The notes under the pieces: model-generated
The model's input: the letters and a program-made list of their open reading frames with translations, nothing else
Database searches by the model: none
What the model was told of the DNA's origin: nothing
Program-made: the position numbers and the translations under genes
Assembly: GCA_964485575.1 (NCBI GenBank)
Contig: CAZAJO010000007.1
Coordinates: 1 to 61,323 of the forward strand
Source: an uncultured Gammaproteobacteria bacterium
GTDB taxonomy: Bacteria; Patescibacteriota; Microgenomatia; Levybacterales; GWA1-39-11
Length of the DNA: 61,323 nt
Direction: 5' to 3'
Shown: one piece after another, positions 1 through 61,323 of the stretch
Position numbering within the stretch: position 1 is the first letter of the stretch
Layout of the letters: every line of letters begins with the position of its first letter

Positions 1-1287
<1,287 letters not shown>

Positions 1288-1386
1288 AATTAAACTCTCA
1301 GGCCATCCAGCAATGGAAGGACTAAGTTAATTAGTCTTTCCTGCCACTTTTCAAGCGTCTAATTGTTCACTTATTAAATACAGAAA

Positions 1387-1412
1387 CCTCGCAACACATG
1401 CGGGGTTTTTTT
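1387..1412 (+). terminator. Intrinsic terminator-like hairpin ~100 nt after the 16S 3' end
   Basis: CCTCGCA-acaca-TGCGGGG (one G.U pair) followed by TTTTTTT. Confidence 0.6.
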
Positions 1413-1443
1413 GTGGAAAAAATGGGGGGGGTGTCTGTTTGGG

Positions 1444-1515
1444 TGGGCGCACATGGGATCGAACCATGGACCTCGTTCTTATCAGGAACGCGCTCTACCA
1501 CTGAGCCATGCGCCC
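1444..1515 (-). tRNA. tRNA-Ile (anticodon GAU)
   Basis: Cloverleaf drawn by hand on the reverse complement. Acceptor GGGCGCA/TGCGCCC, D stem GCTC/GAGC, anticodon stem CGTTC/GAACG with loop CTGATAA, T arm CATGG-TTCGATC-CCATG. 72 nt, no encoded CCA. Confidence 0.9.
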
Positions 1516-1592
1516 AACTCACACAATAGACAATTATATCAAAATTGCCTCAAAAGAGCCACACATTTTATTTTGATGATTTCATCCCTCCG

Positions 1593-1622
1593 TTGACTTT
1601 ATCTTTACATAACTTCTAAACT
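1593..1622 (+). promoter_or_regulatory. Sigma70-like promoter TTGACT-N18-TAAACT, only 6 nt before GTG 1629
   Basis: TTGACT at 1593-1598 and TAAACT at 1617-1622. The string TAAACTAAAT..GTG recurs at 35578-35592. Confidence 0.45.
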
Positions 1623-1628
1623 AAATAG

Positions 1629-3752
1629 GTGGAAGATCAATTACCTACTCAACCGGAGGTATCTGTAGTAGAAGAGACTACTTCTGGTAATACTCGCAGA
1701 AACATTTCATTGGCAGCAGCTTTTCTGACCATGCTTCTTCTGATAATTGCTGGTGCAGTATTTGGAGTCCAAAAGATTCAGGAAACAAAGAAAAGCGAGT
1801 CACCAAAAGAACAATTTAAATCCCTCACAAAAAGCACTATCGTATATGGATATTGGACAAATAAGTCATCTGTCATCAGAGCGTTTGACCTTTCCTCCGG
1901 GAGTGAGGCTACTATCGCAGATCTTGGAAAGAATATAAAGCATGTCAGAGTCATCAACAATCATACTATCTCCTATATCAAAGACACTGACGCTCATGAT
2001 TATGGGAAAGAGCTAGTGATTAGAGACATAGAACAGAATATAGATAAAAAAGTGATTGCCGCCGATTCCAATTTTGGCATAGATGACTATACAGTTTCAC
2101 CAAATGGTGATTTTTTTGCTGTATGGATGGTAGGAGATGGTTCAGGTAATCAATTTTTTGGTTCCCCATCAAGAGTCTATACGATAAATATTTCAAACAA
2201 TGAACATCATCTTATCTACGACGAGACTTCTGCAAAGTCATATCCTGTTCATTACCCAATTGCAATTTTGGACAACGGTAAATTATTGACTGACCAATTT
2301 GTTCCAAATTCAGGGGCAGGATGGGGTTACGGTATGAGTGTTTCTGACTTTGACGGGGTTGTTAGAAGTGATATTACTACTATGAAAAATGGAACATATA
2401 GCACGCAGCCAGCTGAGAGTCCTGACGGAAAATACTTGGGATTTGCTGGATATTCAGGAACAGATGGAACAATTTTAGTTGATGGATTCAGGAAGGCACT
2501 GACTGTTCCTGATACGGTTGAAATCATTGATACACAAACGCTTCTAAGAAAAAAAATAGCAACAGGGTTATCAGGAGCATTATATTCTTCCGTAGCATGG
2601 GATCATTTGACAGGCAACCTGCTTTTTCATTCTATACAAAGAAAAACTGATTCAATTATTAGTGCTACATTTTCTTATTCACCGAGTTTGGCGCTCGTTA
2701 CGAAATTAACCGAAAATCCAGCTCTCGATTTTTTTGCTGATCTTGATGATGGAAAAATGTTGATGGGGCAGAAATTTCAGGATACTTCGGGAGTTGGAAA
2801 TCTGGGATCATCTTACAATCAATCAGTAAATAAATTTTACGTTGTTGATAAGAGTACCTTTGAACAAAGTGCAATTCCTATCGGAATTGCTCCGATACAG
2901 TTCATCGCGTTAAAACCTGCTGGATATTTCCCTATCGTTGAAAAAAATGGAAAGGATTCTAAAAATGATTCTCAAAGACTGAGTCTCCAAACATTTGAAA
3001 TAAAACCATCATTGGCGCCTCAACGAACAAACCAGCAAAGTGATCCGCCACCACTAAGACCTGAGTCACCCACAACACCGGTAGACTTGCCACTTTGCAG
3101 AACAATAACGTACCCGCAATGCAATCAATTGCTTGGAACTAATTACCCGACGGATAAAGATATAGGGGATCTTAATGACAAGGCATTTTCTGATTGCGTA
3201 TGGAAATTCCAACAGGCAGGCGAGGCTAGTTCAACATGTCTTGATAGTCCTCTATATTTGTATGGAAATCCTGGGACAAGAATCAATATTAAGGTGGATA
3301 CTTCAATTTCAAATGCAAATACTAAAGTCGTCAATAATATAATTTCGCAAACACTAGAAAAAGATGGCAACACACTTACCTTTGATTATATCTCCCGTAT
3401 TAAAAACATCTCACGTCCCGTGGGCGGATGGATTATTACGAATAAGGAAAAAGAAAGTAGTGTAGAAAAAATTGCGAAAAAGTTTGGGTTCAATCAAAAA
3501 GAAACTGAAGATGTTGTTAAATTTATCAGAAGCATCAATTCACCAAATATCCTTTTAAGTTATTTCGACCACGAAACATCCCAAAATATACTCCCTCTCT
3601 ATTTTGATCCAACACCTGATACGTATAGAAATATTGTTTTTTATGTTAAAAAACTCGTAGTATTGCCTGAACAAACTCCAAAAGAACCGACGGTAATCCC
3701 GATAAGAAGAGTAGGGTTAACAGCAATTGAAATCAGTTATTTTGTAGAATGA
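1629..3752 (+). CDS. Membrane-anchored protein with TolB/PD40-like beta-propeller repeats, function unknown
   Basis: 707-aa ORF with GTG start. It has one N-terminal TM helix (ISLAAAFLTMLLLIIAGAVFGV) and repeats such as YTVSPNGDFFAVW and AESPDGKYLGFAG typical of PD40 blades. The C-terminal half matches no family I recognise. Confidence 0.7.
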   Translation: MEDQLPTQPEVSVVEETTSGNTRRNISLAAAFLTMLLLIIAGAVFGVQKIQETKKSESPKEQFKSLTKSTIVYGYWTNKSSVIRAFDLSSGSEATIADLGKNIKHVRVINNHTISYIKDTDAHDYGKELVIRDIEQNIDKKVIAADSNFGIDDYTVSPNGDFFAVWMVGDGSGNQFFGSPSRVYTINISNNEHHLIYDETSAKSYPVHYPIAILDNGKLLTDQFVPNSGAGWGYGMSVSDFDGVVRSDITTMKNGTYSTQPAESPDGKYLGFAGYSGTDGTILVDGFRKALTVPDTVEIIDTQTLLRKKIATGLSGALYSSVAWDHLTGNLLFHSIQRKTDSIISATFSYSPSLALVTKLTENPALDFFADLDDGKMLMGQKFQDTSGVGNLGSSYNQSVNKFYVVDKSTFEQSAIPIGIAPIQFIALKPAGYFPIVEKNGKDSKNDSQRLSLQTFEIKPSLAPQRTNQQSDPPPLRPESPTTPVDLPLCRTITYPQCNQLLGTNYPTDKDIGDLNDKAFSDCVWKFQQAGEASSTCLDSPLYLYGNPGTRINIKVDTSISNANTKVVNNIISQTLEKDGNTLTFDYISRIKNISRPVGGWIITNKEKESSVEKIAKKFGFNQKETEDVVKFIRSINSPNILLSYFDHETSQNILPLYFDPTPDTYRNIVFYVKKLVVLPEQTPKEPTVIPIRRVGLTAIEISYFVE

Positions 3753-3758
3753 TAGTCC

Positions 3759-3787
3759 TTGCCAAATGATCTTGCCTTCTGTAGAAT
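3759..3787 (+). promoter_or_regulatory. Sigma70-like promoter TTGCCA-N17-TAGAAT upstream of dcd
   Basis: TTGCCA at 3759-3764 and TAGAAT at 3782-3787. Confidence 0.5.
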
Positions 3788-3818
3788 GGTTAAATAACCG
3801 CAAGCCCTACTGCCAATT

Positions 3819-4388
3819 ATGGTTTTATCCGATAGAGATATCAAAGATTATATTAAGAAGAAAAAGATTGTTATAACCCCGACTCCTGATTTCAAAACTC
3901 AGCTTGGAACCTGTTCCCTAGACCTTCGGCTCGGCACAAAATTTCGTATTTTTGATCACAGTAAGAATGCCTATCTTGATCCAACGAAAAAAGACTACAC
4001 AAATGAGATAACTACTGAGGTGAAAGTCAAAAAAGGATCCCCATTTATAATGCAGCCTGGGGATTTTGTTTTGGCTGTGACCTTAGAACGCGTAAAGATT
4101 CCCAATGACCTTTTGGGAAGGTTAGAGGGCAGATCGTCACTGGGACGCCTCGGTATTGTCGTGCACTCAACTGCAAGTATCTTTGATGCTGGTTGGGATG
4201 GGAATTGTGTATTAGAGCTTGGAAACTTAGGTAGAATGGCAGTAGCTCTGTATCCTGGCATGAGGATTTGTGCGATGGCATTTGAACAACTTTCCTCACC
4301 TGCAGAAGTTCCATATACCGCTCGCAAAGAAGCAAAATACCGATTCCAAAAAGGACCTGATGAAAGCCGCTACAATTTGGATAAATAG
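3819..4388 (+). CDS. dcd: dCTP deaminase
   Basis: 189 aa. MVLSDRDIKDYI..., ...LGRLEGRSSLGRLGI...H..A...DAGW.G...LE matches the Dcd/dUTPase-fold family pattern. Confidence 0.9.
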   Translation: MVLSDRDIKDYIKKKKIVITPTPDFKTQLGTCSLDLRLGTKFRIFDHSKNAYLDPTKKDYTNEITTEVKVKKGSPFIMQPGDFVLAVTLERVKIPNDLLGRLEGRSSLGRLGIVVHSTASIFDAGWDGNCVLELGNLGRMAVALYPGMRICAMAFEQLSSPAEVPYTARKEAKYRFQKGPDESRYNLDK

Positions 4389-4434
4389 TTAGTAGTTAGT
4401 AGTTAGTAGTTAGTAGTTAGTAGTTAGTAGTTAG
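4386..4434 (+). repeat. Heptanucleotide microsatellite (TAGTTAG)x7, starting at the dcd stop codon
   Basis: Seven perfect 7-nt units read directly, giving TAG stops in all three frames, followed by an A-run. Confidence 0.95.
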
Positions 4435-4473
4435 TAAAAAAACTATCAACTATTAACTTTTAAATAATAGATA

Positions 4474-5544
4474 TTAGAGTGCTAGCAAGAAGATTCCGGC
4501 AAGTACTACGATAAGTATTCCACCAATAACTCCAAATGTCTGAGCCAATCCGCCTGGTTTTGCGATGGTTGGCGTTGCAGTTGGGATATTTGTAGCTGTA
4601 GGTGTATTGGTAGCAGTAGCTACAGCAACTGTTGGGGATGGAGTTGGGGTAGGCGAAGGGGTTGGAGTGTTTGTAGGTGTAGGAGTTGGTTGCTGTGTGA
4701 TCACAATTACCGTTGGGGTTGGAGTTATTGGCGTTGTAGGCGTGGGACTTGGTGTTGGCGTAGGGGTGTTGGTAGGAGTTGGTGTTGGCGTCCTGGTAGG
4801 TGTAGGGGTTGGAGTATTTGTGGGTAGCGTAACGACGGTAGGGGTGACCGTTGTTGTTGATCCGCCAGCTGGCGGAGTTGTTGTAGTTGGAGTTGGTACT
4901 TCAGTTACTGATGGAGTGGGGGTTTGGGTGATCTCTGCATCCAATGTCGGTCCAAAGTCAGCAGTCCACCACCAATTTTGGCCATTTGAGTCCTGATGAC
5001 GTGCAATTCCAATGGCACGGTCAGAAGGAGTTTTCATCCCTTCGCGATGCGCATAGGTACAATTGCCGCTGCTGTCAGGATCGCACCCGTCCCTCCATGC
5101 TACAAAAACTGTTTGTGCAAGACCATTCCCTGTGACAGCCGCATTCTCGCTAGCTTGTCCTGGATAACCAAAAAAAGTAGCACGTTGTGCGGGATTTCTA
5201 TTGAGTGAGTCGATGTGACTCAATTTATGTAGTCTTGCCATGTCCTCAGCCATCCATGCAGCCGCTTTTGTGAGTGATTTTGAAGGTTTTAAAGGTTGGA
5301 GATTGAATGTAGCTCTATATTCATTAATTATTCTTACAAAGTTCCATTCTTCCTGGTCAAGCATCACATCTGTTGGAGTTGGAGTGATGGTTGTTGATGG
5401 AGTTGCAGTAACTGTTGGGGTTCCTGTTTCAGTTCCGCTTGCGCGCTGACGGTTATCCTGGTTTTGCTTTACAAGAAATGTGGTGATGCCTATTGCAGCC
5501 AACACAAAAACAATCGCTCCTATGAGGATGAATTTTTTCTTCAC
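4474..5544 (-). CDS. Surface protein with CAP/SCP (PR-1/YkwD-like) domain, PT-rich linkers and a C-terminal hydrophobic helix
   Basis: 356 aa with GTG start. N-terminal TM, then a CAP-like core (EEWNFVRIINEYRA...HKLSHIDS...ENAAV...AWRDG...). A long (T/P)n linker follows, and the C-terminus is KPGGLAQTFGVIGGILIVVLAGIFLLAL. Confidence 0.75.
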   Translation of the reverse strand: MKKKFILIGAIVFVLAAIGITTFLVKQNQDNRQRASGTETGTPTVTATPSTTITPTPTDVMLDQEEWNFVRIINEYRATFNLQPLKPSKSLTKAAAWMAEDMARLHKLSHIDSLNRNPAQRATFFGYPGQASENAAVTGNGLAQTVFVAWRDGCDPDSSGNCTYAHREGMKTPSDRAIGIARHQDSNGQNWWWTADFGPTLDAEITQTPTPSVTEVPTPTTTTPPAGGSTTTVTPTVVTLPTNTPTPTPTRTPTPTPTNTPTPTPSPTPTTPITPTPTVIVITQQPTPTPTNTPTPSPTPTPSPTVAVATATNTPTATNIPTATPTIAKPGGLAQTFGVIGGILIVVLAGIFLLAL

Positions 5545-5688
5545 AATTCATCTTAGCAAGCTATCCGGGTCCTGTCACTCCTCACCCCCATTTGCGCTCC
5601 TTCTCGCCCGCTCTAAATATCGAATATTCATAGTGATCGTTTGCTCGAAGTTCTCAATGGGGGTCCCCCAGTTGTGCCACCCGAAAAG

Positions 5689-5717
5689 TTGGAATATATG
5701 CCTATTTCTGGTAAACT
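5689..5717 (+). promoter_or_regulatory. Sigma70-like promoter TTGGAA-N17-TAAACT upstream of tRNA-Cys
   Basis: TTGGAA at 5689-5694 and TAAACT at 5712-5717, 17 nt before the tRNA 5' end. Confidence 0.5.
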
Positions 5718-5734
5718 CAAGCCTACGACCGTAA

Positions 5735-5806
5735 GGCGCGGTGGCGAAGTGGTAACGCGGGAGTCTGCAAAACTTTTATGCGAGGGTTCGATTCCCTTCC
5801 GCGCCT
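5735..5806 (+). tRNA. tRNA-Cys (anticodon GCA)
   Basis: Acceptor GGCGCGG/CCGCGCC, anticodon stem GGAGT/ACTTT with loop CTGCAAA, T arm GAGGG-TTCGATT-CCCTT. 72 nt, no encoded CCA. Confidence 0.9.
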
Positions 5807-5946
5807 CATGAGTGAGAAATATAAATACATAGAACCTCTTAAAAAGGGGGTTGCTGTGACTGAACTTATTACAAAAACAGTCTATAAATCGATAGAACCA
5901 CGGGTGAAAAGAAGAATGATAAGAAATGTGGCAAAACTTCTGAGAA

Positions 5947-6225
5947 TTACATAACTTTCGTTTCAAATATGGTTGGAGATACAGTGCTCGTAGGTGTTGG
6001 CTCTAGTGTTGGAGTTGGAGTGGGCGTAAGCGGAGCTTGCCCCTGTGCAGGGGTGGGTGTTTTGACAACAGATGTCGGCAGAACTAGTGTGGGAGTTGGT
6101 TCTGAGGCCTGTTGCCTTGTATCTTGTTGCTGGCTCATTTGAGAAATTGTAAGTGGAAGTATAAGAAGGGCAAGAGCAAGGGCTCCCACTGGTAAAAGGC
6201 TGGAATAATTCCTTTTTTTAGGCAT
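5947..6225 (-). CDS. Small membrane-anchored PT-rich protein
   Basis: Start moved to the internal ATG at 6225 (MPKKRNYSSLLPVGALALALLILPL...). GGAGGA lies ~6 nt upstream, and the start mirrors the MPKKTT start of the next gene. Confidence 0.55.
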   Translation of the reverse strand: MPKKRNYSSLLPVGALALALLILPLTISQMSQQQDTRQQASEPTPTLVLPTSVVKTPTPAQGQAPLTPTPTPTLEPTPTSTVSPTIFETKVM

Positions 6226-6331
6226 CTTTGATCCTCCCCCAGGAATAGGGTTTTGAAAATTGTCATTGAGTCCAATTTTCGGTGCCAACGGCCCCTGAAA
6301 TGAATTTTGAGGTATTTCTGCCATAGAATTC

Positions 6332-6946
6332 TTAGCGTCCACCGATTGTAGGTGAAGCAACCGGCTGACTGACAACTATCTGTAATGGAGTGCTGATGTT
6401 AAGAACCGATGCTTGGGAGCTAAATGTGGTCACAGCAGATTTTGGTAGGAACGTAATTTGTGAAAAAGTTGCCCCTGAGAATTTATTTACTGTGAAACCC
6501 AATGTTGCAATTGATCCTGAGCCTGTTTTTTCAGAATCTGTATTTGAAACTGCTATCGCGTAAGAAATTCTTCCTTGAGCAGAGTCGACGTTATTTATGA
6601 GAACGACTGGATTTGTACCAAAAAATGGATTTCTAAGAGCAGGGGTTAGAGTGACATTGGTCAAAACTTTTGGGTCATAGGACAGTTCTATCTGAGCACC
6701 ACTAACAGGTTTTCCATTAGTGTTGATCATAATATCAATTACTTGTGCCGTTGAACTTTTTGAAACGTCGACTGGATTAGTTGAAAATGACAAATCCGCA
6801 TAGGCTTTAACAACAACCGGAGATGGAGTTGGAGGAGTAGAGTTGGTATTTGTCTGAAGGGATTGATCTGATCTGACTGCTAAATAAATCAGGACACCAG
6901 TGATGATAGCTAGAATGACAATGAGTATGGTTGTTTTTTTAGGCAT
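6332..6946 (-). CDS. Membrane-anchored cohesin-like module protein
   Basis: 204 aa. N-terminal TM, then a beta-rich module (VIDIMINTNGKPVSGAQIELSYDPKVL...GRISYAIAV...GSIATLGFTV). The same pattern occurs in 7012-8304 and 15233-15925. Confidence 0.6.
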   Translation of the reverse strand: MPKKTTILIVILAIITGVLIYLAVRSDQSLQTNTNSTPPTPSPVVVKAYADLSFSTNPVDVSKSSTAQVIDIMINTNGKPVSGAQIELSYDPKVLTNVTLTPALRNPFFGTNPVVLINNVDSAQGRISYAIAVSNTDSEKTGSGSIATLGFTVNKFSGATFSQITFLPKSAVTTFSSQASVLNISTPLQIVVSQPVASPTIGGR

Positions 6947-6976
6947 ATAGAGAGTTATTAATAATATTATGGCATA

Positions 6977-7002
6977 TTAACTATCAACTTTTAACTATCA
7001 AC
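6977..7002. repeat. Direct repeat TTAACTATCAAC x2 (2-nt spacer); the core AACTATCAAC also occurs at 4441-4450
   Basis: Read directly. All three copies lie just 3' of minus-strand genes for PT-rich secreted proteins. Confidence 0.85.
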
Positions 7003-7011
7003 TATTGGTTG

Positions 7012-8304
7012 CTAGTCCCCGTTTCTGATATAAAATCCACGGGACAAAATATTAGCGTCTATGTCATCACCTTTGACAACTCCATCATCATTAAAGTCTG
7101 CCTTTTGAGCAACTGCAGTTGTGCAAGCCGCCTGTCCACGATAACATGCCTGGAACAGATTATAGTCGAGAATATCTAGGGTATTATCAGAAGTATTATT
7201 AGGTCCGGTCAAATCTCCAGAAACTAATTCTACAGCAGGTACAGTATTGTCAGGAGACAATTTGTTAATAGTAACAATACCAGGTGTACGTTTGTATAGT
7301 GTATTATCCATCTTAATTTTGACAATGTAAGAACCACTCTGAGTAGCTATCGAAGAGCCTAGACTTATATATCCATCATACCTTCCTGTTGTTGTGCTAT
7401 ACGTCAATACCCCTGTCTTTTCTGTAGTTACTGGAGTGTTTGATGAATCAAGAACAATTGCAGTAGCGACCCTTGTCGCTCTATTAGGTGCATTCTTTTC
7501 TCCCAGGTTAGTTTTAGTACCAATTCCAGGTAAAGCTAAAGAAACCTTAAGTCCTGTTTGGTCGCTGCCTATTGTTGGGATTGGGATAGGAGTCGCGGTT
7601 GGAAGTGGGGTAGGGGCGGTGGTTGGCGTTGGACTTGGAGTCGGTGTATTTGTAGGTGTTGGTGATGTAGCAACAGCTTGCGTTGGACTTGGGGCAGTTG
7701 TTGTGGTTACGGTTGGAGTAGCTGAGGAGTCAATTGGTGTTGTTATAGTGTAGGTCCCGATTATTCCATTGCTATTGGTAATAGGAACATACGTCGAGTA
7801 GGTCGCAGCTGTTGCTTTTGTTGTTGAATCCAGAAAAATCTTTGATTCCCCTGCAGCTAAGGCGGTGAATTTAAAAGTAATGACATTCAAATTATTTCCA
7901 GTGACTTTTGGATTAAGATTCGTATTGATCATTGTTGCCGCATATTTGCCGGCTCCCACTGGGGCATTGTAGATGATTTTGAGTGCAGTATCTTGTTTTA
8001 TAATGGTTGGTGCCGAAAGCTTTGCTGTATCATATCCCAACAAGAATTGAAGTGCGCCTATATCTTCATTGGGAGCAGTATTGAGTAAGAGACTAACTTC
8101 AAAAGTAGAACCGACAACAATTGGTGTTGAATTTGATTGTGGACTGAAATTCAAAGAAATTGCAGGGGCTGTGTCAGCACGTTGTCTGACGTCTTGCTGT
8201 TTGAGCACTTGATTGATAACAAATGGTAATGAGAGTGCCAGGGCAATAACTAGACCAACCATCAATTTCGGTTTACTTCTAAATATCGTCTTTATTTTTT
8301 CCAT
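7012..8304 (-). CDS. Secreted protein: cohesin-like module, PT linker, Ig-like middle region, dockerin-like C-terminus
   Basis: 430 aa with an N-terminal anchor. The cohesin-like block is FEVSLLLNTAPNEDIGALQFLLGYDTAKL...ITFKFTAL. The C-terminal two-segment Ca-loop pattern is SDNTLDILDYNLF plus ADFNDDGVVKGDDIDANIL (D-x-N-x-D-G-x5-D). Confidence 0.65.
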   Translation of the reverse strand: MEKIKTIFRSKPKLMVGLVIALALSLPFVINQVLKQQDVRQRADTAPAISLNFSPQSNSTPIVVGSTFEVSLLLNTAPNEDIGALQFLLGYDTAKLSAPTIIKQDTALKIIYNAPVGAGKYAATMINTNLNPKVTGNNLNVITFKFTALAAGESKIFLDSTTKATAATYSTYVPITNSNGIIGTYTITTPIDSSATPTVTTTTAPSPTQAVATSPTPTNTPTPSPTPTTAPTPLPTATPIPIPTIGSDQTGLKVSLALPGIGTKTNLGEKNAPNRATRVATAIVLDSSNTPVTTEKTGVLTYSTTTGRYDGYISLGSSIATQSGSYIVKIKMDNTLYKRTPGIVTINKLSPDNTVPAVELVSGDLTGPNNTSDNTLDILDYNLFQACYRGQAACTTAVAQKADFNDDGVVKGDDIDANILSRGFYIRNGD

Positions 8305-8314
8305 ATTTTATTAA

Positions 8315-9448
8315 TCAGTTATTGTCTACTTTGTCGGTTTGCTGACGGTCTGGATTTGGGATTGGTGGGCTCGTTGGTGGTGGTACATGAGTTGGTGATG
8401 GAATTGGTGTAGTTTCCCGCGTATCAATAGGTGGGGTTTGTGAAACAGGACTATTTGCTGTACGGAGGCCGTAATTTATATCTTTCCAAACCTGAAAGTC
8501 CAAAATGTTGACAGTGTTGTCTCCTGGAACAAAACATGAGGTTAAGGTTGTATTTACTTGATGAGTGTATTCTTTAAGCCACAATTCATAATCTAATCTA
8601 TTTATGTACCCATCTTTTACTGGATCACAGGATAATTGTTGTGGTGTTGAGGTTGGGGTAATAGATGGAGCGGAAGGTGGGCAAGTTTTATGAGTAGAGC
8701 AAAAATTCTGTGCTTCAAAGTCTAGTCTAAATGTATCCGTGCACTGGAAAGAGCTTGTAAATGTTTTTTGGGTTCCATCATTACAGGTAACTGTTATTGA
8801 TTTTGCTTGAGAAGAGCGGAAACAACCAGTTCTATCATAGGTCTTTGCCATGATACCGTTGGAATTACAGTTTGAAGTTGTTGGGGTTGGTCCATTGGCA
8901 GTTCCACCTTCAGTTGAGGTTGGTGTTGGTGTTCTTGTTGGGGTTGGGTTTGTTTGAGCGACGGTGGGCGTGGCCGTGGGTAATGGTTTGTTGACGCATG
9001 TATTACTACCCTTTAGGTTTGAGGGTGTTAGAACGTCACAGTAGTTTGTCGAACATTGAGAATTTTCACTACACCCACACCCGTTTGCTTTATAAGTAGC
9101 AACACTGCAATTTTGGCAAACTGCAAACCCAGATGCATAAACTGATGTTAGTCCTGTACAGCAAGCAATCTGTTGTGTCGGATCAGGGCTTTGTCCTTGA
9201 TATGCACACTCAGCACGATAGGGACGTGACCCTGTACAATACTGAGTACTTTCCAGAGCACCCGGTCCTGTGCATACACCCTGCTGCGTGCCCATAGTGT
9301 TCGCACTTGGTGGTTGCTCAACGCAGCACCTTGTATTCCCACCACAGGCGCCGGTGGTTGTACAGGTCTGTACTTGAGCTTGCGACTGAGCAACAGAAAA
9401 TACAAAAAAGAGGACAAAAAACAAGAAGACTAACAATTTCTTTCCCAT
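8315..9448 (-). CDS. Secreted Cys-rich protein (24 Cys) with dockerin-like segments and a Pro-rich tail
   Basis: Start moved to ATG 9448, giving the signal peptide MGKKLLVFLFFVLFFVFSVAQSQA. Dockerin-like segments are DPVKDGYINRLDYELWL and GDNTVNILDFQVW, the latter shared with 7012-8304. Confidence 0.6.
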   Translation of the reverse strand: MGKKLLVFLFFVLFFVFSVAQSQAQVQTCTTTGACGGNTRCCVEQPPSANTMGTQQGVCTGPGALESTQYCTGSRPYRAECAYQGQSPDPTQQIACCTGLTSVYASGFAVCQNCSVATYKANGCGCSENSQCSTNYCDVLTPSNLKGSNTCVNKPLPTATPTVAQTNPTPTRTPTPTSTEGGTANGPTPTTSNCNSNGIMAKTYDRTGCFRSSQAKSITVTCNDGTQKTFTSSFQCTDTFRLDFEAQNFCSTHKTCPPSAPSITPTSTPQQLSCDPVKDGYINRLDYELWLKEYTHQVNTTLTSCFVPGDNTVNILDFQVWKDINYGLRTANSPVSQTPPIDTRETTPIPSPTHVPPPTSPPIPNPDRQQTDKVDNN

Positions 9449-9507
9449 ACAAAATACGACGTGCAGTTTAATAGTAGTGAACTTCGGGTAGGGTGTCAAC
9501 CGGAAGA

Positions 9508-10101
9508 TTAGGGGCGGCGGCTTATCGTTTCTTCTAGTAATTCTTTCAAAAATTCGTCAGAGATATTTGCCTTCGCATTTTCAAAGAATTCAGATAGATC
9601 TTTCCCGTGTTCGCGCTCATACTCTAGGGCCTGAAGGGCCATGTCAAGTTTGTCCAATTGCCATAGTAATTGGGACTCTAATGTCTTTCTGTCCAAAAGT
9701 TCTTGGAAAAGGGCGAGTGAAAAATTTGAAGGGTCTGTTTTTTTGAACAATTTCTTGATGCTTGCTTTTTGCTCTGCTTCTTTTGCTTTAAGTCTTTGTT
9801 GGTCGATGATTGTACCTCGGGACGTTACTATGTCCCCGGTTTCAAGCTCGCCGATATCATGGATGAGTGCCATTTTGACTAATTTTCCTTTATTGAGAGG
9901 GTACTGAAGTCTTTCAGAGAGCTCTGTTCCAAGTTGAAGCGCTAGAAAAGAAAGACTGAATATATGCTCTGCCAGGCTTTCTGAGTTGTCTATTTTTTCA
10001 CGTAACCATCCACTTCTTCGGGTTTTTTTAGAGGCATTTGCGAAAAGAAATAAATCTATGAAATGAGGGACTTTATTGAGGCTATTTTTTGTCTTTGTCA
10101 T
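9508..10101 (-). CDS. HD-domain phosphohydrolase (YfbR-like 5'-nucleotidase family)
   Basis: 197 aa with the H...HD...D pattern: ESLAEHIFSLS...LIHDIGELETGDI. Confidence 0.8.
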   Translation of the reverse strand: MTKTKNSLNKVPHFIDLFLFANASKKTRRSGWLREKIDNSESLAEHIFSLSFLALQLGTELSERLQYPLNKGKLVKMALIHDIGELETGDIVTSRGTIIDQQRLKAKEAEQKASIKKLFKKTDPSNFSLALFQELLDRKTLESQLLWQLDKLDMALQALEYEREHGKDLSEFFENAKANISDEFLKELLEETISRRP

Positions 10102-10146
10102 CGTAGACTGGGACAGTTTACAAACTTTTTATCTAATTTTCAAGTG

Positions 10147-11463
10147 TCAAGGCAAAGGGAAATTGCGCATTGCCTTTTTCACTTCAAGTGCAATTTTTTT
10201 TATATTTTTATTACCATCAACCTTCTTTCGGAATTCTTTGAAGAAGGGACTTCGTTCTTCTTTAACATCAGGAAGGGCATTTCCTTTTATCTCTTCAATT
10301 ACATCATTGATCCAATGAGCCAAAACTACCATATCTTTTTCGCGCATGCCCCTTGTTGTTGCAGCTGGCGTTCCGATTCTAATTCCAGATGGGTAGAAGG
10401 GTGGCATTTTGTCGTAAGGCACTGTATTTTTATTTGTGACAATTCCTGCCTGCTCGAGTGCATATGCTGCAAGTGCTCCATTTACCCCCTTATTCGAAAG
10501 ATCAACAACGAGTAAGTGGTTCTCGCTTCCTCCGGTTGTCAGAGAAAAACCAAGTCTTAGCAATTCATTCGCAAGTGCTTTCGAGTTGGTAACGATTTGC
10601 TTTGCGTATTTTTTAAACTCCGTAGTTTCTGCTTCGTGCAAAGCTACTGCAATTGCCGCTGTTTGGTTGTCATGAGGTCCTCCTTGAAGTCCTGGAAAGA
10701 CTGCCTTGTCGATTTTTTGTGCCAACTCGGGGTCTTTTTTTATTCCTTTTTCAGTCACCATCAGCATCGCTCCTCGGGGTCCTCGAAGTGACTTATGAGT
10801 TGTGGTCATGACAATATGAGCATAAGGAACTGGGGAAGGATGAGCTCCTCCAACAACAAGACCGGCGATGTGCGAAATGTCAGCTAGGAGATAACACCCA
10901 ACCTTATCAGCAATTTTCCCAAACCTTTCAAAATCAATGACCTGTGGATATGCAGTAAATCCGCAGACTATGATTTGTGGTTTTTCTTTGATGGCCAGTT
11001 TTTCAATGGCATCATAATCAAGTGTTCCATTCTTGGTGACAGGGAATGAAACAGTCTTAAAATATTTTCCAGAAAAAGAGACTGGAGACCCATGAGTTAG
11101 ATGTCCACCTGATGAGAGTGCAAGTCCCATAATTTTGTCTTTCAAAGGAGTCAGTAGTGCAAAGTAGACTGCAGTATTTGCCGGGCTTCCTGAATATGGT
11201 TGGACATTGACGTGTGGGACACCAAATAATTTTTTGGCACGCTCAATTGCCAAAAGCTCAATCCCGTCAGCATTTGCATTTCCCTGATAGTATCTTTTTT
11301 TTGAATACCCTTCGGAATATTTATTGGTAAGGACTGAGGATAGAGTTGCCCTGACTTCAAGAGATGCGTAATTTTCAGATGGGATGAGCGTTAGCGTATC
11401 TCTTTGTCTTTTGTCTTCTTTTTGGAGTAGGGCATATACATAAGGATCTTTTTGCGACAACAT
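10147..11463 (-). CDS. glyA: Serine hydroxymethyltransferase
   Basis: 438 aa. LIPSENY..., YSEGYS.KRYYQG, and the PLP-lysine region VMTTTHKSLRGPRGAM. Confidence 0.95.
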   Translation of the reverse strand: MLSQKDPYVYALLQKEDKRQRDTLTLIPSENYASLEVRATLSSVLTNKYSEGYSKKRYYQGNANADGIELLAIERAKKLFGVPHVNVQPYSGSPANTAVYFALLTPLKDKIMGLALSSGGHLTHGSPVSFSGKYFKTVSFPVTKNGTLDYDAIEKLAIKEKPQIIVCGFTAYPQVIDFERFGKIADKVGCYLLADISHIAGLVVGGAHPSPVPYAHIVMTTTHKSLRGPRGAMLMVTEKGIKKDPELAQKIDKAVFPGLQGGPHDNQTAAIAVALHEAETTEFKKYAKQIVTNSKALANELLRLGFSLTTGGSENHLLVVDLSNKGVNGALAAYALEQAGIVTNKNTVPYDKMPPFYPSGIRIGTPAATTRGMREKDMVVLAHWINDVIEEIKGNALPDVKEERSPFFKEFRKKVDGNKNIKKIALEVKKAMRNFPLP

Positions 11464-11543
11464 AGGTATAGGGTTTAGTTTAGAAAAGAATAGTTTACTT
11501 ATTGTATTTTGTCAATAGATTTAAATTATCTAAACGCTATTAA

Positions 11544-11560
11544 CTAGACCCTAAACCCTT
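11544..11560 (-). repeat. 17-mer AAGGGTTTAGGGTCTAG (copy 1 of 3)
   Basis: The reverse complement of 11544-11560 is identical to 29729-29745 and matches 20188-20204 at 16/17. Confidence 0.9.
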
Positions 11561-11580
11561 TATTCTGATAATATTGAATT

Positions 11581-12186
11581 GTGGAAGAGTTGATTGAAAA
11601 AATTGGTTGGAAGAAATTCGGAATAATAGTTGTGGTTCTCTGCTTTATTCTCTTGGGCTTTGCACTTCTTTCTTTTGCAAATATTGATAAGAAGCAGACG
11701 GATGTCATCAAAAAGAAAATTGAGATAGAAAAGCAACAATCACGCACCAATAGTACTAAAGGTGGGGGTTTTACAGACATTGAATTTAAGCCTTATGTCA
11801 CACCTGATTATCAGCTGAAATATCCTTCAGATTTCACCACTAAGAGTGCAGAACCAAGCAAGGGTACTAAAAATAGTGTCCTATTTGTGAATAACAACAG
11901 TAATGCAAGTATTTTTGTAGAGGTCTTTGCAAAACCACAAAATACTTATGAAGCGTTGATAAAGCCATATCTACTTAGTGATTACGAGCCTGAGGCTCAA
12001 CCTTTGGAATTTCCTACTTCTGTTGAATTTATTCCTACGAAAGTAGAGGATCCACTGATCCACAAGAAAATTGATTTTATCGAGAAGGATAACTCGATTG
12101 TTAAAATAACTTTGACCTATTCTAGTGATGGAATAGATACTGAAATAGAGCGGAATTTTGTTAAATTACTGATAAGTCTTCGCTAG
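11581..12186 (+). CDS. Membrane-anchored hypothetical protein
   Basis: 201-aa ORF with GTG start and one TM helix (FGIIVVVLCFILLGFALLSF). Its stop is 1 nt from the stop of the convergent gene. Confidence 0.55.
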   Translation: MEELIEKIGWKKFGIIVVVLCFILLGFALLSFANIDKKQTDVIKKKIEIEKQQSRTNSTKGGGFTDIEFKPYVTPDYQLKYPSDFTTKSAEPSKGTKNSVLFVNNNSNASIFVEVFAKPQNTYEALIKPYLLSDYEPEAQPLEFPTSVEFIPTKVEDPLIHKKIDFIEKDNSIVKITLTYSSDGIDTEIERNFVKLLISLR

Positions 12187-12187
12187 A

Positions 12188-13006
12188 TCAGTACTGTATC
12201 GTAGTACATGCTTCACTGATATCTCCCTCACCACGATCCCCATCATGAAGTATGATCTGTGCTCTATAGACGTGACCGTCAGTAAGACCGAGGTTCTTTA
12301 CATCCCATATCATCTCTGCGCCAAAGCTTGGTTCAAATCTCGGATTAACACCTTCAAATTTAACGTTAGAATCTTTTGGAAATGGATCCGCTCCTGGGCC
12401 TAGATCAAGCGCGTTGGCAGGGAAGGGTGCGGTATTGGCGTTGAGTGCTTTCCACGCTCCGAAAATTTCATCGGGCTTGTAGGCTTTTCCACCACTTTGA
12501 GCATCTCCTGACGTGTTGTTGGGATCAGTTGTAATATCACTGATAAATATCGCAGGGAAGAAAGGAAAACCATTAGAATCTTTTGCAGTTTCATCCCCAA
12601 CAACCGGATTTACGGCGTGGTCCTGGGAGCTTTTAGGTGGTGTGACTGCGCCTTTTCCTAAAGTAATAGGCCACTCGTCTTGGTAAAAGACTTTTATCTT
12701 TCCATCTTTTTGTACGATTGTCCCAGGCGCTGGATCTATTGCCCACAATATATATGGTTCTGAAATGCCTTGTATCTTTCCATTTCCACAGTCAAGAGTG
12801 GGAGGAACAAACCTTTTGAATTTAAGAGTTTTTAGCTGTAGATTTTGATTTGCCGGTCCAGAATCTGTGCTATCCTGCCCGTACTGTTCATTTGGATTTG
12901 TGGCAGATTTATTTACCATAGCGCCACTAGTCATAAGAATTCCAAACGCGATAACAATAAAAAGTAGTGGAATTAAAATCTGTCCCGATTGTTTTGTTCT
13001 AAGCAT
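12188..13006 (-). CDS. Secreted protein with TadE/TadG-like N-terminus
   Basis: 272 aa. The N-terminus MLRTKQSGQILIPLLFIVIAFGILMTSG resembles Tad_N pseudopilin-like leaders. The remainder matches no family I recognise. Confidence 0.6.
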   Translation of the reverse strand: MLRTKQSGQILIPLLFIVIAFGILMTSGAMVNKSATNPNEQYGQDSTDSGPANQNLQLKTLKFKRFVPPTLDCGNGKIQGISEPYILWAIDPAPGTIVQKDGKIKVFYQDEWPITLGKGAVTPPKSSQDHAVNPVVGDETAKDSNGFPFFPAIFISDITTDPNNTSGDAQSGGKAYKPDEIFGAWKALNANTAPFPANALDLGPGADPFPKDSNVKFEGVNPRFEPSFGAEMIWDVKNLGLTDGHVYRAQIILHDGDRGEGDISEACTTIQY

Positions 13007-13022
13007 ATTCTTTTGTTTTTTT

Positions 13023-13049
13023 TGTCTAATTCCTGTCGATGACGCCTCC
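13023..13049 (-). pseudogene. Remnant of a third paralog 3' end (...GGVIDRN*)
   Basis: 27 nt identical to 14217-14243, which is the stop region of the gene at 14220-15200. No ORF remains upstream. Confidence 0.5.
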
Positions 13050-13105
13050 CTGCCCCAAGAGCACTTGCCATTTCATGGTGGCGCATTCTAATTTGTGGGT
13101 CGTTG

Positions 13106-14131
13106 TCATCTGTCGATGACACCTCCCCATTCTACGGCTGTAAAACCTGCACGTTTTGGTGGAGTAGACGGGTTAAACAATTTAGTTTCGAATTTTTCAT
13201 CAACCCCTTTAAAGTATGCAATAAATTGGATAAAAACGTTAGGGGTAGGCACTATCTCGACATGATCAGTACGCTCCTTCTCTTCTTTGTCAAGAATTGA
13301 GAAGAAGATGTATCTCTTGTTAAGAGCCAGGAGGCGGGGAGTCCAATATTCAATAAACTCATTTGATTCCATTAAATCCAATCCTAGCCTTGTTGTTTGA
13401 GTCCTGAGTTGTTCAACTAGGTTTTTGCTTTCTATGAAAATTCCGCTGTCTGGGGCTTTGAGTTCTTGTTGCGAACTTTCATAATAAAGCTCCCTATAAT
13501 AATTGTTTTTGTAATACAAAATTCCACCAGGCATTGCAAGTACCCCAAACCAACCATTATTGTATTCTGGAATACTCTCAACTATGTTGCCAGAGACAGT
13601 CACATCTACATAGGTAGATTTTTCCGGATAGAGATAGATAACGGGTTTCCCGATACAATAGTAACCATCTCCCTCTTTTGCATAAGCCTTGCACAGGCTG
13701 TCATTGTATGGAAATTCATTTGGATGGCCATTTATTATAACGGCTTTTCCGTTGATACAAAGAAATGTAAAGTTGGGACATTTACATACGCTGGGATCAG
13801 TCTTCTTACCACTATCTGATATGCACATGGTTGATGTTGGGACTGGCGTTTCTGTTGTCGTTCCTGTTGGTGTTACTGTTGTCGGAGGGGCTGTGGGGGA
13901 TTGGAAATCCAAATCCACCATATGAAGTCCTTCTTTGTAGTCTAATTTTTTAGCATCTGTGGCTGTGTAAACGTTAGTGTCTGTAACGGTGGACTTGGGG
14001 TGTTTAAAAAATCCAGTGAAGTTCATGATCACCAGAAGGACGAGTCCCATGAAAAAAAGTGAAAGAGCAGAAAAACCCTTCTGCCACCTAGAAGACATAA
14101 GACAGTAGACAAAAGACAGAAGTCTAACCAT
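13106..14131 (-). CDS. Membrane-anchored surface protein, paralog A (conserved KPVIYLYP... C-terminal domain)
   Basis: 341 aa: TM, PT linker, Cys-containing region, then a ~190-aa domain highly similar to 14220-15200. Confidence 0.7.
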   Translation of the reverse strand: MVRLLSFVYCLMSSRWQKGFSALSLFFMGLVLLVIMNFTGFFKHPKSTVTDTNVYTATDAKKLDYKEGLHMVDLDFQSPTAPPTTVTPTGTTTETPVPTSTMCISDSGKKTDPSVCKCPNFTFLCINGKAVIINGHPNEFPYNDSLCKAYAKEGDGYYCIGKPVIYLYPEKSTYVDVTVSGNIVESIPEYNNGWFGVLAMPGGILYYKNNYYRELYYESSQQELKAPDSGIFIESKNLVEQLRTQTTRLGLDLMESNEFIEYWTPRLLALNKRYIFFSILDKEEKERTDHVEIVPTPNVFIQFIAYFKGVDEKFETKLFNPSTPPKRAGFTAVEWGGVIDR

Positions 14132-14219
14132 ATTAATAGTATAGAGCTTTTATCTTTTTACTTCTAGCTAGCGTGATGCGCCAAGCTCTGCTTATTGTCT
14201 AATGACTTTTGTCTAGTGT

Positions 14220-15200
14220 CTAATTCCTGTCGATGACGCCTCCCCATTCTACGGCTGTAAACCCGATGCGTCTTGGTGGAGTAGAAGGGTTAAACAATTT
14301 AATTTCGAATTTTTCATCAGCCCCTTTAAAGTATGCGATAAATTCAATAAATGTATCTGGTTTTGGGTTAATTTCAACATGATCGGTTCGCTCCTTTTCT
14401 TCCTTATCAAGAATAGAAAACAGAATATATTTTTTGTTAAGAGCTTGTAGTCGAGGTGTCCAGTAGTCAACAAATTCTTGGGCTTCAATGTCAATTAGTC
14501 CAAGTTTTAATACCTGGTTTTTCAATTCCTGTCTTAATGTTGTTGTTTCTAGAAAGATTCCATTATCTGGAGGATTTAATTCTTCTTGCGAACTTTCATA
14601 ATAGAGTTCCCTATAATAATTGTTTTTGTAAAACAACACTCCGCCGGGCATCGCCAATACCCCAAACCATCCATTATTATATTCCGGAATGCTTTCAACG
14701 ATGTTTCCAGACACAGTTACATCAACGTACGTAGGTTTTGTGGGATACAGATAAATTACAGGTTTTCCCATGCAGAACCATTTGCAGGATGAGTCCTCAG
14801 ATGCTCGAGCTTGGCACTGAATTGTATCTCCCATACATACAGGATTTGCTAAAGGAGGAAAATTACCATTGCAATAGAGACCGAGTGGAAGATTTGGGTC
14901 GCACATACATCCAACACGTTCTCCATAGTGAGGACAATAATTGCTTGTTGGAGTTGGAGTTCTTGTAACTCCCGGTAGGGTTGGTACGGGTATTGATGTA
15001 GGCGTTGGAGTTGGAGATTCAAAATCAATATCCACCATGTGAAGGCCCGTACTGTCAATTTGTTTGCTTCCGGAAGCATTGTAGACATTAGTATCTGTAA
15101 TTGGTGATTTTGGATGTTTGAAAAATCCGGTAAAGTTCATGATGACAAGTAGAATAAGCCCCATGAAAAAAAGAGACAAAGCAGAAAAACCTTTGGACAT
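14220..15200 (-). CDS. Membrane-anchored surface protein, paralog B
   Basis: 326 aa. It shares the N-terminus KGFSALSLFFMGL.LLVIMNFTGFFKHPKS and the block VTVSGNIVESIPEYNNGWFGVLAMPGG with paralog A. Confidence 0.7.
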   Translation of the reverse strand: MSKGFSALSLFFMGLILLVIMNFTGFFKHPKSPITDTNVYNASGSKQIDSTGLHMVDIDFESPTPTPTSIPVPTLPGVTRTPTPTSNYCPHYGERVGCMCDPNLPLGLYCNGNFPPLANPVCMGDTIQCQARASEDSSCKWFCMGKPVIYLYPTKPTYVDVTVSGNIVESIPEYNNGWFGVLAMPGGVLFYKNNYYRELYYESSQEELNPPDNGIFLETTTLRQELKNQVLKLGLIDIEAQEFVDYWTPRLQALNKKYILFSILDKEEKERTDHVEINPKPDTFIEFIAYFKGADEKFEIKLFNPSTPPRRIGFTAVEWGGVIDRN

Positions 15201-15232
15201 ACTATTAGTATAGAATATTTTAAATCTTCTAG

Positions 15233-15925
15233 CTATTTATAAACTACTGGGGGTTGCTCTGTAGGAAAGACTCCATTTATTGGGTAGTTTACAATAAGAG
15301 TACTTTTCTGAAGTACGATAACTTTGCCTCCCTCACGTGAGATAAGTGCCGTTGATGGGGAAAAAGCGATTGATGTCTTCGTTATATTGGTACTTTTAGG
15401 GATAAAAGTAAGAACAGCTACTTTTCCTAGACCTTTTTGTAGAGGGGTGGTAGAAGCCATCTGAAGAGGCAATGTTATGACACCATTTACCGTGTCATTA
15501 TGAGAAGATGACGGTTCAAAGGCGAGAGAAACTGTCGAATTTTTGTCTTTGAACTGGGTAAGCGTTACATTTCCGACAACATTTGGATTGTAGGATATCG
15601 AAATATTAGCTCCCGAAATCTCTTTGCCCCAGGTATTAACGTACACATCAATAGTTTGGACTTTCCCCAAAGGAGCATTTATAGTTGTCGGGTCAAAATA
15701 AACAGTCGCTTCAGGTGAAGTAAGATTGACAGTCGGAGTAGGGCTGGAGAAGATCCCATTCTTCCCGCCTTTTCCAGTAATTAATGTCACGACAAAAATA
15801 ATAGCTAAGAAAATAACTATTGCTCCAGCCAAAAGAATAACCTTATTCTTAAGAAGTTTTTGCAAGCCTGTTTCAGGGTTCTGATTTGTGAGTTCTGAGT
15901 TCTGAGTTATTTCATTATTTTCCAT
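15233..15925 (-). CDS. Membrane-anchored cohesin-like module protein
   Basis: 230 aa. TM helix, then VQTIDVYVNTWGKEISGANISISYNPNVVGNVTL...GKVAVLTFIPKS. Confidence 0.6.
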   Translation of the reverse strand: MENNEITQNSELTNQNPETGLQKLLKNKVILLAGAIVIFLAIIFVVTLITGKGGKNGIFSSPTPTVNLTSPEATVYFDPTTINAPLGKVQTIDVYVNTWGKEISGANISISYNPNVVGNVTLTQFKDKNSTVSLAFEPSSSHNDTVNGVITLPLQMASTTPLQKGLGKVAVLTFIPKSTNITKTSIAFSPSTALISREGGKVIVLQKSTLIVNYPINGVFPTEQPPVVYK

Positions 15926-15926
15926 A

Positions 15927-18677
15927 TTAATTTGACGTACAACAAGCTCCTCTTACGGTGCCATATGCAGCCGCACAATCTGCATTTCCAACAGGTCTAG
16001 CATTTGGATAAGAGCCAAAACATGATGCTTGGCAACTATTTACTCTACCATCGCCATTGTCCAGTGGACAACCCGTTGCTGCAGGCCCTTTTGTAGGGGC
16101 AGGAGTAGTAGTTGTTCCAGGAGCACTTGTGACAACAGGGGAAGGAGTAGAGCAGCTAGAAAGAGGGGTATTACCTCTTCTGTAGCATTGTGGGGTGTCC
16201 GGATTCCAGTCAGCACATGCTGTATTTGCAACACTATCATTAGTGGGTCCATATCCCACTTGGCACGCGTTTGCTGCTACGCATAAATGATTTCCGTCAT
16301 TTGGACATCCTTTTGAGACAGGTGTCGGTGTAGAGTATGGAGTAGATCCTGTACAGATTGCGGGATCAATACTCTTTGGCATAAGTGATTTTGTCCGGTC
16401 GCACCAAAGGTTGGTTGCAGGGAATGGCACACAGAAATATTTGGATGGATCATCAAGGGATGGCTCTGGATTGTGTGAAGAAGCGCAACCACATGCGGAA
16501 GCAGTTGTACAAGGACATCCAGTCCCTTTAAATCCAGACGTGCAATTATTGGAAGCGCCTGGGGTAGGAGTAGGAGTTGGTTTGCCAGCAGGGTACTGGC
16601 AGGTGAATACGCCGTTAAGGTCCGGATCAAGGCATCTGGCTCCTGCTGGATAATCAGAACAGTCTGTGTCTCCACCCTTATAGCAAACATCCCCAAGACC
16701 TAATTTCCTATAACACCCCTGTCCAGCATCAACACAAGTTCCGGCTACATCGCAAAATCTTTTGTTATCAGGACAACAAGTAGTAAGAGTACTGCTATTT
16801 TGGGTGTTTGAAGAATTGTAGTTGAAAGTACAGGTGTAATTTGGTCCATGGACTTTTGCACAATCAACAACTGCCCCTCCAAGGCCAGCTTTACATACCG
16901 GGGTTACAGACGCATCAATCCATGGATAACTATCGCATGATTTATCAGCAGATGGGACAAGCACATCAACATAATTAGTTCCATCAGCGCCTGTTTTTGT
17001 GCAGCGGTAGCGGTCAGCATAGACTCTTCCGGGTTGAGCAGTCTTAGGATCGGTAGCACCAATGAGCCTATGGTCACAAGTAGGGCCTTCGTATCCATTT
17101 GGTTTGCTAAATACTGTATCAACATTTCCTTTTCCAGACTGTGAACACACATCACTTGTAGGAGCGGGGCTTGTCGAAGAACCAGGAGTAGTAGTGCCAC
17201 CACCGGAATTAGGTGAACCCAATCCACTACGTTTTGAATAAATACTGTCGTTTCTAAAGCAACTGCCACCCTTGCTTCCACAGCTATAAAGACCAGTGTT
17301 TGTGGTAGGAGTGCTATAAGTAGTTGAAGGGTCCCCGCTTGGTGTTTCGGCAGAACTCAAGCATTTAAAGGCAGAGTCATTATTGTCATCCAATTCACAC
17401 GAATTTCTATTCGGATCTGTATTACCCGATGGACCTGATGCTGCCGTGCACACAAATTCACTGCTGGTACTAGGTTTTGTACAACTTTTGCTCTGGCAGG
17501 CATCGCCGTGTCCAGAGTCACAATAAGAACCATTAGCCAGTGGCTTAGTAGCACATACATGGTGTCCTAACGAAGGGTTTGGTATACATGCTCCTCCCTC
17601 GCATAGTTCTGGTTTTAGAGCTTCACATTGATCACCGTTCTTTTTAAGTGCTGTGCTTTCTGGTGTCTTTTTGACGCAATTGACATCAGGACAAACCAAT
17701 CCGTCTTCACATACACTATCAAAATAACAGAAATCTCCTTCCTTCATGCTTTTTTTAAATTGGCAAGTTAATGTGCCGGATCTTGGATCGTAGCCAATAC
17801 AATAACCTTGTCTACAGGCCAGATCATCGCTACATGGTTCACCCAATCCCTGGCTTCTTGGATCGATACATGTATGGCGTCCTATTGCTACTATCCCTCC
17901 ACAAAGACCAGACACGCAAGCAGTATTTTCAAAACACGCCCCTCCATTCGGTATACTTCTTGGGAGAACGCAAAGGCGCTGCTTAGCATAATTTTCGCCA
18001 CCACAAACCTCATTGCCATTGCATTCAGAAGTTTCTTTACAAACTTTCAGCGAACTACCACTTGAAGGTGGTGATTCTTGAGGTGTTGAAGATATTTTCG
18101 GGGGAGGAGTTTGGTTTTTGTAATAGCAGGTTCCAGAATTATGATCACATGACTGGTCAGAGTAGCACCCAGCGCCTGCGTGAGTGTCATTACAAGCTTC
18201 TCCCCATCGCGTATCATCTTGGCTCACACACTTAGGTTGTTCATTGTTGCCATACCACCCTGCATACCAAAAACATTTATTTGCAGTGCTATTACAAGTG
18301 TTTGGATCGCCAATTGAACCGCATGATTTAGGTCTACATATGTTGTCGTCACATGACAAATCTGCGTTACAATCTGGCGTATGACCACAAGTTCCACCAA
18401 TTCCGCTTGTGTGTGCCCTGCAAATGTTATTGATACAGACATTCGGACTTCCAGCACATTCTCCATCGTCATAGCACCAGCAAGTGGTATTGTCATCATG
18501 CTTATTTGGAACACGTGGATTTGTTTTATCTAATTCTATATCTTCCGGGTTCCCCGTTCCTGGAGTGCACACATAAGTTCCTCTTGTATAGTTTGCATAG
18601 CCAGGACCTGTCGTTAGAAGAAATAAGAAAAATATGGTCACAAAAAACGAAAATAAATAAGGCCATTTGGCTTTCAT
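15927..18677 (-). CDS. Giant secreted hyper-cysteine-rich repeat protein (82 Cys)
   Basis: Start moved to ATG 18677, giving the signal-like MKAKWPYLFSFFVTIFFLFLLTTGPGYA. At least 9 copies of a 4-Cys module G-x-x-C-x(4-8)-C-x(3-6)-C-x(4-14)-C. Confidence 0.75.
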   Translation of the reverse strand: MKAKWPYLFSFFVTIFFLFLLTTGPGYANYTRGTYVCTPGTGNPEDIELDKTNPRVPNKHDDNTTCWCYDDGECAGSPNVCINNICRAHTSGIGGTCGHTPDCNADLSCDDNICRPKSCGSIGDPNTCNSTANKCFWYAGWYGNNEQPKCVSQDDTRWGEACNDTHAGAGCYSDQSCDHNSGTCYYKNQTPPPKISSTPQESPPSSGSSLKVCKETSECNGNEVCGGENYAKQRLCVLPRSIPNGGACFENTACVSGLCGGIVAIGRHTCIDPRSQGLGEPCSDDLACRQGYCIGYDPRSGTLTCQFKKSMKEGDFCYFDSVCEDGLVCPDVNCVKKTPESTALKKNGDQCEALKPELCEGGACIPNPSLGHHVCATKPLANGSYCDSGHGDACQSKSCTKPSTSSEFVCTAASGPSGNTDPNRNSCELDDNNDSAFKCLSSAETPSGDPSTTYSTPTTNTGLYSCGSKGGSCFRNDSIYSKRSGLGSPNSGGGTTTPGSSTSPAPTSDVCSQSGKGNVDTVFSKPNGYEGPTCDHRLIGATDPKTAQPGRVYADRYRCTKTGADGTNYVDVLVPSADKSCDSYPWIDASVTPVCKAGLGGAVVDCAKVHGPNYTCTFNYNSSNTQNSSTLTTCCPDNKRFCDVAGTCVDAGQGCYRKLGLGDVCYKGGDTDCSDYPAGARCLDPDLNGVFTCQYPAGKPTPTPTPGASNNCTSGFKGTGCPCTTASACGCASSHNPEPSLDDPSKYFCVPFPATNLWCDRTKSLMPKSIDPAICTGSTPYSTPTPVSKGCPNDGNHLCVAANACQVGYGPTNDSVANTACADWNPDTPQCYRRGNTPLSSCSTPSPVVTSAPGTTTTPAPTKGPAATGCPLDNGDGRVNSCQASCFGSYPNARPVGNADCAAAYGTVRGACCTSN

Positions 18678-18719
18678 AATGAGTATGAATAGAATGTCAT
18701 ATCCCGCAAATAAAGTCAA

Positions 18720-19196
18720 TTATGTACAGCCTGTTGGATTTCCGTTGTATTTTTTAAGAACTGTTCCTGAGGATAGGACTCTTATTTCCCAACTCCCCGT
18801 TCCAAATCCAATATCATTAGGTAAAGTAAGTGGATAATTTGTGATAGGAGAGGTAAAAGGTTGAGGAGTACCTATTTCTTTTGATCCAAGCCATAACTCT
18901 ACAGTTCCATTAGTAGGTCCTTCAATTTTTACATTACCTGTCACAAAGGCAGTTTTTCCTGGTTGGCAACTACCCAATGTAACCGTTATATTCCATGCAC
19001 CTGCAGTTGGAGTTGAGGAGCCTGGGGTGGTTGTTGCAAGAGGGTCTGTTGGTGGAGTTGGCTCATCCGTTACTGAAGTGGGTTCATTCCCTGTAAAAAG
19101 TGAGCCCCCACCGCCAGAAAGCATTACTGCAAAAATAATTACAACAATCACAAGAATTATGTAGACTGTTGACTGACCTCTTTGAAGGTTGGGCAT
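18720..19196 (-). CDS. Small secreted protein with TadE/TadG-like N-terminus
   Basis: 158 aa: MPNLQRGQSTVYIILVIVVIIFAVML..., a PT stretch, then a beta-rich domain with 2 Cys. Confidence 0.6.
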   Translation of the reverse strand: MPNLQRGQSTVYIILVIVVIIFAVMLSGGGGSLFTGNEPTSVTDEPTPPTDPLATTTPGSSTPTAGAWNITVTLGSCQPGKTAFVTGNVKIEGPTNGTVELWLGSKEIGTPQPFTSPITNYPLTLPNDIGFGTGSWEIRVLSSGTVLKKYNGNPTGCT

Positions 19197-19201
19197 AATA
19201 T

Positions 19202-20134
19202 TTACAGGTCGCTGCAGATTCTTTGTGCGATTTCTTTGTAGATCTGTTTTAACTTTGTAGGGTCTGGAGTCTCATAAAAATTTGCTGGGTCGCTTACTAT
19301 ATTTGTCATCATATTGCGCATATCGGGGAGGAAGAATATATCACTTTCATCATTTTTGTCATAGATGGCTATAGCGTAGACATTAATACCGGCGTCCCTT
19401 ATCTCTTTGGCGACACTTGGTAACTGTGTAGGATCTTGGGTGAGAGCAAAGCATCTGTTTTGGAATTTGCGCCCGCTTGGACACGAAGGTGCTTCCGATT
19501 GATTCTCAGGAATTCCGTCAGAAAGAAGAATCATTGCAAAATCATTTTCAGGGAATTTTTTTTGAGCAGCAATAATTTTGTCTTTCATAAGTAAAAATGC
19601 TGCCCGAGTATGAGTTGATCCCCCGGGAGGGTTGTAGCTTCTTATTGCTGAAGCTACTTGACCTTTTACATCTTGATATCGTGAGAAGGGAACATCTTCA
19701 GATACCTCGCGTGGTTCACTACTAAAAGAAACCATTCCTATCACTGACTGGCCTCCAAGCCCAGTCGTAAAGGCAGTTAAGGCATCTTGCATGTTAACAA
19801 CTTTTGCTCCTCTCATTGATCCCGAGCGGTCGATGATAAGTCCAACTGCAGCTTTACTGGCGCACTCTTTGAATTTGATCGTCTTTAGTTGAAGTCTTGA
19901 TCCATATGGAGCAGGGGTTTCAAGAACCAATTCTAATTCTCCAGTTTCCCCGGGATCAGAGAGGACAGATTTTGGTGTGACCCCGCGGGAGAGTAACACA
20001 CCCATTCCAATTGCCAATGCGATAAAGGCAACAGTGAACATGGTCCCAGGTCCTGTAAGACTCATCCCAAATCTTCCACCAGAAGAGGTGCCATTACCAA
20101 ATATTCCACCACGCTTCCTATTGTTTGCCATCAT
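19202..20134 (-). CDS. Membrane-anchored von Willebrand factor A (vWA) domain protein
   Basis: 310 aa. MIDAS residues are DRSGS...GGSTH...LSDG, after one TM helix (MFTVAFIALAIGMGVLL). Confidence 0.8.
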   Translation of the reverse strand: MMANNRKRGGIFGNGTSSGGRFGMSLTGPGTMFTVAFIALAIGMGVLLSRGVTPKSVLSDPGETGELELVLETPAPYGSRLQLKTIKFKECASKAAVGLIIDRSGSMRGAKVVNMQDALTAFTTGLGGQSVIGMVSFSSEPREVSEDVPFSRYQDVKGQVASAIRSYNPPGGSTHTRAAFLLMKDKIIAAQKKFPENDFAMILLSDGIPENQSEAPSCPSGRKFQNRCFALTQDPTQLPSVAKEIRDAGINVYAIAIYDKNDESDIFFLPDMRNMMTNIVSDPANFYETPDPTKLKQIYKEIAQRICSDL

Positions 20135-20187
20135 TTTATTTTAGATTGTAAATTTGAATGATGTCAAATTGAGCGTTTAGTTGGAGG

Positions 20188-20204
20188 AAGGGTTTAGGGT
20201 ATAG
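20188..20204 (+). repeat. 17-mer AAGGGTTTAGGGTATAG (copy 2 of 3), part of the left GSGTTTAG array
   Basis: Read directly. Preceded by GCGTTTAG at 20173-20180. Confidence 0.9.
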
Positions 20205-20218
20205 TTATAATTAATAAA

Positions 20219-20581
20219 ATGATAAATTCTTATAAAGAATTAATTGTTTGGAAAAAAGCTATGGATTTATCCAGACTTATCTATAAAGAAACCAAACTAT
20301 TTCCTAAAGATGAAATGTATGGGTTAACATCACAAATTAGAAGAGCTTCTGTTTCAATCCCGTCTAATATAGCAGAAGGTTACGGGCGAAAATCGCGGAA
20401 AGAGTATCTTCAATTCTATTCAATTGCATATGGTTCGGTTCTAGAACTCGAAACTCAGATTATCCTCGCGCATGACTTCGGCTATATTTTAGATGGTCCA
20501 TTTACAGCAATCGAAAAACAAGCAGATGAAGTTTCAAGAATGCTACACTCCATGATCCTGAAACTAAACGCTAAACCCTAA
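20219..20581 (+). CDS. Four-helix-bundle protein (23S rRNA intervening-sequence protein family)
   Basis: 120 aa. ...LIVWKKAMDL...IYK.T..FPK.E.YGLTSQIRRA.VSIPSNIAEGYGR....E..QF..IA.GS..ELETQ is the classic family pattern. TATAAT at 20206-20211 lies 7 nt before the ATG. Confidence 0.85.
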   Translation: MINSYKELIVWKKAMDLSRLIYKETKLFPKDEMYGLTSQIRRASVSIPSNIAEGYGRKSRKEYLQFYSIAYGSVLELETQIILAHDFGYILDGPFTAIEKQADEVSRMLHSMILKLNAKP

Positions 20582-20610
20582 GCAAATTTTTAACTAAACC
20601 CTCACAATCC

Positions 20611-20639
20611 TTGCCTAAGCACAAACTCTTTGCTATAAT
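20611..20639 (+). promoter_or_regulatory. Promoter TTGCCT-N17-(TGC)TATAAT upstream of rpsB
   Basis: TTGCCT at 20611-20616 and the extended -10 TGCTATAAT at 20631-20639. A 76-nt leader with SD AAGGAA follows. Confidence 0.6.
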
Positions 20640-20715
20640 ACCTATATTACACATGCTTTGGATTACTTCCTGGCTGAAATACGCCCACAAAGCAGAGGCA
20701 AGTAAGGAATAAAAT

Positions 20716-21501
20716 ATGCGTCAAATCACATTAGAAGAATTATTGGAAGCAGGTTGTCACTTTGGACATCAGGTCAACCGCCGAAATCCAAAAGCTAACC
20801 GCTATATTTTTGAAGCCCGAAGTGGAGTTAATATCATCAATCTTGAGGCAACTCAGGAGGGACTTATCGCTGCAGCAGAATACGTCAAAGACTTGGCTTC
20901 AAAAGGTGGAAGTTTTGTCGTTGTCGGTACAAAAAGACAAGCTCAAACTATCGTTAAGGAAGAAGTAGAACGTGCTCGAGAGGTAACTCCAGACACAATC
21001 CACTACATCATATCCCGATGGATCGGTGGAATCTTCACAAATTTTGAAGAAGTAAAGAAAAATTTCAAAAAATTAGTTGATTTGGAAAAAATTGTAACTT
21101 CTGAAGACCGCGGAGGATATACAAAAAGAGAAGTTGGAATTTTTGAAAAAGAACTTGCAAAACTTAAAGATATCTATGGCGGACTTTATACTATTAAGGA
21201 AGCACCTGCTGCTGTATTTATCATTGATACTCACGGGGAAAACACTGCAGTAAGAGAAGCTGGAAGAGTCGGACTTACCACAATCGGAATAACTGATACG
21301 AATGCTGATCCATCTGAGGTTACTTATTCAATTCCTGCAAATGATGATGCAGTCGGATCAATAAAATTAATAACTTCTTATCTTATTGACGCATGGATCG
21401 AAGGATCAAAAGAGAAAGGTAAAGCAGATGCAGTCGCAGCTGAAAAAGCAGCAAAAGAAGTAGCAAAAAAAGCAAAGGCAGCAGACAAAGTGACAGCCTA
21501 A
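20716..21501 (+). CDS. rpsB: 30S ribosomal protein S2
   Basis: 261 aa. LLEAG.HFGHQ..R.NPK...YIF..R..V.IINL. The C-terminal tail is Lys/Ala-rich. Confidence 0.95.
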   Translation: MRQITLEELLEAGCHFGHQVNRRNPKANRYIFEARSGVNIINLEATQEGLIAAAEYVKDLASKGGSFVVVGTKRQAQTIVKEEVERAREVTPDTIHYIISRWIGGIFTNFEEVKKNFKKLVDLEKIVTSEDRGGYTKREVGIFEKELAKLKDIYGGLYTIKEAPAAVFIIDTHGENTAVREAGRVGLTTIGITDTNADPSEVTYSIPANDDAVGSIKLITSYLIDAWIEGSKEKGKADAVAAEKAAKEVAKKAKAADKVTA

Positions 21502-21574
21502 AGGCTGTCATCCCGGACTCGATCCGGGAACCAGAATATAAATAGAATGGATCCCTGGTCAAGCCAGGGATGAC
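21491..21574. repeat. Compound palindromic element between rpsB and tsf (three hairpins plus outer inverted repeat)
   Basis: TGACAGCC-taaa-GGCTGTCA has the rpsB stop codon in its loop. Then come TCCCGGA-ctcga-TCCGGGA (21511-21529) and ATCCCTG-gtcaagc-CAGGGAT (21551-21571). The outer repeat is GTCATCCC...GGGATGAC. Confidence 0.8.
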
Positions 21575-21582
21575 AAAGTCAT

Positions 21583-22035
21583 ATGACAGTTACAGCACAA
21601 CAAATTAAAGATCTTCGAGAAAAAACACAAGCAGGGTTTGCCGATTGTAAAAATGCTTTGGAAGAGGCAGGGGGAGACATGAAAAAAGCAGAGGAGATAC
21701 TTCGAAAAAAAGGATTTGAAAAAGCTGCAAAAAAATCTGACCGCGAAACAGGACAAGGACTTGTTGAGTCATATGTTCACCAAACTGGGAAAGTTGGAGT
21801 ACTCGTATCACTTCTTTGCGAGACTGATTTTGTTGCAAGAACTGATGAATTTAAATCTCTAGCACACGAAGTAGCTATGCAGGTTGCTGCAATGAATCCA
21901 AAAGACACAGCGGCACTTTTAAAGCAAGAATACATAAGAGATGGTTCAAAAACCATAAATGATTTAGTTACCGAAGCAATTGCAAAACTTGGTGAAAATA
22001 TTCAGATCGGTGAATTCAAGAGATCTGAAATCTAG
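21583..22035 (+). CDS. tsf: Elongation factor Ts, short form (150 aa)
   Basis: The N-terminal UBA-like region is IKDLREKT.AG...CK.AL.E..GD..KA...LRKKG, and the core is CETDFVAR. It lacks roughly the C-terminal half of E. coli-type EF-Ts. Confidence 0.85.
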   Translation: MTVTAQQIKDLREKTQAGFADCKNALEEAGGDMKKAEEILRKKGFEKAAKKSDRETGQGLVESYVHQTGKVGVLVSLLCETDFVARTDEFKSLAHEVAMQVAAMNPKDTAALLKQEYIRDGSKTINDLVTEAIAKLGENIQIGEFKRSEI

Positions 22036-22070
22036 TAGTCCTCAGTCTTTAGTTTTGACATAACTTCCGA

Positions 22071-22076
22071 TATAAT
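22071..22076 (+). promoter_or_regulatory. -10 hexamer TATAAT 8 nt before the rseP ATG (leaderless candidate)
   Basis: TATAAT-aaatctca-ATG(22085), with no SD. Confidence 0.45.
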
Positions 22077-22084
22077 AAATCTCA

Positions 22085-23194
22085 ATGCTTGTTACTGTTA
22101 TTGCTTTTGTCGTAATTCTTTCCGTTCTTGTAGTCGTCCATGAATTAGGGCATTTTTTGGTTGCCAAAAAATTGGGCATTAAAGTTGAGGAGTTCGGAAT
22201 TGGATTCCCCCCAAGAGCTTTCAGTAAAAAAATCGGAGAGACTGTGTATTCCATCAACTGGCTTCCCGTTGGGGGGTTTGTAAAACTATTTGGTGAAGAT
22301 GAGGCCGGAGGAGGAAAAATTGGACGTCAGAAGTTAGGAGCTGGAAGTCAGGGTGATGAAGTTGAAAGAGCATATTATGCGCGGCCTCTTTGGCAGAGAA
22401 TGGCAGTAGTAACTGCCGGGGTTATCATGAATGTCATTTTGGCAATCGTTCTCATCTCTTTCCTTTTTGGGACTCAAGGAGTGCCGCTTCCAACGGACAA
22501 TATCATCGTTACTGAAGTTGCCCATAGCTCACCGGCTGAAATCGCAGGACTTCGAAAAAACGATAGGATACTAAGTATTAATGACAAGAAAATCACAGAT
22601 ACAAGTTTGTTTATTTCAGAGACAAAAAAACTAAAGGGACTAGAGGTTACGCTTATCGTCAAAAGAGGTGACCAACAGTTCACTACAAAACTAACTCCAC
22701 GTGTAAATTCACCAAAAAACCAAGGGGCAATGGGGGTAGCGATCTCAAATATAGAAGTTAAGAAATATTCGTGGTGGGAGGCTCCATTTTTTGGGACATT
22801 AGAGGCTGCAAAATTCTCATGGATGATAGCAAGTGGGCTTGGGAGTATGATAGGGGATTTTGTATTGCACGGAGTAAAACCTCAAGGAGTTGCTGGTCCA
22901 ATTGGGGTTGCTCAGCTGACCGGGGAAGCTGTGAGAGCCGGATGGTTTGCGGTACTATGGTTCATGGCACTGTTGTCACTAAATCTTGCAGTTCTTAATA
23001 TTTTGCCGATCCCAGCACTTGATGGAGGAAGATTTTTCTTCATGATAATTGAAATGTTAACCGGAAAGAAAGTGAGTCCGAAATACGAAGCGTACGCCCA
23101 TGCAATAGGACTCTTTTTATTGCTTGGGCTTATGGCTGTTGTTACGATCCTTGATATCACAAGGCTTGCCCAAGGAAAAAGCATAATTCCGTAG
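22085..23194 (+). CDS. rseP: RIP (site-2) zinc metalloprotease, M50 family
   Basis: 369 aa with HELGHF in TM1, a central PDZ-like region and C-terminal ...LNLAVLNILPIPALDGG. Confidence 0.85.
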   Translation: MLVTVIAFVVILSVLVVVHELGHFLVAKKLGIKVEEFGIGFPPRAFSKKIGETVYSINWLPVGGFVKLFGEDEAGGGKIGRQKLGAGSQGDEVERAYYARPLWQRMAVVTAGVIMNVILAIVLISFLFGTQGVPLPTDNIIVTEVAHSSPAEIAGLRKNDRILSINDKKITDTSLFISETKKLKGLEVTLIVKRGDQQFTTKLTPRVNSPKNQGAMGVAISNIEVKKYSWWEAPFFGTLEAAKFSWMIASGLGSMIGDFVLHGVKPQGVAGPIGVAQLTGEAVRAGWFAVLWFMALLSLNLAVLNILPIPALDGGRFFFMIIEMLTGKKVSPKYEAYAHAIGLFLLLGLMAVVTILDITRLAQGKSIIP

Positions 23195-23210
23195 AATAGC
23201 GTTTGGTTAG

Positions 23211-23239
23211 TTGAAATCAAATAAGCATTCTGGTAGTCT
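23211..23239 (+). promoter_or_regulatory. Promoter TTGAAA-N17-TAGTCT, 9 nt before the frr ATG
   Basis: TTGAAA at 23211-23216 and TAGTCT at 23234-23239. No SD. Confidence 0.45.
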
Positions 23240-23248
23240 TAACTCGAT

Positions 23249-23812
23249 ATGGACAATCAAATTCAAGCATCAACAAAGCAAAGAATGGAGCGAGCGCTTC
23301 AGGTTCTTAAAGATGATTTTGGGACAGTCAAAACCGGCAAAGCAAACCCTCAACTTGTCGAAAGTATAGTCATAAAGGCTTATGGCGGCTCGGCAATGCT
23401 TAAGGTAAATGAGCTAGCAACTATCCATGTCCAGGATGCATCAACTGTTATCATAACTCCTTTCGATCATTCTGTTCTAGGAGATATAGAAAGAGGAATA
23501 TCTGACAGTCAAATGGGACTTGGGATATCAGTTGATGGAAGTATCATAAGAATCACCGTTCCTCCATTGACTCAAGAGAGACGTGAGGAATTCGTAAAAT
23601 TAATACATAAAAAAGCAGAGAATGGAAAAATCATGATAAGACAAGCAAGAGCTGAGTCAAATGATGAGATAGGTAAAATGAAGAAGGATAACGAAATTAC
23701 AGAAGATGATGAAAAAAGGCTGGAAAAAGAGGTTCAAAAATTGACAGATGAGTATGTTGAAAAGATTGATGAGATAGAGAAAATGAAAGAGCAAGAGTTG
23801 ATGACTGTGTAG
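23249..23812 (+). CDS. frr: Ribosome recycling factor
   Basis: 187 aa. ...VKTGKANP.L...I.V.AYG....L...A.I......I.ITPFD... is typical RRF. Confidence 0.95.
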   Translation: MDNQIQASTKQRMERALQVLKDDFGTVKTGKANPQLVESIVIKAYGGSAMLKVNELATIHVQDASTVIITPFDHSVLGDIERGISDSQMGLGISVDGSIIRITVPPLTQERREEFVKLIHKKAENGKIMIRQARAESNDEIGKMKKDNEITEDDEKRLEKEVQKLTDEYVEKIDEIEKMKEQELMTV

Positions 23813-23820
23813 TTCCCCAC

Positions 23821-24429
23821 ATGAAAATTCCAAAAGCATTAGAGCGTGTTGTCGAAAGCTTTGAGCGGCTTCCCGGTATCGGTCCAAAGTCTGCTCAAAG
23901 ACTTGGGTTTTATTTACTCCATGTTCCTCAAAGTGATCTTGAAGACTTCGCGGATGCGCTAATCAACCTTAAAAAGAATACTAAAATGTGTGCGATATGC
24001 TTCAATATCGGCACAACAGAACTTTGTGATGTGTGTGCAGATCCAGAACGCGACGTATCAACGGTCTGCATTGTTGAGGATGCATTAGACGTTCTTGCAT
24101 TTGAGAGGTCTGATAAATTTAAAGGGGTCTATCATGTTTTGCATGGTGTTGTTGATCCGCTTAATTCTATCGGTCCTGACGACATATATATACCACAGTT
24201 AATGAATCGAATTAGGGAGAAGGAATCAAAAGTTAAGGAATTGATTATTGCAACAAATCCCACGATGGAAGGCGAGGCAACAGCAATGTATATAGCGAAA
24301 GGAATAAAGAATGAGGAATCAGGGATTAAGCTAAGTAGGATTGGAAGAGGCCTTCCAGTTGGTGCAGACATCGAATACGCTGATGAAGTGACATTGGGAC
24401 GTGCTTTGGAGGGAAGAAGCGAATACTAA
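23821..24429 (+). CDS. recR: Recombination protein RecR
   Basis: 202 aa with LPGIGPKSAQRL, a C4 zinc finger C.IC....C..C, and a Toprim region. Confidence 0.95.
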   Translation: MKIPKALERVVESFERLPGIGPKSAQRLGFYLLHVPQSDLEDFADALINLKKNTKMCAICFNIGTTELCDVCADPERDVSTVCIVEDALDVLAFERSDKFKGVYHVLHGVVDPLNSIGPDDIYIPQLMNRIREKESKVKELIIATNPTMEGEATAMYIAKGIKNEESGIKLSRIGRGLPVGADIEYADEVTLGRALEGRSEY

Positions 24430-25916
24430 GCAGCTTTTGCTAGATCATCAGTTGCAGATGCTTGACCAGGTTGTGCTGGAAATTGTGTAACAGAATCGCT
24501 AGCTTCAGGAGTAGGAGGGGTAGTTGGTAAACCTGCACTAAGAGAAGCAGTATCATCTACGATTCCAGCTTCAGTTGCAAGAGGTGTTGGTAGTACAGGG
24601 TTAGTTGGCGACATTGTTCCTGGAACAGCAACAGTAGGAGCTGTGGGTTCATTGTCAACATCATTTGCGACCGGAGCAGCATCATCCGCAATTTCACCAA
24701 CAGTTGACGTTTCAGAACCGGTTTCTATCGGAATATCATGACCAACTTCTGCTGTTTGATCAGATGGTTCAGCAAGTGCAGCAGCAGAGAATGGAGGTCT
24801 TTCAGCGGCGACTGCGGCTCCATCAGCCATAGCTTGACCAAGAGCGTCACCATCAACAGCAGCATCACCACTAACAACAGGTGCATCAGGATGTGAAGCT
24901 GTTCCATCGACTGACCAATCTGGTGGAGCCATAGTACCATCTGCAACTGCCCCGGGACCCGCATGAACTGCTTCAGCATTTGCATCTGCGGACTGACCAA
25001 CTGGTAATTCTTCTGCTGGAGCATCTTCAGTAGCAACCTCTTCAGTTCCTGGCTCTACGACTGGAGTTGTTTCAACTGAAGTTGCGGCGGTTTTACTTGG
25101 GTCTCCTAGTCCTTCCACTGGGATAGCAGCAGCAGGTGCTTCTGGCAAAGCGCTTACTTCCTCAGCTGGTGCAACGTCAGCACTTGGAGTAAAAACTGCT
25201 GGAGTCTCAGGTGCATCTGTCTCAAGGACAGCAGGATGCTCTCCCGCATTTTCCATATCTTGTGTCAAGGTAGTTGCAGCTGCTTCAACTACAGGTGCTG
25301 GGACAACTTCTGGTTGAGTTGTACCAAGTGAAGGAGCAGGGGTTGCTACAACTTCAGCAGAAGCAGGTGTTGATGCGACCATTCCGCCATTTTCTGGACT
25401 TGGAATTGAATTTTGGAATGGTACACCTGTTGCAGCACCAGCAGCCATGGCATCGGGAGTTGAGAGCCCAGCATAGTTATTTGCTGCAGGAGTACTAAAG
25501 TCTCTCGTTACTGCAGGACCATCGGCAGTTGCACCGTTAAGATTGGCAACTGGTGGAGTTTCAAGAGTGCCATTTGGTGTTGTAGTTAGATGGTCAGGGG
25601 TGGGTTGTGGAGTGACAGTTTCAGTAGTTACGCTTGCACGAAGACCCAATGCGCCCAAAATTTTATGAAATCTCCCTGGTTCTTGTGGTGCTGTTTTTTG
25701 TGCAGCAACTTCAGCGGCTTTAGTATTTGCAGTAGCGAGTATTTCAGGCATTTGAGGAGTACCCACAGCTTCAAGTCCAGTCAAAGGTTTTGCTTCAGGT
25801 AGAACGGCAGGGTGCTGTCCATCAGCTTCCATATCTTGAGTTAGTGTAGTTGCAGGAGCAGCATCAACCGTTGGTGCACTAGATGTAGTATTGGGGGATT
25901 CTGTCTGAATATCCAT
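24426..25916 (-). CDS. Highly acidic, low-complexity (A/P/T/E/D/V) protein, predicted disordered
   Basis: 496 aa with no TM or signal peptide. By eye it has ~11 K/R against several-fold more D/E. It contains an internal repeat TTLTQDME(A/N)(D/A)G(Q/E)HPAVL and one basic amphipathic patch, GRFHKILGALGLRAS. Confidence 0.6.
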   Translation of the reverse strand: MDIQTESPNTTSSAPTVDAAPATTLTQDMEADGQHPAVLPEAKPLTGLEAVGTPQMPEILATANTKAAEVAAQKTAPQEPGRFHKILGALGLRASVTTETVTPQPTPDHLTTTPNGTLETPPVANLNGATADGPAVTRDFSTPAANNYAGLSTPDAMAAGAATGVPFQNSIPSPENGGMVASTPASAEVVATPAPSLGTTQPEVVPAPVVEAAATTLTQDMENAGEHPAVLETDAPETPAVFTPSADVAPAEEVSALPEAPAAAIPVEGLGDPSKTAATSVETTPVVEPGTEEVATEDAPAEELPVGQSADANAEAVHAGPGAVADGTMAPPDWSVDGTASHPDAPVVSGDAAVDGDALGQAMADGAAVAAERPPFSAAALAEPSDQTAEVGHDIPIETGSETSTVGEIADDAAPVANDVDNEPTAPTVAVPGTMSPTNPVLPTPLATEAGIVDDTASLSAGLPTTPPTPEASDSVTQFPAQPGQASATDDLAKAA

Positions 25917-25950
25917 TACAAACTAAGTTACAGGAAAAGGGGTTGGATTG

Positions 25951-26697
25951 TCAAGAGTTTCCGCCCTTTTTCCATGGGGCGCTTTGTAATACAACTCCAT
26001 ACACATCTGTTGTTGGGTCAATATCAAGAAGTTCCAGTTCCTCCTCAGATGGATTACGGTCCTGAAATTGGACAAACGGAATATCAGTGATAATTGCAAA
26101 TGGAGTTTGGTTTGCTCCTTCACCCATGACAACAACTGCTCCAGCAGATATCCCATCCATCACACCAACTTGAGTCATTTTCAAAATTCTCCCAAAGATG
26201 TCAGGGGTTCCAACCTGATTGTTGAGTGCTAAAAAACCACTATGTGCTATTCCAATTCCAGTTATGCCATAGCGAAGTGGTGTGGTTTTACTATCAGTTA
26301 TAAGTACTCCAATATTTTTTAAATCATGTTTTTGTACAAGATGTTCCCTTATTCTGTTGGCGCTTTCTTGAGGATCTTTCGGCCATAGAACATAACCTTC
26401 TTTAGTATTAGATTCATCGATACCTGCATTGACTGCCAAGACATTATTTTTCAAAGTTACTGTTACGTGAAATGTATTTGTTTCTTTCGGAAGATAATAA
26501 TCTGCTTGAGATATGACAAGCTCTTCCTTTTCAATTGATCCAATAGGAACTGTGTTCCCTTCGCAAATAGCAATTATCTTACTTGTTACAACAAGAATAG
26601 AATTTTCTGAAAGAGTTGGTACATATTGGTCAATAATTTTTAAAATGTCTTTGTCTTCGCGAGTTATCTTGTGGGTTTTTACAGTTACAATATTCAT
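25951..26697 (-). CDS. CofE-like (F420-0:gamma-glutamyl ligase family) protein
   Basis: 248 aa. VVTSKIIAICEG, VNAGIDESN, GVLITDSKTTPLRYGITGIGIAHSG, and GR.L..T.V...D.I...A..VMGEG....P.AII match CofE family blocks. Confidence 0.75.
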   Translation of the reverse strand: MNIVTVKTHKITREDKDILKIIDQYVPTLSENSILVVTSKIIAICEGNTVPIGSIEKEELVISQADYYLPKETNTFHVTVTLKNNVLAVNAGIDESNTKEGYVLWPKDPQESANRIREHLVQKHDLKNIGVLITDSKTTPLRYGITGIGIAHSGFLALNNQVGTPDIFGRILKMTQVGVMDGISAGAVVVMGEGANQTPFAIITDIPFVQFQDRNPSEEELELLDIDPTTDVYGVVLQSAPWKKGGNS

Positions 26698-26709
26698 ACT
26701 CGGATTGTA

Positions 26710-27813
26710 TCAAAATCGTGGGACTAATATTTTTTTTGTATCGATAAGACCATACTTATCCAGTATCGTTGAAAGGATTGGGGATTTGGTAGCGTACAGT
26801 AATTTTCTCGGATATTTTTCGGCACGCAAATTCTCAATTTCATGGTATCCCAATAAATAGCACGCGTCTTTTGGAAATCCTCCTGGACGGGATGTGTCAG
26901 TCATGCCTCTTTTGACCCGGTATGTCATGATGAAAGCCCGTTGTGGATTTAGATTTTCAAGTAATAACTCATATATCTCAGAAAAACTTTTATGCAGATT
27001 TCTGACAGCCTTTATTCTGTAGTAGTACATCTCAAAAGCACTGGGAGTAATTTTTCGGGTAGTTATTTCATTATATATAGCAAGTCCCTCCCCATACAGA
27101 TTTTGGTTCCCATATTTCGTAAATTCAGCAAGGGCAGTATGGGAGTTTTTTGTGTTCTCAGTCTGAAGGACATGAGATTCAATCTCGTGTACGACAAGCC
27201 TATCAACATTGCACTCAAATCTTTTTATCTCGCTACCTATATTAATAAGATTGTATCCAACATTGATCATGTGGGGGGCAAAATCATTAACATTAATCTT
27301 AAAACTATCAATATTATATCTGGCTAGCGTTTTTTCAAATCTTTTCTTTATATCTTCTGCATTCTTTAATTCATGTTTTATATGTAATTTAAATTCCACA
27401 TTTGGAGTATTTGTGAGAAGTAAGTCAAGTCTATCTGTTCCCCAATCAAAAAGGTTATGAACATTCTCTGAGAATTCTTCCTGCCCAACAGATAATTTAG
27501 TTTTATAAAGTTCTATCTGATCGTCTAGAAATTCCAGAACGTGCTGCTTTAAATCCCCTGGAATTTCGAGTGCATCAACCCTTAATTTATAATCATCAAT
27601 TTCAGAAGCAAAATCGGGAAGATCTTGGGTTCTATATACGAATTGCGGATTATATGATGGGTCTGCAAAAAACTTTTCTTTTTCCTCGGCATAATTTAAC
27701 GGGGTGAGAGATGTGTTTCCAAGGCGCAGGGTTTTTTTAATTGTTATGATTTCCTTTGCTATAGTTTCTAATTTTTCAAGATCGGAAATAGAATGCTTAT
27801 TTGATGATTTCAT
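26710..27813 (-). CDS. DUF1704 / QEGLA-motif metallopeptidase-like protein (MATCAP-type carboxypeptidase family)
   Basis: 367 aa with an HExxxH-type site VVHEIESHVLQ and a downstream GEGLAIYNE (QEGLA-like) motif. Confidence 0.7.
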   Translation of the reverse strand: MKSSNKHSISDLEKLETIAKEIITIKKTLRLGNTSLTPLNYAEEKEKFFADPSYNPQFVYRTQDLPDFASEIDDYKLRVDALEIPGDLKQHVLEFLDDQIELYKTKLSVGQEEFSENVHNLFDWGTDRLDLLLTNTPNVEFKLHIKHELKNAEDIKKRFEKTLARYNIDSFKINVNDFAPHMINVGYNLINIGSEIKRFECNVDRLVVHEIESHVLQTENTKNSHTALAEFTKYGNQNLYGEGLAIYNEITTRKITPSAFEMYYYRIKAVRNLHKSFSEIYELLLENLNPQRAFIMTYRVKRGMTDTSRPGGFPKDACYLLGYHEIENLRAEKYPRKLLYATKSPILSTILDKYGLIDTKKILVPRF

Positions 27814-28163
27814 GAACTCCTATGTTATCATCGACAGCCTATATTGTCTAATTACCGCAGGACAGTTACGGAGCAAATTGTAGGCTGTAGTGGGCAGGTT
27901 GTAGGTTGTAACAAATTGAACAAAATCTAGTTTCGAAACAAGTGTTCAATATAAGTAGAAATTGCATAAACACATTTGCATTTTGGGTGATAAAAACCCG
28001 CAAAAAATAATTTTTTTGTTGATTTTAAGTTTTACATTTGAAGTTTTAAGTTTAGAAGCTTGCGGAAATATAATTACCGCAATGACAATTTTTTAAAGTA
28101 GATCATAATATGTCAGGGTTTGGGAGCTTGTATGCGTAGTGTTAGATGCATATAATTAGTAAC

Positions 28164-29726
28164 ATGCAGTTGAATAAATTCTCAGAGAATCTCATTCATC
28201 TATTTGAGAAAGCAAAAGAGGTTCCTATTGAGAGTGCCAACATAGTAAATCCATTAGTCAGTGAGCTCGCGTCGTGGTATGAGAAATTTAGGAACTCTAT
28301 AGAGTACCGGGATGAGGAAGTGATATTGCGGGCATCAATAGAAAGAATTCTGAAAAGACGACTTGCTCTCGGAGGTAGTGGTGCCACAGCTGCAAAGCCC
28401 CTTTTAAAAGAACTTGTATGGGCACGTTATTTTCCAGAGAGTCTATACACAGAAGAGACAATAAGCAGCATAGAAAAGATCATCAACTTTTATCTGCAGT
28501 TAAAAGTTGAAGTGGTAAAAAATCATATTCTGAAGGAAGGGGAGATGCGTCATCTCATGTTTCAACTGATGTCTTCAGATGTTGAGCAAACCCTTCATCC
28601 AAACAGAGTAGAAGAGGCGGTTGGTAATTATATCTTTTACGTTTTACAAAATAACATAACCATTGAAGAGGGCATGGAAGAGGAGAGGGATGTACAGTTA
28701 TTTATTGCCATAAGACGCGCGTATTCAAAAGACGATTTGGCTTTTCTGAGATTCAAATTATACACGCAGTACTTCGGTAAAATGAGCGTCCAAGAAGCTT
28801 CTTCCGTTTCTGAAAGATTTGCTGAAGCCCACCGCCAAATAGAGAGCCAGTTGACCCACCCGGCACGATTTAAAATACTCTCATATGTAAAAAGACAAAT
28901 ACCTCCTTTCCTTATCATCGAAGATATTTTTGCTAGTCACGAGAACATCCGGGAGCTGGCTCAAAACGAAGCAGAACTCAATGAAAGTGTGCTGGCTGCT
29001 TGTAAGAAAAAATACAAGACAATCTCTGAAAAAGTTAGACGTGCAATCATCAGAAGTGTCATATTTATTCTTCTTTCAAAAACTCTTATCGCTTTTGGTA
29101 TCGAAGGAACATATGAAAGGATATTTTTGGGACACATCCAGTGGATGACTTTAGCATTAAATGTTGCGATACCTACTTTATTTATGATAGTCGTTGGGTT
29201 TTCTATTCGTACTCCTGGGGAAAAGAACTCACGGTTAATTTTATCCCGAATACATTCGCTGCTTTTCGATGAGATGCCGAAAGTCGGACGTTCTATTGCA
29301 TTTCCGCTCCCAGATAGTAAAAAGCCAAGGTCAGTTATGGAGTGGATATTTGGTATCCTTTGGGTAGCAGCCTTTCTTTTGAGTTTTGGAGCTGTTTCAT
29401 TGGGACTTTCATTCCTTCACTTTAGCGCAGTAAGTCAAATGATATTCATATTCTTCTTGGCAATTGTCAGCTTTTTAGCATACAGAATCAATATAACTGC
29501 TCATGAGTATAGCGTTGAAAGTAGGCAAGGGATATTAACCCCAATTGTTGACTTTTTCTTCATGCCTATTGCACGAGTTGGGCAATATCTAACTGCTGGA
29601 ATTTCTCAAATAAATATTTTCTTGTTTATTTTAGACTTTATTATCGAAGCACCCTACAAAGGACTCGTTGCGTTCTTTGACCAATGGTTTTTCTTCTTAC
29701 ACTCCAAGAGGGAAGAGATAGGATAG
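28164..29726 (+). CDS. Large hypothetical protein with C-terminal multi-TM region
   Basis: The ORF runs 28146-29726. Start preferred at ATG 28164 because TATAAT (28151-28156) lies 7 nt upstream. There are about 5-6 TM helices in the last 230 aa. Confidence 0.6.
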   Translation: MQLNKFSENLIHLFEKAKEVPIESANIVNPLVSELASWYEKFRNSIEYRDEEVILRASIERILKRRLALGGSGATAAKPLLKELVWARYFPESLYTEETISSIEKIINFYLQLKVEVVKNHILKEGEMRHLMFQLMSSDVEQTLHPNRVEEAVGNYIFYVLQNNITIEEGMEEERDVQLFIAIRRAYSKDDLAFLRFKLYTQYFGKMSVQEASSVSERFAEAHRQIESQLTHPARFKILSYVKRQIPPFLIIEDIFASHENIRELAQNEAELNESVLAACKKKYKTISEKVRRAIIRSVIFILLSKTLIAFGIEGTYERIFLGHIQWMTLALNVAIPTLFMIVVGFSIRTPGEKNSRLILSRIHSLLFDEMPKVGRSIAFPLPDSKKPRSVMEWIFGILWVAAFLLSFGAVSLGLSFLHFSAVSQMIFIFFLAIVSFLAYRINITAHEYSVESRQGILTPIVDFFFMPIARVGQYLTAGISQINIFLFILDFIIEAPYKGLVAFFDQWFFFLHSKREEIG

Positions 29727-29728
29727 GG

Positions 29729-29745
29729 AAGGGTTTAGGGTCTAG
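29729..29745 (+). repeat. 17-mer AAGGGTTTAGGGTCTAG (copy 3 of 3) within a TAG-word spacer
   Basis: The 29-nt convergent spacer 29727-29755 reads GGAAGGGTTTAGGGTCTAGGTTTCAGGTT. Confidence 0.9.
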
Positions 29746-29755
29746 GTTTCAGGTT

Positions 29756-30097
29756 CTAGCTTTTAATATCAAGAAGCTCGACTTCGAAGATTAGATCGGC
29801 AAGGGGTGGGATGACATCTCCGGCACCTTCTTCTCCGTACCCCATTGTATATGGAATATAGAGTTTTCTTTTGCCACCTTTTTTCATACCAGGAACACCT
29901 TTGTCCCAGCCGGCGATGACATGACCGACACCAATTTTTGTTTGGAAGGGTACACCTTTATCAACAGAGCTATCAAACTTTTCTCCATCATCAAACATAC
30001 CAGTGTAGTGTATAACAACAGTATCACCAGATTTTACCTCAGGACCTGTTCCTTCTAAAATTTCTTCAATTTTGAATTCTGAGATTTTTGTTTTCAT
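29756..30097 (-). CDS. FKBP-type peptidyl-prolyl cis-trans isomerase
   Basis: 113 aa. V.IHYTG.F.DG..FDSS...G.PF...IG.G.VI.GWD.G..GMK.GGKR.L.IP...GYG. Confidence 0.9.
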   Translation of the reverse strand: MKTKISEFKIEEILEGTGPEVKSGDTVVIHYTGMFDDGEKFDSSVDKGVPFQTKIGVGHVIAGWDKGVPGMKKGGKRKLYIPYTMGYGEEGAGDVIPPLADLIFEVELLDIKS

Positions 30098-30136
30098 CAG
30101 AAAATTAGTATACAGTATTTCTTGGAGATTTTCCTC

Positions 30137-30427
30137 TTATTTTACTCCTACAAAATCAATGCGGGGGAGGAAGGCGCGGATTTGATCCCAAAATTTATCT
30201 GAAAGTCCGGTCGAAAATTTGGAGTACTGACCTTTATCTTGCTGAGACGTCAATTTCCTTTCATATTCGCGGATAATCTCAACGACTTTTGCACCCTTTT
30301 CATTAAAATCCTTTTTAAAAGATTCTTCGTCGTTGACAAATTTATCATGAACTTCTTTGAAATCGAGCATAGTATCTCGGTGTTCTTCCATCATCTCCAA
30401 AAATAGTTGGCGGTACTTTGCTGACAT
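30137..30427 (-). CDS. Hypothetical protein (96 aa, helical, charged)
   Basis: ORF only; no family recognised. Confidence 0.5.
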   Translation of the reverse strand: MSAKYRQLFLEMMEEHRDTMLDFKEVHDKFVNDEESFKKDFNEKGAKVVEIIREYERKLTSQQDKGQYSKFSTGLSDKFWDQIRAFLPRIDFVGVK

Positions 30428-30490
30428 TGTTTAGGATATATTAAATAGTAAATAGCGATTAGTCAAGGCTATGTGGTAAAATTAGAACTC

Positions 30491-31411
30491 ATGAAATATC
30501 AAATTTTGCTCTGGTATAAATATGTGCCGATTGAAAATCCTGTTCACGAAATGCGGGAACTGAGGCGCTTGTGTGAAGCTCTAAATCTTAAAGGGAGAAT
30601 AATAATTGCGTCAGAGGGAATTAATGGGACAGTGGAAGGGACAATAAAAGACACTGAAAAGTTTATAAAAACGACAGAAAAAGATCCACGTTTTACAGGC
30701 ATTCATTGGAAAAAATCAGAAGGCACTGGTATGGCATTTCCAAAACTTTCGATAAAAGTCAGAGAGGAGATTGTGAGCATGCATCTGCATGAGAACGATA
30801 TAAAACCATGGTCTGTCACGGGAAAATATCTGACTCCTGAAGAGTTACATTCTTGGTTTGAAAATAAGGTGGAATTTTACATAGTGGACATGAGAAATGA
30901 CTACGAGCACCAATCCGGATATTTTGAAGGATCAATATTGCCACCACTCACTAACTACAGAGATCTTCCGAAATTATTACCGATGCTAAAAGATTTGAAA
31001 GATAAAAAGGTCCTCACAGTATGCACTGGAGGAGTGAGGTGCGAGAAAGCATCGGGTTTTTTGGTGAGCAATGGTTTTTCTGACGTGTACCAGTTATATG
31101 GAGGAATAGTGTCATATATGGAGAAGTATCCGAATGAGCACTTTAAAGGTAAGTTATATGTTTTTGATCAAAGAATTCTCATGGGTTTTAATATAACTGA
31201 TCCATCGCATGAGATAGTAGGTAAATGCGAGAAATGCAAAGAAAAATCAGAACACTATATAAATTGTGACACCATAGGATGTCACAGACATTTTATATTA
31301 TGTGAAAAATGCATCGATAAATTCGGACAAATATGTCCGGAAGGTTGTCAATACGCCCGAGCCAAACAGCGGGAAAATCCGGTACACCCAGGGTCAAAAT
31401 CTACTAGTTAA
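30491..31411 (+). CDS. trhO: Rhodanese-domain protein, TrhO/YceA (UPF0176) family
   Basis: Start set at ATG 30491 because the extended -10 TGGTAAAAT ends 8 nt upstream. The N-terminus is YKY..I, the rhodanese loop is CTGGVRCEKA, and the C-terminal tail is Cys-rich. Confidence 0.8.
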   Translation: MKYQILLWYKYVPIENPVHEMRELRRLCEALNLKGRIIIASEGINGTVEGTIKDTEKFIKTTEKDPRFTGIHWKKSEGTGMAFPKLSIKVREEIVSMHLHENDIKPWSVTGKYLTPEELHSWFENKVEFYIVDMRNDYEHQSGYFEGSILPPLTNYRDLPKLLPMLKDLKDKKVLTVCTGGVRCEKASGFLVSNGFSDVYQLYGGIVSYMEKYPNEHFKGKLYVFDQRILMGFNITDPSHEIVGKCEKCKEKSEHYINCDTIGCHRHFILCEKCIDKFGQICPEGCQYARAKQRENPVHPGSKSTS

Positions 31412-31435
31412 TAGTTGCTAGCTGTTAGTTTTCTT

Positions 31436-32722
31436 ATGTCAAAAAAGCTTCTATCATTATTTCCGGCTTTCGGAGAAAGAAATTATAGATATTATTTTTT
31501 GGGACAACTCATCTCGCAAATAGGTACATGGCTACAAATTGTTGCTCAGGGTTGGCTAGTTCTACAACTAACAAATTCAGCATTTCTTATCGGTCTTGTA
31601 GCAGCTGCAGCAACTCTCCCTTCGTTATTATTTTCTCTTTTTGGAGGAGTTATTGTTGATAGGTTTGATAAAAAAATGACGATTGTTGCGACTCAGACAG
31701 CTTCGATGGTTCTTGCCCTTCTTCTGGGAGTACTAACAGTTTTTAGAATCGTAAATGTTTGGGAAATTATGCTCATATCATTCCTTTTGGGAATTGTCAA
31801 CGCAGTTGATATGCCCGCTCGTCAAGCTTTTGTGAGCGAGATGGTGCCACCCGGGAAAGTTCCGTCAGCGATAGCACTTAACGCAGGAATTTTTAATTCT
31901 GCACGCGTTGTTGGTCCGTCAGTTGCAGGAATTCTGATAGCTGTCGTAGGAACTGGTGGAGCTTTTCTTCTCAATGGAGCAAGCTACATAGCTGCAATAA
32001 TCGTTCAGTTTTTGATCATCCCGATACTTGTCCCAAAACCAAAACATCCCCATCCTTTCACTGCAATAAAGCAAGGAGTTGCCTACACATGGACGCATCC
32101 GGTAATACGATCACTTGTAATTTTGACAGCTGTTGTAAGTGTTTTTGGGTGGTCGTATACAACCATCATGCCTTATGTTGCTGACAAAATATTTCATCAA
32201 GGAGCGGCAGGACTTGGGTATTTATATGCAGCAGCAGGAGCAGGGGCTTTGGTTGCTACATTTGTTGTGTCGGGGTTTGGAAGTAAATTTGCATCATCAG
32301 TATTTATCAATGGAGGAATACTTTTATATGCAGTAACAATGATCTTTTTCTCATACACATCAAATATTTGGATAGCATACCTGACGTTATTTTTAGGAGG
32401 GTTTGGATTGTTGTCGGCATTTTCTATCATAAATGCGCGGATTCAACATTTAGTAGAACCCCATTTTAGGGGTCGGGTGTTAAGTATTTATCTTTTAATG
32501 TTTGTTGGGCTTTTTCCCGTCGGTAACCTTCAGATCGGTATACTCACAGAGCAATTTGGACCCCAGATAGCTATTCGCACCGGTTCTGTGATAGTTTTTG
32601 TTGCTGCAATTGTTGGGTATCTTTTGAAAGGAAAAATTATTTCTTCCCACGCCGAGTACTTAACAAAGCGTGAGATTGAAGCAGGTACGCAAGAAGTGAT
32701 AGTAGACACTAGAAAAAGTTAA
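31436..32722 (+). CDS. MFS transporter
   Basis: About 12 TM helices and the MFS motif GG.IVDRFDKK. Start set at ATG 31436 (MSKKLLSLFPAF...). Confidence 0.8.
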   Translation: MSKKLLSLFPAFGERNYRYYFLGQLISQIGTWLQIVAQGWLVLQLTNSAFLIGLVAAAATLPSLLFSLFGGVIVDRFDKKMTIVATQTASMVLALLLGVLTVFRIVNVWEIMLISFLLGIVNAVDMPARQAFVSEMVPPGKVPSAIALNAGIFNSARVVGPSVAGILIAVVGTGGAFLLNGASYIAAIIVQFLIIPILVPKPKHPHPFTAIKQGVAYTWTHPVIRSLVILTAVVSVFGWSYTTIMPYVADKIFHQGAAGLGYLYAAAGAGALVATFVVSGFGSKFASSVFINGGILLYAVTMIFFSYTSNIWIAYLTLFLGGFGLLSAFSIINARIQHLVEPHFRGRVLSIYLLMFVGLFPVGNLQIGILTEQFGPQIAIRTGSVIVFVAAIVGYLLKGKIISSHAEYLTKREIEAGTQEVIVDTRKS

Positions 32723-32880
32723 GTGATTTGTGTAGAATTATTTTGACACTATAAATCAAGAGGAGGAGTAGAGTATTGGCTCGTTGATCCCTCCAGCAAC
32801 CCTGAGGAAACTTGAAGGGTGCTACACCCAACCCTATTAAGGGAAGGATTAGTCCTAAGCTATACGCCAAGGAAAAATAA

Positions 32881-32906
32881 AACCTCTCTTTTAGGGAGGT
32901 TTTTTT
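32881..32906 (+). terminator. Intrinsic terminator 22 nt upstream of the next start codon
   Basis: AACCTCTCT-ttt-AGGGAGGTT followed by TTTTTT. The SD GGAAGGTGG and ATG 32928 follow. Confidence 0.65.
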
Positions 32907-32927
32907 GTGGGAAGGTGGTGAATAAAT

Positions 32928-33158
32928 ATGTCAGAATTTGATACACATAGTCAAAAAGGTGCACCTTTTGCCGGTGCTGCAAGAGATGATGAATCCTTTG
33001 TTAGAAAACTTAATGATCTTTCAGTTTGTGGTTTTGTTGATGTCGATACTATTAACGAGCGACCTGATGGATCAATATTTTTTGCTGGTTGGATTGTTAG
33101 AGAAGGTCCAACAGAAATAGCCAAACCAGAAGGGTGGCAGTTTTTTGTAAAAAAGTAG
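32928..33158 (+). CDS. Hypothetical small protein (76 aa)
   Basis: Good SD (GGAAGGTGG), no recognised family. Confidence 0.45.
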   Translation: MSEFDTHSQKGAPFAGAARDDESFVRKLNDLSVCGFVDVDTINERPDGSIFFAGWIVREGPTEIAKPEGWQFFVKK

Positions 33159-33169
33159 TAAAATCCAAC

Positions 33170-33880
33170 ATGGGCAAGCTTTCAAACGTACGAAGTGATT
33201 TAAAAAAGGCAAGTTCCCCTGAGAAAGCAAAGAAAAGTGCATGGTTTTTTAAAACTGAAAAAGGGCAATATGGGTATGGTGACAAATTTATCGGCGTCAC
33301 AATGCCAGAGCAAAGAATAGTTGCAAAAAAATATCCTGATCTTACTTTAACCGATATTGAAAAACTTCTTGCATCACCAATTCATGAAGAGAGAAGTGTT
33401 TCGCTGATAATATTATGCAAACAATTTGAAAAGGCGGATGATAAAAGACGGGACGAAATATTTGAATTTTATGTTTCGCATTCAAAGTATATAAATAATT
33501 GGGATCTAGTTGATGGATCTGCGTCTAGAATAGTAGGTGAGTATTTACTCGATAAAAAAATTACGCTTCTTATCATGTATGCCAAATCAGGAGATCTGTG
33601 GGAGAAAAGAATCGCTATGATATCAACATTTGCATTCATTTACCATGGAAGAACGAAAGAAACATATTTAATTGCCGACCTCTTGTTAGATGAAAAACAT
33701 GATCTTCTACAAAAAGCAGTTGGTTGGATGCTGCGTGAGACTGGAAAGAGAGTCTCTGAGAAAGAACTAAAGAGTTATCTAAAAAAGAACTACAAAAAAA
33801 TGGGGAGGACAGCACTGAGATATTCTATAGAACATTTTCCCAAAGAAGAAAGAGACAAATACCTCAAGGGTCAGATCTAA
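33170..33880 (+). CDS. DNA alkylation repair protein (AlkD-like HEAT-repeat family)
   Basis: Start at the internal ATG 33170. ...A...FFKT..G.YG.GD.F.GV.MP..R..AK.......NWDLVD......G....... is the family pattern. Confidence 0.8.
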   Translation: MGKLSNVRSDLKKASSPEKAKKSAWFFKTEKGQYGYGDKFIGVTMPEQRIVAKKYPDLTLTDIEKLLASPIHEERSVSLIILCKQFEKADDKRRDEIFEFYVSHSKYINNWDLVDGSASRIVGEYLLDKKITLLIMYAKSGDLWEKRIAMISTFAFIYHGRTKETYLIADLLLDEKHDLLQKAVGWMLRETGKRVSEKELKSYLKKNYKKMGRTALRYSIEHFPKEERDKYLKGQI

Positions 33881-33882
33881 TT

Positions 33883-34509
33883 ATGTACATCCATTTTGAA
33901 AATTGGTCAAATTATATGAGTGGTATCGACAAACGCATACCAAATCAAGGGGAAGTCATAAAAGCGTACGGAACTTTTACTGATCCTCGGGACTTTTTCC
34001 AAGATCCCAATCTTGCGGTAATGGAATTTAGTCATGCCCCCTTTTTGGAAAGCGAGGTTTTTTCTTATGGACAACAACGTGAGGGATACACAGGTGCTAC
34101 ACTTGAGGAAGATTTGTCCAGAGTAACTGAAATGGGACTTCGCTTCCAGCCAGAAATTCCGCTTGATGATATCGCAAAAAAAACAACAAGAGCAATGGTT
34201 CGACTTGCCCATTCGACGGAATTCCCGGCTGCATCTGCTGCAATGTTAGCCCTTGACCCTGATGGAAGGTGGCATTTCAACCATCCCTTCAGTCTTTTCC
34301 ACGGATTTGAAAAACTTACCAGAAAACCAGAGAGGAGTATGGCAATACATTTTGATATCATTTCGCCTAACTCACTAGAACTTCTTGGCAAAGTTTTTGA
34401 TTGGAAGGATCCGGAAAAATTAGTGCCAATAAGAGAGGGTAAAAGACTTCGAGAGGTAGATTTAGGTAGAATATTTCAGGAAGGAAATCCACACGGCAAA
34501 GAACGTTGA
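33883..34509 (+). CDS. Hypothetical protein
   Basis: 208-aa ORF with no family recognised. The start is uncertain (alternative ATG at 33916). Confidence 0.5.
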   Translation: MYIHFENWSNYMSGIDKRIPNQGEVIKAYGTFTDPRDFFQDPNLAVMEFSHAPFLESEVFSYGQQREGYTGATLEEDLSRVTEMGLRFQPEIPLDDIAKKTTRAMVRLAHSTEFPAASAAMLALDPDGRWHFNHPFSLFHGFEKLTRKPERSMAIHFDIISPNSLELLGKVFDWKDPEKLVPIREGKRLREVDLGRIFQEGNPHGKER

Positions 34510-34533
34510 TAAAAAAAGCTATAATAAAAAACA

Positions 34534-35031
34534 ATGAAACAAAGTGATTTTAAAAAATATAAAGTAGGGTTAGTCATAGGGCGTTTTCAACCTTTTCATT
34601 TAGGACACAAATTTCTTATAGAAGAAGCTCTAAAAATTTCAGAAAAAATTATTATTGGTGTTGGAAGTTCAAATAAAAAAAACAAAGACAATCCTTGGTC
34701 TTCCCATGAACGGAGGAAAATGCTTCAGCTATTTGTAGAGCATCATGAATTTGAAAATCGAATTTTGAAAATTGTAAACGCTGATGACTATCCAGATGAT
34801 GATGTATGGTTTGAAAAACTATACAAAAAAACTGGGCCTTTTGATGTAACGCTGGGTAATAATGATTGGAATAACGGCATCATAAAAAGACACGGAATCG
34901 ATGTTATCTACACAGGTATGTTTAAGAGAGAAGAGCTCGAAGGTTATAGAATCCGGAAATTGATGCGTGAGAAAAAACCCTGGAAGGAAAGAGTGCCAGA
35001 GTATCTTTCAGGTGAAATAAGACCTCTTTAG
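34534..35031 (+). CDS. Nicotinamide-nucleotide adenylyltransferase (archaeal-type NMNAT, cytidylyltransferase fold)
   Basis: 165 aa with GRFQPFHLGH near the N-terminus. TATAAT (34520-34525) lies 8 nt before the ATG. Confidence 0.8.
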   Translation: MKQSDFKKYKVGLVIGRFQPFHLGHKFLIEEALKISEKIIIGVGSSNKKNKDNPWSSHERRKMLQLFVEHHEFENRILKIVNADDYPDDDVWFEKLYKKTGPFDVTLGNNDWNNGIIKRHGIDVIYTGMFKREELEGYRIRKLMREKKPWKERVPEYLSGEIRPL

Positions 35032-35568
35032 GTGTACAATTCCCACATGGTAGAGCAGTTTGGTTATCCATTTGTTGAGGGAAGTCATGGTATTCCATTT
35101 TCCAAAATGGTGATAGGTGGTGATTCTATCCACACAGCTCAGGGGAGAACATTAAATTACACACTTGAGTCTGATACCGTTTATGTCTGGGATCCTGACA
35201 TGAGTGTTGCTAACAGCCTTATGGCCAATGTTAGTGATAAGGTGTTAACGCTTTCTTTACATCCTACACCCGACGACAATCATGAATCACCTAGACACCC
35301 TGATTTATTTGCAGGAAAGTTTGTTGATTTTATTCTAGATTATTTTGCAAATAACGGAACAACTATCGAATCTCATTTCTCAGATTGGTTAAATGGTAAA
35401 AATTTGGATGATTATAATTCTCTTTGGGCTCAAGGTGCAGAACCTGGTTACGCTGCAAGTCAAACTTGGATTGGCAAAAAATTAATTTCAAAGGGTTTTG
35501 ATCCTGCTAAAGATGAAGACGTGTCTAGGAAAAAGGGATCTGTTTATGCCATTTTCAAGAAAAGATAA
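35032..35568 (+). CDS. Hypothetical protein
   Basis: 178-aa ORF abutting the NMNAT stop. The start could be GTG 35032 or ATG 35047. Confidence 0.5.
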   Translation: MYNSHMVEQFGYPFVEGSHGIPFSKMVIGGDSIHTAQGRTLNYTLESDTVYVWDPDMSVANSLMANVSDKVLTLSLHPTPDDNHESPRHPDLFAGKFVDFILDYFANNGTTIESHFSDWLNGKNLDDYNSLWAQGAEPGYAASQTWIGKKLISKGFDPAKDEDVSRKKGSVYAIFKKR

Positions 35569-35589
35569 TAGATCTGATAAACTAAATGA

Positions 35590-36249
35590 GTGATATTACT
35601 ATTTTTCCTAGAGCTTTTGGTACTTTTTTTTCTCTCAAGATCACTGACTTCTCATCTCTCTTTTTTGCTTCGTGCAATAGTTAGGAGTAATAGGGTAACG
35701 ATAATTTTGATGGCAATTATTTTTCTTCCTGGAACAATTATTCACGAATTTGCACACGCTATTATGGCAAAACTATTGTTTGTTTATGTTGGCCATATGG
35801 AGTTGATGCCACAGTTACACGATGAAAGTCTGAAGTTGGGGAGTGTTGAAGTCGGAAAGACAGATATTGTCAGAAATTTCTTAATCGGTATTGCTCCATT
35901 TATTGTAGGGACGGGTCTATTACTTTTAGTTCTTTACTATTCATTCACAAACAATATTTTTGGCTTTAATCTGTTGACGTTTGTAGTTTTATTTTTTACT
36001 TTCGTTATCTCAAACACGATGTATTCTTCGAGAAAAGACATGGAAGGAGCAGTGGAATTTTTTCTTTTAGTAGTTGTACCAATAATTTTTCTTTATTTCA
36101 TTGGAGTAAGGATTCCGGGATTTACTCTTGAATCTTTGAGAGGAAGCGGAGTAGAGAGCTTTTTCAGGATGTCTGCGATCTTTTTAGCTGTTCCCTTTTT
36201 GCTTGATGTATCATTTATACTCTTTGCAAAAATGTTACTGAAAAGGTAA
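35590..36249 (+). CDS. Integral membrane protein with HExxH motif (putative membrane metalloprotease)
   Basis: 219 aa with GTG start and the motif IIHEFAHAIMA in a multi-TM protein. The extended -10 TGATAAACT ends 6 nt before the GTG. Confidence 0.55.
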   Translation: MILLFFLELLVLFFLSRSLTSHLSFLLRAIVRSNRVTIILMAIIFLPGTIIHEFAHAIMAKLLFVYVGHMELMPQLHDESLKLGSVEVGKTDIVRNFLIGIAPFIVGTGLLLLVLYYSFTNNIFGFNLLTFVVLFFTFVISNTMYSSRKDMEGAVEFFLLVVVPIIFLYFIGVRIPGFTLESLRGSGVESFFRMSAIFLAVPFLLDVSFILFAKMLLKR

Positions 36250-37728
36250 CTAAATATAACTCACTTTTTCAAGCAACTCATCTTCCCAATGGGTAACTTT
36301 TTGTTCCGGCAGTAATAACGCCTTTGTAGGCTTAAGCTCTTTTATAAAATCTTCTGTGTGACTTACGATAAGAAGCGTTCCTGTATATTTCTTGATTGCT
36401 TCAAGAATTATCCTCTGAGACATAACGTCTAAGTAGGTTGTTGGCTCATCAAGAATAAGCATGTTGTAGTTTTCTAGAAGTAGAAGAGCTATTGAAAGTC
36501 TTGTTTTTTCACCACCCGATAAAGATCCCACTTTTTGAAAAACTCTGTCTCCAGAAAAAAGAAAGGCAGACAAATGCTGTCGTATTTTTTCAATTGGCAT
36601 GGCTTTTACAGTTTCAATTGTTTCAATAAGATTTAGAGAGAAGTCAAGTGCTTCAAGTTCTTGAGAGTAGTAACCAATTTTTAACTTTTCAGCTTTTATA
36701 ACCTCTCCTTTTGTGGGAGTCGTGTCTCCCACAATTATTTTAATGAAAGTACTTTTTCCTGCGCCGTTGTGTCCAATGAGTGCAATTTTTTCTCCACGAC
36801 CTACAATCATTGAAAAGTCCTCTAAAATCACTTTATCTTCATACGATTTTGAGATATCAACGATTCTGACTGGAATATCACTCATGTTTTGTGGTTCTGG
36901 AAGTGTGAGCTTAAATCCACGCGCTTCCTTTGGAAGTGGGGGAAGGGATTCTTTTATCCTCTCAATCCTTTTCTGGAGTTGAACGCGTTGTCTGACTCCT
37001 TTTTCTGACTTTCTACTCATAAGACCCACCAAACTTTTTTCCATTCTTTTGACATGTTTTGTTTCGTTGACTATCTGACGGGTCAAAAGTGTGTCGTGCT
37101 GTGCTTTTAATTTCAAATAGGTTGTGTAATTTCCTTTATATTCTTCGATCTGAGCTTTTGCTGGATTTATTGCAATCACCTTATCAATAGAACTATCCAT
37201 TAACTCCAAGTCATGACTAACAAGAAGCAATGTTTTGGGATAGGTGCTTAAGAATTTTGAGACCCAAGCTTTTCCTTTTGTATCTAAAAAGTTTGTTGGC
37301 TCGTCAAGTAAAAGAATATCCGGTTCTAAAAGTAGGGCGCGGATGATGGCTAGTTTTGTCTTTTGCCCACCTGAAAGGCCATGCGGATCTCCATAGAGGT
37401 CAATATCATTCATCTCAAGTCCATGGAGCATCGATATAATCTCGCGGTCATCTTTTACGTAATGTTGGTCCAGATATTCGCGGATGGTAAAACTTTTTTC
37501 AAGAATCGGGTCATACTTAATTTCCTGTGGGACAAGAACAATAGACCCATCAATTATGATGTTTCCTTCTTTTGGATGCTCTTCGCGCATCAAGAGTTTG
37601 AAGAGTGTGCTTTTGCCTGCGCCATTTGGGCCGGCAATCCCCACGATCTGGTCATCACCCACGGTAAAACTTACATCAGTAAAGATGGGGCGAAGGTGAG
37701 CAAACGTAAGATTTTTTACCTGAATCAT
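36250..37728 (-). CDS. ABC-F family ATPase (two ABC domains, no TM domain)
   Basis: Start at ATG 37728 (MIQVKNLTFAH). Walker A motifs are GPNGAGKST and GHNGAGKST, and signature motifs are LSGGQKTK and LSGGEKTR. Confidence 0.9.
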   Translation of the reverse strand: MIQVKNLTFAHLRPIFTDVSFTVGDDQIVGIAGPNGAGKSTLFKLLMREEHPKEGNIIIDGSIVLVPQEIKYDPILEKSFTIREYLDQHYVKDDREIISMLHGLEMNDIDLYGDPHGLSGGQKTKLAIIRALLLEPDILLLDEPTNFLDTKGKAWVSKFLSTYPKTLLLVSHDLELMDSSIDKVIAINPAKAQIEEYKGNYTTYLKLKAQHDTLLTRQIVNETKHVKRMEKSLVGLMSRKSEKGVRQRVQLQKRIERIKESLPPLPKEARGFKLTLPEPQNMSDIPVRIVDISKSYEDKVILEDFSMIVGRGEKIALIGHNGAGKSTFIKIIVGDTTPTKGEVIKAEKLKIGYYSQELEALDFSLNLIETIETVKAMPIEKIRQHLSAFLFSGDRVFQKVGSLSGGEKTRLSIALLLLENYNMLILDEPTTYLDVMSQRIILEAIKKYTGTLLIVSHTEDFIKELKPTKALLLPEQKVTHWEDELLEKVSYI

Positions 37729-37819
37729 AGGACAACCGTAGTGACTGCATAGGAACGAAGGCAAGACTCTTTACTTCGAACTTTTCTTACTACGGAAAGA
37801 GGCTTATATTATACCTTAT

Positions 37820-38356
37820 CTAAGCGTTTGGATCTGGAGGAAGAAATTCTTCACCGCCGTGGTCTTCATTCTTGACATATTCACCAGGTTTTAACCATTC
37901 GACGTATGTGCATCCCGTGGCCTGTCTTGCCTTTGCATCCCAACCGCTCATTGAGCATTTCTTCATTTTCTTGCCGGCTGCGGTAGTGTAGAGAACTAAT
38001 TTATTGCCACACGTTGGACAATCCTCATCCAATGGTTCTGTGGTTCCATTTATCCATTCTACAAAGTCGCACCCAGTTGCTTGCTTTGTCTCAGCATTCC
38101 ACTGGTTTGTTGAGCACTTCTTCATTTTCTTTCCAAAACGGGTAACTACCATGACAAGTGGATTACCACACTTTGGACATTTTTCATTTAACTCTTCCGG
38201 AGGAGTCTCGAGCCATTTTACATAGTCACATCCTACATTCTTCTTTGCTTCTTTATCCCATGAACCAGTAGAGCATCTTTGTAGTCGACGTCCGGTTGGG
38301 GTTGTTGTTATTTCTGCAAGTGGGTTGCCGCATTTGGGACACATTTCTTCAGCCAT
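37820..38356 (-). CDS. Stand-alone protein made of three topoisomerase-type C4 zinc-ribbon repeats
   Basis: Three ~55-aa repeats of CP.CGN.L-x(12-16)-(K/R)CS-x3-W-x9-GC.(Y/F)VEW. Start set at ATG 38356 (MAEEMCPKCG) because of the promoter at 38364-38392. Confidence 0.65.
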   Translation of the reverse strand: MAEEMCPKCGNPLAEITTTPTGRRLQRCSTGSWDKEAKKNVGCDYVKWLETPPEELNEKCPKCGNPLVMVVTRFGKKMKKCSTNQWNAETKQATGCDFVEWINGTTEPLDEDCPTCGNKLVLYTTAAGKKMKKCSMSGWDAKARQATGCTYVEWLKPGEYVKNEDHGGEEFLPPDPNA

Positions 38357-38363
38357 GGAATTC

Positions 38364-38392
38364 ATAGTAGCGGTTAGTAAAATATAAGTCAA
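38364..38392 (-). promoter_or_regulatory. Promoter TTGACT-N17-TACTAT, 7 nt before ATG 38356 (leaderless candidate)
   Basis: The minus-strand sequence reads TTGACTtatattttactaaccgcTACTATgaattccATG. Confidence 0.5.
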
Positions 38393-38399
38393 TAGGAAA

Positions 38400-39023
38400 T
38401 TAAAATCCGAGGTCCTCTTTTATGAAAATAAGATTGATGCGCGACTTATTCAATTCATTATTGAGAATAAAAAGCTTATTCACATTACTTGATGCTTCAG
38501 GCCCATAGACAGATTTCATACGCTTATCCTCCTGGGGAAGAACATGCTCATATATTCGTGCCAGTCCTTCCTCGAGATTTTTGACAATCTTTTTTGTAGA
38601 CACAACCCAAATGACGTGAGAAGCGCCATATGTGTAAGCGGGTAGTTGGCTTCCGGATCCTGACGCTACGATAACTTTCCCATCTTCGGTCACTGCATGA
38701 ACGCTTCCTATTATATAGTCAGGACCAGCTCCCAATTTTTGCATAACCAAGCTATCTATGTTGCGATCAAGTTTTGACAATTGTGATTTTACGGAGTTAT
38801 GCATCCCACTATCATTTATTACATCGGTAAGTCCTAATTGATTAAGTGTCGTTGATGTTGCGGTCATAACTTCTACTCCTTTTGGGATGAGGGAATGAAC
38901 TAATTTTCTTGTTTGGGAAGAATTATCTGCTACATAGACAGTAATACCATGAGAAGAAAGAGCAGTGGTGGCTTTTTGGATTGATGCTGTTGTTGCGAGT
39001 GTTGAGAACTTGTTTTTATTCAT
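38400..39023 (-). CDS. LUD (lactate-utilisation B/C-like) domain protein
   Basis: 207 aa. ...V.V.....A.......IP.G..V....S.TL..LGL......IIGSVHAVTEDGKVIVASGSGSQL. Confidence 0.75.
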   Translation of the reverse strand: MNKNKFSTLATTASIQKATTALSSHGITVYVADNSSQTRKLVHSLIPKGVEVMTATSTTLNQLGLTDVINDSGMHNSVKSQLSKLDRNIDSLVMQKLGAGPDYIIGSVHAVTEDGKVIVASGSGSQLPAYTYGASHVIWVVSTKKIVKNLEEGLARIYEHVLPQEDKRMKSVYGPEASSNVNKLFILNNELNKSRINLIFIKEDLGF

Positions 39024-39138
39024 ATCTATAGTACACTATATATACTAACTTTACTTTCAACAAGTACACACTATATTGTCATATACATACTAAAAAGTAA
39101 GTAAGGATATATTCAGTTTATTTTAAGCTAGCAAAAAT

Positions 39139-39486
39139 ATGATTGATAAAGATATGCAGACCAAAGACATCACGAGTTGTTCATCCGTCAAAGTAACATT
39201 GGAAGTTATGGGTGGAAAATGGAAGCCTCTTATAATGTTTCTTTTAGTGGAGAGGACCATGAGATTTTCGGAACTCCAAAGAAGCATTACTGGTATTACC
39301 CAAAAAATGTTGACTGAGCAATTGAGAGAATTAGAGCGCGATGGAATGATATCGAGGAAAGTATATCCGCAGGTACCCCCCAAGGTAGAGTATTCAATAA
39401 CAGCGTATGGCAAAACCCTCCTTCCAGTTCTTGAGACTATGCATGATTGGGGAAAAAACCACAGGATCCTAACTCCTAACTCCTAA
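39139..39486 (+). CDS. HxlR-family winged-helix transcriptional regulator
   Basis: 115 aa. C.....L...GGKWK.LI...L.....RFSEL.R.I.GI..KMLT.QLRELE.DG...R.VY..VPP.VEY..T..G. Confidence 0.85.
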   Translation: MIDKDMQTKDITSCSSVKVTLEVMGGKWKPLIMFLLVERTMRFSELQRSITGITQKMLTEQLRELERDGMISRKVYPQVPPKVEYSITAYGKTLLPVLETMHDWGKNHRILTPNS

Positions 39487-39492
39487 CTCCTA
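39469..39492. repeat. Heptanucleotide repeat (CTAACTC)x3, which is (GAGTTAG)x3 on the minus strand
   Basis: Read directly. It overlaps the last codons of the hxlR-family gene and is related to (TAGTTAG)n at 4386. Confidence 0.9.
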
Positions 39493-39645
39493 TTTCATCT
39501 TAATATTCATGAACGGGATAGTTACTCCAGGTTGCGGAGGTTGAGTAACTTTTGTTTGTTTGGATCTTATGTTTTGAATTAAAAGAATAGAGATTATAAG
39601 AATCAGCCCAACACAAATCACAAGTTGTACCAAAGAAAATTTCAC
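39490..39645 (-). CDS. Possible 51-aa single-TM micro-protein (below the ORF-track cutoff)
   Basis: Translated by hand: GTG-KFSLVQLVICVGLILIISILLIQNIRSKQTKVTQPPQPGVTIPFMNIKMK*. The RBS is weak, so this is speculative. Confidence 0.3.
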   Translation of the reverse strand: MKFSLVQLVICVGLILIISILLIQNIRSKQTKVTQPPQPGVTIPFMNIKMK

Positions 39646-39713
39646 ATTACATTTTAACCTGTTAACCCGTTAACTCGCAACTCACTGCTAGTCATATTGT
39701 ATACTTTTAAGTG

Positions 39714-40637
39714 ATGAAAAAAGAAAAGAAAATTACAGCAAAAAAAGTCATTATTTGGTCATTTGCAGTTGATCTGTTAGACATATTGCTTTCACTGGGT
39801 GCTGCAGTAATCACTGGAAGTATTGTGATGTTTACAGAAGCCCTTGAAGGGGTTTCTGATCTAATCTCTTCAGGCCTTCTTCTCATTGGTCTTAAAAGGT
39901 CGTCAAGAAAGGATGATAGGGCACACCCATTTGGGTATGGTAGGGAAATTTATTTCTGGACCCTTCTTGCTGCTTTGGTAATGTTTGGTATCACGTCTTC
40001 TGTCTCTATCTATTTAGGTTGGGAAAGGTTTTGGAATCCGCACGCACTTCATGATATACACTTGGCTTTTATTATTCTCTTTTTTGGGGTGATCACTAAC
40101 GGTTACGCATTTTACTTAAGCTTCAAGAGATTAATGAAAAAAAGGAGCATAAAGCAGATTATTAGGATTTTTTACCGGTCATCTCTTATAGAAACAAAAA
40201 CGACCTTCACGCTCGACCTAATGGGGACGGTTGCGGCTGTACTAAGAATTTTAGCTTTGACCGCATACGTTCTTACGGGGGATGCTCGGTTTGATGGTAT
40301 TGGAGCTATGGTAGTGGGTGTTGCTCTCGCTTTTTTCGCTTTTATACTTCTACTGGGAATACGTGACTTACTGATAGGCAGAAGCGCCTCGCCAGAGACT
40401 GAGGCTAAAATCCGTGAGGCTGCTCTTGCTGTTGATGAGGTTGCCAAGGTCCTTGACCTCAAAACATTACACGTAGGCTCAGAAAAACTTCTCGTTAATC
40501 TTGAGGTCAATATGAATAATAATCTAAATACAGATGAGCTTGAGCATCTCATGGACAAAGTAAAAGAGAGCATCCAGATCCAAGTGCCATCGGTAAAGTA
40601 CATCCAAGTAGAGCTTGAAACTCCCGAAAAAGCCTAA
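39714..40637 (+). CDS. Cation diffusion facilitator (CDF) family metal efflux transporter
   Basis: Six TM helices plus a C-terminal cytoplasmic domain, with ...EALEGVSDLISS...HPFGYGR. TATACT (39700-39705) lies 8 nt before the ATG. Confidence 0.85.
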   Translation: MKKEKKITAKKVIIWSFAVDLLDILLSLGAAVITGSIVMFTEALEGVSDLISSGLLLIGLKRSSRKDDRAHPFGYGREIYFWTLLAALVMFGITSSVSIYLGWERFWNPHALHDIHLAFIILFFGVITNGYAFYLSFKRLMKKRSIKQIIRIFYRSSLIETKTTFTLDLMGTVAAVLRILALTAYVLTGDARFDGIGAMVVGVALAFFAFILLLGIRDLLIGRSASPETEAKIREAALAVDEVAKVLDLKTLHVGSEKLLVNLEVNMNNNLNTDELEHLMDKVKESIQIQVPSVKYIQVELETPEKA

Positions 40638-40692
40638 TTTGTCAACTCCTCAGTACCTTTAAAATACACCGAAAATATGCTATACTACATGT

Positions 40693-40791
40693 TCGGTTTT
40701 AAACCTATAGTGTGATTTTATCACGCGAACGTAGTAGGTGTTTAAATCACTCTTACTACGTATAGTCTACGTTTCGCATGTAGATTTTTTT
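40693..40791 (+). ncRNA. Candidate ~100-nt small RNA (or long 3' UTR of the CDF gene)
   Basis: The extended -10 TGCTATACT sits at 40678-40686. It is followed by hairpins GTGAT-ttt-ATCAC and ACGTAGTAGG-N13-CTTACTACGT, then the terminator TCTAC-N9-GTAGA plus T7 (40766-40791). No ORF longer than 8 codons. Confidence 0.3.
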
Positions 40792-40851
40792 GGTTCCAAA
40801 AACCTGCACTTTGAAAATTTGGTTTCGTATTTTTAGATAGTTTTTTATTTT

Positions 40852-40872
40852 ATCCCGCACTCGATGCGGGAT
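40852..40872. repeat. Palindromic hairpin ATCCCGCA-ctcga-TGCGGGAT, related to 21511-21529
   Basis: It has the same loop (CTCGA) and stem as TCCCGGA-ctcga-TCCGGGA, with a compensatory G:C to C:G swap. It sits at the left edge of the high-GC island. Confidence 0.7.
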
Positions 40873-40969
40873 CTACTAGGTATTTGATCGTGGATCAGGG
40901 GTGGGTTATCCCACTCGCGACCCACGATCAAGATTTCCTATATTAGTCTTGTCTGGGAAGGAGTTCGTA

Positions 40970-41155
40970 TTGACGAACAAGATATTTGATCGAGTCGGAA
41001 GACTTCTTAGCCGGCGCGCTCACGATGTTGGGCATGCTGCTATGGAATTCGGACACAGTGTCCACGACATCGAACGCGCGGCAGCAAGCCGCATGCACAG
41101 GGAAAAAGCCGACAAAGCCCATCCCGCCATCGTCAACGACAAGCCCGCCAACTAA
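40970..41155 (+). CDS. Possible small ORF (61 aa) at the start of the high-GC island
   Basis: TTG start 6 nt after AAGGAG. The high-GC context inflates ORF length and no family is recognised. Confidence 0.3.
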   Translation: MTNKIFDRVGRLLSRRAHDVGHAAMEFGHSVHDIERAAASRMHREKADKAHPAIVNDKPAN

Positions 41156-41201
41156 GACGGGTTACTGTAACCACCCAAACCAAGGCAAGGAGAGATTGAC
41201 G

Positions 41202-41363
41202 ATGTCACAACACGTCAGAAAAAAGACAAAGAAGAGGCGTGAGTCTCATGGTACGCGCGGGTCGCCGAAAATCGGCAAGATCCGCAAATTCAGGAACCGC
41301 CAACAACAAAACGGTTCCGATACTTCACTCCGCAACGCTTCGCGTGGCGGACTAGTGTCCTAA
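41202..41363 (+). CDS. Possible small, very basic ORF (53 aa) in the high-GC island
   Basis: ATG 41202 lies 7 nt after AAGGAGAG. The product is MSQHVRKKTKKRRESHGTRGSPKIGKIRKFRNRQQQ... Confidence 0.3.
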   Translation: MSQHVRKKTKKRRESHGTRGSPKIGKIRKFRNRQQQNGSDTSLRNASRGGLVS

Positions 41364-41384
41364 GGGACAGAAGGAACTACCTAG

Positions 41385-44048
41385 TTGACTCAGCTTATTA
41401 CAGCCCAAGATGGGGAAGCCGTCAAGAGCGGGGCAGCAGCCCCGACGACGTACGTCTATCCGTTCCGCGAAGGCAACGCAACCATGCGAGACCTTCTCGG
41501 CGGCAAAGGAACTGGCCTGGCCGAGATGACCAATTCAGGCGCGCCTGTTCCTCCCGGCTTCACCATCACCACCGAAGCTTGCAATGCGTTTTCCGCGACC
41601 GACCAATTCCCTGATGGGATGATGGATCAAGTTATGGTTGCGCTGGCCGAGGTGGAGAGGCAGACCGGAAAGCGGTTCGGTGATCCCACCAACCCGCTTC
41701 TGGTATCCGTCCGTTCCGGCGCGAAGTTCTCGATGCCGGGCATGATGGACACCGTCCTCAACCTGGGTCTCAACACCCAGACAAGCGAGGGCATGGCGCG
41801 GTTGACCAACAACCCGCGCTTTGCTGCGGATGCGTATCGCCGCTTCGTTCAGCTCTATGGCAAGATCGTTCTTGATGTGGACGGAGAACTCTTCGAGCAC
41901 GTCATGAACGAAGCGAAGGGTGGTGATCGTCAAGACACCGACCTGAGCACCAAAGAACTGATTGCGATCGTCGAGAGATTCAAGGCGATCGTTCTCGAAG
42001 TAACCGGCGTAGCATTTCCAGAAGATCCTCACAAGCAGTTGGTAGAAGCGATCGCCGCGGTCTTCCGTTCCTGGAATGGCCGACGCGCACGCGACTACCG
42101 CCGTCTCAACAAGATCTCGGACCTGCTCGGCACCGCGGTCAATGTCCAGTCGATGGTATTCGGCAACATGGGCAATGATTCCGCAACGGGGGTTGCGTTC
42201 TCACGCAACCCTTCGACCGGCGAACCAGGCCTCTACGGAGAATACCTGGTAAACGCTCAGGGTGAGGACGTTGTAGCGGGTGTACGCACCCCACGTCCCA
42301 TCCAAGAAATGGAGCGTGATATGCCGGAGGTGTATCGCCAGTTCTGTGACATCGCCAGCGGCCTGGAAAGGCACTACCGCGACGTTCAGGACATGGAGTT
42401 CACCGTCGAACGCGGCAGACTTTACATGCTCCAAACCCGTACCGGCAAGCGCACGGGCAAAGCGGCGATTCGTATTGCCGTGGACCTCGTCCGCGAAGAA
42501 GTGATCGATCGGGTAACGGCAGTCCAACGTGTTGAGCCTCAACAGCTCGACCAACTCCTGCACCCGATGATCGTTCCTGCTGCCAAGCAAAAAGCCGGCT
42601 TTCTGACCAAGGGACTTCCCGCCTCACCCGGCGCAGCGTCGGGGAAGGTAGTGTTTGATCCCGACGAAGCAGTAGAGCTGGCTAAGGTCGGTCCGGTGAT
42701 CCTGGTGCGGACCGAAACTGCACCCGAGGATTTCCATGGAATGGTTGCTGCCCAAGCGGTGCTTACCGCACGCGGGGGCATGACCAGCCACGCTGCCGTC
42801 GTGGCACGCGGCATGGGCAAACCCTGCGTCGCTGGCGCGGGCGCACTGAGCATCAATTACGGTGTCCAGTCGTTCAGCGTCAACGGCACAATCATCAATA
42901 AAGGTGACTTCATCACTCTCGACGGTTCAACCGGCGAGGTGTTCGTGGGTCATCTCCCAACACAAGACCCGGTGCTGGACGAGTACTACCACACCCTGAT
43001 GGGCTGGGCAGACGAGTTCCGCACGATGGGTGTCAGGACCAATGCAGACACGCCAGAAGACGCACTCAAAGCGCGTGAGTTTGGCGCCGAAGGCATTGGT
43101 CTTTGTCGCACCGAGCACATGTTCTTCCAAGGCGACCGGATCGACGCTGTCCGCGAGATGATCCTGGCAGAGACGCTCGAAGAGCGCGAAGCAGCGCTCG
43201 CCAAAATCGAACCCTACCAGCGAGAGGATTTCGTCGGAATCTTCCGCGCTATGGACGGGTTCCCAGTGACCATCCGGACTCTCGACCCGCCTTTGCACGA
43301 GTTCCTCCCTCATGAAGAGAAGGACATTCGTGAACTGGCCGAAAAGATGGGCGTGGACTTCGCTTTGCTCATGGGCAAGGTGCATAGTCTGCGTGAAGCA
43401 AACCCAATGCTTGGCACGCGTGGTTGCCGGCTTGGTATCTTGTTCCCCGAGATCACTGAAATGCAGACGCGCGCGATCTTCGAAGCGGCCGTGCAGGTAA
43501 GTGGTGAAGGGATCGAGGTTCATCCCGAGGTGATGATCCCCCTGGTCAGCACCGTTCAAGAGTTTCGGTCCCAAAAGACGATCGTCAGGCTCGTAGCTGA
43601 GGAAGTTGGTTTTACCGACCACCTCATAGGCACGATGATCGAGATCCCGCGAGCAGCCCTGGTTGCCGACGAGATCGCCGAAGAGGCTGAGTTCTTCTCT
43701 TTCGGCACCAATGACCTGACGCAGATGGCGATGGGCATCTCTCGTGACGATGCAGGTCGGTTCATTCCGCACTACATCGAAGCGAAGATCTTCGCCGACG
43801 ACCCCTTCCAGGTCCTCGACCAGAAGGGCGTCGGTCAATTGGTCGAGATCGGTACCGAGCGTGGTCGCAAGACCCGCCCGAACCTCAAAGTGGGAGTCTG
43901 CGGTGAGCATGGCGGTGAGCCATCCTCCGTGCAGTTCTTCGCACGCACTGGTCTTGACTACGTCTCCTGTTCGCCGTATCGCGTGCCTATCGCGCGGCTG
44001 GCAGCAGCACACGCGGCACTCAAGATGCAGCAAGAGGCCGCCGTTTAG
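41385..44048 (+). CDS. ppdK: Pyruvate, phosphate dikinase
   Basis: 887 aa. The N-terminus is MRDLLGGKGTGLAEM, the phospho-His motif is GGMTSHAAVVARGMGKPCV, and the PEP-utilising C-domain is GLCRTEHMF...FFSFGTNDLTQ. TTG start after AGAAGGAA. Confidence 0.93.
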   Translation: MTQLITAQDGEAVKSGAAAPTTYVYPFREGNATMRDLLGGKGTGLAEMTNSGAPVPPGFTITTEACNAFSATDQFPDGMMDQVMVALAEVERQTGKRFGDPTNPLLVSVRSGAKFSMPGMMDTVLNLGLNTQTSEGMARLTNNPRFAADAYRRFVQLYGKIVLDVDGELFEHVMNEAKGGDRQDTDLSTKELIAIVERFKAIVLEVTGVAFPEDPHKQLVEAIAAVFRSWNGRRARDYRRLNKISDLLGTAVNVQSMVFGNMGNDSATGVAFSRNPSTGEPGLYGEYLVNAQGEDVVAGVRTPRPIQEMERDMPEVYRQFCDIASGLERHYRDVQDMEFTVERGRLYMLQTRTGKRTGKAAIRIAVDLVREEVIDRVTAVQRVEPQQLDQLLHPMIVPAAKQKAGFLTKGLPASPGAASGKVVFDPDEAVELAKVGPVILVRTETAPEDFHGMVAAQAVLTARGGMTSHAAVVARGMGKPCVAGAGALSINYGVQSFSVNGTIINKGDFITLDGSTGEVFVGHLPTQDPVLDEYYHTLMGWADEFRTMGVRTNADTPEDALKAREFGAEGIGLCRTEHMFFQGDRIDAVREMILAETLEEREAALAKIEPYQREDFVGIFRAMDGFPVTIRTLDPPLHEFLPHEEKDIRELAEKMGVDFALLMGKVHSLREANPMLGTRGCRLGILFPEITEMQTRAIFEAAVQVSGEGIEVHPEVMIPLVSTVQEFRSQKTIVRLVAEEVGFTDHLIGTMIEIPRAALVADEIAEEAEFFSFGTNDLTQMAMGISRDDAGRFIPHYIEAKIFADDPFQVLDQKGVGQLVEIGTERGRKTRPNLKVGVCGEHGGEPSSVQFFARTGLDYVSCSPYRVPIARLAAAHAALKMQQEAAV

Positions 44049-44165
44049 ACCGCGTCTGACGCGGAACATCAATACGAAACCAAATAAGGCCGACCGCACG
44101 GTCGGACATCCCGTCTGACTCTAACGAGCAGACACCCCCTCCGCGTATAGCGGGCAACCCAAGCT

Positions 44166-44198
44166 GGGTTCCCTTCGCTTGCGCGGAGGGAACCCTTT
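44166..44198 (+). terminator. Hairpin GGGTTCCC-N14-GGGAACCC plus TTT at the right edge of the high-GC island
   Basis: Perfect 8-bp GC-rich stem followed by TTTAAAATT. Confidence 0.5.
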
Positions 44199-44248
44199 AA
44201 AATTCATTCCCAATTCAAAAAAATTCTATGCTATAATTTCCTACGTTT

Positions 44249-44491
44249 ATGGTAGATAGAGATGAAAGATCAAAACTTGGTGCACCTGATTGGTTTCCTG
44301 ACGTTTTGTCTGAAGAAGAGCAAAGGTACAGAAATTTAGTTCATGTGGTGCGCCCGCTTGTTAATGGGATGGCAATCCACTTAGCATCAGATGAAGCTCA
44401 AGCGCAGTATAAAGAAGGAGAAATGAACTATCTACAAGAATTGATCTCAGAAGCATACAGAAGAATGGAAAAATATCCCCCTCTTTGGTAG
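44249..44491 (+). CDS. Hypothetical protein (80 aa)
   Basis: ORF with the extended -10 TGCTATAAT (44229-44237) 11 nt upstream and no SD. Confidence 0.5.
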   Translation: MVDRDERSKLGAPDWFPDVLSEEEQRYRNLVHVVRPLVNGMAIHLASDEAQAQYKEGEMNYLQELISEAYRRMEKYPPLW

Positions 44492-44530
44492 AAAAAAGCA
44501 TCTCCCCATTTCTAACCTCCATTTTGCGGG

Positions 44531-44560
44531 TTGACTTCAGTTTTTTTAGGTGGCTACAAT
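44531..44560 (+). promoter_or_regulatory. Promoter TTGACT-N18-TACAAT with an ~85-nt leader before ATG 44645
   Basis: TTGACT at 44531-44536 and TACAAT at 44555-44560. Confidence 0.5.
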
Positions 44561-44644
44561 GAATGAAGGACTTCCTATGTTTTAGCTTTTGAACTGAACA
44601 GTGCAAAAGCCAAGGAATGCAACATTTGAAATCACCAATTTAGC

Positions 44645-45889
44645 ATGTTTTACTTTTCAGAACTCATCAATAAAAAAGTAGTCAATGAGAATGGTAAGAC
44701 TGTAGGAAAGTTGAAAGACTTTCTTTTTCTTGCTGAAGAATCCCCAAAGATAACAAAAATTTTCATAAAAAAAAGCCCACGACGAAGCTTTGCCATATTT
44801 ATTAAAGAGGTAAAAGAGATAAATGATCATATAGTTGTCAATAAAGATTTTGTTGAAAAGGACATAGCAGAGCGCGAGTTTTCCATAGCCAAAAATCTTC
44901 TTAACCGCCAGATCATTGATGTTAAAGGAGGAAAGGTTGTTAGGGTAAATGATATAGCGATACAGGACAAGCAGAGTGTATCGTCCGGAACCAATAAAGA
45001 GGAGGGTCAAGAATATTATATAGCTGGTGTTGATGTTGGATTTAGAGCCATTTTGCGGTGGTTCAAATTAGAAAAGCCTACGGTTCCTCTTTACAAATTA
45101 TTCAAATTATATTCCCATCCACATTTTCTGTCATGGGGGGACATAGAGCCATTGGAACTTGCACGGGGTAATGTCCAGCTGAAAAAAGATATTGGGGATC
45201 TTGAACGGATGCGCCCAGAGGATCTGGCTGATTACTTAGAAAAGACTAACATTAGAAACGTCAATAAGATCATCACCGGTCTTGATGACGAATACGCAGC
45301 TGACGTTATCGAGGATTTGAATATCAACTATCAGACAGCACTTTTCAAGCGCTTCGAGCCGGAACAGGCAACAAGACTTATAGACTTTTTAGAACCTGAT
45401 GAGGCAGTTGATATTCTATTGACGTTGCCTAGGGAAAAGAGAAACGAAATATTAGATAGCTTGCCTAAAGGCAAAAACGATGAATTGCGCGAGTTGATGA
45501 AGTATTCAAAGACTTCTGTCGGAAAACTTCTCAATCCTGATTTTATCACGGTCAGTTCTGAAGCAACCGGATCCCAAGCTCTTTCAATAGTGAAAGAGAA
45601 ACTTCCTGAATCCCCATTCTCTTCCTATATATATGCACTCAACCAAGAAGGGCATCTGGTAGGAGTAGTTGAATTATCAGACCTTTTAATGCATGAGGGA
45701 GACGAGCAGGTGTTTAAATTCATGGAGCAAGATGTTGTTGTAGCTCATCTCACGACTCCTCAAGAAATAGCTCTCAAGCGCATGCTCAAATATAAATTGT
45801 ATGCGCTTCCCATTATCGAAGATAGCCAAAAGATGATTGGGGTAGTGACGTTTGATGACATGATAGAAGATGTAGTGGACAAACTATAA
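44645..45889 (+). CDS. Soluble PRC-barrel + MgtE N-domain + tandem CBS protein (no MgtE membrane domain)
   Basis: 414 aa. PRC-like segments are LINKKVVNENGKTVGKLKDFLF and LLNRQIIDVKGGKVVRVNDIAI. The MgtE_N region is RPEDLADYLE...EPDEAVDILL..., followed by two CBS motifs. The ORF ends without TM helices. Confidence 0.8.
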   Translation: MFYFSELINKKVVNENGKTVGKLKDFLFLAEESPKITKIFIKKSPRRSFAIFIKEVKEINDHIVVNKDFVEKDIAEREFSIAKNLLNRQIIDVKGGKVVRVNDIAIQDKQSVSSGTNKEEGQEYYIAGVDVGFRAILRWFKLEKPTVPLYKLFKLYSHPHFLSWGDIEPLELARGNVQLKKDIGDLERMRPEDLADYLEKTNIRNVNKIITGLDDEYAADVIEDLNINYQTALFKRFEPEQATRLIDFLEPDEAVDILLTLPREKRNEILDSLPKGKNDELRELMKYSKTSVGKLLNPDFITVSSEATGSQALSIVKEKLPESPFSSYIYALNQEGHLVGVVELSDLLMHEGDEQVFKFMEQDVVVAHLTTPQEIALKRMLKYKLYALPIIEDSQKMIGVVTFDDMIEDVVDKL

Positions 45890-45896
45890 AAATATT

Positions 45897-47141
45897 ATGA
45901 TGAAGATTTGGAGACAAGTAAGAATTAAGTTTTTGATTTTGATTGCCGTCATGGGTCCAGGACTCATTACGGCTTTTGCTGACAATGATGCGGGTGGAGT
46001 GGCAACTTATTCTGTAGCAGCATCGAGATTTGGTTATTCAATGCTCACGACACTAATCCCGATAACAGTAGTTCTGATGGTAACGCAAGAAATTGGAAGT
46101 AGACTTGCTGTTGTGACTGGGAAAGGATTGGGCGATTTGATTCGTGAAAAATTTGGGATAAGAGTGTCAGTTCTGATCTTTAGCATCCTTTTCTTTGTAA
46201 ATTTTGGTGTAATTATCCAGAATCTTGGTGGTCTTAAAGATGGTCTTGCGCTTTTTAATCTTAACTTATGGATATTTATGCCGATAGTGATTGCATTTCT
46301 TTTCTTGCTTATCACCAAAGCCTCATATGCAAAGGTTGAGAAGTTCTTTCTATTTTTGATATTTTTCTACGTTGCTTACTTAATAAGCGCAGTTCTTGCC
46401 AAACCTGATTGGGGACTAGTTGGAAAGTCACTTGTGGTTCCGCAAGGAAAAATTTCATTTGGGTACCTATATACTGCTGTTGCTGTGCTTGGAACAACGG
46501 TTACTGCATGGGGACAGTTCTTTATTAATAGTTATGTTAAGGATAAAAAATTGACGGTTGATAGGCTCAAATACAACCAGATAGAAATTTATGCTGGAGC
46601 ATTTCTGACTGACATAATAACGCTATTCATGATGGTGGCTGTCGCGGCCACAATTTTTGTAAATAAAGTTCAGATATCTGGAGCTGCTGATGCTGCACTG
46701 GCAATAAAGCCCTTTGCAGGAGATCTGGCTGGTGTTATGTTTGGAGGAGGCCTTCTTATCGCTGGATTTATCGGGGCAGCCATCGTGCCACTTGCTACAG
46801 CTTATGCCTTCTCAGAATTTTTTGGATACGAAGGAAGTCTTGATGTCAGTTTTTCAAAAAGTAGATTATTTTATGGGTTTTTCATATTTCAGATACTCTT
46901 AGGACTTTTGGTCATCAGTTTTCCGAATTTCTCATTATTTAAGATTACGCTTTATGCCGACTACATTAATGGAATATTCTTACCTGTTATCTTCTTCTTC
47001 CTATATAAATTCGCTAATGACAAAGAACTTATGGGTAAGCATAAAAACACAAAGCTCCAAAATATCTTGCTTGTTGGATCTGGACTTGCCATTACAATAG
47101 CTGCTTTAGTAGGAGGGATCGGAAGCATGCTTGGAAAGTAA
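45897..47141 (+). CDS. NRAMP/SLC11-family transporter, non-canonical metal site
   Basis: 414 aa with ~11 TM helices. TM1 reads GPGLITAFADNDAGGVATYS where canonical proteins have DPGN. TM6 reads AVLGTTVTAWGQFF where canonical proteins have G-A-x-V-M-P-H. Confidence 0.85.
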   Translation: MMKIWRQVRIKFLILIAVMGPGLITAFADNDAGGVATYSVAASRFGYSMLTTLIPITVVLMVTQEIGSRLAVVTGKGLGDLIREKFGIRVSVLIFSILFFVNFGVIIQNLGGLKDGLALFNLNLWIFMPIVIAFLFLLITKASYAKVEKFFLFLIFFYVAYLISAVLAKPDWGLVGKSLVVPQGKISFGYLYTAVAVLGTTVTAWGQFFINSYVKDKKLTVDRLKYNQIEIYAGAFLTDIITLFMMVAVAATIFVNKVQISGAADAALAIKPFAGDLAGVMFGGGLLIAGFIGAAIVPLATAYAFSEFFGYEGSLDVSFSKSRLFYGFFIFQILLGLLVISFPNFSLFKITLYADYINGIFLPVIFFFLYKFANDKELMGKHKNTKLQNILLVGSGLAITIAALVGGIGSMLGK

Positions 47142-47183
47142 TTCCTCTTGCTTCTTTATTCTAAATTCTATATTCTAAACTTC

Positions 47184-48248
47184 ATGGCAAGACTTTCATA
47201 CGATCAACTCATAGCAAAGCACCTAGACATTCTCAAGTCACTCCAATATGATTCTGGTCTTTTTGCAGCAGCGGGCAAAAATGTTGAGACCGGATATGAC
47301 AAATCATGGCTTCGGGACAATTTTTACGAGACGATAGCTTTTGAAGTAGTTGGCGATTGGGATACCGTTGAAAAGACTTACGAAGCAATTTTACAGATTT
47401 TGATCAAGCACGAAGAAAAAATAGATTGGGCAATCGAAAATAAACCTACCGAATCTTTCCAATATATCCATGCACGGTTCCATCCAGAGACGTTTGATGA
47501 ATTCTGGGAGTCATGGGGCAACAAACAGAATGATGCCATTGGATGCATCCTTTTTCGTATAGGGGAACTTGAGGCGCATCAGAGGCGGACCATTCTCAAA
47601 GACGAGGCCCATATCCGCATCGTTAACAAATTGGTTAAATATCTGGAAGCCGTTGAATATTGGCAAAACGGGGACAGTGGTATGTGGGAGGAAGGCGAAG
47701 AGCTCCATGCTTCCTCAGTTGGAGCATGCGTTGCCGGACTTAAATCGATCAATAGATTGCAAAGTATCGAAGTACCAGATGATTTGATCCAAAAGGGCCA
47801 AGAGTCGCTTGACGCATTATTACCTCGTGAATCTGAAGGAAAATTTGTTGATCTAGCCCTGTTGTCTCTTATTTGGCCATATAATGTAGTAACAGATGAA
47901 CAGCGAGATCAAATTCTGGAGAATGTAGAGTACCATCTTTTACGTGGAAGGGGAGTCATCAGGTATAAGGGAGACGCGTATTACAATAAGAATGAAGATG
48001 AGAGAAGCGAAGAGGCGGAGTGGACATTTGGTCTTTCCTGGCTTGCCATAATCTATCAACATATAGGACAAAAAGAAAAGGCCATGGAATGTATAAAAGA
48101 CCTTATCGCAAATGATACTCCAGATGGTCTTCCTGAGTTATACTTTTCAAATTCTCCTGAATATAATGCAAACACACCTTTAGGCTGGTCTGAATCTTTA
48201 TTTATTGTTGCTCTCTACGAGATGCAAGAACGCTTGGAGAAGGAATGA
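47184..48248 (+). CDS. Glycoside hydrolase family 15-like (glucoamylase-related) protein
   Basis: Start at the internal ATG 47184. Contains GLFAAA......GYDKSWLRDN.Y, and the (alpha/alpha)6-type pattern continues to the C-terminus. Confidence 0.75.
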   Translation: MARLSYDQLIAKHLDILKSLQYDSGLFAAAGKNVETGYDKSWLRDNFYETIAFEVVGDWDTVEKTYEAILQILIKHEEKIDWAIENKPTESFQYIHARFHPETFDEFWESWGNKQNDAIGCILFRIGELEAHQRRTILKDEAHIRIVNKLVKYLEAVEYWQNGDSGMWEEGEELHASSVGACVAGLKSINRLQSIEVPDDLIQKGQESLDALLPRESEGKFVDLALLSLIWPYNVVTDEQRDQILENVEYHLLRGRGVIRYKGDAYYNKNEDERSEEAEWTFGLSWLAIIYQHIGQKEKAMECIKDLIANDTPDGLPELYFSNSPEYNANTPLGWSESLFIVALYEMQERLEKE

Positions 48249-48320
48249 TTGGGGTTGTAGGGTACTTGATTTAAAACCTGAATTCCTGCATCATGGTAAT
48301 AGAACTCATTTATTGTTCAT

Positions 48321-49973
48321 ATGGATCCACAATTACTGTCCCAGTTAACTAAGGTTGTTGAAGGAGATGTCTCCTCAGACCAGACAACCCTTCACGAATT
48401 TAGTCATGACGCATCTTTGTTTGAGGTCATTCCACAAGCAGTAGTATTCCCAAAAACAAATAAAGATGTCGAAAATCTCGTCAAATTCGTAGCCGACAAC
48501 AAGAAGAAATATCCGAAATTATCACTAACTGGGAGAAGTGCAGGGACTGATATGGGTGGAGGATCCATCAACGATTCTATAATCGTTGCATTCACAAAAT
48601 ACTTCAATCTAACTCCAACAATCAAAGAAAGGATCGCTACAACGCAACCGGGAGTATATTATCGTGACTTTGAAAAAGAAACATTGAAGGAAGGGCTTTT
48701 ATTCCCTTCATATCCTGCATCCCGTGGGTTATGTGCCATGGGCGGAATTGTCAACAATAATTCCGGTGGAGAAAAATCCTTACAATATGGAAAAACTGAG
48801 CGGTATGTAAAAAGTGTGAAGGTGGTTCTTCGAGACGGTAATACGTATGAGTTCAAAAAGATTTCTGAAGCAACACTTGAGAAAAAAATGGAACAAAAAG
48901 ACCTGGAAGGTGAGATCTATCGGGAGATGTTCCATCTTATTAAAAATAATTACGATGAGATAATGGCTGCAAAGCCACAGGTAAGTAAGAATTCTGCCGG
49001 ATACTATCTGTGGAATGTGTGGGACAAGGAGGAAAAAACCTTTGATCTGACAAAATTGTGGGTAGGCGCTCAGGGTACTTTGGGACTTCTTTTAGAAGCT
49101 GACATTGAGCTTGTGCCAATTCACACTCACCGAGAGATGATGGTTATTTTTCTTCATGAGCTGACGCATTTAGGGGAAATAATAAACGCTGCGCTTCCTC
49201 TCAAGCCCGAAAGTTTTGAATCATACGATGACAATACTCTAAAGCTTGCTCTTAAATATTTCCCAGAGTTTGCGAAACAACTGGGAGCTAAAGGATTTAT
49301 TGGAAGTGGTATTGCATTTTTCCCTGAATTTTTGATGGTAATGAGTAGTGGGCTTCCAAAATTGGTGTTGCAGATAGATTTTACCGGAAATGATCCAGCA
49401 GAGCTTGCCCAAAAGATAGCAACGCTTAAAGAAAAATTGTCACCATTTCATCCTCAGATAAAAATTGCAATAGAATCACAAGAAGAGAAGTATTGGTTGA
49501 TAAGACGGGAAAGCTTCAACCTGTTAAGGAAAAAGATAAAGAATAAGCATACAGCTCCATTTATCGATGATTTTGTCATAAAGCCTGAATATATCGCTGA
49601 AGTAATGCCTCAAATAAACAAAATTATACAACGCCACAAGAATTTCATCTATACGGTAGCCGGGCATGTGGGGGATGGAAATTTTCATATCATTCCACTC
49701 GTTGATATCACCAAAAAATCTATCAGAGATGCAATCCCACAGATCTCAAAAGAAGTGTATGAGTTGATCATAAAATATGGAGGATCCATAACTGGAGAGC
49801 ACAATGACGGTCTTGTGAGGACACCGTATTTACGGCAAATGTATGGGTCTAAGGTCTATGAGTTATTTGAGAAGACAAAAGAGATCTTTGATCCAGAAAA
49901 TATTTTTAACCCTCGGAAAAAGGTGGGAGTGACTATGGACTATTCGATGCAACATCTCCGCATGCATTGGTAA
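48321..49973 (+). CDS. FAD-linked oxidase (GlcD / D-lactate dehydrogenase-like)
   Basis: 550 aa. The FAD_binding_4 pattern is P.AVVFP....DV..LVKF......L..R.AGT...GG. Confidence 0.85.
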   Translation: MDPQLLSQLTKVVEGDVSSDQTTLHEFSHDASLFEVIPQAVVFPKTNKDVENLVKFVADNKKKYPKLSLTGRSAGTDMGGGSINDSIIVAFTKYFNLTPTIKERIATTQPGVYYRDFEKETLKEGLLFPSYPASRGLCAMGGIVNNNSGGEKSLQYGKTERYVKSVKVVLRDGNTYEFKKISEATLEKKMEQKDLEGEIYREMFHLIKNNYDEIMAAKPQVSKNSAGYYLWNVWDKEEKTFDLTKLWVGAQGTLGLLLEADIELVPIHTHREMMVIFLHELTHLGEIINAALPLKPESFESYDDNTLKLALKYFPEFAKQLGAKGFIGSGIAFFPEFLMVMSSGLPKLVLQIDFTGNDPAELAQKIATLKEKLSPFHPQIKIAIESQEEKYWLIRRESFNLLRKKIKNKHTAPFIDDFVIKPEYIAEVMPQINKIIQRHKNFIYTVAGHVGDGNFHIIPLVDITKKSIRDAIPQISKEVYELIIKYGGSITGEHNDGLVRTPYLRQMYGSKVYELFEKTKEIFDPENIFNPRKKVGVTMDYSMQHLRMHW

Positions 49974-50066
49974 ATACTAACCTCAAAAAACTTGAATTAC
50001 ATTCCATCGTAGCGGGTTCTAAATTCATTGAATTTAGACCCATAATATGAGATAATTCCTCCTCAT

Positions 50067-51083
50067 ATGATGAATCCAAAAAATGCTAAAGAAGCTCGTG
50101 GTTATTATTCAAGAGCTAAAAACGAACTTGATCATCTTAAAATTGCCCGTGAATCAAACACTGAGCTTGCAGTTGCTGAAGGAATAACCCACGCTGCAGA
50201 ATCTATAACACACTCAAAAAAAAATAGTGCTCTCCTTTTTGGTGGTATTCTTGGGGTGTTTGGAGCTCATCAATTAATAGGAAATGAAAGTTTTACATTG
50301 ATTTCTTCAATCCCGGTTAATGTAGTTGGAGGGATGGTCTTGGGTGAAACAACAAAGCTTGCAACAAGATTTCATCGCAACCGAGTAATAGCAGAAGGTA
50401 CTAAAACTCTTGATGCACCACTAAAGGCACCAAGTGACGAAATTAAGTTGGCCCAAGTGAGGGAGGCTGTCCGCGACCTTCTAAGTATCGCCCCTGAAGT
50501 ACCTGTTACATCAGGTGAAGTTGACAGATGGGTTGAAAAAGGTCGGATGAATGCAATATATAATGGAGATCCCCGGATTGATATAGCCAAAAAACTTCAC
50601 AAGAGAGTTTCTGAATTTCATCCCGATCAACCAGAAAACGTTTCTGTCCCGGCATTTATGAGGGCTCATGTTGAAATGCTAGAGAATAAAAGAACCCGTA
50701 GGTCTATTGCCGGTGAGGCGAGACGTCTTATGTTGGATCAAGCGACGGGACAAGCAGCGGTATTCGGTCTATGGGCTTCAAGCCTCTATGCTTTTGGCAG
50801 CAGATATTCTGCATTGACTGGTGGAGCAGATGATGTTGCTACACTTGGCCTTATTTACCTTTTTACTCCTGCAAAGAAAATATTTACTGGCGAAACTGCA
50901 CATGATATATATGACGCTACAAAAGAAGCGTACAGAAAAGTTGCTTTTTGGAAGAAAGAGGAAGTGCAGGAAGAACCAATGCGTCTTCTTGAAGGTCCAA
51001 AACCCCTCCTTCCGGACAATGAAATAGTAATAGGAGCAATCCAAAACAATGCAATAGAAGATGGTAATGATTTTCCCTCTTGA
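50067..51083 (+). CDS. Hypothetical membrane protein
   Basis: 338-aa ORF with 3-4 hydrophobic segments and no family recognised. Confidence 0.55.
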   Translation: MMNPKNAKEARGYYSRAKNELDHLKIARESNTELAVAEGITHAAESITHSKKNSALLFGGILGVFGAHQLIGNESFTLISSIPVNVVGGMVLGETTKLATRFHRNRVIAEGTKTLDAPLKAPSDEIKLAQVREAVRDLLSIAPEVPVTSGEVDRWVEKGRMNAIYNGDPRIDIAKKLHKRVSEFHPDQPENVSVPAFMRAHVEMLENKRTRRSIAGEARRLMLDQATGQAAVFGLWASSLYAFGSRYSALTGGADDVATLGLIYLFTPAKKIFTGETAHDIYDATKEAYRKVAFWKKEEVQEEPMRLLEGPKPLLPDNEIVIGAIQNNAIEDGNDFPS

Positions 51084-51113
51084 CAGAAATTGTAGGATTG
51101 CTATGCTTAATTT

Positions 51114-51716
51114 ATGGCTGCCACAAAAAAGTCCTCCAACACTCCTAAAATAATCATCATTGTTGTTATTCTTCTCCTTCTTGGTGTTGGTGCATATTTT
51201 GTTTTGGGTAATGGCAAGAATTCTATGATGGGTTCTGCTGTCAACAAGATAACATCAGCTAAAGACATGTTGACAGCTTCTGTCAGCATGCACTGTGAAT
51301 ATGATGAGAACAATATGCATTCAAAAGTTGATATCAAAAATGGTGCTGTAAGGGTAGATAGCACGGGTCAAACTGAAGATCAGAATGGCAGCATAATTCT
51401 GAAAGGAAAAAAGATGTATATGTGGCGCGGAACTGAGGGTTATGTCTATGACATTCCTGATGAGGTTGATGAAAATGGGAAGACAGTAGATTCACAGTCG
51501 ACTCAAAAAGAGGACCTTATGAAGTCACTTGAAGCATACAAAGATGCTTGCAAACCAGCTGTAGTTAGTGACAGTATTTTCAATCCACCATCAGATGTAA
51601 CATTTTCAGATGTTAACAGCATGATGAAACAAAACACGGGAGATATGATGAAGTATCAACAATATGCACCAGAAGAAGGACAATATGACAGTGCTCCTGA
51701 TGACAGCGGATACTAG
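51114..51716 (+). CDS. Hypothetical secreted/anchored protein
   Basis: 200 aa with one N-terminal TM helix (IIIIVVILLLLGVGAYFVL) and an acidic C-terminus. Confidence 0.55.
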   Translation: MAATKKSSNTPKIIIIVVILLLLGVGAYFVLGNGKNSMMGSAVNKITSAKDMLTASVSMHCEYDENNMHSKVDIKNGAVRVDSTGQTEDQNGSIILKGKKMYMWRGTEGYVYDIPDEVDENGKTVDSQSTQKEDLMKSLEAYKDACKPAVVSDSIFNPPSDVTFSDVNSMMKQNTGDMMKYQQYAPEEGQYDSAPDDSGY

Positions 51717-51792
51717 ATAGATTCTCCTTGCTGCGTCTAGAAAATCTCATTTGTATTATTAATAACCTCTTGCTATACTGGGACTTGCTTTA

Positions 51793-52209
51793 ATGAAAAA
51801 AAGTCTTCCAAAGAAAGAAAAACCAACCCTTTTTAGACCTAGTTGTGATACTAAGACATTGTTAGACGGACGAGGTGGAATATTTACGTGGGTACCTCAA
51901 GATGCCATAAGAGAATTCAATCTCCTATACTTCAATACAGGAATAATTCGTGGAAATCATTATCATCCGGAATTTGTTGAATACTTCTTGGTCGTTGAAG
52001 GATCCGGTGCCATGGTTTATAAGGCAGAGAAAGGAACTCCAGAAAACGTGGTACATATGAGTAGGGGTACTTGTGTAAGGACTCCTCCCGGAGTTGCGCA
52101 TGCTTTTCAAGCGATAACAAATGTTACGGCAATTGCGTTACTTACAAAGCCATGGGATGATTGCAAGACGCCTATTGTTAGGATTGACGTCATCCAGAAG
52201 TCTTCATGA
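51793..52209 (+). CDS. Cupin-fold NDP-sugar isomerase/epimerase-like protein (FdtA/WxcM/RmlC-like)
   Basis: 138 aa with RGNHYHPEF...GVAHAF. The TGCTATACT promoter lies 13 nt upstream. The stop overlaps the next start (ATGA). Confidence 0.6.
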   Translation: MKKSLPKKEKPTLFRPSCDTKTLLDGRGGIFTWVPQDAIREFNLLYFNTGIIRGNHYHPEFVEYFLVVEGSGAMVYKAEKGTPENVVHMSRGTCVRTPPGVAHAFQAITNVTAIALLTKPWDDCKTPIVRIDVIQKSS

Positions 52210-52904
52210 AGCAGGTAGCAGTCATAGGTTGCAGGGGTTATGTTGGAAGTGCTCTTTTTGAGAAATTACAAAAAGACAAAAAATACAAAGTCACAGGAGT
52301 AACACGGGACAACTATTCATACTTTTCAAAAAGATCTTATGATATTGTGATAAATTCCGCGATGCCATCAAAACGTCTTTGGGCAGAGCAAAATCCAAAG
52401 AAAGATTTCATAGAGACGGTCAAGAAAACAGCAGATCTTGTATACACTTGGAAATACAAAAAATTTATCCAGATAAGTACAATCTCCGCTCGTTCAGAAT
52501 TGGATAAAGTATATGGTAGAAATAAAGCGGCGGCCGAGGATATAAGTTTGTTTGACAATAATTTAATAGTGCGTCTGACATCAACATTTGGAGACACGCT
52601 TTCGAAAGGATCTGTAATTGATATACTCAATAAGCAGAAAGTTTGGGTTGACGGGAAAAGTAGGTATAGCTTTGCCAGTCTTGATTTTGTGACAAATTGG
52701 ATCGCAAAAAATTTGGATAGGACTGGGATTGCGGAGGTAGGTGCAAGAAATTCACTATCACTTGAAAGAATTGCAAAACACTTAAAAATTGTTGTACCAT
52801 TTCAAGGGAAATTGGATCATCAAATTGTCCAAAATCCATTGCCCGAATTTCCAGATGCGAGAGAAATCCTAAAGTATCTAAATGAAAGAATAAAAAATAT
52901 ATGA
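52206..52904 (+). CDS. Short NAD(P)-dependent sugar epimerase/reductase (SDR, RmlD-like)
   Basis: 232 aa with the N-terminal Rossmann motif VAVIGCRGYVGS and the catalytic YGRNK (YxxxK). Confidence 0.7.
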   Translation: MKQVAVIGCRGYVGSALFEKLQKDKKYKVTGVTRDNYSYFSKRSYDIVINSAMPSKRLWAEQNPKKDFIETVKKTADLVYTWKYKKFIQISTISARSELDKVYGRNKAAAEDISLFDNNLIVRLTSTFGDTLSKGSVIDILNKQKVWVDGKSRYSFASLDFVTNWIAKNLDRTGIAEVGARNSLSLERIAKHLKIVVPFQGKLDHQIVQNPLPEFPDAREILKYLNERIKNI

Positions 52905-54157
52905 TCAACGTTACAAAAGTCAAAAAATGTAGAGTCTGTAAAAATACAGATCTTGTGCCGGTCATAGATCTTGGTGACCAATATCTTTCATCTGTATTTC
53001 CGGAAAATTTGTCATACAGGAAAAAATCAGATAGGTATCCCTTAGATCTTGTCCTTTGTAAAAAAAATAAAAATACCTGCGGGGCCTTGCAGCTTGCGCA
53101 TTTCATTAATCTCGATTCAATGTACGAGCTGTACCCCTATTCAAGTTCGACTAACTCTTCCATGGTAGGGATATTAAAGGACATAGTGGACAGCGCATAT
53201 CCGTTAGTTCAGTTGAAGAAGGATGATCTTGTTTTAGATATCGGTGGCAATGATGGGACACTTCTTTCTTTTTTTGCAAAAGAAAAATTGGATCTTTTAA
53301 CAATTGATCCCGCTCAGAAGATAAAGCAGGTTTTTAAATCCCCCAGATACCGTTATATTTGTGATTTCTTCAATAAAAAAACATACGATAAGGTAACTTC
53401 CAAAAAGGCAAAGTTAATTTTTAGTATCGCTATGTTTTATCATCTATCAGATCCTGTGTCTTTTTCAAAAGAAGTGAGAGATGTCATGGATGAGGAAAGT
53501 GTGTGGGTTATTCAGATGGCATATCTGCCTACGATGATAACAACAAATATGTATGACAATATCGTGCACGAACACGCTGGGTATTACACAGCTACAAATA
53601 TGGTATGGATCATGGAAAAAGCTGGACTTGAGGTATTTGATGTGATGCTCAACGATGTGTATGGAGGAAGTTTTCGAATTTTTGTAAAGAAAAAAACAAA
53701 CACCAAGCTTAAAAAAACAAAAAGGCTTAAGAAAATATTGAGTGATGAAAAAAAGCAAAAACTAAACAGTGTAAAAACATATAAGGACTTTATGCAAAGG
53801 ATAGAAAAGACCAAGACTGACCTTCAAAAACTCATCGCTAAATTAAAGCAAGAAAATAAAAGCATTTGGATTTATGGCGCATCGACAAAAGGCAGTACAA
53901 TCCTACAATATTGTGATATCACGAATAAAGAGATTGATGCAGCAGCTGACAGTAATCCCTTTAAATTTGGAAAATATATTATAGGAGCTGACATTTTGAT
54001 AAAAGATGAGAAGGCACTTCGTAAAACAAAGCCAGACTATCTATTGGCACTCCCATATAGTTTTGTCGATGGGTTTATAGCTCGAGAAAAAGAATTAGTA
54101 AATAATGGAACAAAATTTATTGTTCCTCTTCCTCGGGTAAAAGTTCTTCCAAAGTAA
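52901..54157 (+). CDS. NDP-hexose C-methyltransferase-like SAM-dependent methyltransferase
   Basis: 418 aa with an N-terminal Zn-ribbon-like CRVCKN...VIDLGDQYLS, the SAM motif LVLDIGGNDGTLL, and a C-terminal domain typical of TylCIII-type C-methyltransferases. Confidence 0.75.
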   Translation: MINVTKVKKCRVCKNTDLVPVIDLGDQYLSSVFPENLSYRKKSDRYPLDLVLCKKNKNTCGALQLAHFINLDSMYELYPYSSSTNSSMVGILKDIVDSAYPLVQLKKDDLVLDIGGNDGTLLSFFAKEKLDLLTIDPAQKIKQVFKSPRYRYICDFFNKKTYDKVTSKKAKLIFSIAMFYHLSDPVSFSKEVRDVMDEESVWVIQMAYLPTMITTNMYDNIVHEHAGYYTATNMVWIMEKAGLEVFDVMLNDVYGGSFRIFVKKKTNTKLKKTKRLKKILSDEKKQKLNSVKTYKDFMQRIEKTKTDLQKLIAKLKQENKSIWIYGASTKGSTILQYCDITNKEIDAAADSNPFKFGKYIIGADILIKDEKALRKTKPDYLLALPYSFVDGFIAREKELVNNGTKFIVPLPRVKVLPK

Positions 54158-54171
54158 TATAATTGTTCCCT

Positions 54172-54582
54172 ATGTCTGAAATAAGAAAATTGGCAATTGG
54201 TGCAATCGTTTTTTCCGGAACTATGCTTTCGGGATGTGTAAGCGAGCGGGAGACTAATTTTACTTGGTGTACAGAACGTGATAGTAGCCCTCAAAGTACA
54301 GGTGACAGACCTATCTACCTACGTCAGAACAGACTAGGAACAAATTACGAACTAACTCTAGGGGAAAATAAATTTCTTAGAAATCGAGACTCAGGCGAAC
54401 TAGAATGGTTCGTAAAGGATGTACCACAAGAAATCATTCCACAGGAGGAGATAGTAGTGTTTGATAACCATTCGGGAAGAGTCGCCGACATACAAGTTAC
54501 AAAGCGTGATAAAGTTATTCGGTTGGATATAACCGAAACATGCAATAGCAATCAGGAACTCACCCCAATTTATGAGAATTAA
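54172..54582 (+). CDS. Putative lipoprotein
   Basis: MSEIRKLAIGAIVFSGTMLSGC carries a lipobox (L-S-G-C). Otherwise unknown. Confidence 0.6.
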   Translation: MSEIRKLAIGAIVFSGTMLSGCVSERETNFTWCTERDSSPQSTGDRPIYLRQNRLGTNYELTLGENKFLRNRDSGELEWFVKDVPQEIIPQEEIVVFDNHSGRVADIQVTKRDKVIRLDITETCNSNQELTPIYEN

Positions 54583-54599
54583 TCTATAATACAAATAGT

Positions 54600-55229
54600 A
54601 TGGATGATGAACTTTCGAAAGGTAATGTAGAAAAATCATTAGTAAAGAGTAATTCAGATGTTCCCACAGAATTTGAGTTGGGGTTGTTTTTGGACGGTAC
54701 TCTTGAATTTAATGTAAGTGAAGTAGAAGAAAAAGCCAATGAGATTATGCAGTCAAAAGCAACATCTTTAAGTGGATCTATTCTTACAGGAGAAGAACGA
54801 GGCGCGGAACTGTTAAAAAGACACGCTGAACTTTCAGAGGAGGCATTGTGGGCATATTATTTTTCAGGGTTGGTTCCAAAGCATTGGGATAAACCTCTTA
54901 TCGCACAGCAGGATTTAAAAAACGCAAGAAGAGGTAATGTTAAATTGACAAGTGTTCTTGTAGATGCTGGTATTTCGCATCCAAATAGGTATGCTGCCCG
55001 TGAAGCTGCAAAAGGTCAACATCTAACGGTTAGACAGCTCTCTTGGATTTTTGCCCGATCAGATATAGTAGATGAGGACAAAGAGGAAATAGTTGATATT
55101 CAAATGAATAATGGACTTACAGCTGAAGAAGTAGAACATGCAAAGACGTTATCGCAAGAAATTTTAGAGGAAGCGAAAAGAAGAAATATCGAAGGAAACA
55201 AAACATTTTTGCTAGGAAGTTCTTATTGA
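54600..55229 (+). CDS. Hypothetical protein
   Basis: 209-aa ORF, acidic and helical, with no family recognised. Confidence 0.5.
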   Translation: MDDELSKGNVEKSLVKSNSDVPTEFELGLFLDGTLEFNVSEVEEKANEIMQSKATSLSGSILTGEERGAELLKRHAELSEEALWAYYFSGLVPKHWDKPLIAQQDLKNARRGNVKLTSVLVDAGISHPNRYAAREAAKGQHLTVRQLSWIFARSDIVDEDKEEIVDIQMNNGLTAEEVEHAKTLSQEILEEAKRRNIEGNKTFLLGSSY

Positions 55230-56524
55230 GCAGAAGCTTCTTTGCTGAGATATTCTATGACAAGATCTGGTACATAGATAAAGTCATCATTTAAGTATCC
55301 ATTTCGAAGTAAAGCATCTGAGACACTTTTTGAAAGAACGACAGGGTAGTAGTCATCAATTTTTCGAGATAATGTCTGTTGTTCTGTTTGGTCCTCCAAA
55401 AGATCGTAACCGATGGTTAGTATCCCTTTAACATTTTTCTTTGGTTGATACTTTAAAATATCAAGTCTTTCATAAAATCTTTTCTTGTATTCTGATATTC
55501 CTTCTTTAGTTGCTCGAAATGCAATTACTCTTCCTTTTGCTATTTCAATAACTTTTTTAAGAACTATATCTGTCGGATCTATGATAGTCACATTCTGATA
55601 CTTCTTTGATATCGTCTCCAAAGATATGACATCTTCGCTCTTTTTTATTTTTCCGCGCCTATCCTCAGATTGGACAAAGGACTTATGAAATCTATCACCG
55701 ACAATAAGTATTCTTTTTGCTTTCCACTTATTTTTCTTTTCAATAGTCCGAAGATCTTGACACAATATATCTAATTTATGTGGGGAGAGATCATAAGAAT
55801 TAACTCCAGGAAGAAAAATTTGATCGTCCTTAACGGGAAAGAATATATATTCACCTGTCGCTTTGTCACAAACTCTTTTAATTACTTTTTCTAAAGCATC
55901 AAATGAAGAATTCGCATCATAGTAATTCCATACATTAGTATAAATCGGTCTTGATCCTGCTATGGTCACGGCTTCAGATGCCTTGTGATTGAGTACGAAT
56001 TGGGTTGCGATAAAATCTCCATTTCCTGAGAAAAGAACTGAATGACCCCTTGAAAGATCAAGATCAAGAGTTCCATTAGATAATCTTTTGGTAAGCATTC
56101 CTTTTGAAAAATTTACTTTATCAACCCATGTACGCCTGTCAATAGCATCAAACAATTTTTTGATTCCCAAAAAACCGAATGAGTAGAGGATGACATTTGG
56201 TATATGATACAAAATATTTTTTTGGTCAACAGTATCCCCGATGATATTCCAAATGTAGTTAAGTCCATCATGAATTGGGTCTGGAAGATTGGTCCATGAT
56301 GGGAGAGAGTGCGAAACACTGTCAGCAATTTGTGGAAAGACTGCCATTGCAAATCCTAAAGTGAGTCCAAGGGGAACAGCAGATTTTTTTAAAAGACCAA
56401 CGAATTTTACTTCCTCGTCTTTCTTCTCAAAAGAAAGGATAAGTTCCATTTCGTTTGGTGTTATCTTGCCACCCGTTGAAATTTTCTTAGAGATTCTCAG
56501 AAGCTGTTTTTTTGAATACTTCAT
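55223..56524 (-). CDS. Hypothetical membrane protein
   Basis: 433-aa ORF with two hydrophobic segments in the first 130 aa, then a soluble alpha/beta-looking domain. No family recognised. Confidence 0.6.
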   Translation of the reverse strand: MKYSKKQLLRISKKISTGGKITPNEMELILSFEKKDEEVKFVGLLKKSAVPLGLTLGFAMAVFPQIADSVSHSLPSWTNLPDPIHDGLNYIWNIIGDTVDQKNILYHIPNVILYSFGFLGIKKLFDAIDRRTWVDKVNFSKGMLTKRLSNGTLDLDLSRGHSVLFSGNGDFIATQFVLNHKASEAVTIAGSRPIYTNVWNYYDANSSFDALEKVIKRVCDKATGEYIFFPVKDDQIFLPGVNSYDLSPHKLDILCQDLRTIEKKNKWKAKRILIVGDRFHKSFVQSEDRRGKIKKSEDVISLETISKKYQNVTIIDPTDIVLKKVIEIAKGRVIAFRATKEGISEYKKRFYERLDILKYQPKKNVKGILTIGYDLLEDQTEQQTLSRKIDDYYPVVLSKSVSDALLRNGYLNDDFIYVPDLVIEYLSKEASAQ

Positions 56525-56643
56525 AATGTTTTGTGTATTCTACCACTTTGAAGTTTACCTACAAAGTGGCAAAAAATAAAACATTCTTGCCTTCTTTAAA
56601 GAATTGGTGAATAATAAAGTTACGATAGAAGGGAGGTGTATGT

Positions 56644-56814
56644 ATGAAAAATAATGCAGGATCAGGTGCAATTTATGGACTCGGAGTTTTGGGGGCACTC
56701 ATATATTTTCTCCAACACGCAACTTCTTTTATCGATGGACTTGTTGGTATAATTCAGGCATTTTTCTGGCCGGGAGTAGTACTTTATAAAGTTTTGGAAA
56801 TGCTAAAACTCTAA
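56644..56814 (+). CDS. Small two-TM membrane protein (56 aa, below the ORF-track cutoff)
   Basis: Translated by hand: MKNNAGSGAIYGLGVLGALIYFLQHATSFIDGLVGIIQAFFWPGVVLYKVLEMLKL*. The SD AGGGAGG lies 7 nt upstream. Confidence 0.55.
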   Translation: MKNNAGSGAIYGLGVLGALIYFLQHATSFIDGLVGIIQAFFWPGVVLYKVLEMLKL

Positions 56815-57536
56815 CTTTCTTGTGGAGATGATCGAAAGACTTGTATTTCACCCTTATCTGTATCAATTTCCCCAATTAGTCGAAATCTGTCCGGCCACAT
56901 CTTCGGAAATGGTATTCCATCCGCTGAGTCAAAACGTGGAACTCTTGGGTTCATCTGACTAGCAACTACAGTAATTGGCTTTGTATCTGAAATTATTCGA
57001 AGGTTGTTTTCAACTGCAAATTGTGCCGCATGACCATCTGGCCAAAATGGGTTGTACATATAAAAAATTGTCCCGTCAGACATATCGGTTTTTGCGGCAT
57101 CTCCGTTAACAAATGAAACATTTTCCTGTTTTAATCTTCTTTTTATCCTCTCAGCCATAACAACTCTATTTTTGACGAACTCAACTCCCTTAAGAGTAGC
57201 TTTCGTTGTAAGCGCTCCATACAGTGCAAATCGACCATATCCACTCCCAATATCATATATGACATCCTCTTCAGTTGGCTTTAGAAAGTGCATGGTCTTT
57301 CTTATGGTTTCATAATCTGATCCTTCGTAAATATAATCAAAAGAGCGAACAAAAACATTTGAGTATTGTTTCCCTTCAAATTGAAGTCCTTCATGGAAAA
57401 ATGGGATTCCAAGTGCCATATCCAAGAAAAAATCATCAATTTCTTCACCAGATTCGTGTACCTCTTGAAAGAGTTCCCGTGTTTGTTGTGGATTTCCGTA
57501 CGCCTCCATTAGTTTTCGTCTATCAAACTCAGGCAT
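56811..57536 (-). CDS. Class I SAM-dependent methyltransferase
   Basis: Motif I is VIYDIGSGYGRFAL. The ORF extends to TTG 57623, but ATG 57536 avoids overlap with the divergent gene. The start remains uncertain. Confidence 0.65.
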   Translation of the reverse strand: MPEFDRRKLMEAYGNPQQTRELFQEVHESGEEIDDFFLDMALGIPFFHEGLQFEGKQYSNVFVRSFDYIYEGSDYETIRKTMHFLKPTEEDVIYDIGSGYGRFALYGALTTKATLKGVEFVKNRVVMAERIKRRLKQENVSFVNGDAAKTDMSDGTIFYMYNPFWPDGHAAQFAVENNLRIISDTKPITVVASQMNPRVPRFDSADGIPFPKMWPDRFRLIGEIDTDKGEIQVFRSSPQES

Positions 57537-57575
57537 GAGGGTGATTTTACCACCAATTGTGGTAAAATTCACCTC

Positions 57576-58529
57576 ATGAGTGTTGAAAGAGACTCTAGTT
57601 TGACTGGACCAGATGGAGGACAACCAAGTGGCAAAGCGTGGAATTGGCCTCCGAAAGATATAGATGTTTCGGATTTAGGTTTTTCGAAAAAATATTACAA
57701 ATTGTTTACTGATGGCTGGACTGGTAAAGCACTTAGAGATGTTTTGAACGGTGAGAGTGGTCGTGTTGATATCATTGGACTAACTAAGTTTTATAGAACG
57801 CGTTTTACTCGTCACATATCCGATGAGCCATTAACACCTGGTGAAAAAGATCTATTTGAATCACTTCGTAACTCCATGGAAGAGTGGTTTTATGAAGGGG
57901 AATGGACAACTCAACCCACAAGTGACATTGAAAGCTACACAAACACTGGAGCATCTGAAGAAAGTCGGTTTCATAGACTGCTTATTCCTGCATACTTACT
58001 CAACAGATTGACAAAGATTGTAGAGCAAGGGGGAATTGAAGATGTCGGTAGAGACAGACTGGAAGAAATAAGTGGTGAAGCATATAGAATCTCACCGAAC
58101 TATTTGACAACTGAAGCACTCACACGCGTTGCAGCTGCTACCGAACAGTTGGATCCAAATCCAAGAAACGGATTTGATGTTAACTCATGGGTTAATGCCA
58201 AGAACACGAATATTAATATTCTTGGAGCAAGAGCTCGATCCATACGGGATATGTCTTATCAAAGAGTGAAAGGAAATTTAAAGGCCGCACCAGCAGCCGG
58301 ATTATATTTTATGAAGTCAGTTGTAGCTGGGGTCATGCAAGAATGGCATAGTGAAAGAATGGGAATATCAGATTTTGTGCCTCCGATTAAATGGCAAAAT
58401 ATTAATAGTAGTTATTCTCTATACAATTTTCAAGACAATACAGAGAATTTTGGTCATATGCATACAAACAACAGTAGATTTCCGTTTCAAAAATACGTAG
58501 CACATCACATGAGAGTGCAGTCGAGATAA
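57576..58529 (+). CDS. Hypothetical protein
   Basis: 317-aa ORF with no TM and no family recognised. Confidence 0.5.
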   Translation: MSVERDSSLTGPDGGQPSGKAWNWPPKDIDVSDLGFSKKYYKLFTDGWTGKALRDVLNGESGRVDIIGLTKFYRTRFTRHISDEPLTPGEKDLFESLRNSMEEWFYEGEWTTQPTSDIESYTNTGASEESRFHRLLIPAYLLNRLTKIVEQGGIEDVGRDRLEEISGEAYRISPNYLTTEALTRVAAATEQLDPNPRNGFDVNSWVNAKNTNINILGARARSIRDMSYQRVKGNLKAAPAAGLYFMKSVVAGVMQEWHSERMGISDFVPPIKWQNINSSYSLYNFQDNTENFGHMHTNNSRFPFQKYVAHHMRVQSR

Positions 58530-58574
58530 CAGATTGAACTTCCAATTATCTTTATTTTTGTTAAAATACCCGTT

Positions 58575-59234
58575 ATGAGTTCACCAGAGGGATCACTGCC
58601 TGATCTTGCGCAATTTTATGCATTAAACGAAGGGACACGCATTGCCGAAGGTGGAGATAGTGTCGTGCACAAAGTAGGAGGATTTGTAGTTAAGGAATAC
58701 AAGCCTTTTATCCACATAGATCAACTTTCGCAGTATCAAAAAGCCACAGGTCAGGTGGAAGCCTCATTAGTTGCGGACCCGTTGACTCATGTAGTGCTAA
58801 TAGGTGATGAAGAGTGGACAGCAAGATATTTTGCAAATCCTATCTTGGAAGTACTGCAACCCCAACATACCTCAGACGTTGCAAGAGCTGTCAGTAGGTA
58901 CGTACCAGGACCGAATGGAAACGACTTGATAGCTGGACCAAATGTTCACACTGGTAGGTTATATAAGCAGCTTGCAGAACTTGGTGATACTTCCGAGAGT
59001 AGGCTTCTTGGGGAAATTGGAATGAGAATGTCTGATCCAAAATTCAAAGCAGATTTTTTAAGAAGCACTATAAGTACAGGCTTAATAGGTAGAATCAGGG
59101 AAGTGACTGGTGTGAGAAACCTCATGATTCTATCCATTCTGAATATAAAATTTAGAGCTAACCTTGAGGATCGCACCTTGAGTCTAATGGTTACTGATTT
59201 TGCAAATGACTTAGAGGACCTGATCTTCCCATAG
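58575..59234 (+). CDS. Hypothetical protein with weak protein-kinase-like features
   Basis: EGGDSVVHKVGGFVVKEYK (Gly-loop plus VxK-like) and a late MVTDFAN (DFG-like). No clear HxD catalytic loop. Confidence 0.45.
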   Translation: MSSPEGSLPDLAQFYALNEGTRIAEGGDSVVHKVGGFVVKEYKPFIHIDQLSQYQKATGQVEASLVADPLTHVVLIGDEEWTARYFANPILEVLQPQHTSDVARAVSRYVPGPNGNDLIAGPNVHTGRLYKQLAELGDTSESRLLGEIGMRMSDPKFKADFLRSTISTGLIGRIREVTGVRNLMILSILNIKFRANLEDRTLSLMVTDFANDLEDLIFP

Positions 59235-59310
59235 TCCAAGTCTTCCTTGTATCACTGCATGTTATACGTCCAGGTTTTCCTTGTATCACTGCGTGATATA
59301 ATCGTCCAAT

Positions 59311-60411
59311 ATGAATATTTCTGTTGGGATTGTAGGATTGCCAAATGTTGGAAAGTCTACGTTGTTCAATGCACTTCTCAAAAAACAGGCAGCTTTAGCT
59401 GCAAATTATCCTTTTGCAACTATAGAACCAAATGTGGGAATTGTTGCAGTTCCCGACGATCGTCTTACCCATTTGGCAGAAATTACCAAAGAAGAAGTTG
59501 GTATGAGTGACCTTCCCCCAATAAAGCCCGCAATGGTTGAGTTTGTCGATATTGCAGGTCTTGTCAAAGGCGCATCCTCTGGTGAGGGATTGGGAAATAA
59601 ATTCCTGTCGCATATCAGGGAAGTAAGGGTTATAGCACACGTTGTTCGTGCTTTTGAAGATAAAGATGTGATCCGGGAAGGGTCAGTCGGGGTTAAAGAG
59701 GATTACGAAACTATAATAACAGAACTTATATTAGCTGATCTAGACACGCTTTCTAAAATTAATGAAAAAACTCTCAGAACAGATACCGTTCTGAGTTCTG
59801 CAGTTACAAAACTCAGGACACACATGGATATCGGGCTTCCGGCCAGAACGGCACTTCTTACTAGCGGTGAGGAGGAAGTAGTAAAGCAATTGTCACTTCT
59901 TACATCAAAACCTGAAATTATGGTCCTGAATATTGGTGAAGATTCGTATTCTGAAAGTAAATTTGATGTTGTCATCTCAGAATACAGCAAACTTTTAGGA
60001 ATGGAAAAAAGTAACATGGTTGTAGTATCAGCAAAGATAGAGAGTGAGTTAGCAGAACTGGGAGACGTAGATGCGAAAGAATATCTCAAAGAACTAGGAG
60101 TTGAAAAGTCTGGGCTTGAAAGACTGATACAAAAAGCATACGAGAAATTAGGGCTTATGTCATTTCTAACTTGTGGCGAAAAAGAAGTAAGAGCATGGAC
60201 TGTCAAAATTGGCACCACAGCAGTTGAGGCAGCTGGGGAAATACACACTGACTTTATGGATAAATTTATCAAGGCAGAGGTCGTAAGTTACAATGATTTT
60301 GTAGAATGTAATGGTTGGAAAGGTGCACGGGAAAAAGGAAAAGCTGGTCTTCAAGGGAAAGAGTATGTTATGCAAGACGGTGATGTAGTTGAATTTAAAA
60401 TAGGGAGATAA
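59311..60411 (+). CDS. ychF: Redox-regulated ATPase YchF (Obg-family GTPase fold)
   Basis: 366 aa. The motifs are GIVGLPNVGKST, DIAGLVKGAS.GEGLGN.FL and a C-terminal TGS/YchF domain ...AW....G..A..AAG.IH.D. Confidence 0.95.
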   Translation: MNISVGIVGLPNVGKSTLFNALLKKQAALAANYPFATIEPNVGIVAVPDDRLTHLAEITKEEVGMSDLPPIKPAMVEFVDIAGLVKGASSGEGLGNKFLSHIREVRVIAHVVRAFEDKDVIREGSVGVKEDYETIITELILADLDTLSKINEKTLRTDTVLSSAVTKLRTHMDIGLPARTALLTSGEEEVVKQLSLLTSKPEIMVLNIGEDSYSESKFDVVISEYSKLLGMEKSNMVVVSAKIESELAELGDVDAKEYLKELGVEKSGLERLIQKAYEKLGLMSFLTCGEKEVRAWTVKIGTTAVEAAGEIHTDFMDKFIKAEVVSYNDFVECNGWKGAREKGKAGLQGKEYVMQDGDVVEFKIGR

Positions 60412-60413
60412 TT

Positions 60414-60968
60414 ATGTTCGGAATTGAAAGAATAAGAGAAAAGAGAAGAGCAGTTGCTGAAGCCGAAAAGCTTGCAAGTGGCATCTACGAAATGGAAGAA
60501 ACCTCAAAATCTGTCGACAAGAAAATTAAGGATCAGATGGAAGAGTGGAAGAAAAGTGTTGAAACAGGAGTTAGCCTCATAACTGAACCCCATAGAGATG
60601 ATGTAAGAGTTCCCTTTACTTTAAGTTACGATACTTATACGAATATTAAAAATGCCACATACGGTTCTAAAAATGACCCGATGAGAAGAGACCTAGAGTA
60701 CTCACTTTGTGAAAGTAGAAAAGGCAGCATGTTAACTTGCATCTCAGATGCAGTTCAAAATGAAGACGGCAATGTTTCACTTTCCCTTTCAGTGGTCGAG
60801 TTAGAAGCTTTGAATAGTGTATTGAGAAGGGATATGTTGTATTTGCCCGAACTTGTGGATGTAAATTTGGCTTTTGCTAGAGATTCAGGACGAGAAGACA
60901 TTACTTATTCTGAAACCGCTCCACATCCCTTAGTTTATCAACCAGTAAAAAAAAGTAGCGGGTGGTAG
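60414..60968 (+). CDS. Hypothetical protein
   Basis: 184-aa ORF starting 3 nt after the ychF stop. No family recognised. Confidence 0.5.
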   Translation: MFGIERIREKRRAVAEAEKLASGIYEMEETSKSVDKKIKDQMEEWKKSVETGVSLITEPHRDDVRVPFTLSYDTYTNIKNATYGSKNDPMRRDLEYSLCESRKGSMLTCISDAVQNEDGNVSLSLSVVELEALNSVLRRDMLYLPELVDVNLAFARDSGREDITYSETAPHPLVYQPVKKSSGW

Positions 60969-61003
60969 ACATATTTAGTAGTATTGGTTAATATAACTAT
61001 ATT

Positions 61004-61323
61004 ATGAATGATTGTATATTTTGCGAAATTGTTAAAGGGGAAATTCCAAAGGACTTTAGGTTCAAAGACGAGAATGTCTTGGCATTTGATGATATCCATC
61101 CTGTTGCAAAAGTTCATGTGCTTTTCATAAGCAAAGAGCATTATGGAGCTTTTGAAGATCTTCACGATGACGATGTTCTTTCCTCTATAAGAAAAGGAAT
61201 TCAAAAAATAGTAGAGGAGACAGAACTTGTTGGTAAGGGATACAAGGTTCTGGCAAACGGTGGTGGCGGGCAAGTCATCAACCATCTTCATTTTCACCTC
61301 ATTGGCCCGACTGGGCTACAAGC
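61004..61323 (+). CDS. HIT-family (histidine triad) protein, 3'-truncated by the window end
   Basis: Translated by hand: MNDCIFCEIVKGEIP...AFDDIHPVAKVHVLFISK...VINHLHFHLIGP. Absent from the ORF track because no stop is reached. Confidence 0.85.
   Translation, partial: MNDCIFCEIVKGEIPKDFRFKDENVLAFDDIHPVAKVHVLFISKEHYGAFEDLHDDDVLSSIRKGIQKIVEETELVGKGYKVLANGGGGQVINHLHFHLIGPTGLQ

Follow-up and report, generated by a model that had tools for sequence, protein, structure and literature searches.

The window analysed here, a stretch of 61,323 nt from a Levybacteria-like (CPR) bacterium, harbors seven co-directional open reading frames on the minus strand (g1 to g7, in 5' to 3' order) that span positions 12188-20134, as described in the first-pass annotation. 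The gaps between them fall within the range of 1-99 nt given there and amount to 1, 5, 32, 39-42, 88, and 99 nt; the 39-42-nt gap becomes 0 if g3 starts with a TTG at 18719. An eighth gene of the conserved unit lies outside the coordinates of that annotation. It is denoted cv201 (11581-12186, plus strand), converges with the cluster, its stop codon being 1 nt from that of g7, and encodes a 201-aa membrane-anchored PsbP-like protein with a TM helix at residues 15-33. A promoter-like site (20138-20167, minus strand; TTGACA-18-TAAAAT, 11 of 12 matches) ends 3 nt before the ATG of g1. For g1, g5, and g6, a box resembling a -10 element precedes the ATG by 3-6 nt, and terminator-like sites are not enriched. 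The single operon assumed at first, i.e. one transcript for the whole locus, is not established by these signals, and the -10-like boxes indicate that g1, g5, and g6 may have separate promoters.

Exactly one N-terminal hydrophobic segment is present in each of the seven products (Kyte-Doolittle), preceded by basic residues and followed by Cys or by Pro/Thr-rich sequence, and cv201 likewise starts with a single hydrophobic helix. AF2 predicts helices of only 16-17 residues for g5 and g7, which lead via low-confidence linkers into well-folded domains. For the products of the locus, membrane anchoring or secretion and an outward orientation are predicted, in agreement with the first-pass description of an all-secreted gene set with one N-terminal hydrophobic helix per product.

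The gene g1 (19202-20134, minus strand) encodes a membrane-anchored vWA protein of 310 aa. It consists of a type-A anchor module (LTGPGTMFTVAFIALAIGMGVLLSRGVTPKS) with the TM helix at residues 30-48, an LQLKTIKFKEC strand (from 19894), and the vWA domain, which matches Pfam VWA above the gathering score (E 1.1e-15). The complete MIDAS initially ascribed to this domain is borne out by 22 homologs, in which its residues (DxSxS, T, SDG) are at least 85% conserved, except for the first Ser (50-85%); C91 and C307 are kept across the same homologs. BatA/BatB from Bat/MoxR operons likewise carry a vWA domain behind an N-terminal TM helix and belong to a cluster of several membrane-protein genes. The present locus, however, lacks a MoxR AAA+ ATPase, DUF58, and TPR partners, their place being taken by KPVIYLYP-domain and PsbP-like proteins.

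The KPVIYLYP domain is encoded twice, by g5 (14220-15200, minus strand) and its tandem paralog g6 (13106-14131, minus strand). In g5, the anchor helix is followed by a low-confidence beta-hairpin bearing a GLHMVDIDF strand, which is a variant of the LQL.T motif treated below, then by a Pro/Thr linker and a Cys-rich insert that varies, and finally by a conserved domain of ~180 aa ('KPVIYLYP…GFTAVEWGG'; AF2 pLDDT 85 for the model and >90 in the domain). The paralogy proposed earlier is confirmed by BLASTP (60% identity, E 8e-141) and by DNA repeats spaced 1117 nt apart, of which D2-D5 leave out the middle region; g6 retains the anchor and the C-terminal domain, but its Cys-rich middle is replaced. 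The g5-type domain gave no Pfam match and no fold or sequence match in the PDB, and its homolog clusters number 484 and at least 2749. In other lineages, it is fused to Big_2 or SdrD_B. Outside CPR, it occurs as stand-alone forms of ~210 aa in a Firmicute and as a copy in Thermodesulfobacterium, and the minimal form is a TM+domain protein. Distant members share invariant K, Y, Y, E, R, R, and E residues.

A second large family is represented by the domain of g7 (12188-13006, minus strand), where a type-B anchor module (GQILIPLLFIVIAFGILMTSGAMVNKSATNP) and an NLQLKTLKFK strand (from 12841) precede a disulfide-stapled beta-sandwich (AF2 pLDDT 82) with an invariant FYQDE…HDGD…GD..E.CTT pattern in the alignment of 28 homologs. 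No Pfam match was obtained for it, and the PDB yielded generic beta-sandwich matches only. The family comprises 732 representative clusters, and giant proteins with additional Por_Secre_tail, SdrD_B, HYR, or DUF7507 contain 1-6 copies of the domain. Since polar residues are invariant in both families (g5-type K, Y, R, E; g7 D, E, H, D), both domains could be enzymes. They serve as modules of giant Gram-positive or T9SS adhesins (SdrD_B, HYR, Big_2) in other phyla; here, in contrast, they are found on separate small proteins with their own anchors and a shared NLQLKT strand, and without an LPXTG or T9SS sorting signal.

Three genes, g2, g3, and g4, are an elaboration of the sublineage. The 158-aa product of g2 (18720-19196, minus strand) starts with a helix (RGQSTVYIILVIVVIIFAV), which a Gly and Pro/Thr linker joins to a beta-rich domain of ~90 aa with two Cys; nothing matched it in Pfam, NCBIfam, or the PDB, and its homologs occupy the same slot in 11 loci. 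The secreted g3 protein (15927-18719, minus strand) contains 82 Cys (8.9%), as counted before, and its length, previously given as 917 aa, is 916 aa from the ATG (18677) or 930 aa from the TTG. It is built of C-x5-6-C-x5-6-C-x11-12-C repeat modules, carries a likely cleavable signal peptide (…GPGYA↓N), and matched nothing in Pfam and the PDB. The slot between g2 and g4 is always filled by a protein of 563-1000 aa with 5.7-8.9% Cys, even where similarity to g3 is missing. This slot and the Cys-rich insert of g5/g6 diverge fast between conserved flanks, a pattern expected of exposed interaction surfaces. The third gene, g4 (15233-15925, minus strand), encodes a membrane-anchored beta-sandwich protein of 230 aa without Cys. 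Its cohesin-like character, claimed from the outset, does not follow from the direct Pfam Cohesin match, which is sub-threshold (E 1.6e-3, 19 bits, cutoff 24.1), but is supported transitively via the neighboring protein 6332-6946 (BLASTP E 2e-12), which passes the Cohesin threshold. With the MIDAS vWA domain, the cohesin-like beta-sandwich, Cys-rich repeats, and a beta-sandwich recurring in T9SS- and SdrD-type giants, the products of the locus consist of module types that bacterial surface proteins typically have.

The cohesin relationship raises the possibility of a cellulosome-like display, in which g4 and the cohesin proteins at 6332-8304 would dock dockerin-bearing proteins (e.g. 8315-9499), the other genes encoding cargo. 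The protein 7012-8304 also passes the Cohesin threshold, g4 is homologous to it as well as to 6332-6946, all three being cohesin-like beta-sandwiches on membrane anchors, and the g4 region and the cohesin gene block (6332-9499) are both syntenic in relatives. The dockerin match at the C-terminus of 8315-9499, however, is weak and sub-threshold (Dockerin_1, E 0.02), none was obtained for 7012-8304, and no dockerin-like segment occurs in g1-g7. As the cluster further lacks carbohydrate-active enzymes and g4 has no place in the wider core (15 of 78 loci), this explanation is improbable.

A different suggestion was that g2 and g7 start with a TadE/TadG-type (Tad_N) leader. vWA modules occur on TadG, PilY1, and modular type IV pilins such as Streptococcus sanguinis PilB, and minor pilins form priming complexes with PilY1. 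The seven proteins might accordingly be accessory or tip parts of a Tad or type IV pilus whose machinery is encoded elsewhere in the genome, namely TadE/TadF-like pseudopilins plus a TadG-like vWA adhesin. Small helix-anchored proteins encoded beside a vWA protein, with a presumed role in adhesion, are common to these systems and the locus. The start of g2 (MPNLQRG↓QSTVY…; RGQS(S/T)(V/I)Y, KGEAEF, or KGGVEVF in homologs) recalls the G↓xxxxE of TadE, g5/g6 start with KGFSAL and g7 with SGQILIP, and N_methyl, PilX_N, PilM, and PilO genes lie at a distance of 4.5-10 kb from one related locus (L006). Against this, no TadE, Tad_N, or N_methyl profile matched even at E<=10, and position +5 is occupied by Y, P, S, or V instead of Glu. 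The g5 and g7 models combine the short helix with a disordered Pro/Thr linker, unlike a pilin with its ~50-residue alpha1 on a beta-sheet. Neither a class III signal peptide nor a pilin module between helix and vWA domain is present, and the N-termini vary among vWA homologs from other genomes, without a conserved cleavage motif. In line with the first pass, which noted their absence nearby, none of the sizeable ORFs in the window encodes a pilus ATPase, secretin, prepilin peptidase, or sortase; a platform gene was not found either. The Tad pseudopilin/TadG framing is not supported on these grounds, and a pilus with remote machinery is very improbable.

Conservation was assessed in 78 related loci. 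Their widely conserved core is not the set of seven genes taken as the unit before, but a g5-type protein and the convergent PsbP-like membrane protein, often joined by the vWA gene. The cv201-type gene is the most constant neighbor of g5-type genes, being convergent and adjacent in 45 of the 78 non-redundant loci, and both are often present as tandem pairs. The PsbP-like identity of cv201 is supported by sequence at the family level, with 14 of 41 members matching PF18933 (PsbP_2, best 7e-12), next to weak PsbP/LpqN matches in the PDB (LpqN E 0.025). It shares membrane anchoring outside the cell with PsbP-fold proteins, whereas its constant pairing with a KPVIYLYP-domain gene was not found in the libraries or literature searched. 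The order vWA, g2, Cys-rich giant, cohesin-like, g5 recurs in about ten Levybacteria-like genomes (L001, L005, L008, L010, L014, L038, L039, L041, L050; partial loci: L009, L011, L012, L032) and is kept across 40-78% protein identity. The conserved gene order on which the initial proposal depended thus stands for gene content and most of the order, but not for the position of g7, which is sporadic: missing in close relatives (L005) and moved in L001, it is not a fixed subunit.

In most Microgenomates-type loci, the g5-type/PsbP-like pair has a fixed spot between rpsB-tsf and glyA (rpsB in 17 and SHMT in 18 of 26 fully flanked loci). This usual housekeeping setting and the wide distribution of the g5-type domain are accounted for by a general role in the cell envelope no less well than by adhesion. 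The pair would then work on the wall or membrane of the cell itself, where it would remodel, transport, or chaperone an anionic envelope polymer, with vWA and the others as accessories, and the locus would be a housekeeping one instead of a contact apparatus. The presence of the domain in non-CPR bacteria with a free-living lifestyle, its minimal form, its invariant residues, and the PsbP-fold relative LpqN, a mycobacterial envelope lipid-binding lipoprotein, point in this direction. No product, however, matches an enzyme or transporter family, g5-type copies vary from 1 to 5 per locus, and variable Cys-rich inserts, an 82-Cys giant, and cohesin-like and adhesin-type modules are unexpected of housekeeping wall enzymes. 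Envelope maintenance is considered rather unlikely.

That unrelated secreted-protein genes have merely piled up in a permissive syntenic region would agree with the variable presence and position of g7, with vWA genes placed either before or after the g5/PsbP-like pair, and with possible individual promoters. The vWA gene, however, adjoins g5-type genes in many loci, and a vWA and a g5-type domain are naturally fused once (P0108, 561 aa); together with the recurrent convergent PsbP-like pairing, this argues for a functional linkage. In addition, vWA, g5-type, and g7 proteins, three unrelated domain families, possess interchangeable N-terminal anchor modules ending in an 'NLQLKT' strand, which are swapped among cargo types across genomes (BLASTP 1e-21, 2e-25, 1e-24). 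LQL.T is present in 17/24 vWA, 49/111 g5-type, and 3/3 g7 proteins of the loci, compared to 7/1922 of their other ORFs. The 28 g7 homologs all contain it, with invariant Q and second L and with at least 90% conservation of the first L and of T; model confidence in this region is low (pLDDT 47-70 in g5 and g7). Considering these shared features and the retained order, a chance accumulation has little probability.

We favor, at somewhat less than an even chance, an assembly for surface binding that is tethered to the membrane and is not a pilus; its proteins would be exposed on the outside of the cytoplasmic membrane in a monoderm-like CPR cell. Each protein would be tethered by one N-terminal helix and kept off the membrane by a Pro/Thr- or Gly-rich spacer, g3 probably being freed by signal peptidase. 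In the core, the vWA protein may bind an acidic ligand via a divalent cation at its intact MIDAS, next to one or more 'KPVIYLYP…GFTAVEWGG' domain proteins, each domain following a rapidly diverging Cys-rich insert; the convergently encoded PsbP-like protein is probably an extracytoplasmic partner or chaperone. To this core, the sublineage would have added the small beta-domain of g2, the fast-evolving disulfide-rich giant g3, the cohesin-like g4, and the adhesin-type beta-sandwich of g7. The shared 'NLQLKT(I/L)KF' strand with its subsequent Cys may gather vWA, g5-type, and g7 proteins at the membrane, either by inter-subunit strand pairing or through recognition by one shared factor. The assembly would bind an external partner, e.g. 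a host cell, a polymer, or the own cell wall.

None of the known systems compared matched the locus, consistent with the initial view that it is not a described one. The host contact in an episymbiont envisaged there becomes less convincing, since g5-type and g7 domains also occur in Thermodesulfobacterium, a SpoIIP-encoding Firmicute, and T9SS-bearing bacteria. The g5-type and g7 domains represent two large families with no Pfam match and, apart from the generic beta-sandwich matches of g7, none in the PDB.

The seven minus-strand ORFs at 12188-20134 are best read as encoding a non-pilus, membrane-tethered set of extracytoplasmic proteins that work jointly. They are denoted g1 (19202-20134, 310 aa, a vWA protein), g2 (18720-19196, 158 aa), g3 (15927-18719, a Cys-rich protein of 930 aa with a TTG start or 916 aa with the ATG start at 18677), g4 (15233-15925, 230 aa, cohesin-like), the paralogs g5 (14220-15200, 326 aa) and g6 (13106-14131, 341 aa), and g7 (12188-13006, 272 aa, a beta-sandwich protein). 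The intergenic gaps from g1 to g7 measure 5, 39-42, 1, 32, 88, and 99 nt. A hydropathy scan finds one hydrophobic segment per protein, N-terminal and preceded by basic residues, and g3 contains 82 Cys (8.9%) in repeating C-x5-6-C-x5-6-C-x11-12-C modules. ORF calls, hydropathy, and Cys modules thus largely confirm the first-pass annotation, which had described seven consecutive ORFs with a single N-terminal hydrophobic helix each and an 82-Cys giant. Housekeeping genes flank the locus, namely rpsB, tsf, an M50 protease gene, frr, and recR at one end and, at the other, glyA and an HD hydrolase gene; its proteins have their closest relatives in assemblies of Levybacteria/Levyibacteriota and other Microgenomates-type CPR.

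All seven genes had been taken for one operon, which is plausible for g1-g4. A strong promoter-like site (11/12 matches) ends 3 nt ahead of the g1 ATG, and TATACT boxes end 6 nt upstream of the g5 and g6 ATGs, so that -10-like boxes lie 3-6 nt before the start codons of these three genes (minus strand, 20135-20167, 15201-15225, and 14132-14155). A Shine-Dalgarno motif is absent ahead of all seven genes, and together with the position of the boxes this suggests that g1, g5, and g6 may be transcribed as leaderless mRNAs. Terminator-like hairpins are as frequent as expected by chance from shuffled sequence, and promoter and terminator scans do not define the transcription units. Since g5 and g6 carry promoter-like boxes of their own and the terminators stay at chance level, extension of the operon to g5, g6, and g7 is less certain.

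Among the products, the identity of g1 is the clearest. It matches VWA (PF00092) in Pfam with E 1.1e-15 and 58.8 bits (cutoff 23.8) and contains the MIDAS elements DRSGS, GGST, and LSDG; in an alignment of 22 g1 homologs DxSxS, Thr, and SDG are at least 85% conserved, the first Ser 50-85%. The assignment as a vWA protein with complete MIDAS is thereby upheld. Searches of Pfam and NCBIfam with the seven products and three neighbors return only VWA and weak Cohesin matches, and none of g2, g3, g5, g6, and g7 has a match in Pfam, NCBIfam, or the PDB sequence set. The PDB searches, whether queried by individual protein or by a profile of g5, g7, g3, g2, or g1, are uninformative; the sole g1 match is the vWA domain of ITIH4 (E 0.009). 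The proposed paralogy of g5 and g6 is evident from 60% protein identity and from DNA repeats. In these tandem paralogs the anchors (N-terminal helix plus linker module) and the C-terminal domains are nearly identical, the Cys-rich middle of ~60-100 aa is unrelated, and the DNA repeats skip this middle segment. The shared C-terminal domain, KPVIYLYP…GFTAVEWGG, is termed the g5-type domain below.

The cohesin-like character ascribed to g4 has indirect support: g4 stays under the Cohesin (PF00963) cutoff of 24.1 (19 bits, E 1.6e-3), but BLASTP shows its homology (2e-12) to the neighboring product of 6332-6946, which passes the cutoff with 29.2 bits. Only glyA and the HD hydrolase gene stand between the locus and a second block of secreted-protein genes (4474-9499, minus strand), which is syntenic in at least eight related genomes. 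This block encodes two proteins with Cohesin domains, a CAP-domain protein bearing TM helices at its two termini, and a protein with 25 Cys (8315-9499), whose C-terminus matches Dockerin_1 weakly (E 0.02, 15.5 bits, cutoff 22.9); the C-terminus of the 7012-8304 product gives no dockerin match. A cellulosome-like reading of the locus is less likely than that of a jointly working tethered set.

Several other features mark the remainder of the window. A partial bacterial 16S rRNA gene occupies its start (1-1285, plus strand), and tRNA-Ile comes next in the opposite orientation (1440-1516, minus); as no 23S rRNA gene is found anywhere in the 61-kb window, the rRNA genes are unlinked. The gene at 24426-25916 (minus strand) encodes an acidic protein of 496 aa in which Ala, Pro, Thr, and Glu abound; it contains an internal repeat at a spacing of 576 nt and has neither a Pfam match nor an N-terminal helix. 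A SAM riboswitch (S-box) above the Rfam gathering score (32750-32854, plus strand) lies directly downstream of an MFS-transporter gene (31415-32722); a DNA-alkylation-repair gene (33134-33880) follows it at a distance of ~280 nt. The block with the pyruvate phosphate dikinase gene (41385-44048, plus strand) has ~59% GC compared with ~39% in the rest of the window, which suggests recent horizontal acquisition.

A resemblance of the g2 and g7 N-termini to TadE/TadG had raised the question of pilin-like proteins, and the conserved TadE-resembling start RGQS(S/T)(V/I)Y of g2 homologs is the reason why a Tad/pseudopilin reading is retained as a rival, at low probability. Every membership test run came out against it. 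TadE (PF07811), Tad_N (PF13400), and N_methyl yield no match at E<=10 with g1, g2, g5, g7, or three g2 homologs, and NCBIfam returns no Tad match either. The candidate processing sites are G↓QSTVY in g2 and G↓QILIP in g7, compared with G↓xxxxE in TadE; at +5 from the candidate Gly, g2 has Y, g7 has P, g5/g6 have S, and g1 has V, none of them the Glu that occurs near +5 only in distant g2 homologs. The vWA homologs elsewhere show heterogeneous N-termini and no common cleavage motif. N_methyl (PF07963) likewise matches none of the locus proteins; the profile works in this lineage, since it picks up a canonical N_methyl pilin elsewhere in the genome of L002, a related Levybacteria locus. The AF2 models of g5 and g7 both lack the long, sheet-packed alpha1 helix by which pilins are defined, and their helices run into low-confidence linkers. 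The sizeable ORFs of the window include no tad machinery (TadA/CpaF, TadB/C, TadV) and no pilus ATPase, platform protein, secretin, prepilin peptidase, sortase, or secretion machinery, in line with the earlier remark that ATPase, secretin, prepilin peptidase, and sortase are missing nearby.

Three further systems were considered and rejected. Sortase-assembled pili or adhesins are contradicted by the lack of a Sortase match in the window and of LPXTG at the C-termini of g1-g4 (…RICSDL, …NPTGCT, …ACCTSN, and …PPVVYK) and g5-g7 (…GGVIDRN, …GGVIDR, and …CTTIQY). For a Bat/MoxR-vWA system, neither a MoxR AAA+ ATPase nor DUF58 is found in the window or the related loci. A target of a diversity-generating retroelement (DGR) was considered because an Avd-like/23S_rRNA_IVP four-helix-bundle gene (20219-20581, plus strand) lies divergent from g1; members of this family adjoin 16 of the 82 related loci, with two copies at L003. 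The scanned ORFs contain no RT, template/variable repeats are absent, and long direct repeats in the locus are confined to those of the g5/g6 duplication.

Comparison with other genomes separates a widespread core from local additions. For g5, 484 homolog clusters are found, none of them named, and a scan of species-representative genomes places the g5-type domain at no fewer than 459 sites. L001, whose product is 43% identical to g5, shows the order rpsB, g7-like gene, vWA gene, coiled-coil ORF, g2-like gene, gene for a 566-aa Cys-rich protein, cohesin-like gene, two g5-type genes, convergent 205-aa gene, third g5-type gene, and glyA. At the closer L005 (74% identity) vWA, g2, g3, g4, g5, g6, the convergent gene, and glyA are retained without g7. 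On the 1.14-Mb Levybacteria chromosome carrying L002, only a vWA gene, a g5-type gene, and the convergent gene lie between rpsB and glyA, and at L003 and L004 the vWA and g5-type domains are fused into one 561-aa protein, after which the convergent gene follows. ORFs were called in 82 loci (78 non-redundant) and classed by jackhmmer; as the "g7" and some long "g5" labels are partly driven by a shared N-terminal module, counts were taken from best-hit labels and checked by eye. A homolog of the convergent gene occurs in 50 of the 78 non-redundant loci and stands tail-to-tail with a g5-type gene in 45 of these 50, often in two or three tandem pairs. The 26 tail-to-tail loci with at least 4 kb on each side contain vWA in 15 cases, g2 in 9, g4 in 9, g7 in 3, rpsB in 17, and glyA in 18. 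Wherever both g2 and g4 are present, the slot between them is filled by a Cys-rich protein (563-1000 aa, 5.7-8.9% Cys), even one without detectable similarity to g3.

The wide core hence consists of the g5-type domain and the convergent partner, often joined by vWA, and the seven-gene set is an elaboration within one Levybacteria-like sublineage, with g7 as an optional member at either end of the cluster. Conservation of gene order, on which the first-pass annotation had staked its proposal, is seen for vWA-g2-g3-g4-g5-g6 at L005, for example; the seven genes together are not the wide unit. That the genes form no functional unit is a less likely reading than joint function. At L083-L085 (6001-6642) and L002, g5-type genes adjoin glyA, thyA, and folA in distant small-genome lineages; the one-carbon/thymidylate neighborhood predates the Levybacteria cluster.

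The convergent partner in the window (11581-12186, plus strand) is a 201-aa protein with an N-terminal TM helix that itself does not match PsbP_2 (PF18933). Of 41 aligned family members, 14 match PsbP_2 (best 7e-12) and six PsbP; the L002 member aligns to the full-length PsbP_2 profile with 24.2 bits (cutoff 27), and in the PDB the family profile matches PsbP and the mycobacterial lipoprotein LpqN weakly. From the TM helix and these family-level matches, the partner is predicted to be a membrane-anchored PsbP-fold protein at the cell exterior.

A further connection between the products is a short strand that closes the anchor just ahead of unrelated globular domains: LQLKTIKFKEC in g1, NLQLKTLKFKRF…C in g7, and the variant GLHMVDIDF in g5/g6. 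Across loci, LQL.T is present in 17/24 vWA, 49/111 g5-type, and 3/3 g7 proteins, compared with 7/1922 other ORFs, and in a 28-member g7 alignment Q and the second L are invariant while the first L and T are at least 90% conserved. A conserved Cys follows the strand directly and another lies at the C-terminus (C91/C307 in g1, C73/C267 in g7), which suggests a disulfide stapling each globular domain. The strand still precedes the g5-type domain where insertions follow the TM helix, as in a 458-aa L001 protein and in the 727-762-aa proteins of L030 (1631-3919, minus) and L063 (1220-3403, minus). In the latter two, a TM helix and a large repeat region (judged beta-propeller-like by eye) are combined with the strand NQLQLETF, an insert rich in Cys, and a g5-type domain of divergent sequence (DSPLYLYG…GFTAVEV), indicating that the strand travels with the domain and not with the anchor. 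The helix-plus-linker modules ahead of the strand are of distinct types and are exchanged between cargo types: the g1-type anchor of the window is found on a g7-type protein of L001 (47% identity, E 1e-21), and its g7-type anchor on a g5-type protein of L001 (53% identity, E 2e-25) and on further g5-type proteins (63% identity over 68 aa). We infer that the strand, modeled with low confidence (pLDDT 47-70), might serve as a common assembly or recognition element.

The AF2 model of g5 (mean pLDDT 85, 60-sequence alignment) begins with a 17-residue helix (7-23) and a low-confidence beta-hairpin (41-61), followed by a Pro/Thr linker, the Cys-rich region, and an alpha/beta domain (~144-326) with pLDDT >90. 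Foldseek finds no solved structure in the PDB resembling it (best E 0.6), and its only significant neighbor in BFVD is the uncharacterized Terrestrivirus protein A0A3G4ZNZ8 (E 5.7e-10). Terrestrivirus is a giant-virus metagenome assembly. The g7 model (pLDDT 82, 28 sequences) shows a helix (11-26), disorder (30-58), and a beta-sandwich shut by the invariant C73-C267 pair; it retrieves only generic beta-sandwiches from the PDB (best E 0.024), and a weak archaellin likeness (E 0.11) was judged non-specific.

Neither of these novel domains is CPR-specific. A search with a profile of distant members places the g5-type domain in at least 2749 clusters, many of them ~210-aa proteins composed of a TM helix and the domain, one on a SpoIIP-encoding Firmicute contig. 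Further occurrences are in Thermodesulfobacterium thermophilum and in long proteins that contain Big_2 or SdrD_B modules, and K, Y, Y, E, R, R, and the C-terminal GFTAVEWGG are among the residues that stay invariant even in distant members. An exhaustive profile search assigns the g7 domain to 732 representative clusters (177 at E<=1e-30); the proteins reach 2899 aa, and the domain is present in as many as six copies. T9SS sorting domains, SdrD_B, HYR, and DUF7507 are found in sampled members, a company typical of adhesin modules, but the g7 domain itself lacks a Pfam model. The wide distribution of the g5-type domain and the housekeeping neighborhood of the locus both favor the main rival explanation, a function in envelope maintenance.

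In the best-supported reading, the tethered set would comprise a MIDAS-dependent binding protein, a fused or coupled partner domain of unmatched fold with a variable Cys-rich insert, and a PsbP-like accessory protein, to which the sublineage of the window would add g2, g3, g4, and g7 as surface modules. A much more specific proposal must be regarded as improbable, if conceivable. It holds that Microgenomates-type CPR possess an undescribed non-pilus hetero-oligomeric surface apparatus in which swappable anchors ending in NLQLKT co-assemble or are co-processed. These would display the vWA MIDAS, KPVIYLYP-domain proteins with hypervariable Cys inserts, and adhesin-type beta-sandwiches around the PsbP-like partner, with the Cys-rich giant and the cohesin-like protein as an outer layer touching host cells or substrates.

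No described equivalent of the locus was found in the libraries or in the literature on vWA proteins, pili, and cohesin of Patescibacteria/CPR and on dockerin in Microgenomates, and within this range the statement that the system is undescribed stands. The locus falls in the broad class of vWA-containing surface-protein clusters; new are two uncharacterized, widespread domain families and a locus-specific motif. The contact of CPR/Patescibacteria other than Saccharibacteria with hosts or substrates is largely unexplained, and the locus provides a conserved, testable candidate for it. It genetically couples a MIDAS surface protein to two big domain families that lack a Pfam model or solved structure, and its NLQLKT strand and swappable anchors point to an assembly or sorting rule. 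Even if the function were envelope maintenance, the g5-type/PsbP-like pair would represent an extracytoplasmic module of monoderm-type bacteria that is both widespread and uncharacterized.

Follow-up and report, generated by a model that had tools for sequence, protein, structure and literature searches.

The window analysed here is a 61,323-nucleotide stretch of DNA from a tiny uncultured bacterium of the Levyibacteriota, a lineage of the candidate phyla radiation (CPR). On its minus strand lies an open reading frame of 917 codons that begins with ATG (MKAKWPYLF). This number includes the stop codon, so the product has 916 residues rather than the 917 given in a first-pass annotation, whose coordinates were right. 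The 82 cysteines counted at that time, an even number and about 9% of all residues (8.95%), are likewise present. Across the other 58 open reading frames of the window the mean cysteine content is ~0.7%, and against this background the binomial tail for 82 cysteines among 916 residues is ~1e-62. The protein is G/S/T/P-rich in composition, with P/T linkers. No family was found when the whole protein was compared with Pfam, NCBIfam and PDB sequences, and a scan of NCBIfam at E <= 10 gave no match, including to the Myxococcus cysteine-rich repeat TIGR02232. The gene, its parts and its neighbours are arranged as follows.

20138-20167, minus strand: promoter-like site TTGACA-18-TAAAAT, an 11/12 consensus match and the best of the region, just upstream of the VWA gene
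19202-20134, minus strand: membrane-anchored VWA-domain protein, first gene of the cluster (Pfam VWA, 1.1e-15)
18720-19196, minus strand: 158-aa protein encoded immediately upstream of the cysteine-rich gene, with orthologues in all loci
15927-18677, minus strand: gene for the 916-aa cysteine-rich secreted protein (open reading frame and translation; intact in ~20 relatives)
18594-18677, minus strand: Sec-type signal peptide, aa 1-28 (MKAK, hydrophobic core, GYA/NY), read from the sequence
18060-18593, minus strand: variable N-terminal cysteine region, aa 29-206, 18 Cys (sequence features)
17430-18059, minus strand: six-module tandem array, aa 207-416 (module HMM, alignment, periodicity)
15930-17429, minus strand: conserved C-terminal half, aa 417-916, 40 Cys, the family-defining region (cysteine conservation, profile)
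16578-16703, minus strand: isolated degenerate four-cysteine unit (GDVC.. at 662), aa 659-700, LGLGDVCYKGGDTDCSDYPAGARC...TC (module HMM i-E 0.012)
15233-15925, minus strand: 230-aa membrane-anchored cohesin-like protein (19 bits and E 0.0016 against Pfam Cohesin, short of the gathering score)
12188-15200, minus strand: three single-anchor proteins of 326, 341 and 272 aa, members of the cluster
6332-9448, minus strand: separate neighbouring cluster of a 377-aa protein (8315-9448) and two cohesin-domain proteins (7012-8304 and 6332-6946)

The cysteine-rich gene is a core, single-copy and syntenic gene of its clade. The order of VWA protein, small anchored protein, cysteine-rich protein, cohesin-like anchor and one or two ~340-aa proteins is identical in every locus with enough flanking sequence (about a dozen), always between rpsB-tsf and glyA, except that the VWA gene is inverted in L008 and a second cysteine-rich gene occupies the slot in L003. 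Wherever the upstream flank was recovered, it holds a VWA orthologue, and the promoter-like site that precedes the VWA gene in the window may drive an operon. Downstream, the cohesin-like gene starts 1 nt past the stop codon of the cysteine-rich gene, and its orthologues occupy the same adjacent position in loci with enough flank (in L003 the second cysteine-rich gene lies between). Its product is a BLAST paralogue (3e-10) of a 204-aa protein that passes the Cohesin gathering score.

The remaining partners are less readily classified. The 158-aa protein, which looks pilin-like by eye only, has a conserved N-terminus (..QRGQS(S/T)xYI) and a hydrophobic helix, and it matches nothing in Pfam, NCBIfam or PDB. 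The same searches gave no match for the 326-, 341- and 272-aa proteins, the first two of which are 65% identical paralogues with the N-terminus ..KGFSALSLFF.. and 8 and 7 cysteines, respectively. PDB sequence searches with four cluster partners were empty. A prepilin (N_methyl) identity for the partners is unsupported by Pfam or NCBIfam, the canonical G-F-T-L-I-E motif is absent, and Pfam scans of the window revealed no genes for pilus machinery. We also noted that a bAvd-like gene adjoins the cluster.

The 377-aa protein of the neighbouring cluster had been described as a second protein of similar style. It does have this length and 24 cysteines, and it is secreted, but it lacks the modules and is not homologous to the 916-aa protein. 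What sets it apart is a weakly dockerin-like C-terminus, which scores 16.4 bits (E 0.01) against Dockerin_1 and so stays under the gathering score. L008, L014 and L015 share this cluster.

Secretion and probable cysteine pairing

All homologues of the 916-aa protein carry the same kind of N-terminus and signal peptide; in the window protein we place the putative cleavage site after GYA by reading the sequence. When cysteines are counted after removal of this peptide, the number is even in 23 of 23 family members and positional orthologues, over a range of 42 to 82 cysteines. Three proteins have odd totals, and each has exactly one cysteine inside the signal-peptide core; another, P0126, has two cysteines there. 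This parity is strong evidence for complete disulfide pairing, and the 916-aa protein is best read as secreted and disulfide-bonded throughout.

A cysteine content this high might instead reflect metal binding, as in an extracellular metallothionein-like protein that sequesters Fe, Zn or Cu, or a redox buffer, in either case without disulfides. The possibly anoxic habitat and the absence of any thiol oxidase seen in the window would suit such a role. However, the 82 cysteines include no CxxC, three CxC and two CC, histidine accounts for only 13 of 916 residues, and the cysteine spacing is that of disulfide mini-domains. The module described below also models as a hairpin mini-protein of the disulfide-stabilised class, and even mature counts in proteins of such different cysteine number would be unexpected for metal sites. 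Given the parity and the lack of dense CxC/CxxC clusters, we rejected a metallothionein-like class, and we regard metal binding or redox buffering as very improbable.

Anoxic habitats are thought to be usual for many CPR bacteria, and extracellular disulfides there need explaining. The only open reading frames of the window that bear CxxC encode RecR, a rhodanese C-terminal domain, a zinc-ribbon protein, a C-methyltransferase and the 377-aa cysteine-rich protein. Pfam scans of most of the larger open reading frames detected no thioredoxin, DsbA, DsbB or VKOR family, which agrees with the first-pass remark that the window encodes no such enzyme. Neither the window nor ~190 kb of related loci showed an oxidoreductase. 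Little follows from the lack of Dsb/VKOR in 61 kb of sequence. CPR bacteria are reported to be enriched in an MdbA-like oxidoreductase family that often adjoins VKOR (10.1101/335083), and the exported chain would most likely be oxidised outside the membrane by an MdbA/VKOR-type system typical of CPR and encoded elsewhere in the genome.

Tandem four-cysteine modules

The protein had been described as containing at least nine copies of a G-x-x-C module. The underlying pattern is real: the expression G..C.{4,8}C.{3,6}C.{4,14}C matches the protein seven times, versus 0.67 +/- 0.82 times in composition-preserving shuffles, none of which (0/2000) reached seven matches. Six of the proposed copies form a periodic tandem array at aa 207-416, whereas three are only pattern-like or degenerate. 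Each array module spans 34-36 residues, as does the distance from each cysteine (i) to its counterpart (i+4), and has four invariant cysteines within the consensus S-x3-G-x2-C-x5-C-x2-G-x-C-x-G-x8-C-x2-K-x-S. The module HMM recognises the six copies with i-E values of 1e-15 to 1e-18 and assigns far poorer values to degenerate copies at 94 (GGTC.., 3.8) and 159 (GEAC.., 4). The latter two fall in the region of aa 29-206, which comprises degenerate four-cysteine units, a CxxxxxxCFWYAGW unit and, at its end, a P/S/T linker; the CFW unit recurs in P0126, P0130, P0131 and L010. The isolated degenerate unit at aa 659-700 lies inside the C-terminal half and is conserved in P0003, L008 and L016. Recent DNA duplication was rejected as the origin of the array because TRF found no tandem repeat at the DNA level.

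No Pfam or NCBIfam family matches the module above threshold. The module profile nevertheless retrieves 116 other proteins (E <= 1e-3), most of which repeat the unit GxxC-x5-C-xSGxC-xn-C in tandem; 'hypothetical protein' was the only source name seen for module-bearing proteins. Pfam matches among 114 module-profile proteins include EB (23), Dickkopf_N (17) and DUF7107 (17), whereas the window protein reaches the gathering score of none of these families. Dickkopf_N (PF04706; gathering score 25 bits) gave no match at E <= 10, whether queried with the entire chain, with the array, with individual modules or with homologues. EB (PF01683) scored 8.2 bits (E 3.5) over aa 66-187 only, short of its gathering score of 24.3 bits, and DUF7107 (PF23416) scored 19.8 bits (E 0.001; gathering score 24.6) in the N-terminal cysteine region and not in the array. 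The nearest known domains are the Dickkopf cysteine-rich domains and the colipase fold (Pfam Dickkopf_N, DIKK1-2-4_C-subdom1 and Colipase), along with EB and DUF7107. Against PDB, the best match of the profile was LEAP2 (2L1Q; E 7.5e-4), with DKK1 CRD2 (~0.02) and Draxin (0.022) also found. A search for homologous proteins with a two-module alignment was empty because a word index copes poorly with repeats this short and divergent.

Structure modelling succeeded at the level of the single module. AF2 with an alignment of 109 modules returned a small beta-hairpin mini-domain (pLDDT 82.8), while the full-length protein, modelled from a three-sequence alignment, gave an unusable pLDDT of 33. The modelled strands, at positions 19-24 and 27-30, are flanked by Cys19 and Cys30, such that the hairpin lies between Cys3 and Cys4. 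With a size of 34-36 aa and four cysteines, the last two carried by a hairpin, the module has the features of the disulfide-directed beta-hairpin or knottin-like class of mini-domains. All top Foldseek matches are knottin/colipase mini-proteins with TM scores of 0.5-0.71, among them SOTI-III (TM 0.66) and colipase (TM 0.71, rmsd 2.2), at E >= 0.53 for a domain too small for significance. The module also nearly fits the disulfide-directed hairpin consensus, C-X5-19-C-X2-[GP]-X2-C-X6-19-C, its G-to-Cys3 spacing being one residue shorter. By analogy, the cysteines may pair as Cys1-Cys3 and Cys2-Cys4, the connectivity that we take LEAP2 and DKK to share. We sought modules that had lost a cysteine pair, which could reveal the connectivity, and there were none among 499 aligned modules.

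These comparisons also define how the module differs from its relatives. The sequence G-x-x-C-x5-C-x-SG-x-C...C can be aligned to Draxin and to the beginning of DKK1 CRD2 (QEGSVCLRSSDCASGLC), and colipase is among the best fold matches. However, the four cysteines of the module correspond to one sub-domain, whereas a Dickkopf CRD has ten cysteines in five disulfides, and the module occurs in a bacterial tandem array with no link to Wnt or LRP. LEAP2, hairpinless omega-atracotoxin and SOTI-III share the length of ~35 aa, the four cysteines and the hairpin with Cys3 and Cys4, but they are free peptides (toxins, inhibitors, antimicrobials) and the modules are concatenated within a 916-aa protein. 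We conclude that the module is an uncurated type with a distant relationship to the two-disulfide mini-domains of the Dickkopf, EB, DUF7107 and colipase-knottin class, through links that are all sub-threshold or transitive.

Such resemblances raise the prospect that the tandem mini-domains are themselves active, either as a multi-headed inhibitor (e.g. of proteases) or as a knottin-like antimicrobial or toxin precursor or carrier, with the C-terminal half only a carrier. The best neighbours of the module include a trypsin-inhibitor knottin, spider and cone-snail toxins, colipase and LEAP2, conserved basic K-x-S junctions separate the modules, and tandem secreted cysteine-rich repeats are often inhibitors or toxins (PMC6262176). 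However, these matches carry little statistical weight (Foldseek E >= 0.5; DKK1 E ~0.02), and there are no dibasic or other evident processing sites between the modules. We consider active mini-domains quite unlikely, also in light of their distribution in the family.

The conserved C-terminal half

The C-terminal half has irregular cysteine spacing and the end ...GACCTSN, and 34 of its 40 cysteines are conserved in at least five of six homologues at 26-69% identity. A profile of 469 positions matches relatives at E values from 1e-26 to 1e-225 and the window protein at 9.6e-228, over its full length and with the conserved cysteine set and the ...CCTSN end. The search with this profile yielded 14 proteins, all of them nameless and without a Pfam family, and the half is carried by ~20 relatives in total, none annotated; nor was a PDB relative found. 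We define the family as the window protein, P0002, P0003, P0120-P0131, L008, L010 and L016. It was recovered through the VWA neighbour gene, a search with the whole protein having found only three relatives. A GTDB scan with the full-length alignment was empty, as the two patterns that the program picked both came from the variable N-terminus. As far as seen, the family is restricted to a clade of Levyibacteriota-like CPR bacteria. The gene is intact in the ~20 relatives.

The N-terminal halves, by contrast with this conserved region, are swapped even between close relatives. P0122 is 80% identical to the window protein over aa 468-916 and unrelated to it over aa 1-467. In the L003 paralogue, a beta-helix head is joined to the C-terminal region of P0004, its neighbour. 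Apart from the window protein, only P0002 and P0004 carry the module array, and L008 has one or two copies; most family members, even the nearest relative, lack the array. A diversity-generating retroelement was rejected as the source of head variability, since the window has no YxDD reverse-transcriptase open reading frame and no template/variable repeat pair.

The array, about a quarter of the 916-aa protein and dispensable within the family, is thus an accessory, swappable part, and the conserved part is the C-terminal half. The first-pass claim that the protein is built from the module must be revised accordingly; its observations are partly confirmed and its interpretation is partly supported. 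With the slot and the C-terminal half conserved where the array is missing, the array cannot be the core function of the family, which argues against the inhibitor or toxin hypothesis.

A purely structural protein of the wall or of an S-layer-like coat, rigid and protease-resistant and without ligand specificity, would suit a core, single-copy, syntenic gene such as this, and the G/S/T/P-rich composition and P/T linkers are typical of wall-associated proteins. However, N-terminal head swapping and a VWA partner fit variable external ligands better, and we found no SLH, LysM or other wall-binding domain in the 916-aa protein. A passive coat is, in our assessment, unlikely.

A candidate surface complex

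We think it moderately likely that the 916-aa protein instead serves a surface complex specific to its lineage, as an adhesin or as a subunit stabilised by disulfides. The sequences themselves establish the export signal, the conservation and parity of the cysteines, the fold class of the module, the mosaic build and the synteny; disulfide chemistry, binding of a partner and adhesion are the inferred part. In the mechanism that we infer, the chain would be exported through Sec and every cysteine of the mature chain would be paired in a disulfide. The C-terminal half (~470-500 aa, ~40 Cys) would tether the chain to the surface by binding a partner from the cluster, with the product of the abutting cohesin-like gene as the most plausible candidate. 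The variable, protease-resistant N-terminal half would face outward as the part that contacts ligand or host, and within it the six two-disulfide beta-hairpin modules might serve as a stalk, beside the degenerate cysteine units and the P/S/T linker.

A dockerin in the 916-aa protein was considered and rejected, as neither the whole protein nor its C-terminal 55 aa has a Pfam match; in place of the duplicated calcium-binding segment of Dockerin_1, one 'DNGDGRVN' loop can be seen by eye at aa 873-880. No known anchoring motif was found, and binding to the cohesin-like neighbour is therefore deduced purely from adjacency. Cohesin-dockerin systems and the modular vWA adhesins of monoderm surfaces, such as PilB of S. 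sanguinis (PMC8179133), are nonetheless reasonable points of comparison: the partners include an anchored VWA protein and a cohesin-like anchor, and the neighbouring cluster pairs cohesin proteins with a weakly dockerin-like cysteine-rich protein. They differ in that no dockerin was detected in the 916-aa protein and its partners lack a prepilin motif or N_methyl match.

The first-pass view that disulfide-knotted repeat arrays are uncommon in bacteria is too strong, given the 116 module-profile proteins and two published precedents. First, according to a review, secreted cysteine-rich repeat proteins (SCREPs) are bacterial in a significant portion of cases (PMC6262176). The 916-aa protein has the SCREP architecture, with a signal peptide and six tandem modules (at least two copies define it), although SCREP is an architectural label rather than a homologous family and the repeats make up only part of the protein. 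Second, large cysteine-rich extracellular proteins are already known from another CPR lineage, the Peribacteria, where they contain 7.2% cysteine, average 1,655 aa, are encoded in a 14-gene cluster, are weakly similar to Myxococcus cysteine-rich repeats and were proposed to act in attachment (Anantharaman et al. 2016; PMC4736985). By description, they share with the window protein a CPR host, a signal peptide, 7-9% cysteine against a low-cysteine background, a length of hundreds to thousands of residues, unannotated function and strain-level variability. They belong to another phylum, however, and the similarity to Myxococcus repeats is not seen in the 916-aa protein.

What the locus adds is an unannotated protein family of ~20 members without a Pfam, NCBIfam or PDB relative, and a widespread, uncurated bacterial relative of the Dickkopf/colipase/knottin two-disulfide mini-domain. 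Furthermore, the perfect even-cysteine rule provides an argument, from sequence only, for oxidative folding outside the cell in a CPR lineage. An attached life on other cells is assumed for CPR bacteria, but few of the molecules that make the contact are known. As a core, syntenic set of exported proteins, the cluster is a concrete candidate for such contact, and a strictly conserved, disulfide-rich docking half joined to an exchanged head is the pattern expected for a specificity determinant. It is possible, though we hold this more tentatively, that the cluster encodes an undescribed attachment apparatus specific to Levyibacteriota, in which the disulfide subunit with its exchangeable head would set host or substrate specificity and the 40-cysteine half would represent a new docking fold.

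Cysteine content and probable disulfide pairing

The cysteine-rich open reading frame (15927-18677, minus strand) spans 917 codons including the stop, and thus encodes 916 amino acids from an ATG start (MKAKWPYLF...). A TTG located 14 codons upstream is the sole alternative start, and we favor the ATG because the N-termini of homologues are likewise short and basic before entering a hydrophobic helix. Cysteine accounts for 82 residues (8.95%), a ~13-fold enrichment over the mean of ~0.7% in the other ORFs of the window (binomial tail ~1e-62), and G, S, T, P, D and N are also abundant. The protein is divided as follows:

Signal peptide, aa 1-28: Sec-type (..GPGYA/NY)
Variable cysteine region, aa 29-206: 18 Cys, including a CxxxxxxCFWYAGW unit, with a P/S/T linker at its end
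Tandem array, aa 207-416: six four-cysteine modules
C-terminal half, aa 417-916: 40 Cys with irregular spacing, several P/T linkers and the invariant end ..GACCTSN

Two short sequences (15930-15970, minus strand) are invariant across the family to which this protein belongs. One (aa 870-886), 'CP-x-DNGDGRVNSC', forms a loop reminiscent of a Ca-binding loop or of half a dockerin; the other (aa 912-916) is the C-terminal 'CCTSN' with its vicinal cysteine pair.

Cysteines were counted in 23 proteins, made up of the family and of those positional orthologues that BLAST can no longer relate to it. Each protein has between 42 and 82, and 20 of the totals are even. The odd totals (related proteins P0003 and P0128, and the protein of locus L009) each include exactly one cysteine within the signal-peptide core, where P0126 has two. 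Because the odd cysteines sit inside this core, the number is even in 23 of 23 predicted mature proteins. This parity yields no formal probability, given that the 23 sequences are related, though their cysteine numbers differ widely. Furthermore, the 916-aa protein is entirely devoid of CxxC motifs, and histidine is scarce. Taken together, these sequence features are the strongest available evidence that all cysteines are likely to be disulfide-paired, rather than metal-bound or free. Metal binding by the cysteines, an alternative explanation, is weakened both by motif content and by parity.

The four-cysteine module

The first-pass annotation had described 82 cysteines and at least nine copies of a four-cysteine module. 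Its regular expression matches seven times, compared to 0.67 +/- 0.82 matches in 2000 composition-preserving shuffles, and this result agrees with the ORF, the cysteine count and the enrichment in establishing that the cysteine-rich, repeat-bearing character of the protein is real. The number of copies required revision. A module HMM recovers six clear tandem copies (aa 207-416; i-E 1e-15 to 1e-18; period of 34-36 residues) with the consensus S-x3-G-x2-C-x5-C-x2-G-x-C-x-G-x8-C-x2-K-x-S, and the remainder are degenerate or, as at aa 66-184 and aa 659-700, look-alikes by pattern only. The array contains no DNA-level tandem repeat and is therefore old.

No Pfam or NCBIfam model scored above threshold for the protein, the array, single modules or the homologues; the best sub-threshold Pfam matches, both in the N-terminal region, were DUF7107 (19.8 bits; gathering score 24.6) and EB (8.2 bits). 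When 1.84 billion representatives were searched with a profile of 21 modules, 116 proteins reached E <= 1e-3. Those closest to the query are otherwise unrelated proteins, mostly without a Pfam family, that contain long tandem 'NG-x2-C-x5-C-x-SG-x-C-G..C' arrays. Among 114 profile matches scanned with Pfam, EB was found in 23, Dickkopf_N in 17 and DUF7107 in 17. A deeper 109-module profile matches LEAP2 (E 7.5e-4) and, more faintly, the N-terminal sub-domain of DKK1 CRD2 (E ~0.02) and Draxin (E 0.022).

AF2 modeling of a single module with the 109-module alignment (pLDDT 82.8) places a beta-hairpin between Cys3 and Cys4. With this model, all Foldseek matches were mini-proteins of knottin/colipase type, namely SOTI-III, hairpinless omega-atracotoxin and colipase (TM 0.71 and rmsd 2.2 A for the last). 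The small size of the domain keeps every one of them below statistical significance. We conclude that the module belongs to no curated family and is a putative bacterial relative, itself uncurated, of the two-disulfide hairpin sub-domain of Dickkopf, colipase and knottins, to whose folds it is linked by sub-threshold or transitive matches. LEAP2 and DKK1 pair their cysteines 1-3/2-4, and by analogy the same pairing is putatively assigned to the module.

One profile match, the unrelated metagenomic protein P0014 (625 aa), combines the same modules with a candidate double dockerin at its C-terminus, recognized by eye (GDANCDGSIDVTDYSLWHKEFF ... GKCDGKVDVYDFSLWQKFF); Pfam assigned no family to the protein. 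Its architecture suggests that four-cysteine modules may elsewhere be displayed via cohesin-dockerin pairs.

Family, gene cluster and surroundings

A whole-protein search of 5.8 billion clusters returned three relatives only. Loci found through the neighboring VWA gene and a C-terminal profile raised the family to ~20 non-redundant members, all of them uninformatively named and free of Pfam domains. Besides the window protein, they comprise P0002, P0003, P0120-P0131 and the proteins of loci L008, L010 and L016. Their common part is the C-terminal half, in which 34 of 40 cysteines are kept in at least five of six homologues at 26-69% identity. The N-terminal halves, joined to it at about aa 420-470, are mosaics. 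Relative P0122 is 80% identical to the 916-aa protein over aa 468-916 but unrelated over aa 1-467, P0003 has a cysteine-free segment in place of the array, and P0126 carries three CFW units. Only the window protein, P0002 and P0004 have the array itself; locus L008 has one or two copies of the module. An inhibitor or toxin array was considered as an alternative explanation, and it is weakened by this dispensability of the array within the family. In locus L003, a second cysteine-rich gene (4141-6087) intervenes between the cysteine-rich and cohesin-like genes; its head is a right-handed beta-helix (Beta_helix 2.5e-15, NosD), and its C-terminal region is 44% identical to that of its neighbor P0004.

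Gene order is identical in every locus with enough flanking sequence (about a dozen). On one flank lies rpsB-tsf-M50-frr-recR, from which the surface-gene cluster reads divergently:

Position 1: 272-aa-type protein (sometimes present)
Position 2: VWA protein
Position 3: ~110-aa protein (sometimes present)
Position 4: 158-aa protein
Position 5: cysteine-rich protein
Position 6: cohesin-like anchored protein, ~225 aa
Position 7: one or two anchored ~340-aa proteins
Position 8: 200-aa protein, opposite orientation
Position 9: glyA

The cysteine-rich slot is always occupied by a protein that has a signal peptide, is 563-916 aa long and contains 7.2-9% cysteine; this holds even for L011, L014 and L015, where sequence similarity has vanished. 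Locus L008 shows an inversion of the VWA gene by itself (9929-10867), and in L001 an IS200-type Y1 transposase gene (4983-5672) separates the VWA and 158-aa genes of an otherwise fixed cluster. In the window, the best promoter-like site immediately precedes the VWA gene, and a single base separates the stop codon of the cysteine-rich gene from the start of the gene for the cohesin-like protein (230 aa).

All cluster partners (18720-19196, 14220-15200, 13106-14131, 12188-13006 and 19202-20134, minus strand) each have a single N-terminal hydrophobic helix, preceded by conserved juxtamembrane motifs (QRGQS(S/T)xYI, KGFSALxLF, LTGPGTxFTxxFI and SGQILIPLLF). By eye these N-termini resemble class-III/prepilin signals lacking Glu+5, a possible lead only, and the N_methyl model does not match them. 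The genes at 13106-14131 and 14220-15200 are tandem paralogues (326 and 341 aa; 65% amino acid identity; 75-90% DNA identity in blocks) whose products carry, behind a P/T linker, a short segment rich in cysteine (7-8 Cys), and a C-terminal domain faintly similar to the end of a 707-aa protein (1629-3752).

Most closely related to the window are MAGs that bear the title 'Candidatus Levyibacteriota' (Microgenomates, CPR), together with bulk-labelled MAGs in which RpsB, EF-Ts and SHMT are 80-96% identical. The cluster is carried by, among others, the MAGs CAZEGF01, CAYPEN01, CAZMSF01 and JAUSNA01, and the lineage is abundant in SRR22388351, SRR10932012 and JGI 3300012533. The window otherwise carries the housekeeping genes of a small genome, and the following features:

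1-1285: 3' 1285 nt of the 16S rRNA gene, then (within 1-1516) an oppositely oriented tRNA-Ile, and after it protein genes, with no 23S gene downstream of the 16S in the window
4474-5544, minus: membrane-anchored CAP-domain protein with long P/T-coding repeats, matching the CAP family that is reported to be nearly unique to CPR (10.1101/335083)
5735-5807, plus: tRNA-Cys(GCA); the 24-Cys gene is ~2.5 kb and the 82-Cys gene ~10 kb away, probably by coincidence
6332-6946 and 7012-8304, minus: cohesin-domain proteins above Pfam threshold
8315-9448, minus: secreted 377-aa, 24-Cys protein with two terminal dockerin-like segments, DPVKDGYINRLDYELWLKEY / GDNTVNILDFQVWKDINY (Dockerin_1 E 0.01, below threshold)
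20219-20581, plus: 120-aa four-helix-bundle protein between the VWA gene and rpsB
25951-27813, minus: F420-0:gamma-glutamyl ligase-like gene adjoining a MATCAP-family (PF08014) carboxypeptidase-like gene, a pair also beside the cluster in related loci
32750-32854, plus: SAM (S-box) riboswitch, with an MFS transporter gene on one side and a DNA_alkylation (PF08713) gene, an unusual family for this position, ~280 nt downstream

The genes at 6332-9448, kept in L008, L014 and L015, may be a CPR example of cohesin-dockerin display. On the contig of P0126, the 127-aa gene corresponding to 20219-20581, which adjoins the cluster, is annotated 23S_rRNA_IVP/bAvd. A DGR is not evident here, as the window holds no reverse transcriptase and no template/variable repeats.

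Proposed role and relation to known proteins

The 916-aa protein has an export signal, a conserved even cysteine complement, a hairpin mini-domain module and a conserved C-terminal half on which the heads have been swapped, and it occupies a fixed place in an extracytoplasmic cluster that includes VWA and cohesin-like domains. We infer its function from genomic context alone. The protein would be oxidized by an MdbA/VKOR-type system, which is reported to be enriched in CPR (10.1101/335083) and is absent from the window and from the related loci fetched. Its C-terminal half would then bind a cluster partner, resulting in retention at the surface, and the variable head would be presented outward for adhesion. 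A rival explanation is that the protein serves as a plain structural coat. The adhesion reading matches what has been proposed for the cysteine-rich extracellular proteins of Peribacteria (PMC4736985).

By architecture the protein is a bacterial SCREP (PMC6262176), and it is similar to published CPR cysteine-rich surface proteins. Its general kind is therefore known, and the initial description of such proteins as uncommon in bacteria was overstated. The new elements are a C-terminal family that had no annotation, the invariance of its genomic slot and partners, the swapping of heads within it, the perfect parity rule, and the recognition of the module as a probable part of a widespread, uncurated Dickkopf/colipase/knottin-like repeat class.

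Follow-up and report, generated by a model that had tools for sequence, protein, structure and literature searches.

A MATCAP-like carboxypeptidase and a FolC2-like CofE-fold ligase are probably neighbours by inherited gene order in one Levybacteria lineage

Members of the MATCAP/TMCP family trim acidic C-terminal tails, polyglutamate included (PMC10499314). The CofE fold is represented by the A. fulgidus enzyme (Af-CofE), in which F92, G153-C155 and R234 contact the chromophore (PMC10861534), and by the Chlamydia trachomatis CofE homologue CT611 (FolC2), which complements an E. coli folC mutant in an organism without other cof genes (PMC1971073). FolC2-type folate glutamylation is a known explanation for CofE homologues in organisms that lack F420 (PMC1971073), one that the first-pass annotation of the DNA studied here had left out. 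We analyzed a 61,323-nucleotide stretch (the window) of a CPR genome in which genes of these two families are neighbours. Its relevant features are the following.

3819 to 4388, plus strand: dCTP deaminase gene (dcd; context), PF22769 DCD, 158.5 bits
10147 to 11463, minus strand: serine hydroxymethyltransferase gene (SHMT; context), PF00464, 489 bits, also called in locus L128
23821 to 24429, plus strand: recR (ORF coordinates), convergent gene that bounds the syntenic block on the right
24426 to 25916, minus strand: acidic, A/P/T-rich, probably disordered lineage-specific protein, 496 aa, by composition
25951 to 26697, minus strand: CofE-fold GTP-type gamma-glutamyl ligase of the FolC2-like (TIGR04132-like) subfamily, 248 aa, PF01996
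26710 to 27813, minus strand: MATCAP/DUF1704-family metallocarboxypeptidase-like protein, 367 aa, PF08014 MATCAP
27814 to 28145, no strand assigned: divergent intergenic region, promoter-like sites lying ahead of both the three-gene unit and the upstream 526-aa gene
28146 to 29726, plus strand: 526-aa membrane protein of no known family, encoded divergently beside the MATCAP-like gene as a syntenic neighbour in some members of the clade

The three minus-strand genes are closely spaced and a shared transcript is plausible. Gaps of 12 nt (MATCAP-like/CofE-like) and 34 nt (CofE-like/acidic) separate the ORFs, and the motifs VVHEIESHV, GEGLAIYNE, VNAGIDESN, ITDSKTTPLRYG, VMGEG and C-terminal DDLAKAA are all present, so that the layout, coordinates and motifs reported previously are confirmed. 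No minus-strand terminator-like site is found between the genes and minus-strand promoter-like sites lie upstream of 27813 at 27850-27822 (with TG), 28049-28022 and 28096-28067, which makes an operon plausible from the sequence. The MATCAP-like/CofE-like spacing of just 12 nt likewise makes co-expression likely. Taken together, the three genes probably share a transcript in the window yet are functionally heterogeneous neighbours. The acidic ORF overlaps the 3' end of recR by 4 nt; RecR Pfam domains were detected on the corresponding gene in locus L126, and recR is kept beside the CofE-like gene in MATCAP-associated loci whose contigs reach that far. On the other side, the 526-aa protein has no Pfam or NCBIfam match, and its gene adjoins the MATCAP-like gene in 13 loci while a CAP-domain gene takes its place in others.

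The 248-aa ligase carries the CofE fold and catalytic motifs and falls in a FolC2-like subfamily. PF01996 (F420_ligase) matches with 120.8 bits (E 7.6e-35, cutoff 25), the AlphaFold2 model superimposes on A. fulgidus CofE (7uld) with a TM-score of 0.76, and the GIDESN, TDS and MGEG motifs are invariant across 102 relatives. The best NCBIfam match is TIGR04132 ("folate metabolism gamma-glutamate ligase"), which scores 258 bits and aligns over its full length (protein residues 1-244 to profile positions 1-241 of 241), compared to 132 bits for TIGR01916 (cofE), below the cutoff of 180.65 of that model. MATCAP-associated and DHFR/ThyA-associated CofE-like proteins display the same pattern (258-300 versus 119-132 bits) and therefore constitute one subfamily. 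As TIGR04132 ranks no higher than a "hypothetical equivalog" model and every CPR member scored falls below its 350-bit cutoff, this family membership is approximate. Close relatives in JGI already carry the TIGR04132 name, and some database records label relatives "coenzyme F420-0:L-glutamate ligase". At the positions corresponding to the chromophore contacts of Af-CofE, the F92 equivalent is variable in the CPR subfamily and the G153-C155 equivalent is a nearly invariant T-T-P; the C-terminal region containing the R234 equivalent is conserved within the subfamily and not alignable to CofE. The roughly twofold higher TIGR04132 score and the lack of F420 genes in the window bear out the previous view that this protein does not make F420.

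The gene neighbourhoods of CPR CofE-like proteins point to folate and thymidylate metabolism. In a census of 80 CofE-seeded loci, 25 contain a DHFR-like, VUT (vitamin transporter), dcd, thyA or tmk gene. The DHFR-like gene is located directly upstream of and on the same strand as the CofE-like gene in 6 loci, dcd follows it by 10-58 nt in 7 and thyA by 18 nt in one. In other CPR lineages a dcd-family gene frequently comes immediately after the CofE-like gene, and the dcd of the window is 74% identical to the one in that position in locus L094. The ligase is consequently most likely a folate-tail glutamate ligase of the FolC2 type, with a folate-type substrate inferred from subfamily and context. 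Such an enzyme, using the CofE fold and its metal and nucleotide chemistry, would extend a reduced folate or pteroate-type cofactor with gamma-linked glutamates, and glutamylation would keep salvaged folate in the cell and usable by folate enzymes such as SHMT. The presence of an SHMT gene in the window indicates that the organism uses tetrahydrofolate. This gene, the nearest folate gene, is 14.5 kb away from the CofE-like gene, and the lack of an adjacent folate gene in the window counts against a folate substrate. The de novo folate genes folP and folK were not seen nearby and the role would therefore be salvage and retention, not completion of synthesis.

A small molecule that bears a carboxylate and is distinct from both folate and F420, for example another pterin or a CPR-specific cofactor, is an unlikely substrate for the ligase, which would again act independently of the MATCAP-like protein. 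The sub-cutoff TIGR04132 scores of all CPR members, the divergence from CofE at head-group-contacting positions, the restriction of folate/dTMP neighbours to about a third of loci and the occurrence of a VUT-family transporter and a Pterin_4a gene among the neighbours are consistent with such a substrate. However, the DHFR-like, thyA, dcd and tmk genes found as neighbours indicate the thymidylate/folate cycle in particular and the FolC2 precedent is experimental (PMC1971073).

The 367-aa protein possesses an intact MATCAP-type active site. PF08014 matches with 91.5 bits (E 6.7e-26, cutoff 27), and together with the models, which resemble MATCAP and CofE, this upholds the earlier assignment of both enzymes to the DUF1704 and CofE families, at scores that chance does not explain. 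The metal site consists of H209-E210-x3-H214 and E242 in GEGLA; all four residues are invariant across 26 relatives, in agreement with the intact HExxxH/EGLA site noted before. The protein can be aligned to human KIAA0895L (7z5g/7z6s) through HEIESH/HEIGTH, EGLA and an RVKRGxTDTSxPGxFxKD block, and its AlphaFold2 model (pLDDT 92.4) has human MATCAP as top Foldseek matches (probability 1.00, TM 0.52-0.60). The TIGR02421 score of 90 bits falls short of the 338.65 cutoff of that model. Purifying selection on both enzymes is strong, with a dN/dS of 0.03-0.06 for the MATCAP-like gene. By analogy with human MATCAP/TMCP, the protein would be catalytically active as a gluzincin-type carboxypeptidase, shortening acidic tails from the C-terminus.

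MATCAP-like and CofE-like genes co-occur in a single lineage. Among 27 MATCAP-seeded loci flanked on each side by 3 kb or more, 12 contain CofE, 11 contain ATP-grasp ligases and 4 neither. All 12 CofE-containing loci belong to one Levybacteria clade and one syntenic block (FKBP...RecR-Frr), made up of FKBP, the 526-aa membrane protein, the MATCAP-like protein, variable inserts, the CofE-like protein, a low-complexity ORF, RecR, Frr, RseP, Tsf and RpsB. Most loci carry an adenylosuccinate-lyase-like gene (on either strand), a DUF1704 paralog or the gene for a 258-aa protein between MATCAP and CofE, and locus L016 retains MATCAP in its slot while CofE is absent. No CofE-like gene is found in any of the 23 more distant MATCAP-seeded loci (L018-L040). 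The more distant CPR MATCAP-like genes adjoin ATPgrasp_ST/RimK-type ligases, positioned directly upstream on the same strand in L020 and L023 and convergently downstream in L029-L040, confirming inside CPR the first-pass statement that DUF1704 normally accompanies ATP-grasp ligases. Conserved partners of the MATCAP-like protein would accordingly be ATP-grasp (RimK/ATPgrasp_ST) ligases and the 258-aa protein of no assigned family rather than CofE, with the ATP-grasp partner no longer nearby in the Levybacteria lineage. From the ligase side, a sister lineage encodes CofE-like proteins at 61-65% identity in a different block (RNase Y, CofE, glycerate kinase, transketolase, Pterin_4a) with no MATCAP-like gene within 7 kb, and its contigs (34-525 kb) are absent among the longest contigs listed for MATCAP matches. 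Overall, we consider it probable that these are ordinary members of known families and that the FolC2-type ligase, the MATCAP-like peptidase and the acidic protein are adjacent because gene order was inherited in one lineage, not because they form a new write/erase pair. A functional link among the three genes keeps a low residual probability.

Within the Levybacteria clade, the distance between the MATCAP-like and CofE-like genes is held at 0-3.2 kb while MATCAP identity has fallen to approximately 40%. The clade lacks an ATP-grasp neighbour, the pattern that a partner swap would give, which counts against inherited order.

The acidic ORF is a real gene encoding a fast-evolving protein. It has no Pfam, NCBIfam or PADLOC match, contains 71 D/E (pI of about 4) and carries two copies of TTLTQDME..G.HPAVL. 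The earlier description of a compositionally biased acidic protein with no TM holds, no hydrophobic segment being present in this low-complexity sequence (maximum 19-residue Kyte-Doolittle mean of 0.8), and the K/R count is 10 and not about 11. Compared to its 9 relatives (51-65% identity), the frame is held over approximately 100 gap columns with a dN/dS of about 0.21-0.26. The equivalent slot elsewhere in Levybacteria contains low-complexity ORFs of 198-774 aa, and in L014, L017 and L027 only short ORFs of 93-158 aa. The protein would best be described as a lineage-restricted disordered protein following the CofE-like gene, and nothing ties it to either enzyme.

The first-pass annotation had proposed that the CofE-like ligase, in place of an ATP-grasp partner, attaches glutamate or a different amino acid to the C-terminus of a peptide or protein, that the MATCAP-like peptidase removes it and that the acidic protein is substrate or partner. 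The 12-nt gap with likely co-transcription, the strong purifying selection on both enzymes, the loss in the CofE-associated MATCAP clade of the ATP-grasp neighbours seen in other CPR lineages and the lack of an ATP-grasp gene across the 61 kb of the window are compatible with this proposal. It is nevertheless improbable. The adjacency arose once, in a block where unrelated housekeeping genes nearby are conserved to the same degree, and the junction is repeatedly split by inserted genes, often including the opposite-strand lyase gene. The ligase belongs to the same subfamily as many CPR copies with folate/dTMP neighbours and without MATCAP, and a MATCAP-like gene is present in only 2 of the 80 CofE-seeded loci. 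The annotation had staked its proposal on association of the two families, and the census reveals no general DUF1704/PF01996 co-occurrence. Relatives of the acidic protein do not share a conserved C-terminus, which together with the short ORFs in its slot argues against a substrate role, and the literature examined gave no CofE-family enzyme working on a peptide or protein. A write/erase pair is thus not supported as the central reading.

It is equally doubtful that the MATCAP-like peptidase trims a poly-gamma-glutamyl tail built by the FolC2-like ligase or deconjugates salvaged folylpolyglutamates, which would make it similar to gamma-glutamyl hydrolase or carboxypeptidase G and a determinant of folate tail length. 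MATCAP/TMCP enzymes do act on acidic C-terminal tails and strip polyglutamylation (PMC10499314), the two genes are co-oriented at close spacing and SHMT attests to folate use. In contrast, no MATCAP-like gene is present in 78 of the 80 FolC2-like loci or near the CofE-like gene of sister lineages, and other CPR MATCAP-like proteins pair with ATP-grasp ligases. In the literature examined, documented MATCAP activity concerns tubulin C-terminal tails and their polyglutamylation (PMC10499314), and none was found on a cofactor tail. A genuine F420-0:L-glutamate ligase in an organism that makes or salvages F420 would fit PF01996 membership, the CofE fold and some database names but is highly improbable in view of the TIGR01916 score (below cutoff and half that of TIGR04132), the lack of cofC/D/G/H or any other F420 family in the window and the non-conserved chromophore-contact positions.

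Compared to known systems, the MATCAP-like protein shares with the human tubulin C-terminal carboxypeptidases MATCAP/TMCP1 (KIAA0895L) and TMCP2 (KIAA0895) the PF08014 domain, the HExxxH motif with the glutamate of the EEG/EGLA motif, the R-x-K-R-G-x-T-D-T-S block and the fold. It differs in its identity of only about 20%, in lacking the N-terminal extension of the human 7z6s chain (471 aa, aligned from residue 142) and in its bacterial origin, where tubulin is absent. Superfamily and motif are likewise common to the bacterial DUF1704 "QEGLA" proteins (TIGR02421) found with RimK-related ATP-grasp ligases, a gene missing from this window. The ligase has the fold of CofE and the FbiB N-terminal domain (A. 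fulgidus 2phn/7uld) and keeps the metal, nucleotide and glutamate motifs GIDxSN, TD(S/T) and MGEG, but scores below the equivalog cutoff, differs at deazaflavin-contact positions and has no F420 pathway context. Similar to FolC2 (CT611; COG1478; TIGR04132), it is a CofE-fold protein lacking accompanying F420 genes, in this case across 61 kb, and belongs to a subfamily whose members cluster with folate/thymidylate genes; unlike FolC2, it remains at 258 bits below the 350-bit cutoff and resides in a CPR host instead of an intracellular pathogen.

Three closely spaced minus-strand genes in the Levybacterales window encode a MATCAP-like peptidase, a CofE-like ligase and an acidic low-complexity protein.

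26710-27813, minus strand: MATCAP-like ORF, 367 aa
25951-26697, minus strand: CofE-like ORF, 248 aa
24426-25916, minus strand: acidic ORF, 496 aa

All ORF coordinates and sequence motifs quoted in the first-pass annotation were recovered. The genes are separated by 12 and 34 nt, no terminator-like sites were found between them on the minus strand and promoter-like sites are located within the 332-nt divergent intergenic region upstream of the set. A single three-gene transcript in the window is plausible from these sequence features. Homologues carry Levybacteria/Levyibacteriota or Patescibacteria labels. Among the related contig loci collected in our censuses (L numbers), MAG records L001, L002, L004, L005, L007, L009-L012, L014-L016, L018, L019, L021, L022, L026 and L027 are titled 'uncultured Gammaproteobacteria bacterium' and show Levybacteria gene order, while the housekeeping proteins of records with this title are 60-97% identical to Levybacteria loci. 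These titles are evidently wrong.

Several other features of the window were recorded. A partial 16S rRNA gene (1-1285, plus strand, 5' end cut by the window edge) is followed by an opposite-strand tRNA (1444-1515, minus strand) and protein-coding genes instead of a 23S gene, so that the rRNA genes appear unlinked. A SAM riboswitch at 32750-32854 (plus strand, 48.6 bits, barely over the gathering cutoff) follows an MFS transporter gene and precedes a 76-aa ORF and, at 33134-33880, a gene for DNA_alkylation repair, an odd target for an S-box leader. The pyruvate phosphate dikinase gene (41385-44048, plus strand) is located in a stretch with a GC content of ca. 0.59 compared with ca. 0.39 in the remainder of the window and may represent a recent horizontal acquisition.

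The MATCAP-like protein is best modeled as a putative metal-dependent carboxypeptidase of the MATCAP family. It matches PF08014 over residues 47-332 at 91.5 bits (gathering cutoff 27), which bears out its initial DUF1704 assignment, and scores 90.1 bits on the proteobacterial QEGLA-motif equivalog TIGR02421, under the cutoff of 338.65. The metal site consists of H209-E210-IES-H214 (HExxxH) and E242 of the GEGLA motif, with all four residues H209, E210, H214 and E242 unchanged across 26 relatives. HEIESH and GEGLA align to HEIGTH and EEGLA of human KIAA0895L (7z5g/7z6s), and a third block is matched as well (YRVKRGMTDTSRPGGFPKD/VRAKRGQTDTSLPGCFSKD). In KIAA0895L, the HExxxH motif and the third ligand from the EEG motif have been defined and the E281A variant is inactive (PMC10499314). 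Foldseek analysis of the AF2 model (pLDDT 92.4) returned 7z5g/7z6s at E ca. 3e-9 with a probability of 1.00 and TM-scores of 0.52-0.60 over ca. 350 columns; the runners-up are M32 carboxypeptidases at E >0.03, so that human MATCAP alone matches strongly in the PDB. Both the MATCAP-like and the CofE-like gene are under strong purifying selection with dN/dS values of 0.03-0.08, which are rough because dS is saturated. No fusions of PF08014 to PF01996 or to an ATP-grasp domain were found among the matches listed.

The CofE-like protein adopts a CofE fold and its scores point to a folate-type subfamily. Its assignment to the CofE family is confirmed by a PF01996 (F420_ligase) score of 120.8 bits and by an AF2 model (pLDDT 87.3) with a TM-score of 0.76 to Archaeoglobus fulgidus CofE (7uld). 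The GIDESN, TDS and MGEG motifs for metal, GTP and glutamate are unchanged across 102 relatives. The best NCBIfam model is TIGR04132, a 'hypothetical equivalog' named 'putative folate metabolism gamma-glutamate ligase', at 258.1 bits (cutoff 350) with protein residues 1-244 covering profile positions 1-241 of 241. Ten other CPR relatives score 260-300 bits on this model, all under the 350 cutoff, and several close relatives carry the TIGR04132 name in JGI. CofE equivalogs score lower, each below its cutoff: 132.2 bits for TIGR01916 (180.65), 126.7 for NF009809 (274) and 99.4 for NF009810 (304). CofE-like proteins from DHFR, ThyA and MATCAP contexts have similar scores on both models (TIGR04132 258-300, TIGR01916 119-132 bits) and hence form one subfamily. 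In A. fulgidus CofE the F420 chromophore is held by F92, G153-C155 and R234 of the dimer partner (PMC10861534). By sequence alignment, F92 corresponds to T79 in a variable column and G153-C155 to T138-T139-P140, which is nearly invariant but different in sequence, while R234 falls in a C-terminal segment strongly conserved in the CPR subfamily and unalignable to CofE. This fits a head group differing from the F420 chromophore. A genuine F420 ligase was rejected, as equivalog scores are too low, chromophore contacts appear not to be conserved in the alignment and cof genes are absent from the window, where Pfam calls on ORFs revealed no cofC/cofD/cofG/cofH or fbiA/fbiC. The initial view that the protein lies outside F420 biosynthesis is upheld. 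A CofE-family gene in a non-F420 organism already has an explanation: Chlamydia lack folC and other cof genes, yet carry a COG1478/CofE homologue clustering with folate genes, and De Crécy-Lagard et al. (2007, PMC1971073) showed complementation of a folC mutant of E. coli by this protein, CT611 ('FolC2'). The best-supported model for the window protein is a putative FolC2-type folate (or pterin) gamma-glutamyl ligase.

Genomic context of CofE-like relatives is consistent with a role in folate and dTMP metabolism. A CofE-seeded metagenome scan yielded 80 loci with relatives at 47-69% identity. Recurring, Pfam-confirmed neighbours are a RibD_C/DHFR_1 reductase, a Vut_1 (VUT) transporter for vitamin uptake, dCTP deaminase (dcd), thymidylate synthase (thyA) and thymidylate kinase (tmk), with at least one of these genes within 8 kb in 25 of the 80 loci, often as an immediate same-strand neighbour. 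Six loci have the DHFR-like gene immediately 5' in the same orientation, dcd begins 10-58 nt past the CofE-like gene in seven and thyA 18 nt past it in one. L057, L074 and L079 contain a string of VUT transporter, RibD_C/DHFR-like reductase and CofE-like ligase that looks like a folate salvage module for uptake, reduction and glutamylation. A string of CofE-like, dcd, tmk, dcd and thyA genes in L108, L112 and L114 represents a dTMP module. Within the window no folate genes cluster with the CofE-like gene and the SHMT gene (489 bits, Pfam) lies 14.5 kb away; as SHMT and dcd are both encoded, the organism uses tetrahydrofolate. CofE-like genes of sister lineages (61-65% identity) reside in another block consisting of RNase Y, CofE, glycerate kinase, transketolase and Pterin_4a. 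No MATCAP-like gene is found within 7 kb of them, and contigs of their sizes (34-525 kb) are missing from the list of longest contigs for MATCAP matches. The Pterin_4a (pterin-4a-carbinolamine dehydratase) gene lies ca. 3-5 kb past the CofE-like gene in each of the four contigs examined (L124:12452-12775, L130:12588-12977, L131:10935-11264, L132:12338-12670), and L132 has an IMPDH gene immediately upstream.

Pairing of the MATCAP-like and CofE-like genes is confined to a single lineage. The two families differ widely in size, with 98 matches for the MATCAP-like query and over 5,000 for its CofE-like counterpart. Only 2 of the 80 CofE-seeded loci contain a MATCAP-like gene (L056 and L078; 1/40 among loci of at least 6 kb). 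A MATCAP-seeded genome scan gave 40 loci in which the CofE-like gene is restricted to those sharing one syntenic block with the order FKBP, 526-aa or CAP-domain protein, MATCAP-like, CofE-like, low-complexity ORF, RecR, Frr, RseP, Tsf and RpsB. In loci L018-L040, from Levy-, Roizman-, Curtiss-, Dojkabacteria and 'Saccharibacteria'-labelled MAGs, no CofE-like gene is present within 10 kb of MATCAP. Most instead have ATP-grasp ligases adjoining the MATCAP-like gene (L018-L020, L023, L029-L040), as anticipated in the first-pass annotation for DUF1704 genes in general. ATPgrasp_ST was detected at 210-215 bits, immediately 5' and co-oriented in L020 and L023, and RimK-type genes are also found among the ATP-grasp neighbours of distant MATCAP-like genes. 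No ATP-grasp homolog was detected in the 61 kb window (tblastn E >0.2; Pfam on ORFs). Of the 27 MATCAP-seeded loci flanked by 3 kb or more on each side, 12 contain CofE, 11 ATP-grasp and 4 neither. In a midpoint-rooted neighbor-joining tree without support values, CofE-associated MATCAP-like proteins fall into one clade, which is nested among branches associated with ATP-grasp, and MATCAP association is likewise restricted in the CofE tree. As both trees limit the pairing to one clade, the adjacency represents one evolutionary event. The originally proposed write/erase pair, with the CofE-like ligase as writer and the MATCAP-like peptidase as eraser, fails the co-occurrence criterion set in the first-pass annotation, given just two CofE-seeded loci with MATCAP and the lack of CofE within 10 kb in all of L018-L040.

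Even within the Levybacteria clade the MATCAP/CofE junction is unprotected. An adenylosuccinate-lyase-like gene (Lyase_1 and ADSL_C, 437-512 aa) sits between the two genes in L004, L005, L007, L008, L009, L011, L015, L078 and L121, mostly in minus-strand orientation and on the plus strand in L008 and L009; it is absent from the slot in the window, where no homologue was found elsewhere either. Other inserts are a DUF1704 paralog in tandem or a gene of 258 aa, and L016 has MATCAP, but no CofE, in the slot. In some Levybacteria the longer, divergent DUF1704 paralog (501-542 aa) forms a tandem with the MATCAP-like gene, and its L016 copy retains HEIDGH, EGLA and a YRVMRGHTDTS block. The ca. 258-aa family (clusters c24/c43, related at E 8e-11) is encoded immediately 3' of the peptidase gene in loci of three kinds (with CofE, with ATP-grasp and, in L028, with neither), which makes it a steadier partner of the peptidase than CofE. 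Its invariant residues are G108, R124, H162-G163, K179 and P186, and Pfam (E up to 1) and PDB profile searches with c24/c43 proteins returned nothing credible.

Positions of inserted and adjoining genes in related loci
Adenylosuccinate-lyase-like gene: L004:11079-12551, L005:11084-12622, L007:11092-12405, L008:12697-14190, L009:11115-12587
DUF1704 paralog: L008:11143-12648, L016:11203-12822, L121:3841-5469
Ca. 258-aa gene: L014:11101-11883, L017:11109-11885, L027:11103-11879, L028:845-1627, L056:7082-7864, L078:244-1029, L020:5834-6598, L023:6241-7017

The acidic protein is real yet weakly constrained. It has a pI of ca. 4, is composed of 19% Ala, 13% Pro and 12% Thr and lacks hydrophobic segments. 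Neither this protein nor the upstream 526-aa membrane protein (28146-29726, plus strand) matches any Pfam or NCBIfam family. Nine relatives at 51-65% identity were found besides the protein itself, with dN/dS values of 0.21-0.26 and ca. 100 gap columns versus close relatives. As the reading frame is conserved, dN/dS stays below 0.3 and conserved islands are present, a non-coding artefact of a GC-rich stretch was rejected. A low-complexity ORF of 198-774 aa usually follows immediately 3' of the CofE-like gene in the Levybacteria block; L014, L017 and L027 have just short ORFs of 93-158 aa in this slot, a small gene is inserted ahead of the ORF in two loci and outside the Levybacteria lineage the ORF at this position is of another type. 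C-termini differ (LAKAA, EKPAA, TDGQS, PVTA, LATS, PIAA). On account of the variable ends, the length range and the short ORFs in L014, L017 and L027, a conserved substrate was rejected, and the suggestion that the protein is modified by a C-terminal tail enzyme finds no marker in its non-conserved C-terminus. Small genes of the 23S_rRNA_IVP-type four-helix bundle are scattered through the loci (window 20219-20581, plus strand; L008:15011-15358; L010:11894-12259), and two loci have one inserted after the CofE-like gene, ahead of the low-complexity ORF.

Overall, a folate-type ligase, a MATCAP-family peptidase and a disordered protein are probably adjacent through gene order inherited in one Levybacteria lineage. 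The ligase would act as a FolC2-type gamma-glutamyl ligase on a folate or pterin substrate, the peptidase is a predicted carboxypeptidase with ATP-grasp ligases as its conserved partners elsewhere and the acidic protein is likely a lineage-specific disordered protein. A residual functional link is retained as an alternative because in this clade the two enzyme genes have remained near each other and ATP-grasp neighbours have been lost, and co-transcription in the window is probable. Such a link, via a protein tail or folate tails taken together, is unlikely; if real, it would bring a further enzyme fold into the set of C-terminal or cofactor glutamylation writers. In its most novel form, which we likewise consider unlikely, the MATCAP-like peptidase lost its ancestral ATP-grasp partner in this lineage and now pairs with the CofE-fold ligase to write and erase gamma-glutamyl tails, either on folates for control of tail length or on a protein C-terminus; if true, it would be the first CofE-fold enzyme teamed with a MATCAP-type eraser. 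A role in anti-phage defence was discarded, as PADLOC matched none of the three proteins, nor the product of the upstream gene.

The main consequence of the inherited-gene-order reading is an annotation correction, in that FolC2-type folate ligase is the more fitting reading for CPR proteins named 'coenzyme F420-0:L-glutamate ligase'. The ligase, the VUT transporter and the DHFR-like reductase may jointly constitute a compact folate salvage and retention module in reduced CPR genomes. In L029-L040 (Dojkabacteria or 'Saccharibacteria' labels; e.g. L032:11100-16300), a conserved opposite-strand cluster of four ATP-grasp genes follows the MATCAP-like gene, encoding a RimK-like protein of ca. 315 aa, ATP-grasp proteins of ca. 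565 and ca. 325 aa and an ATPgrasp_ST protein of ca. 490 aa with a C-terminal Zn_protease/aspartyl-protease-like domain. This cluster is a far richer candidate ligase/peptidase system than the window, and the Dojkabacteria loci with four ATP-grasp genes are the better site to study the partnership. CPR MATCAP homologues retain their association with ATP-grasp ligases, a prokaryotic counterpart of the tubulin ligase/carboxypeptidase cycle.
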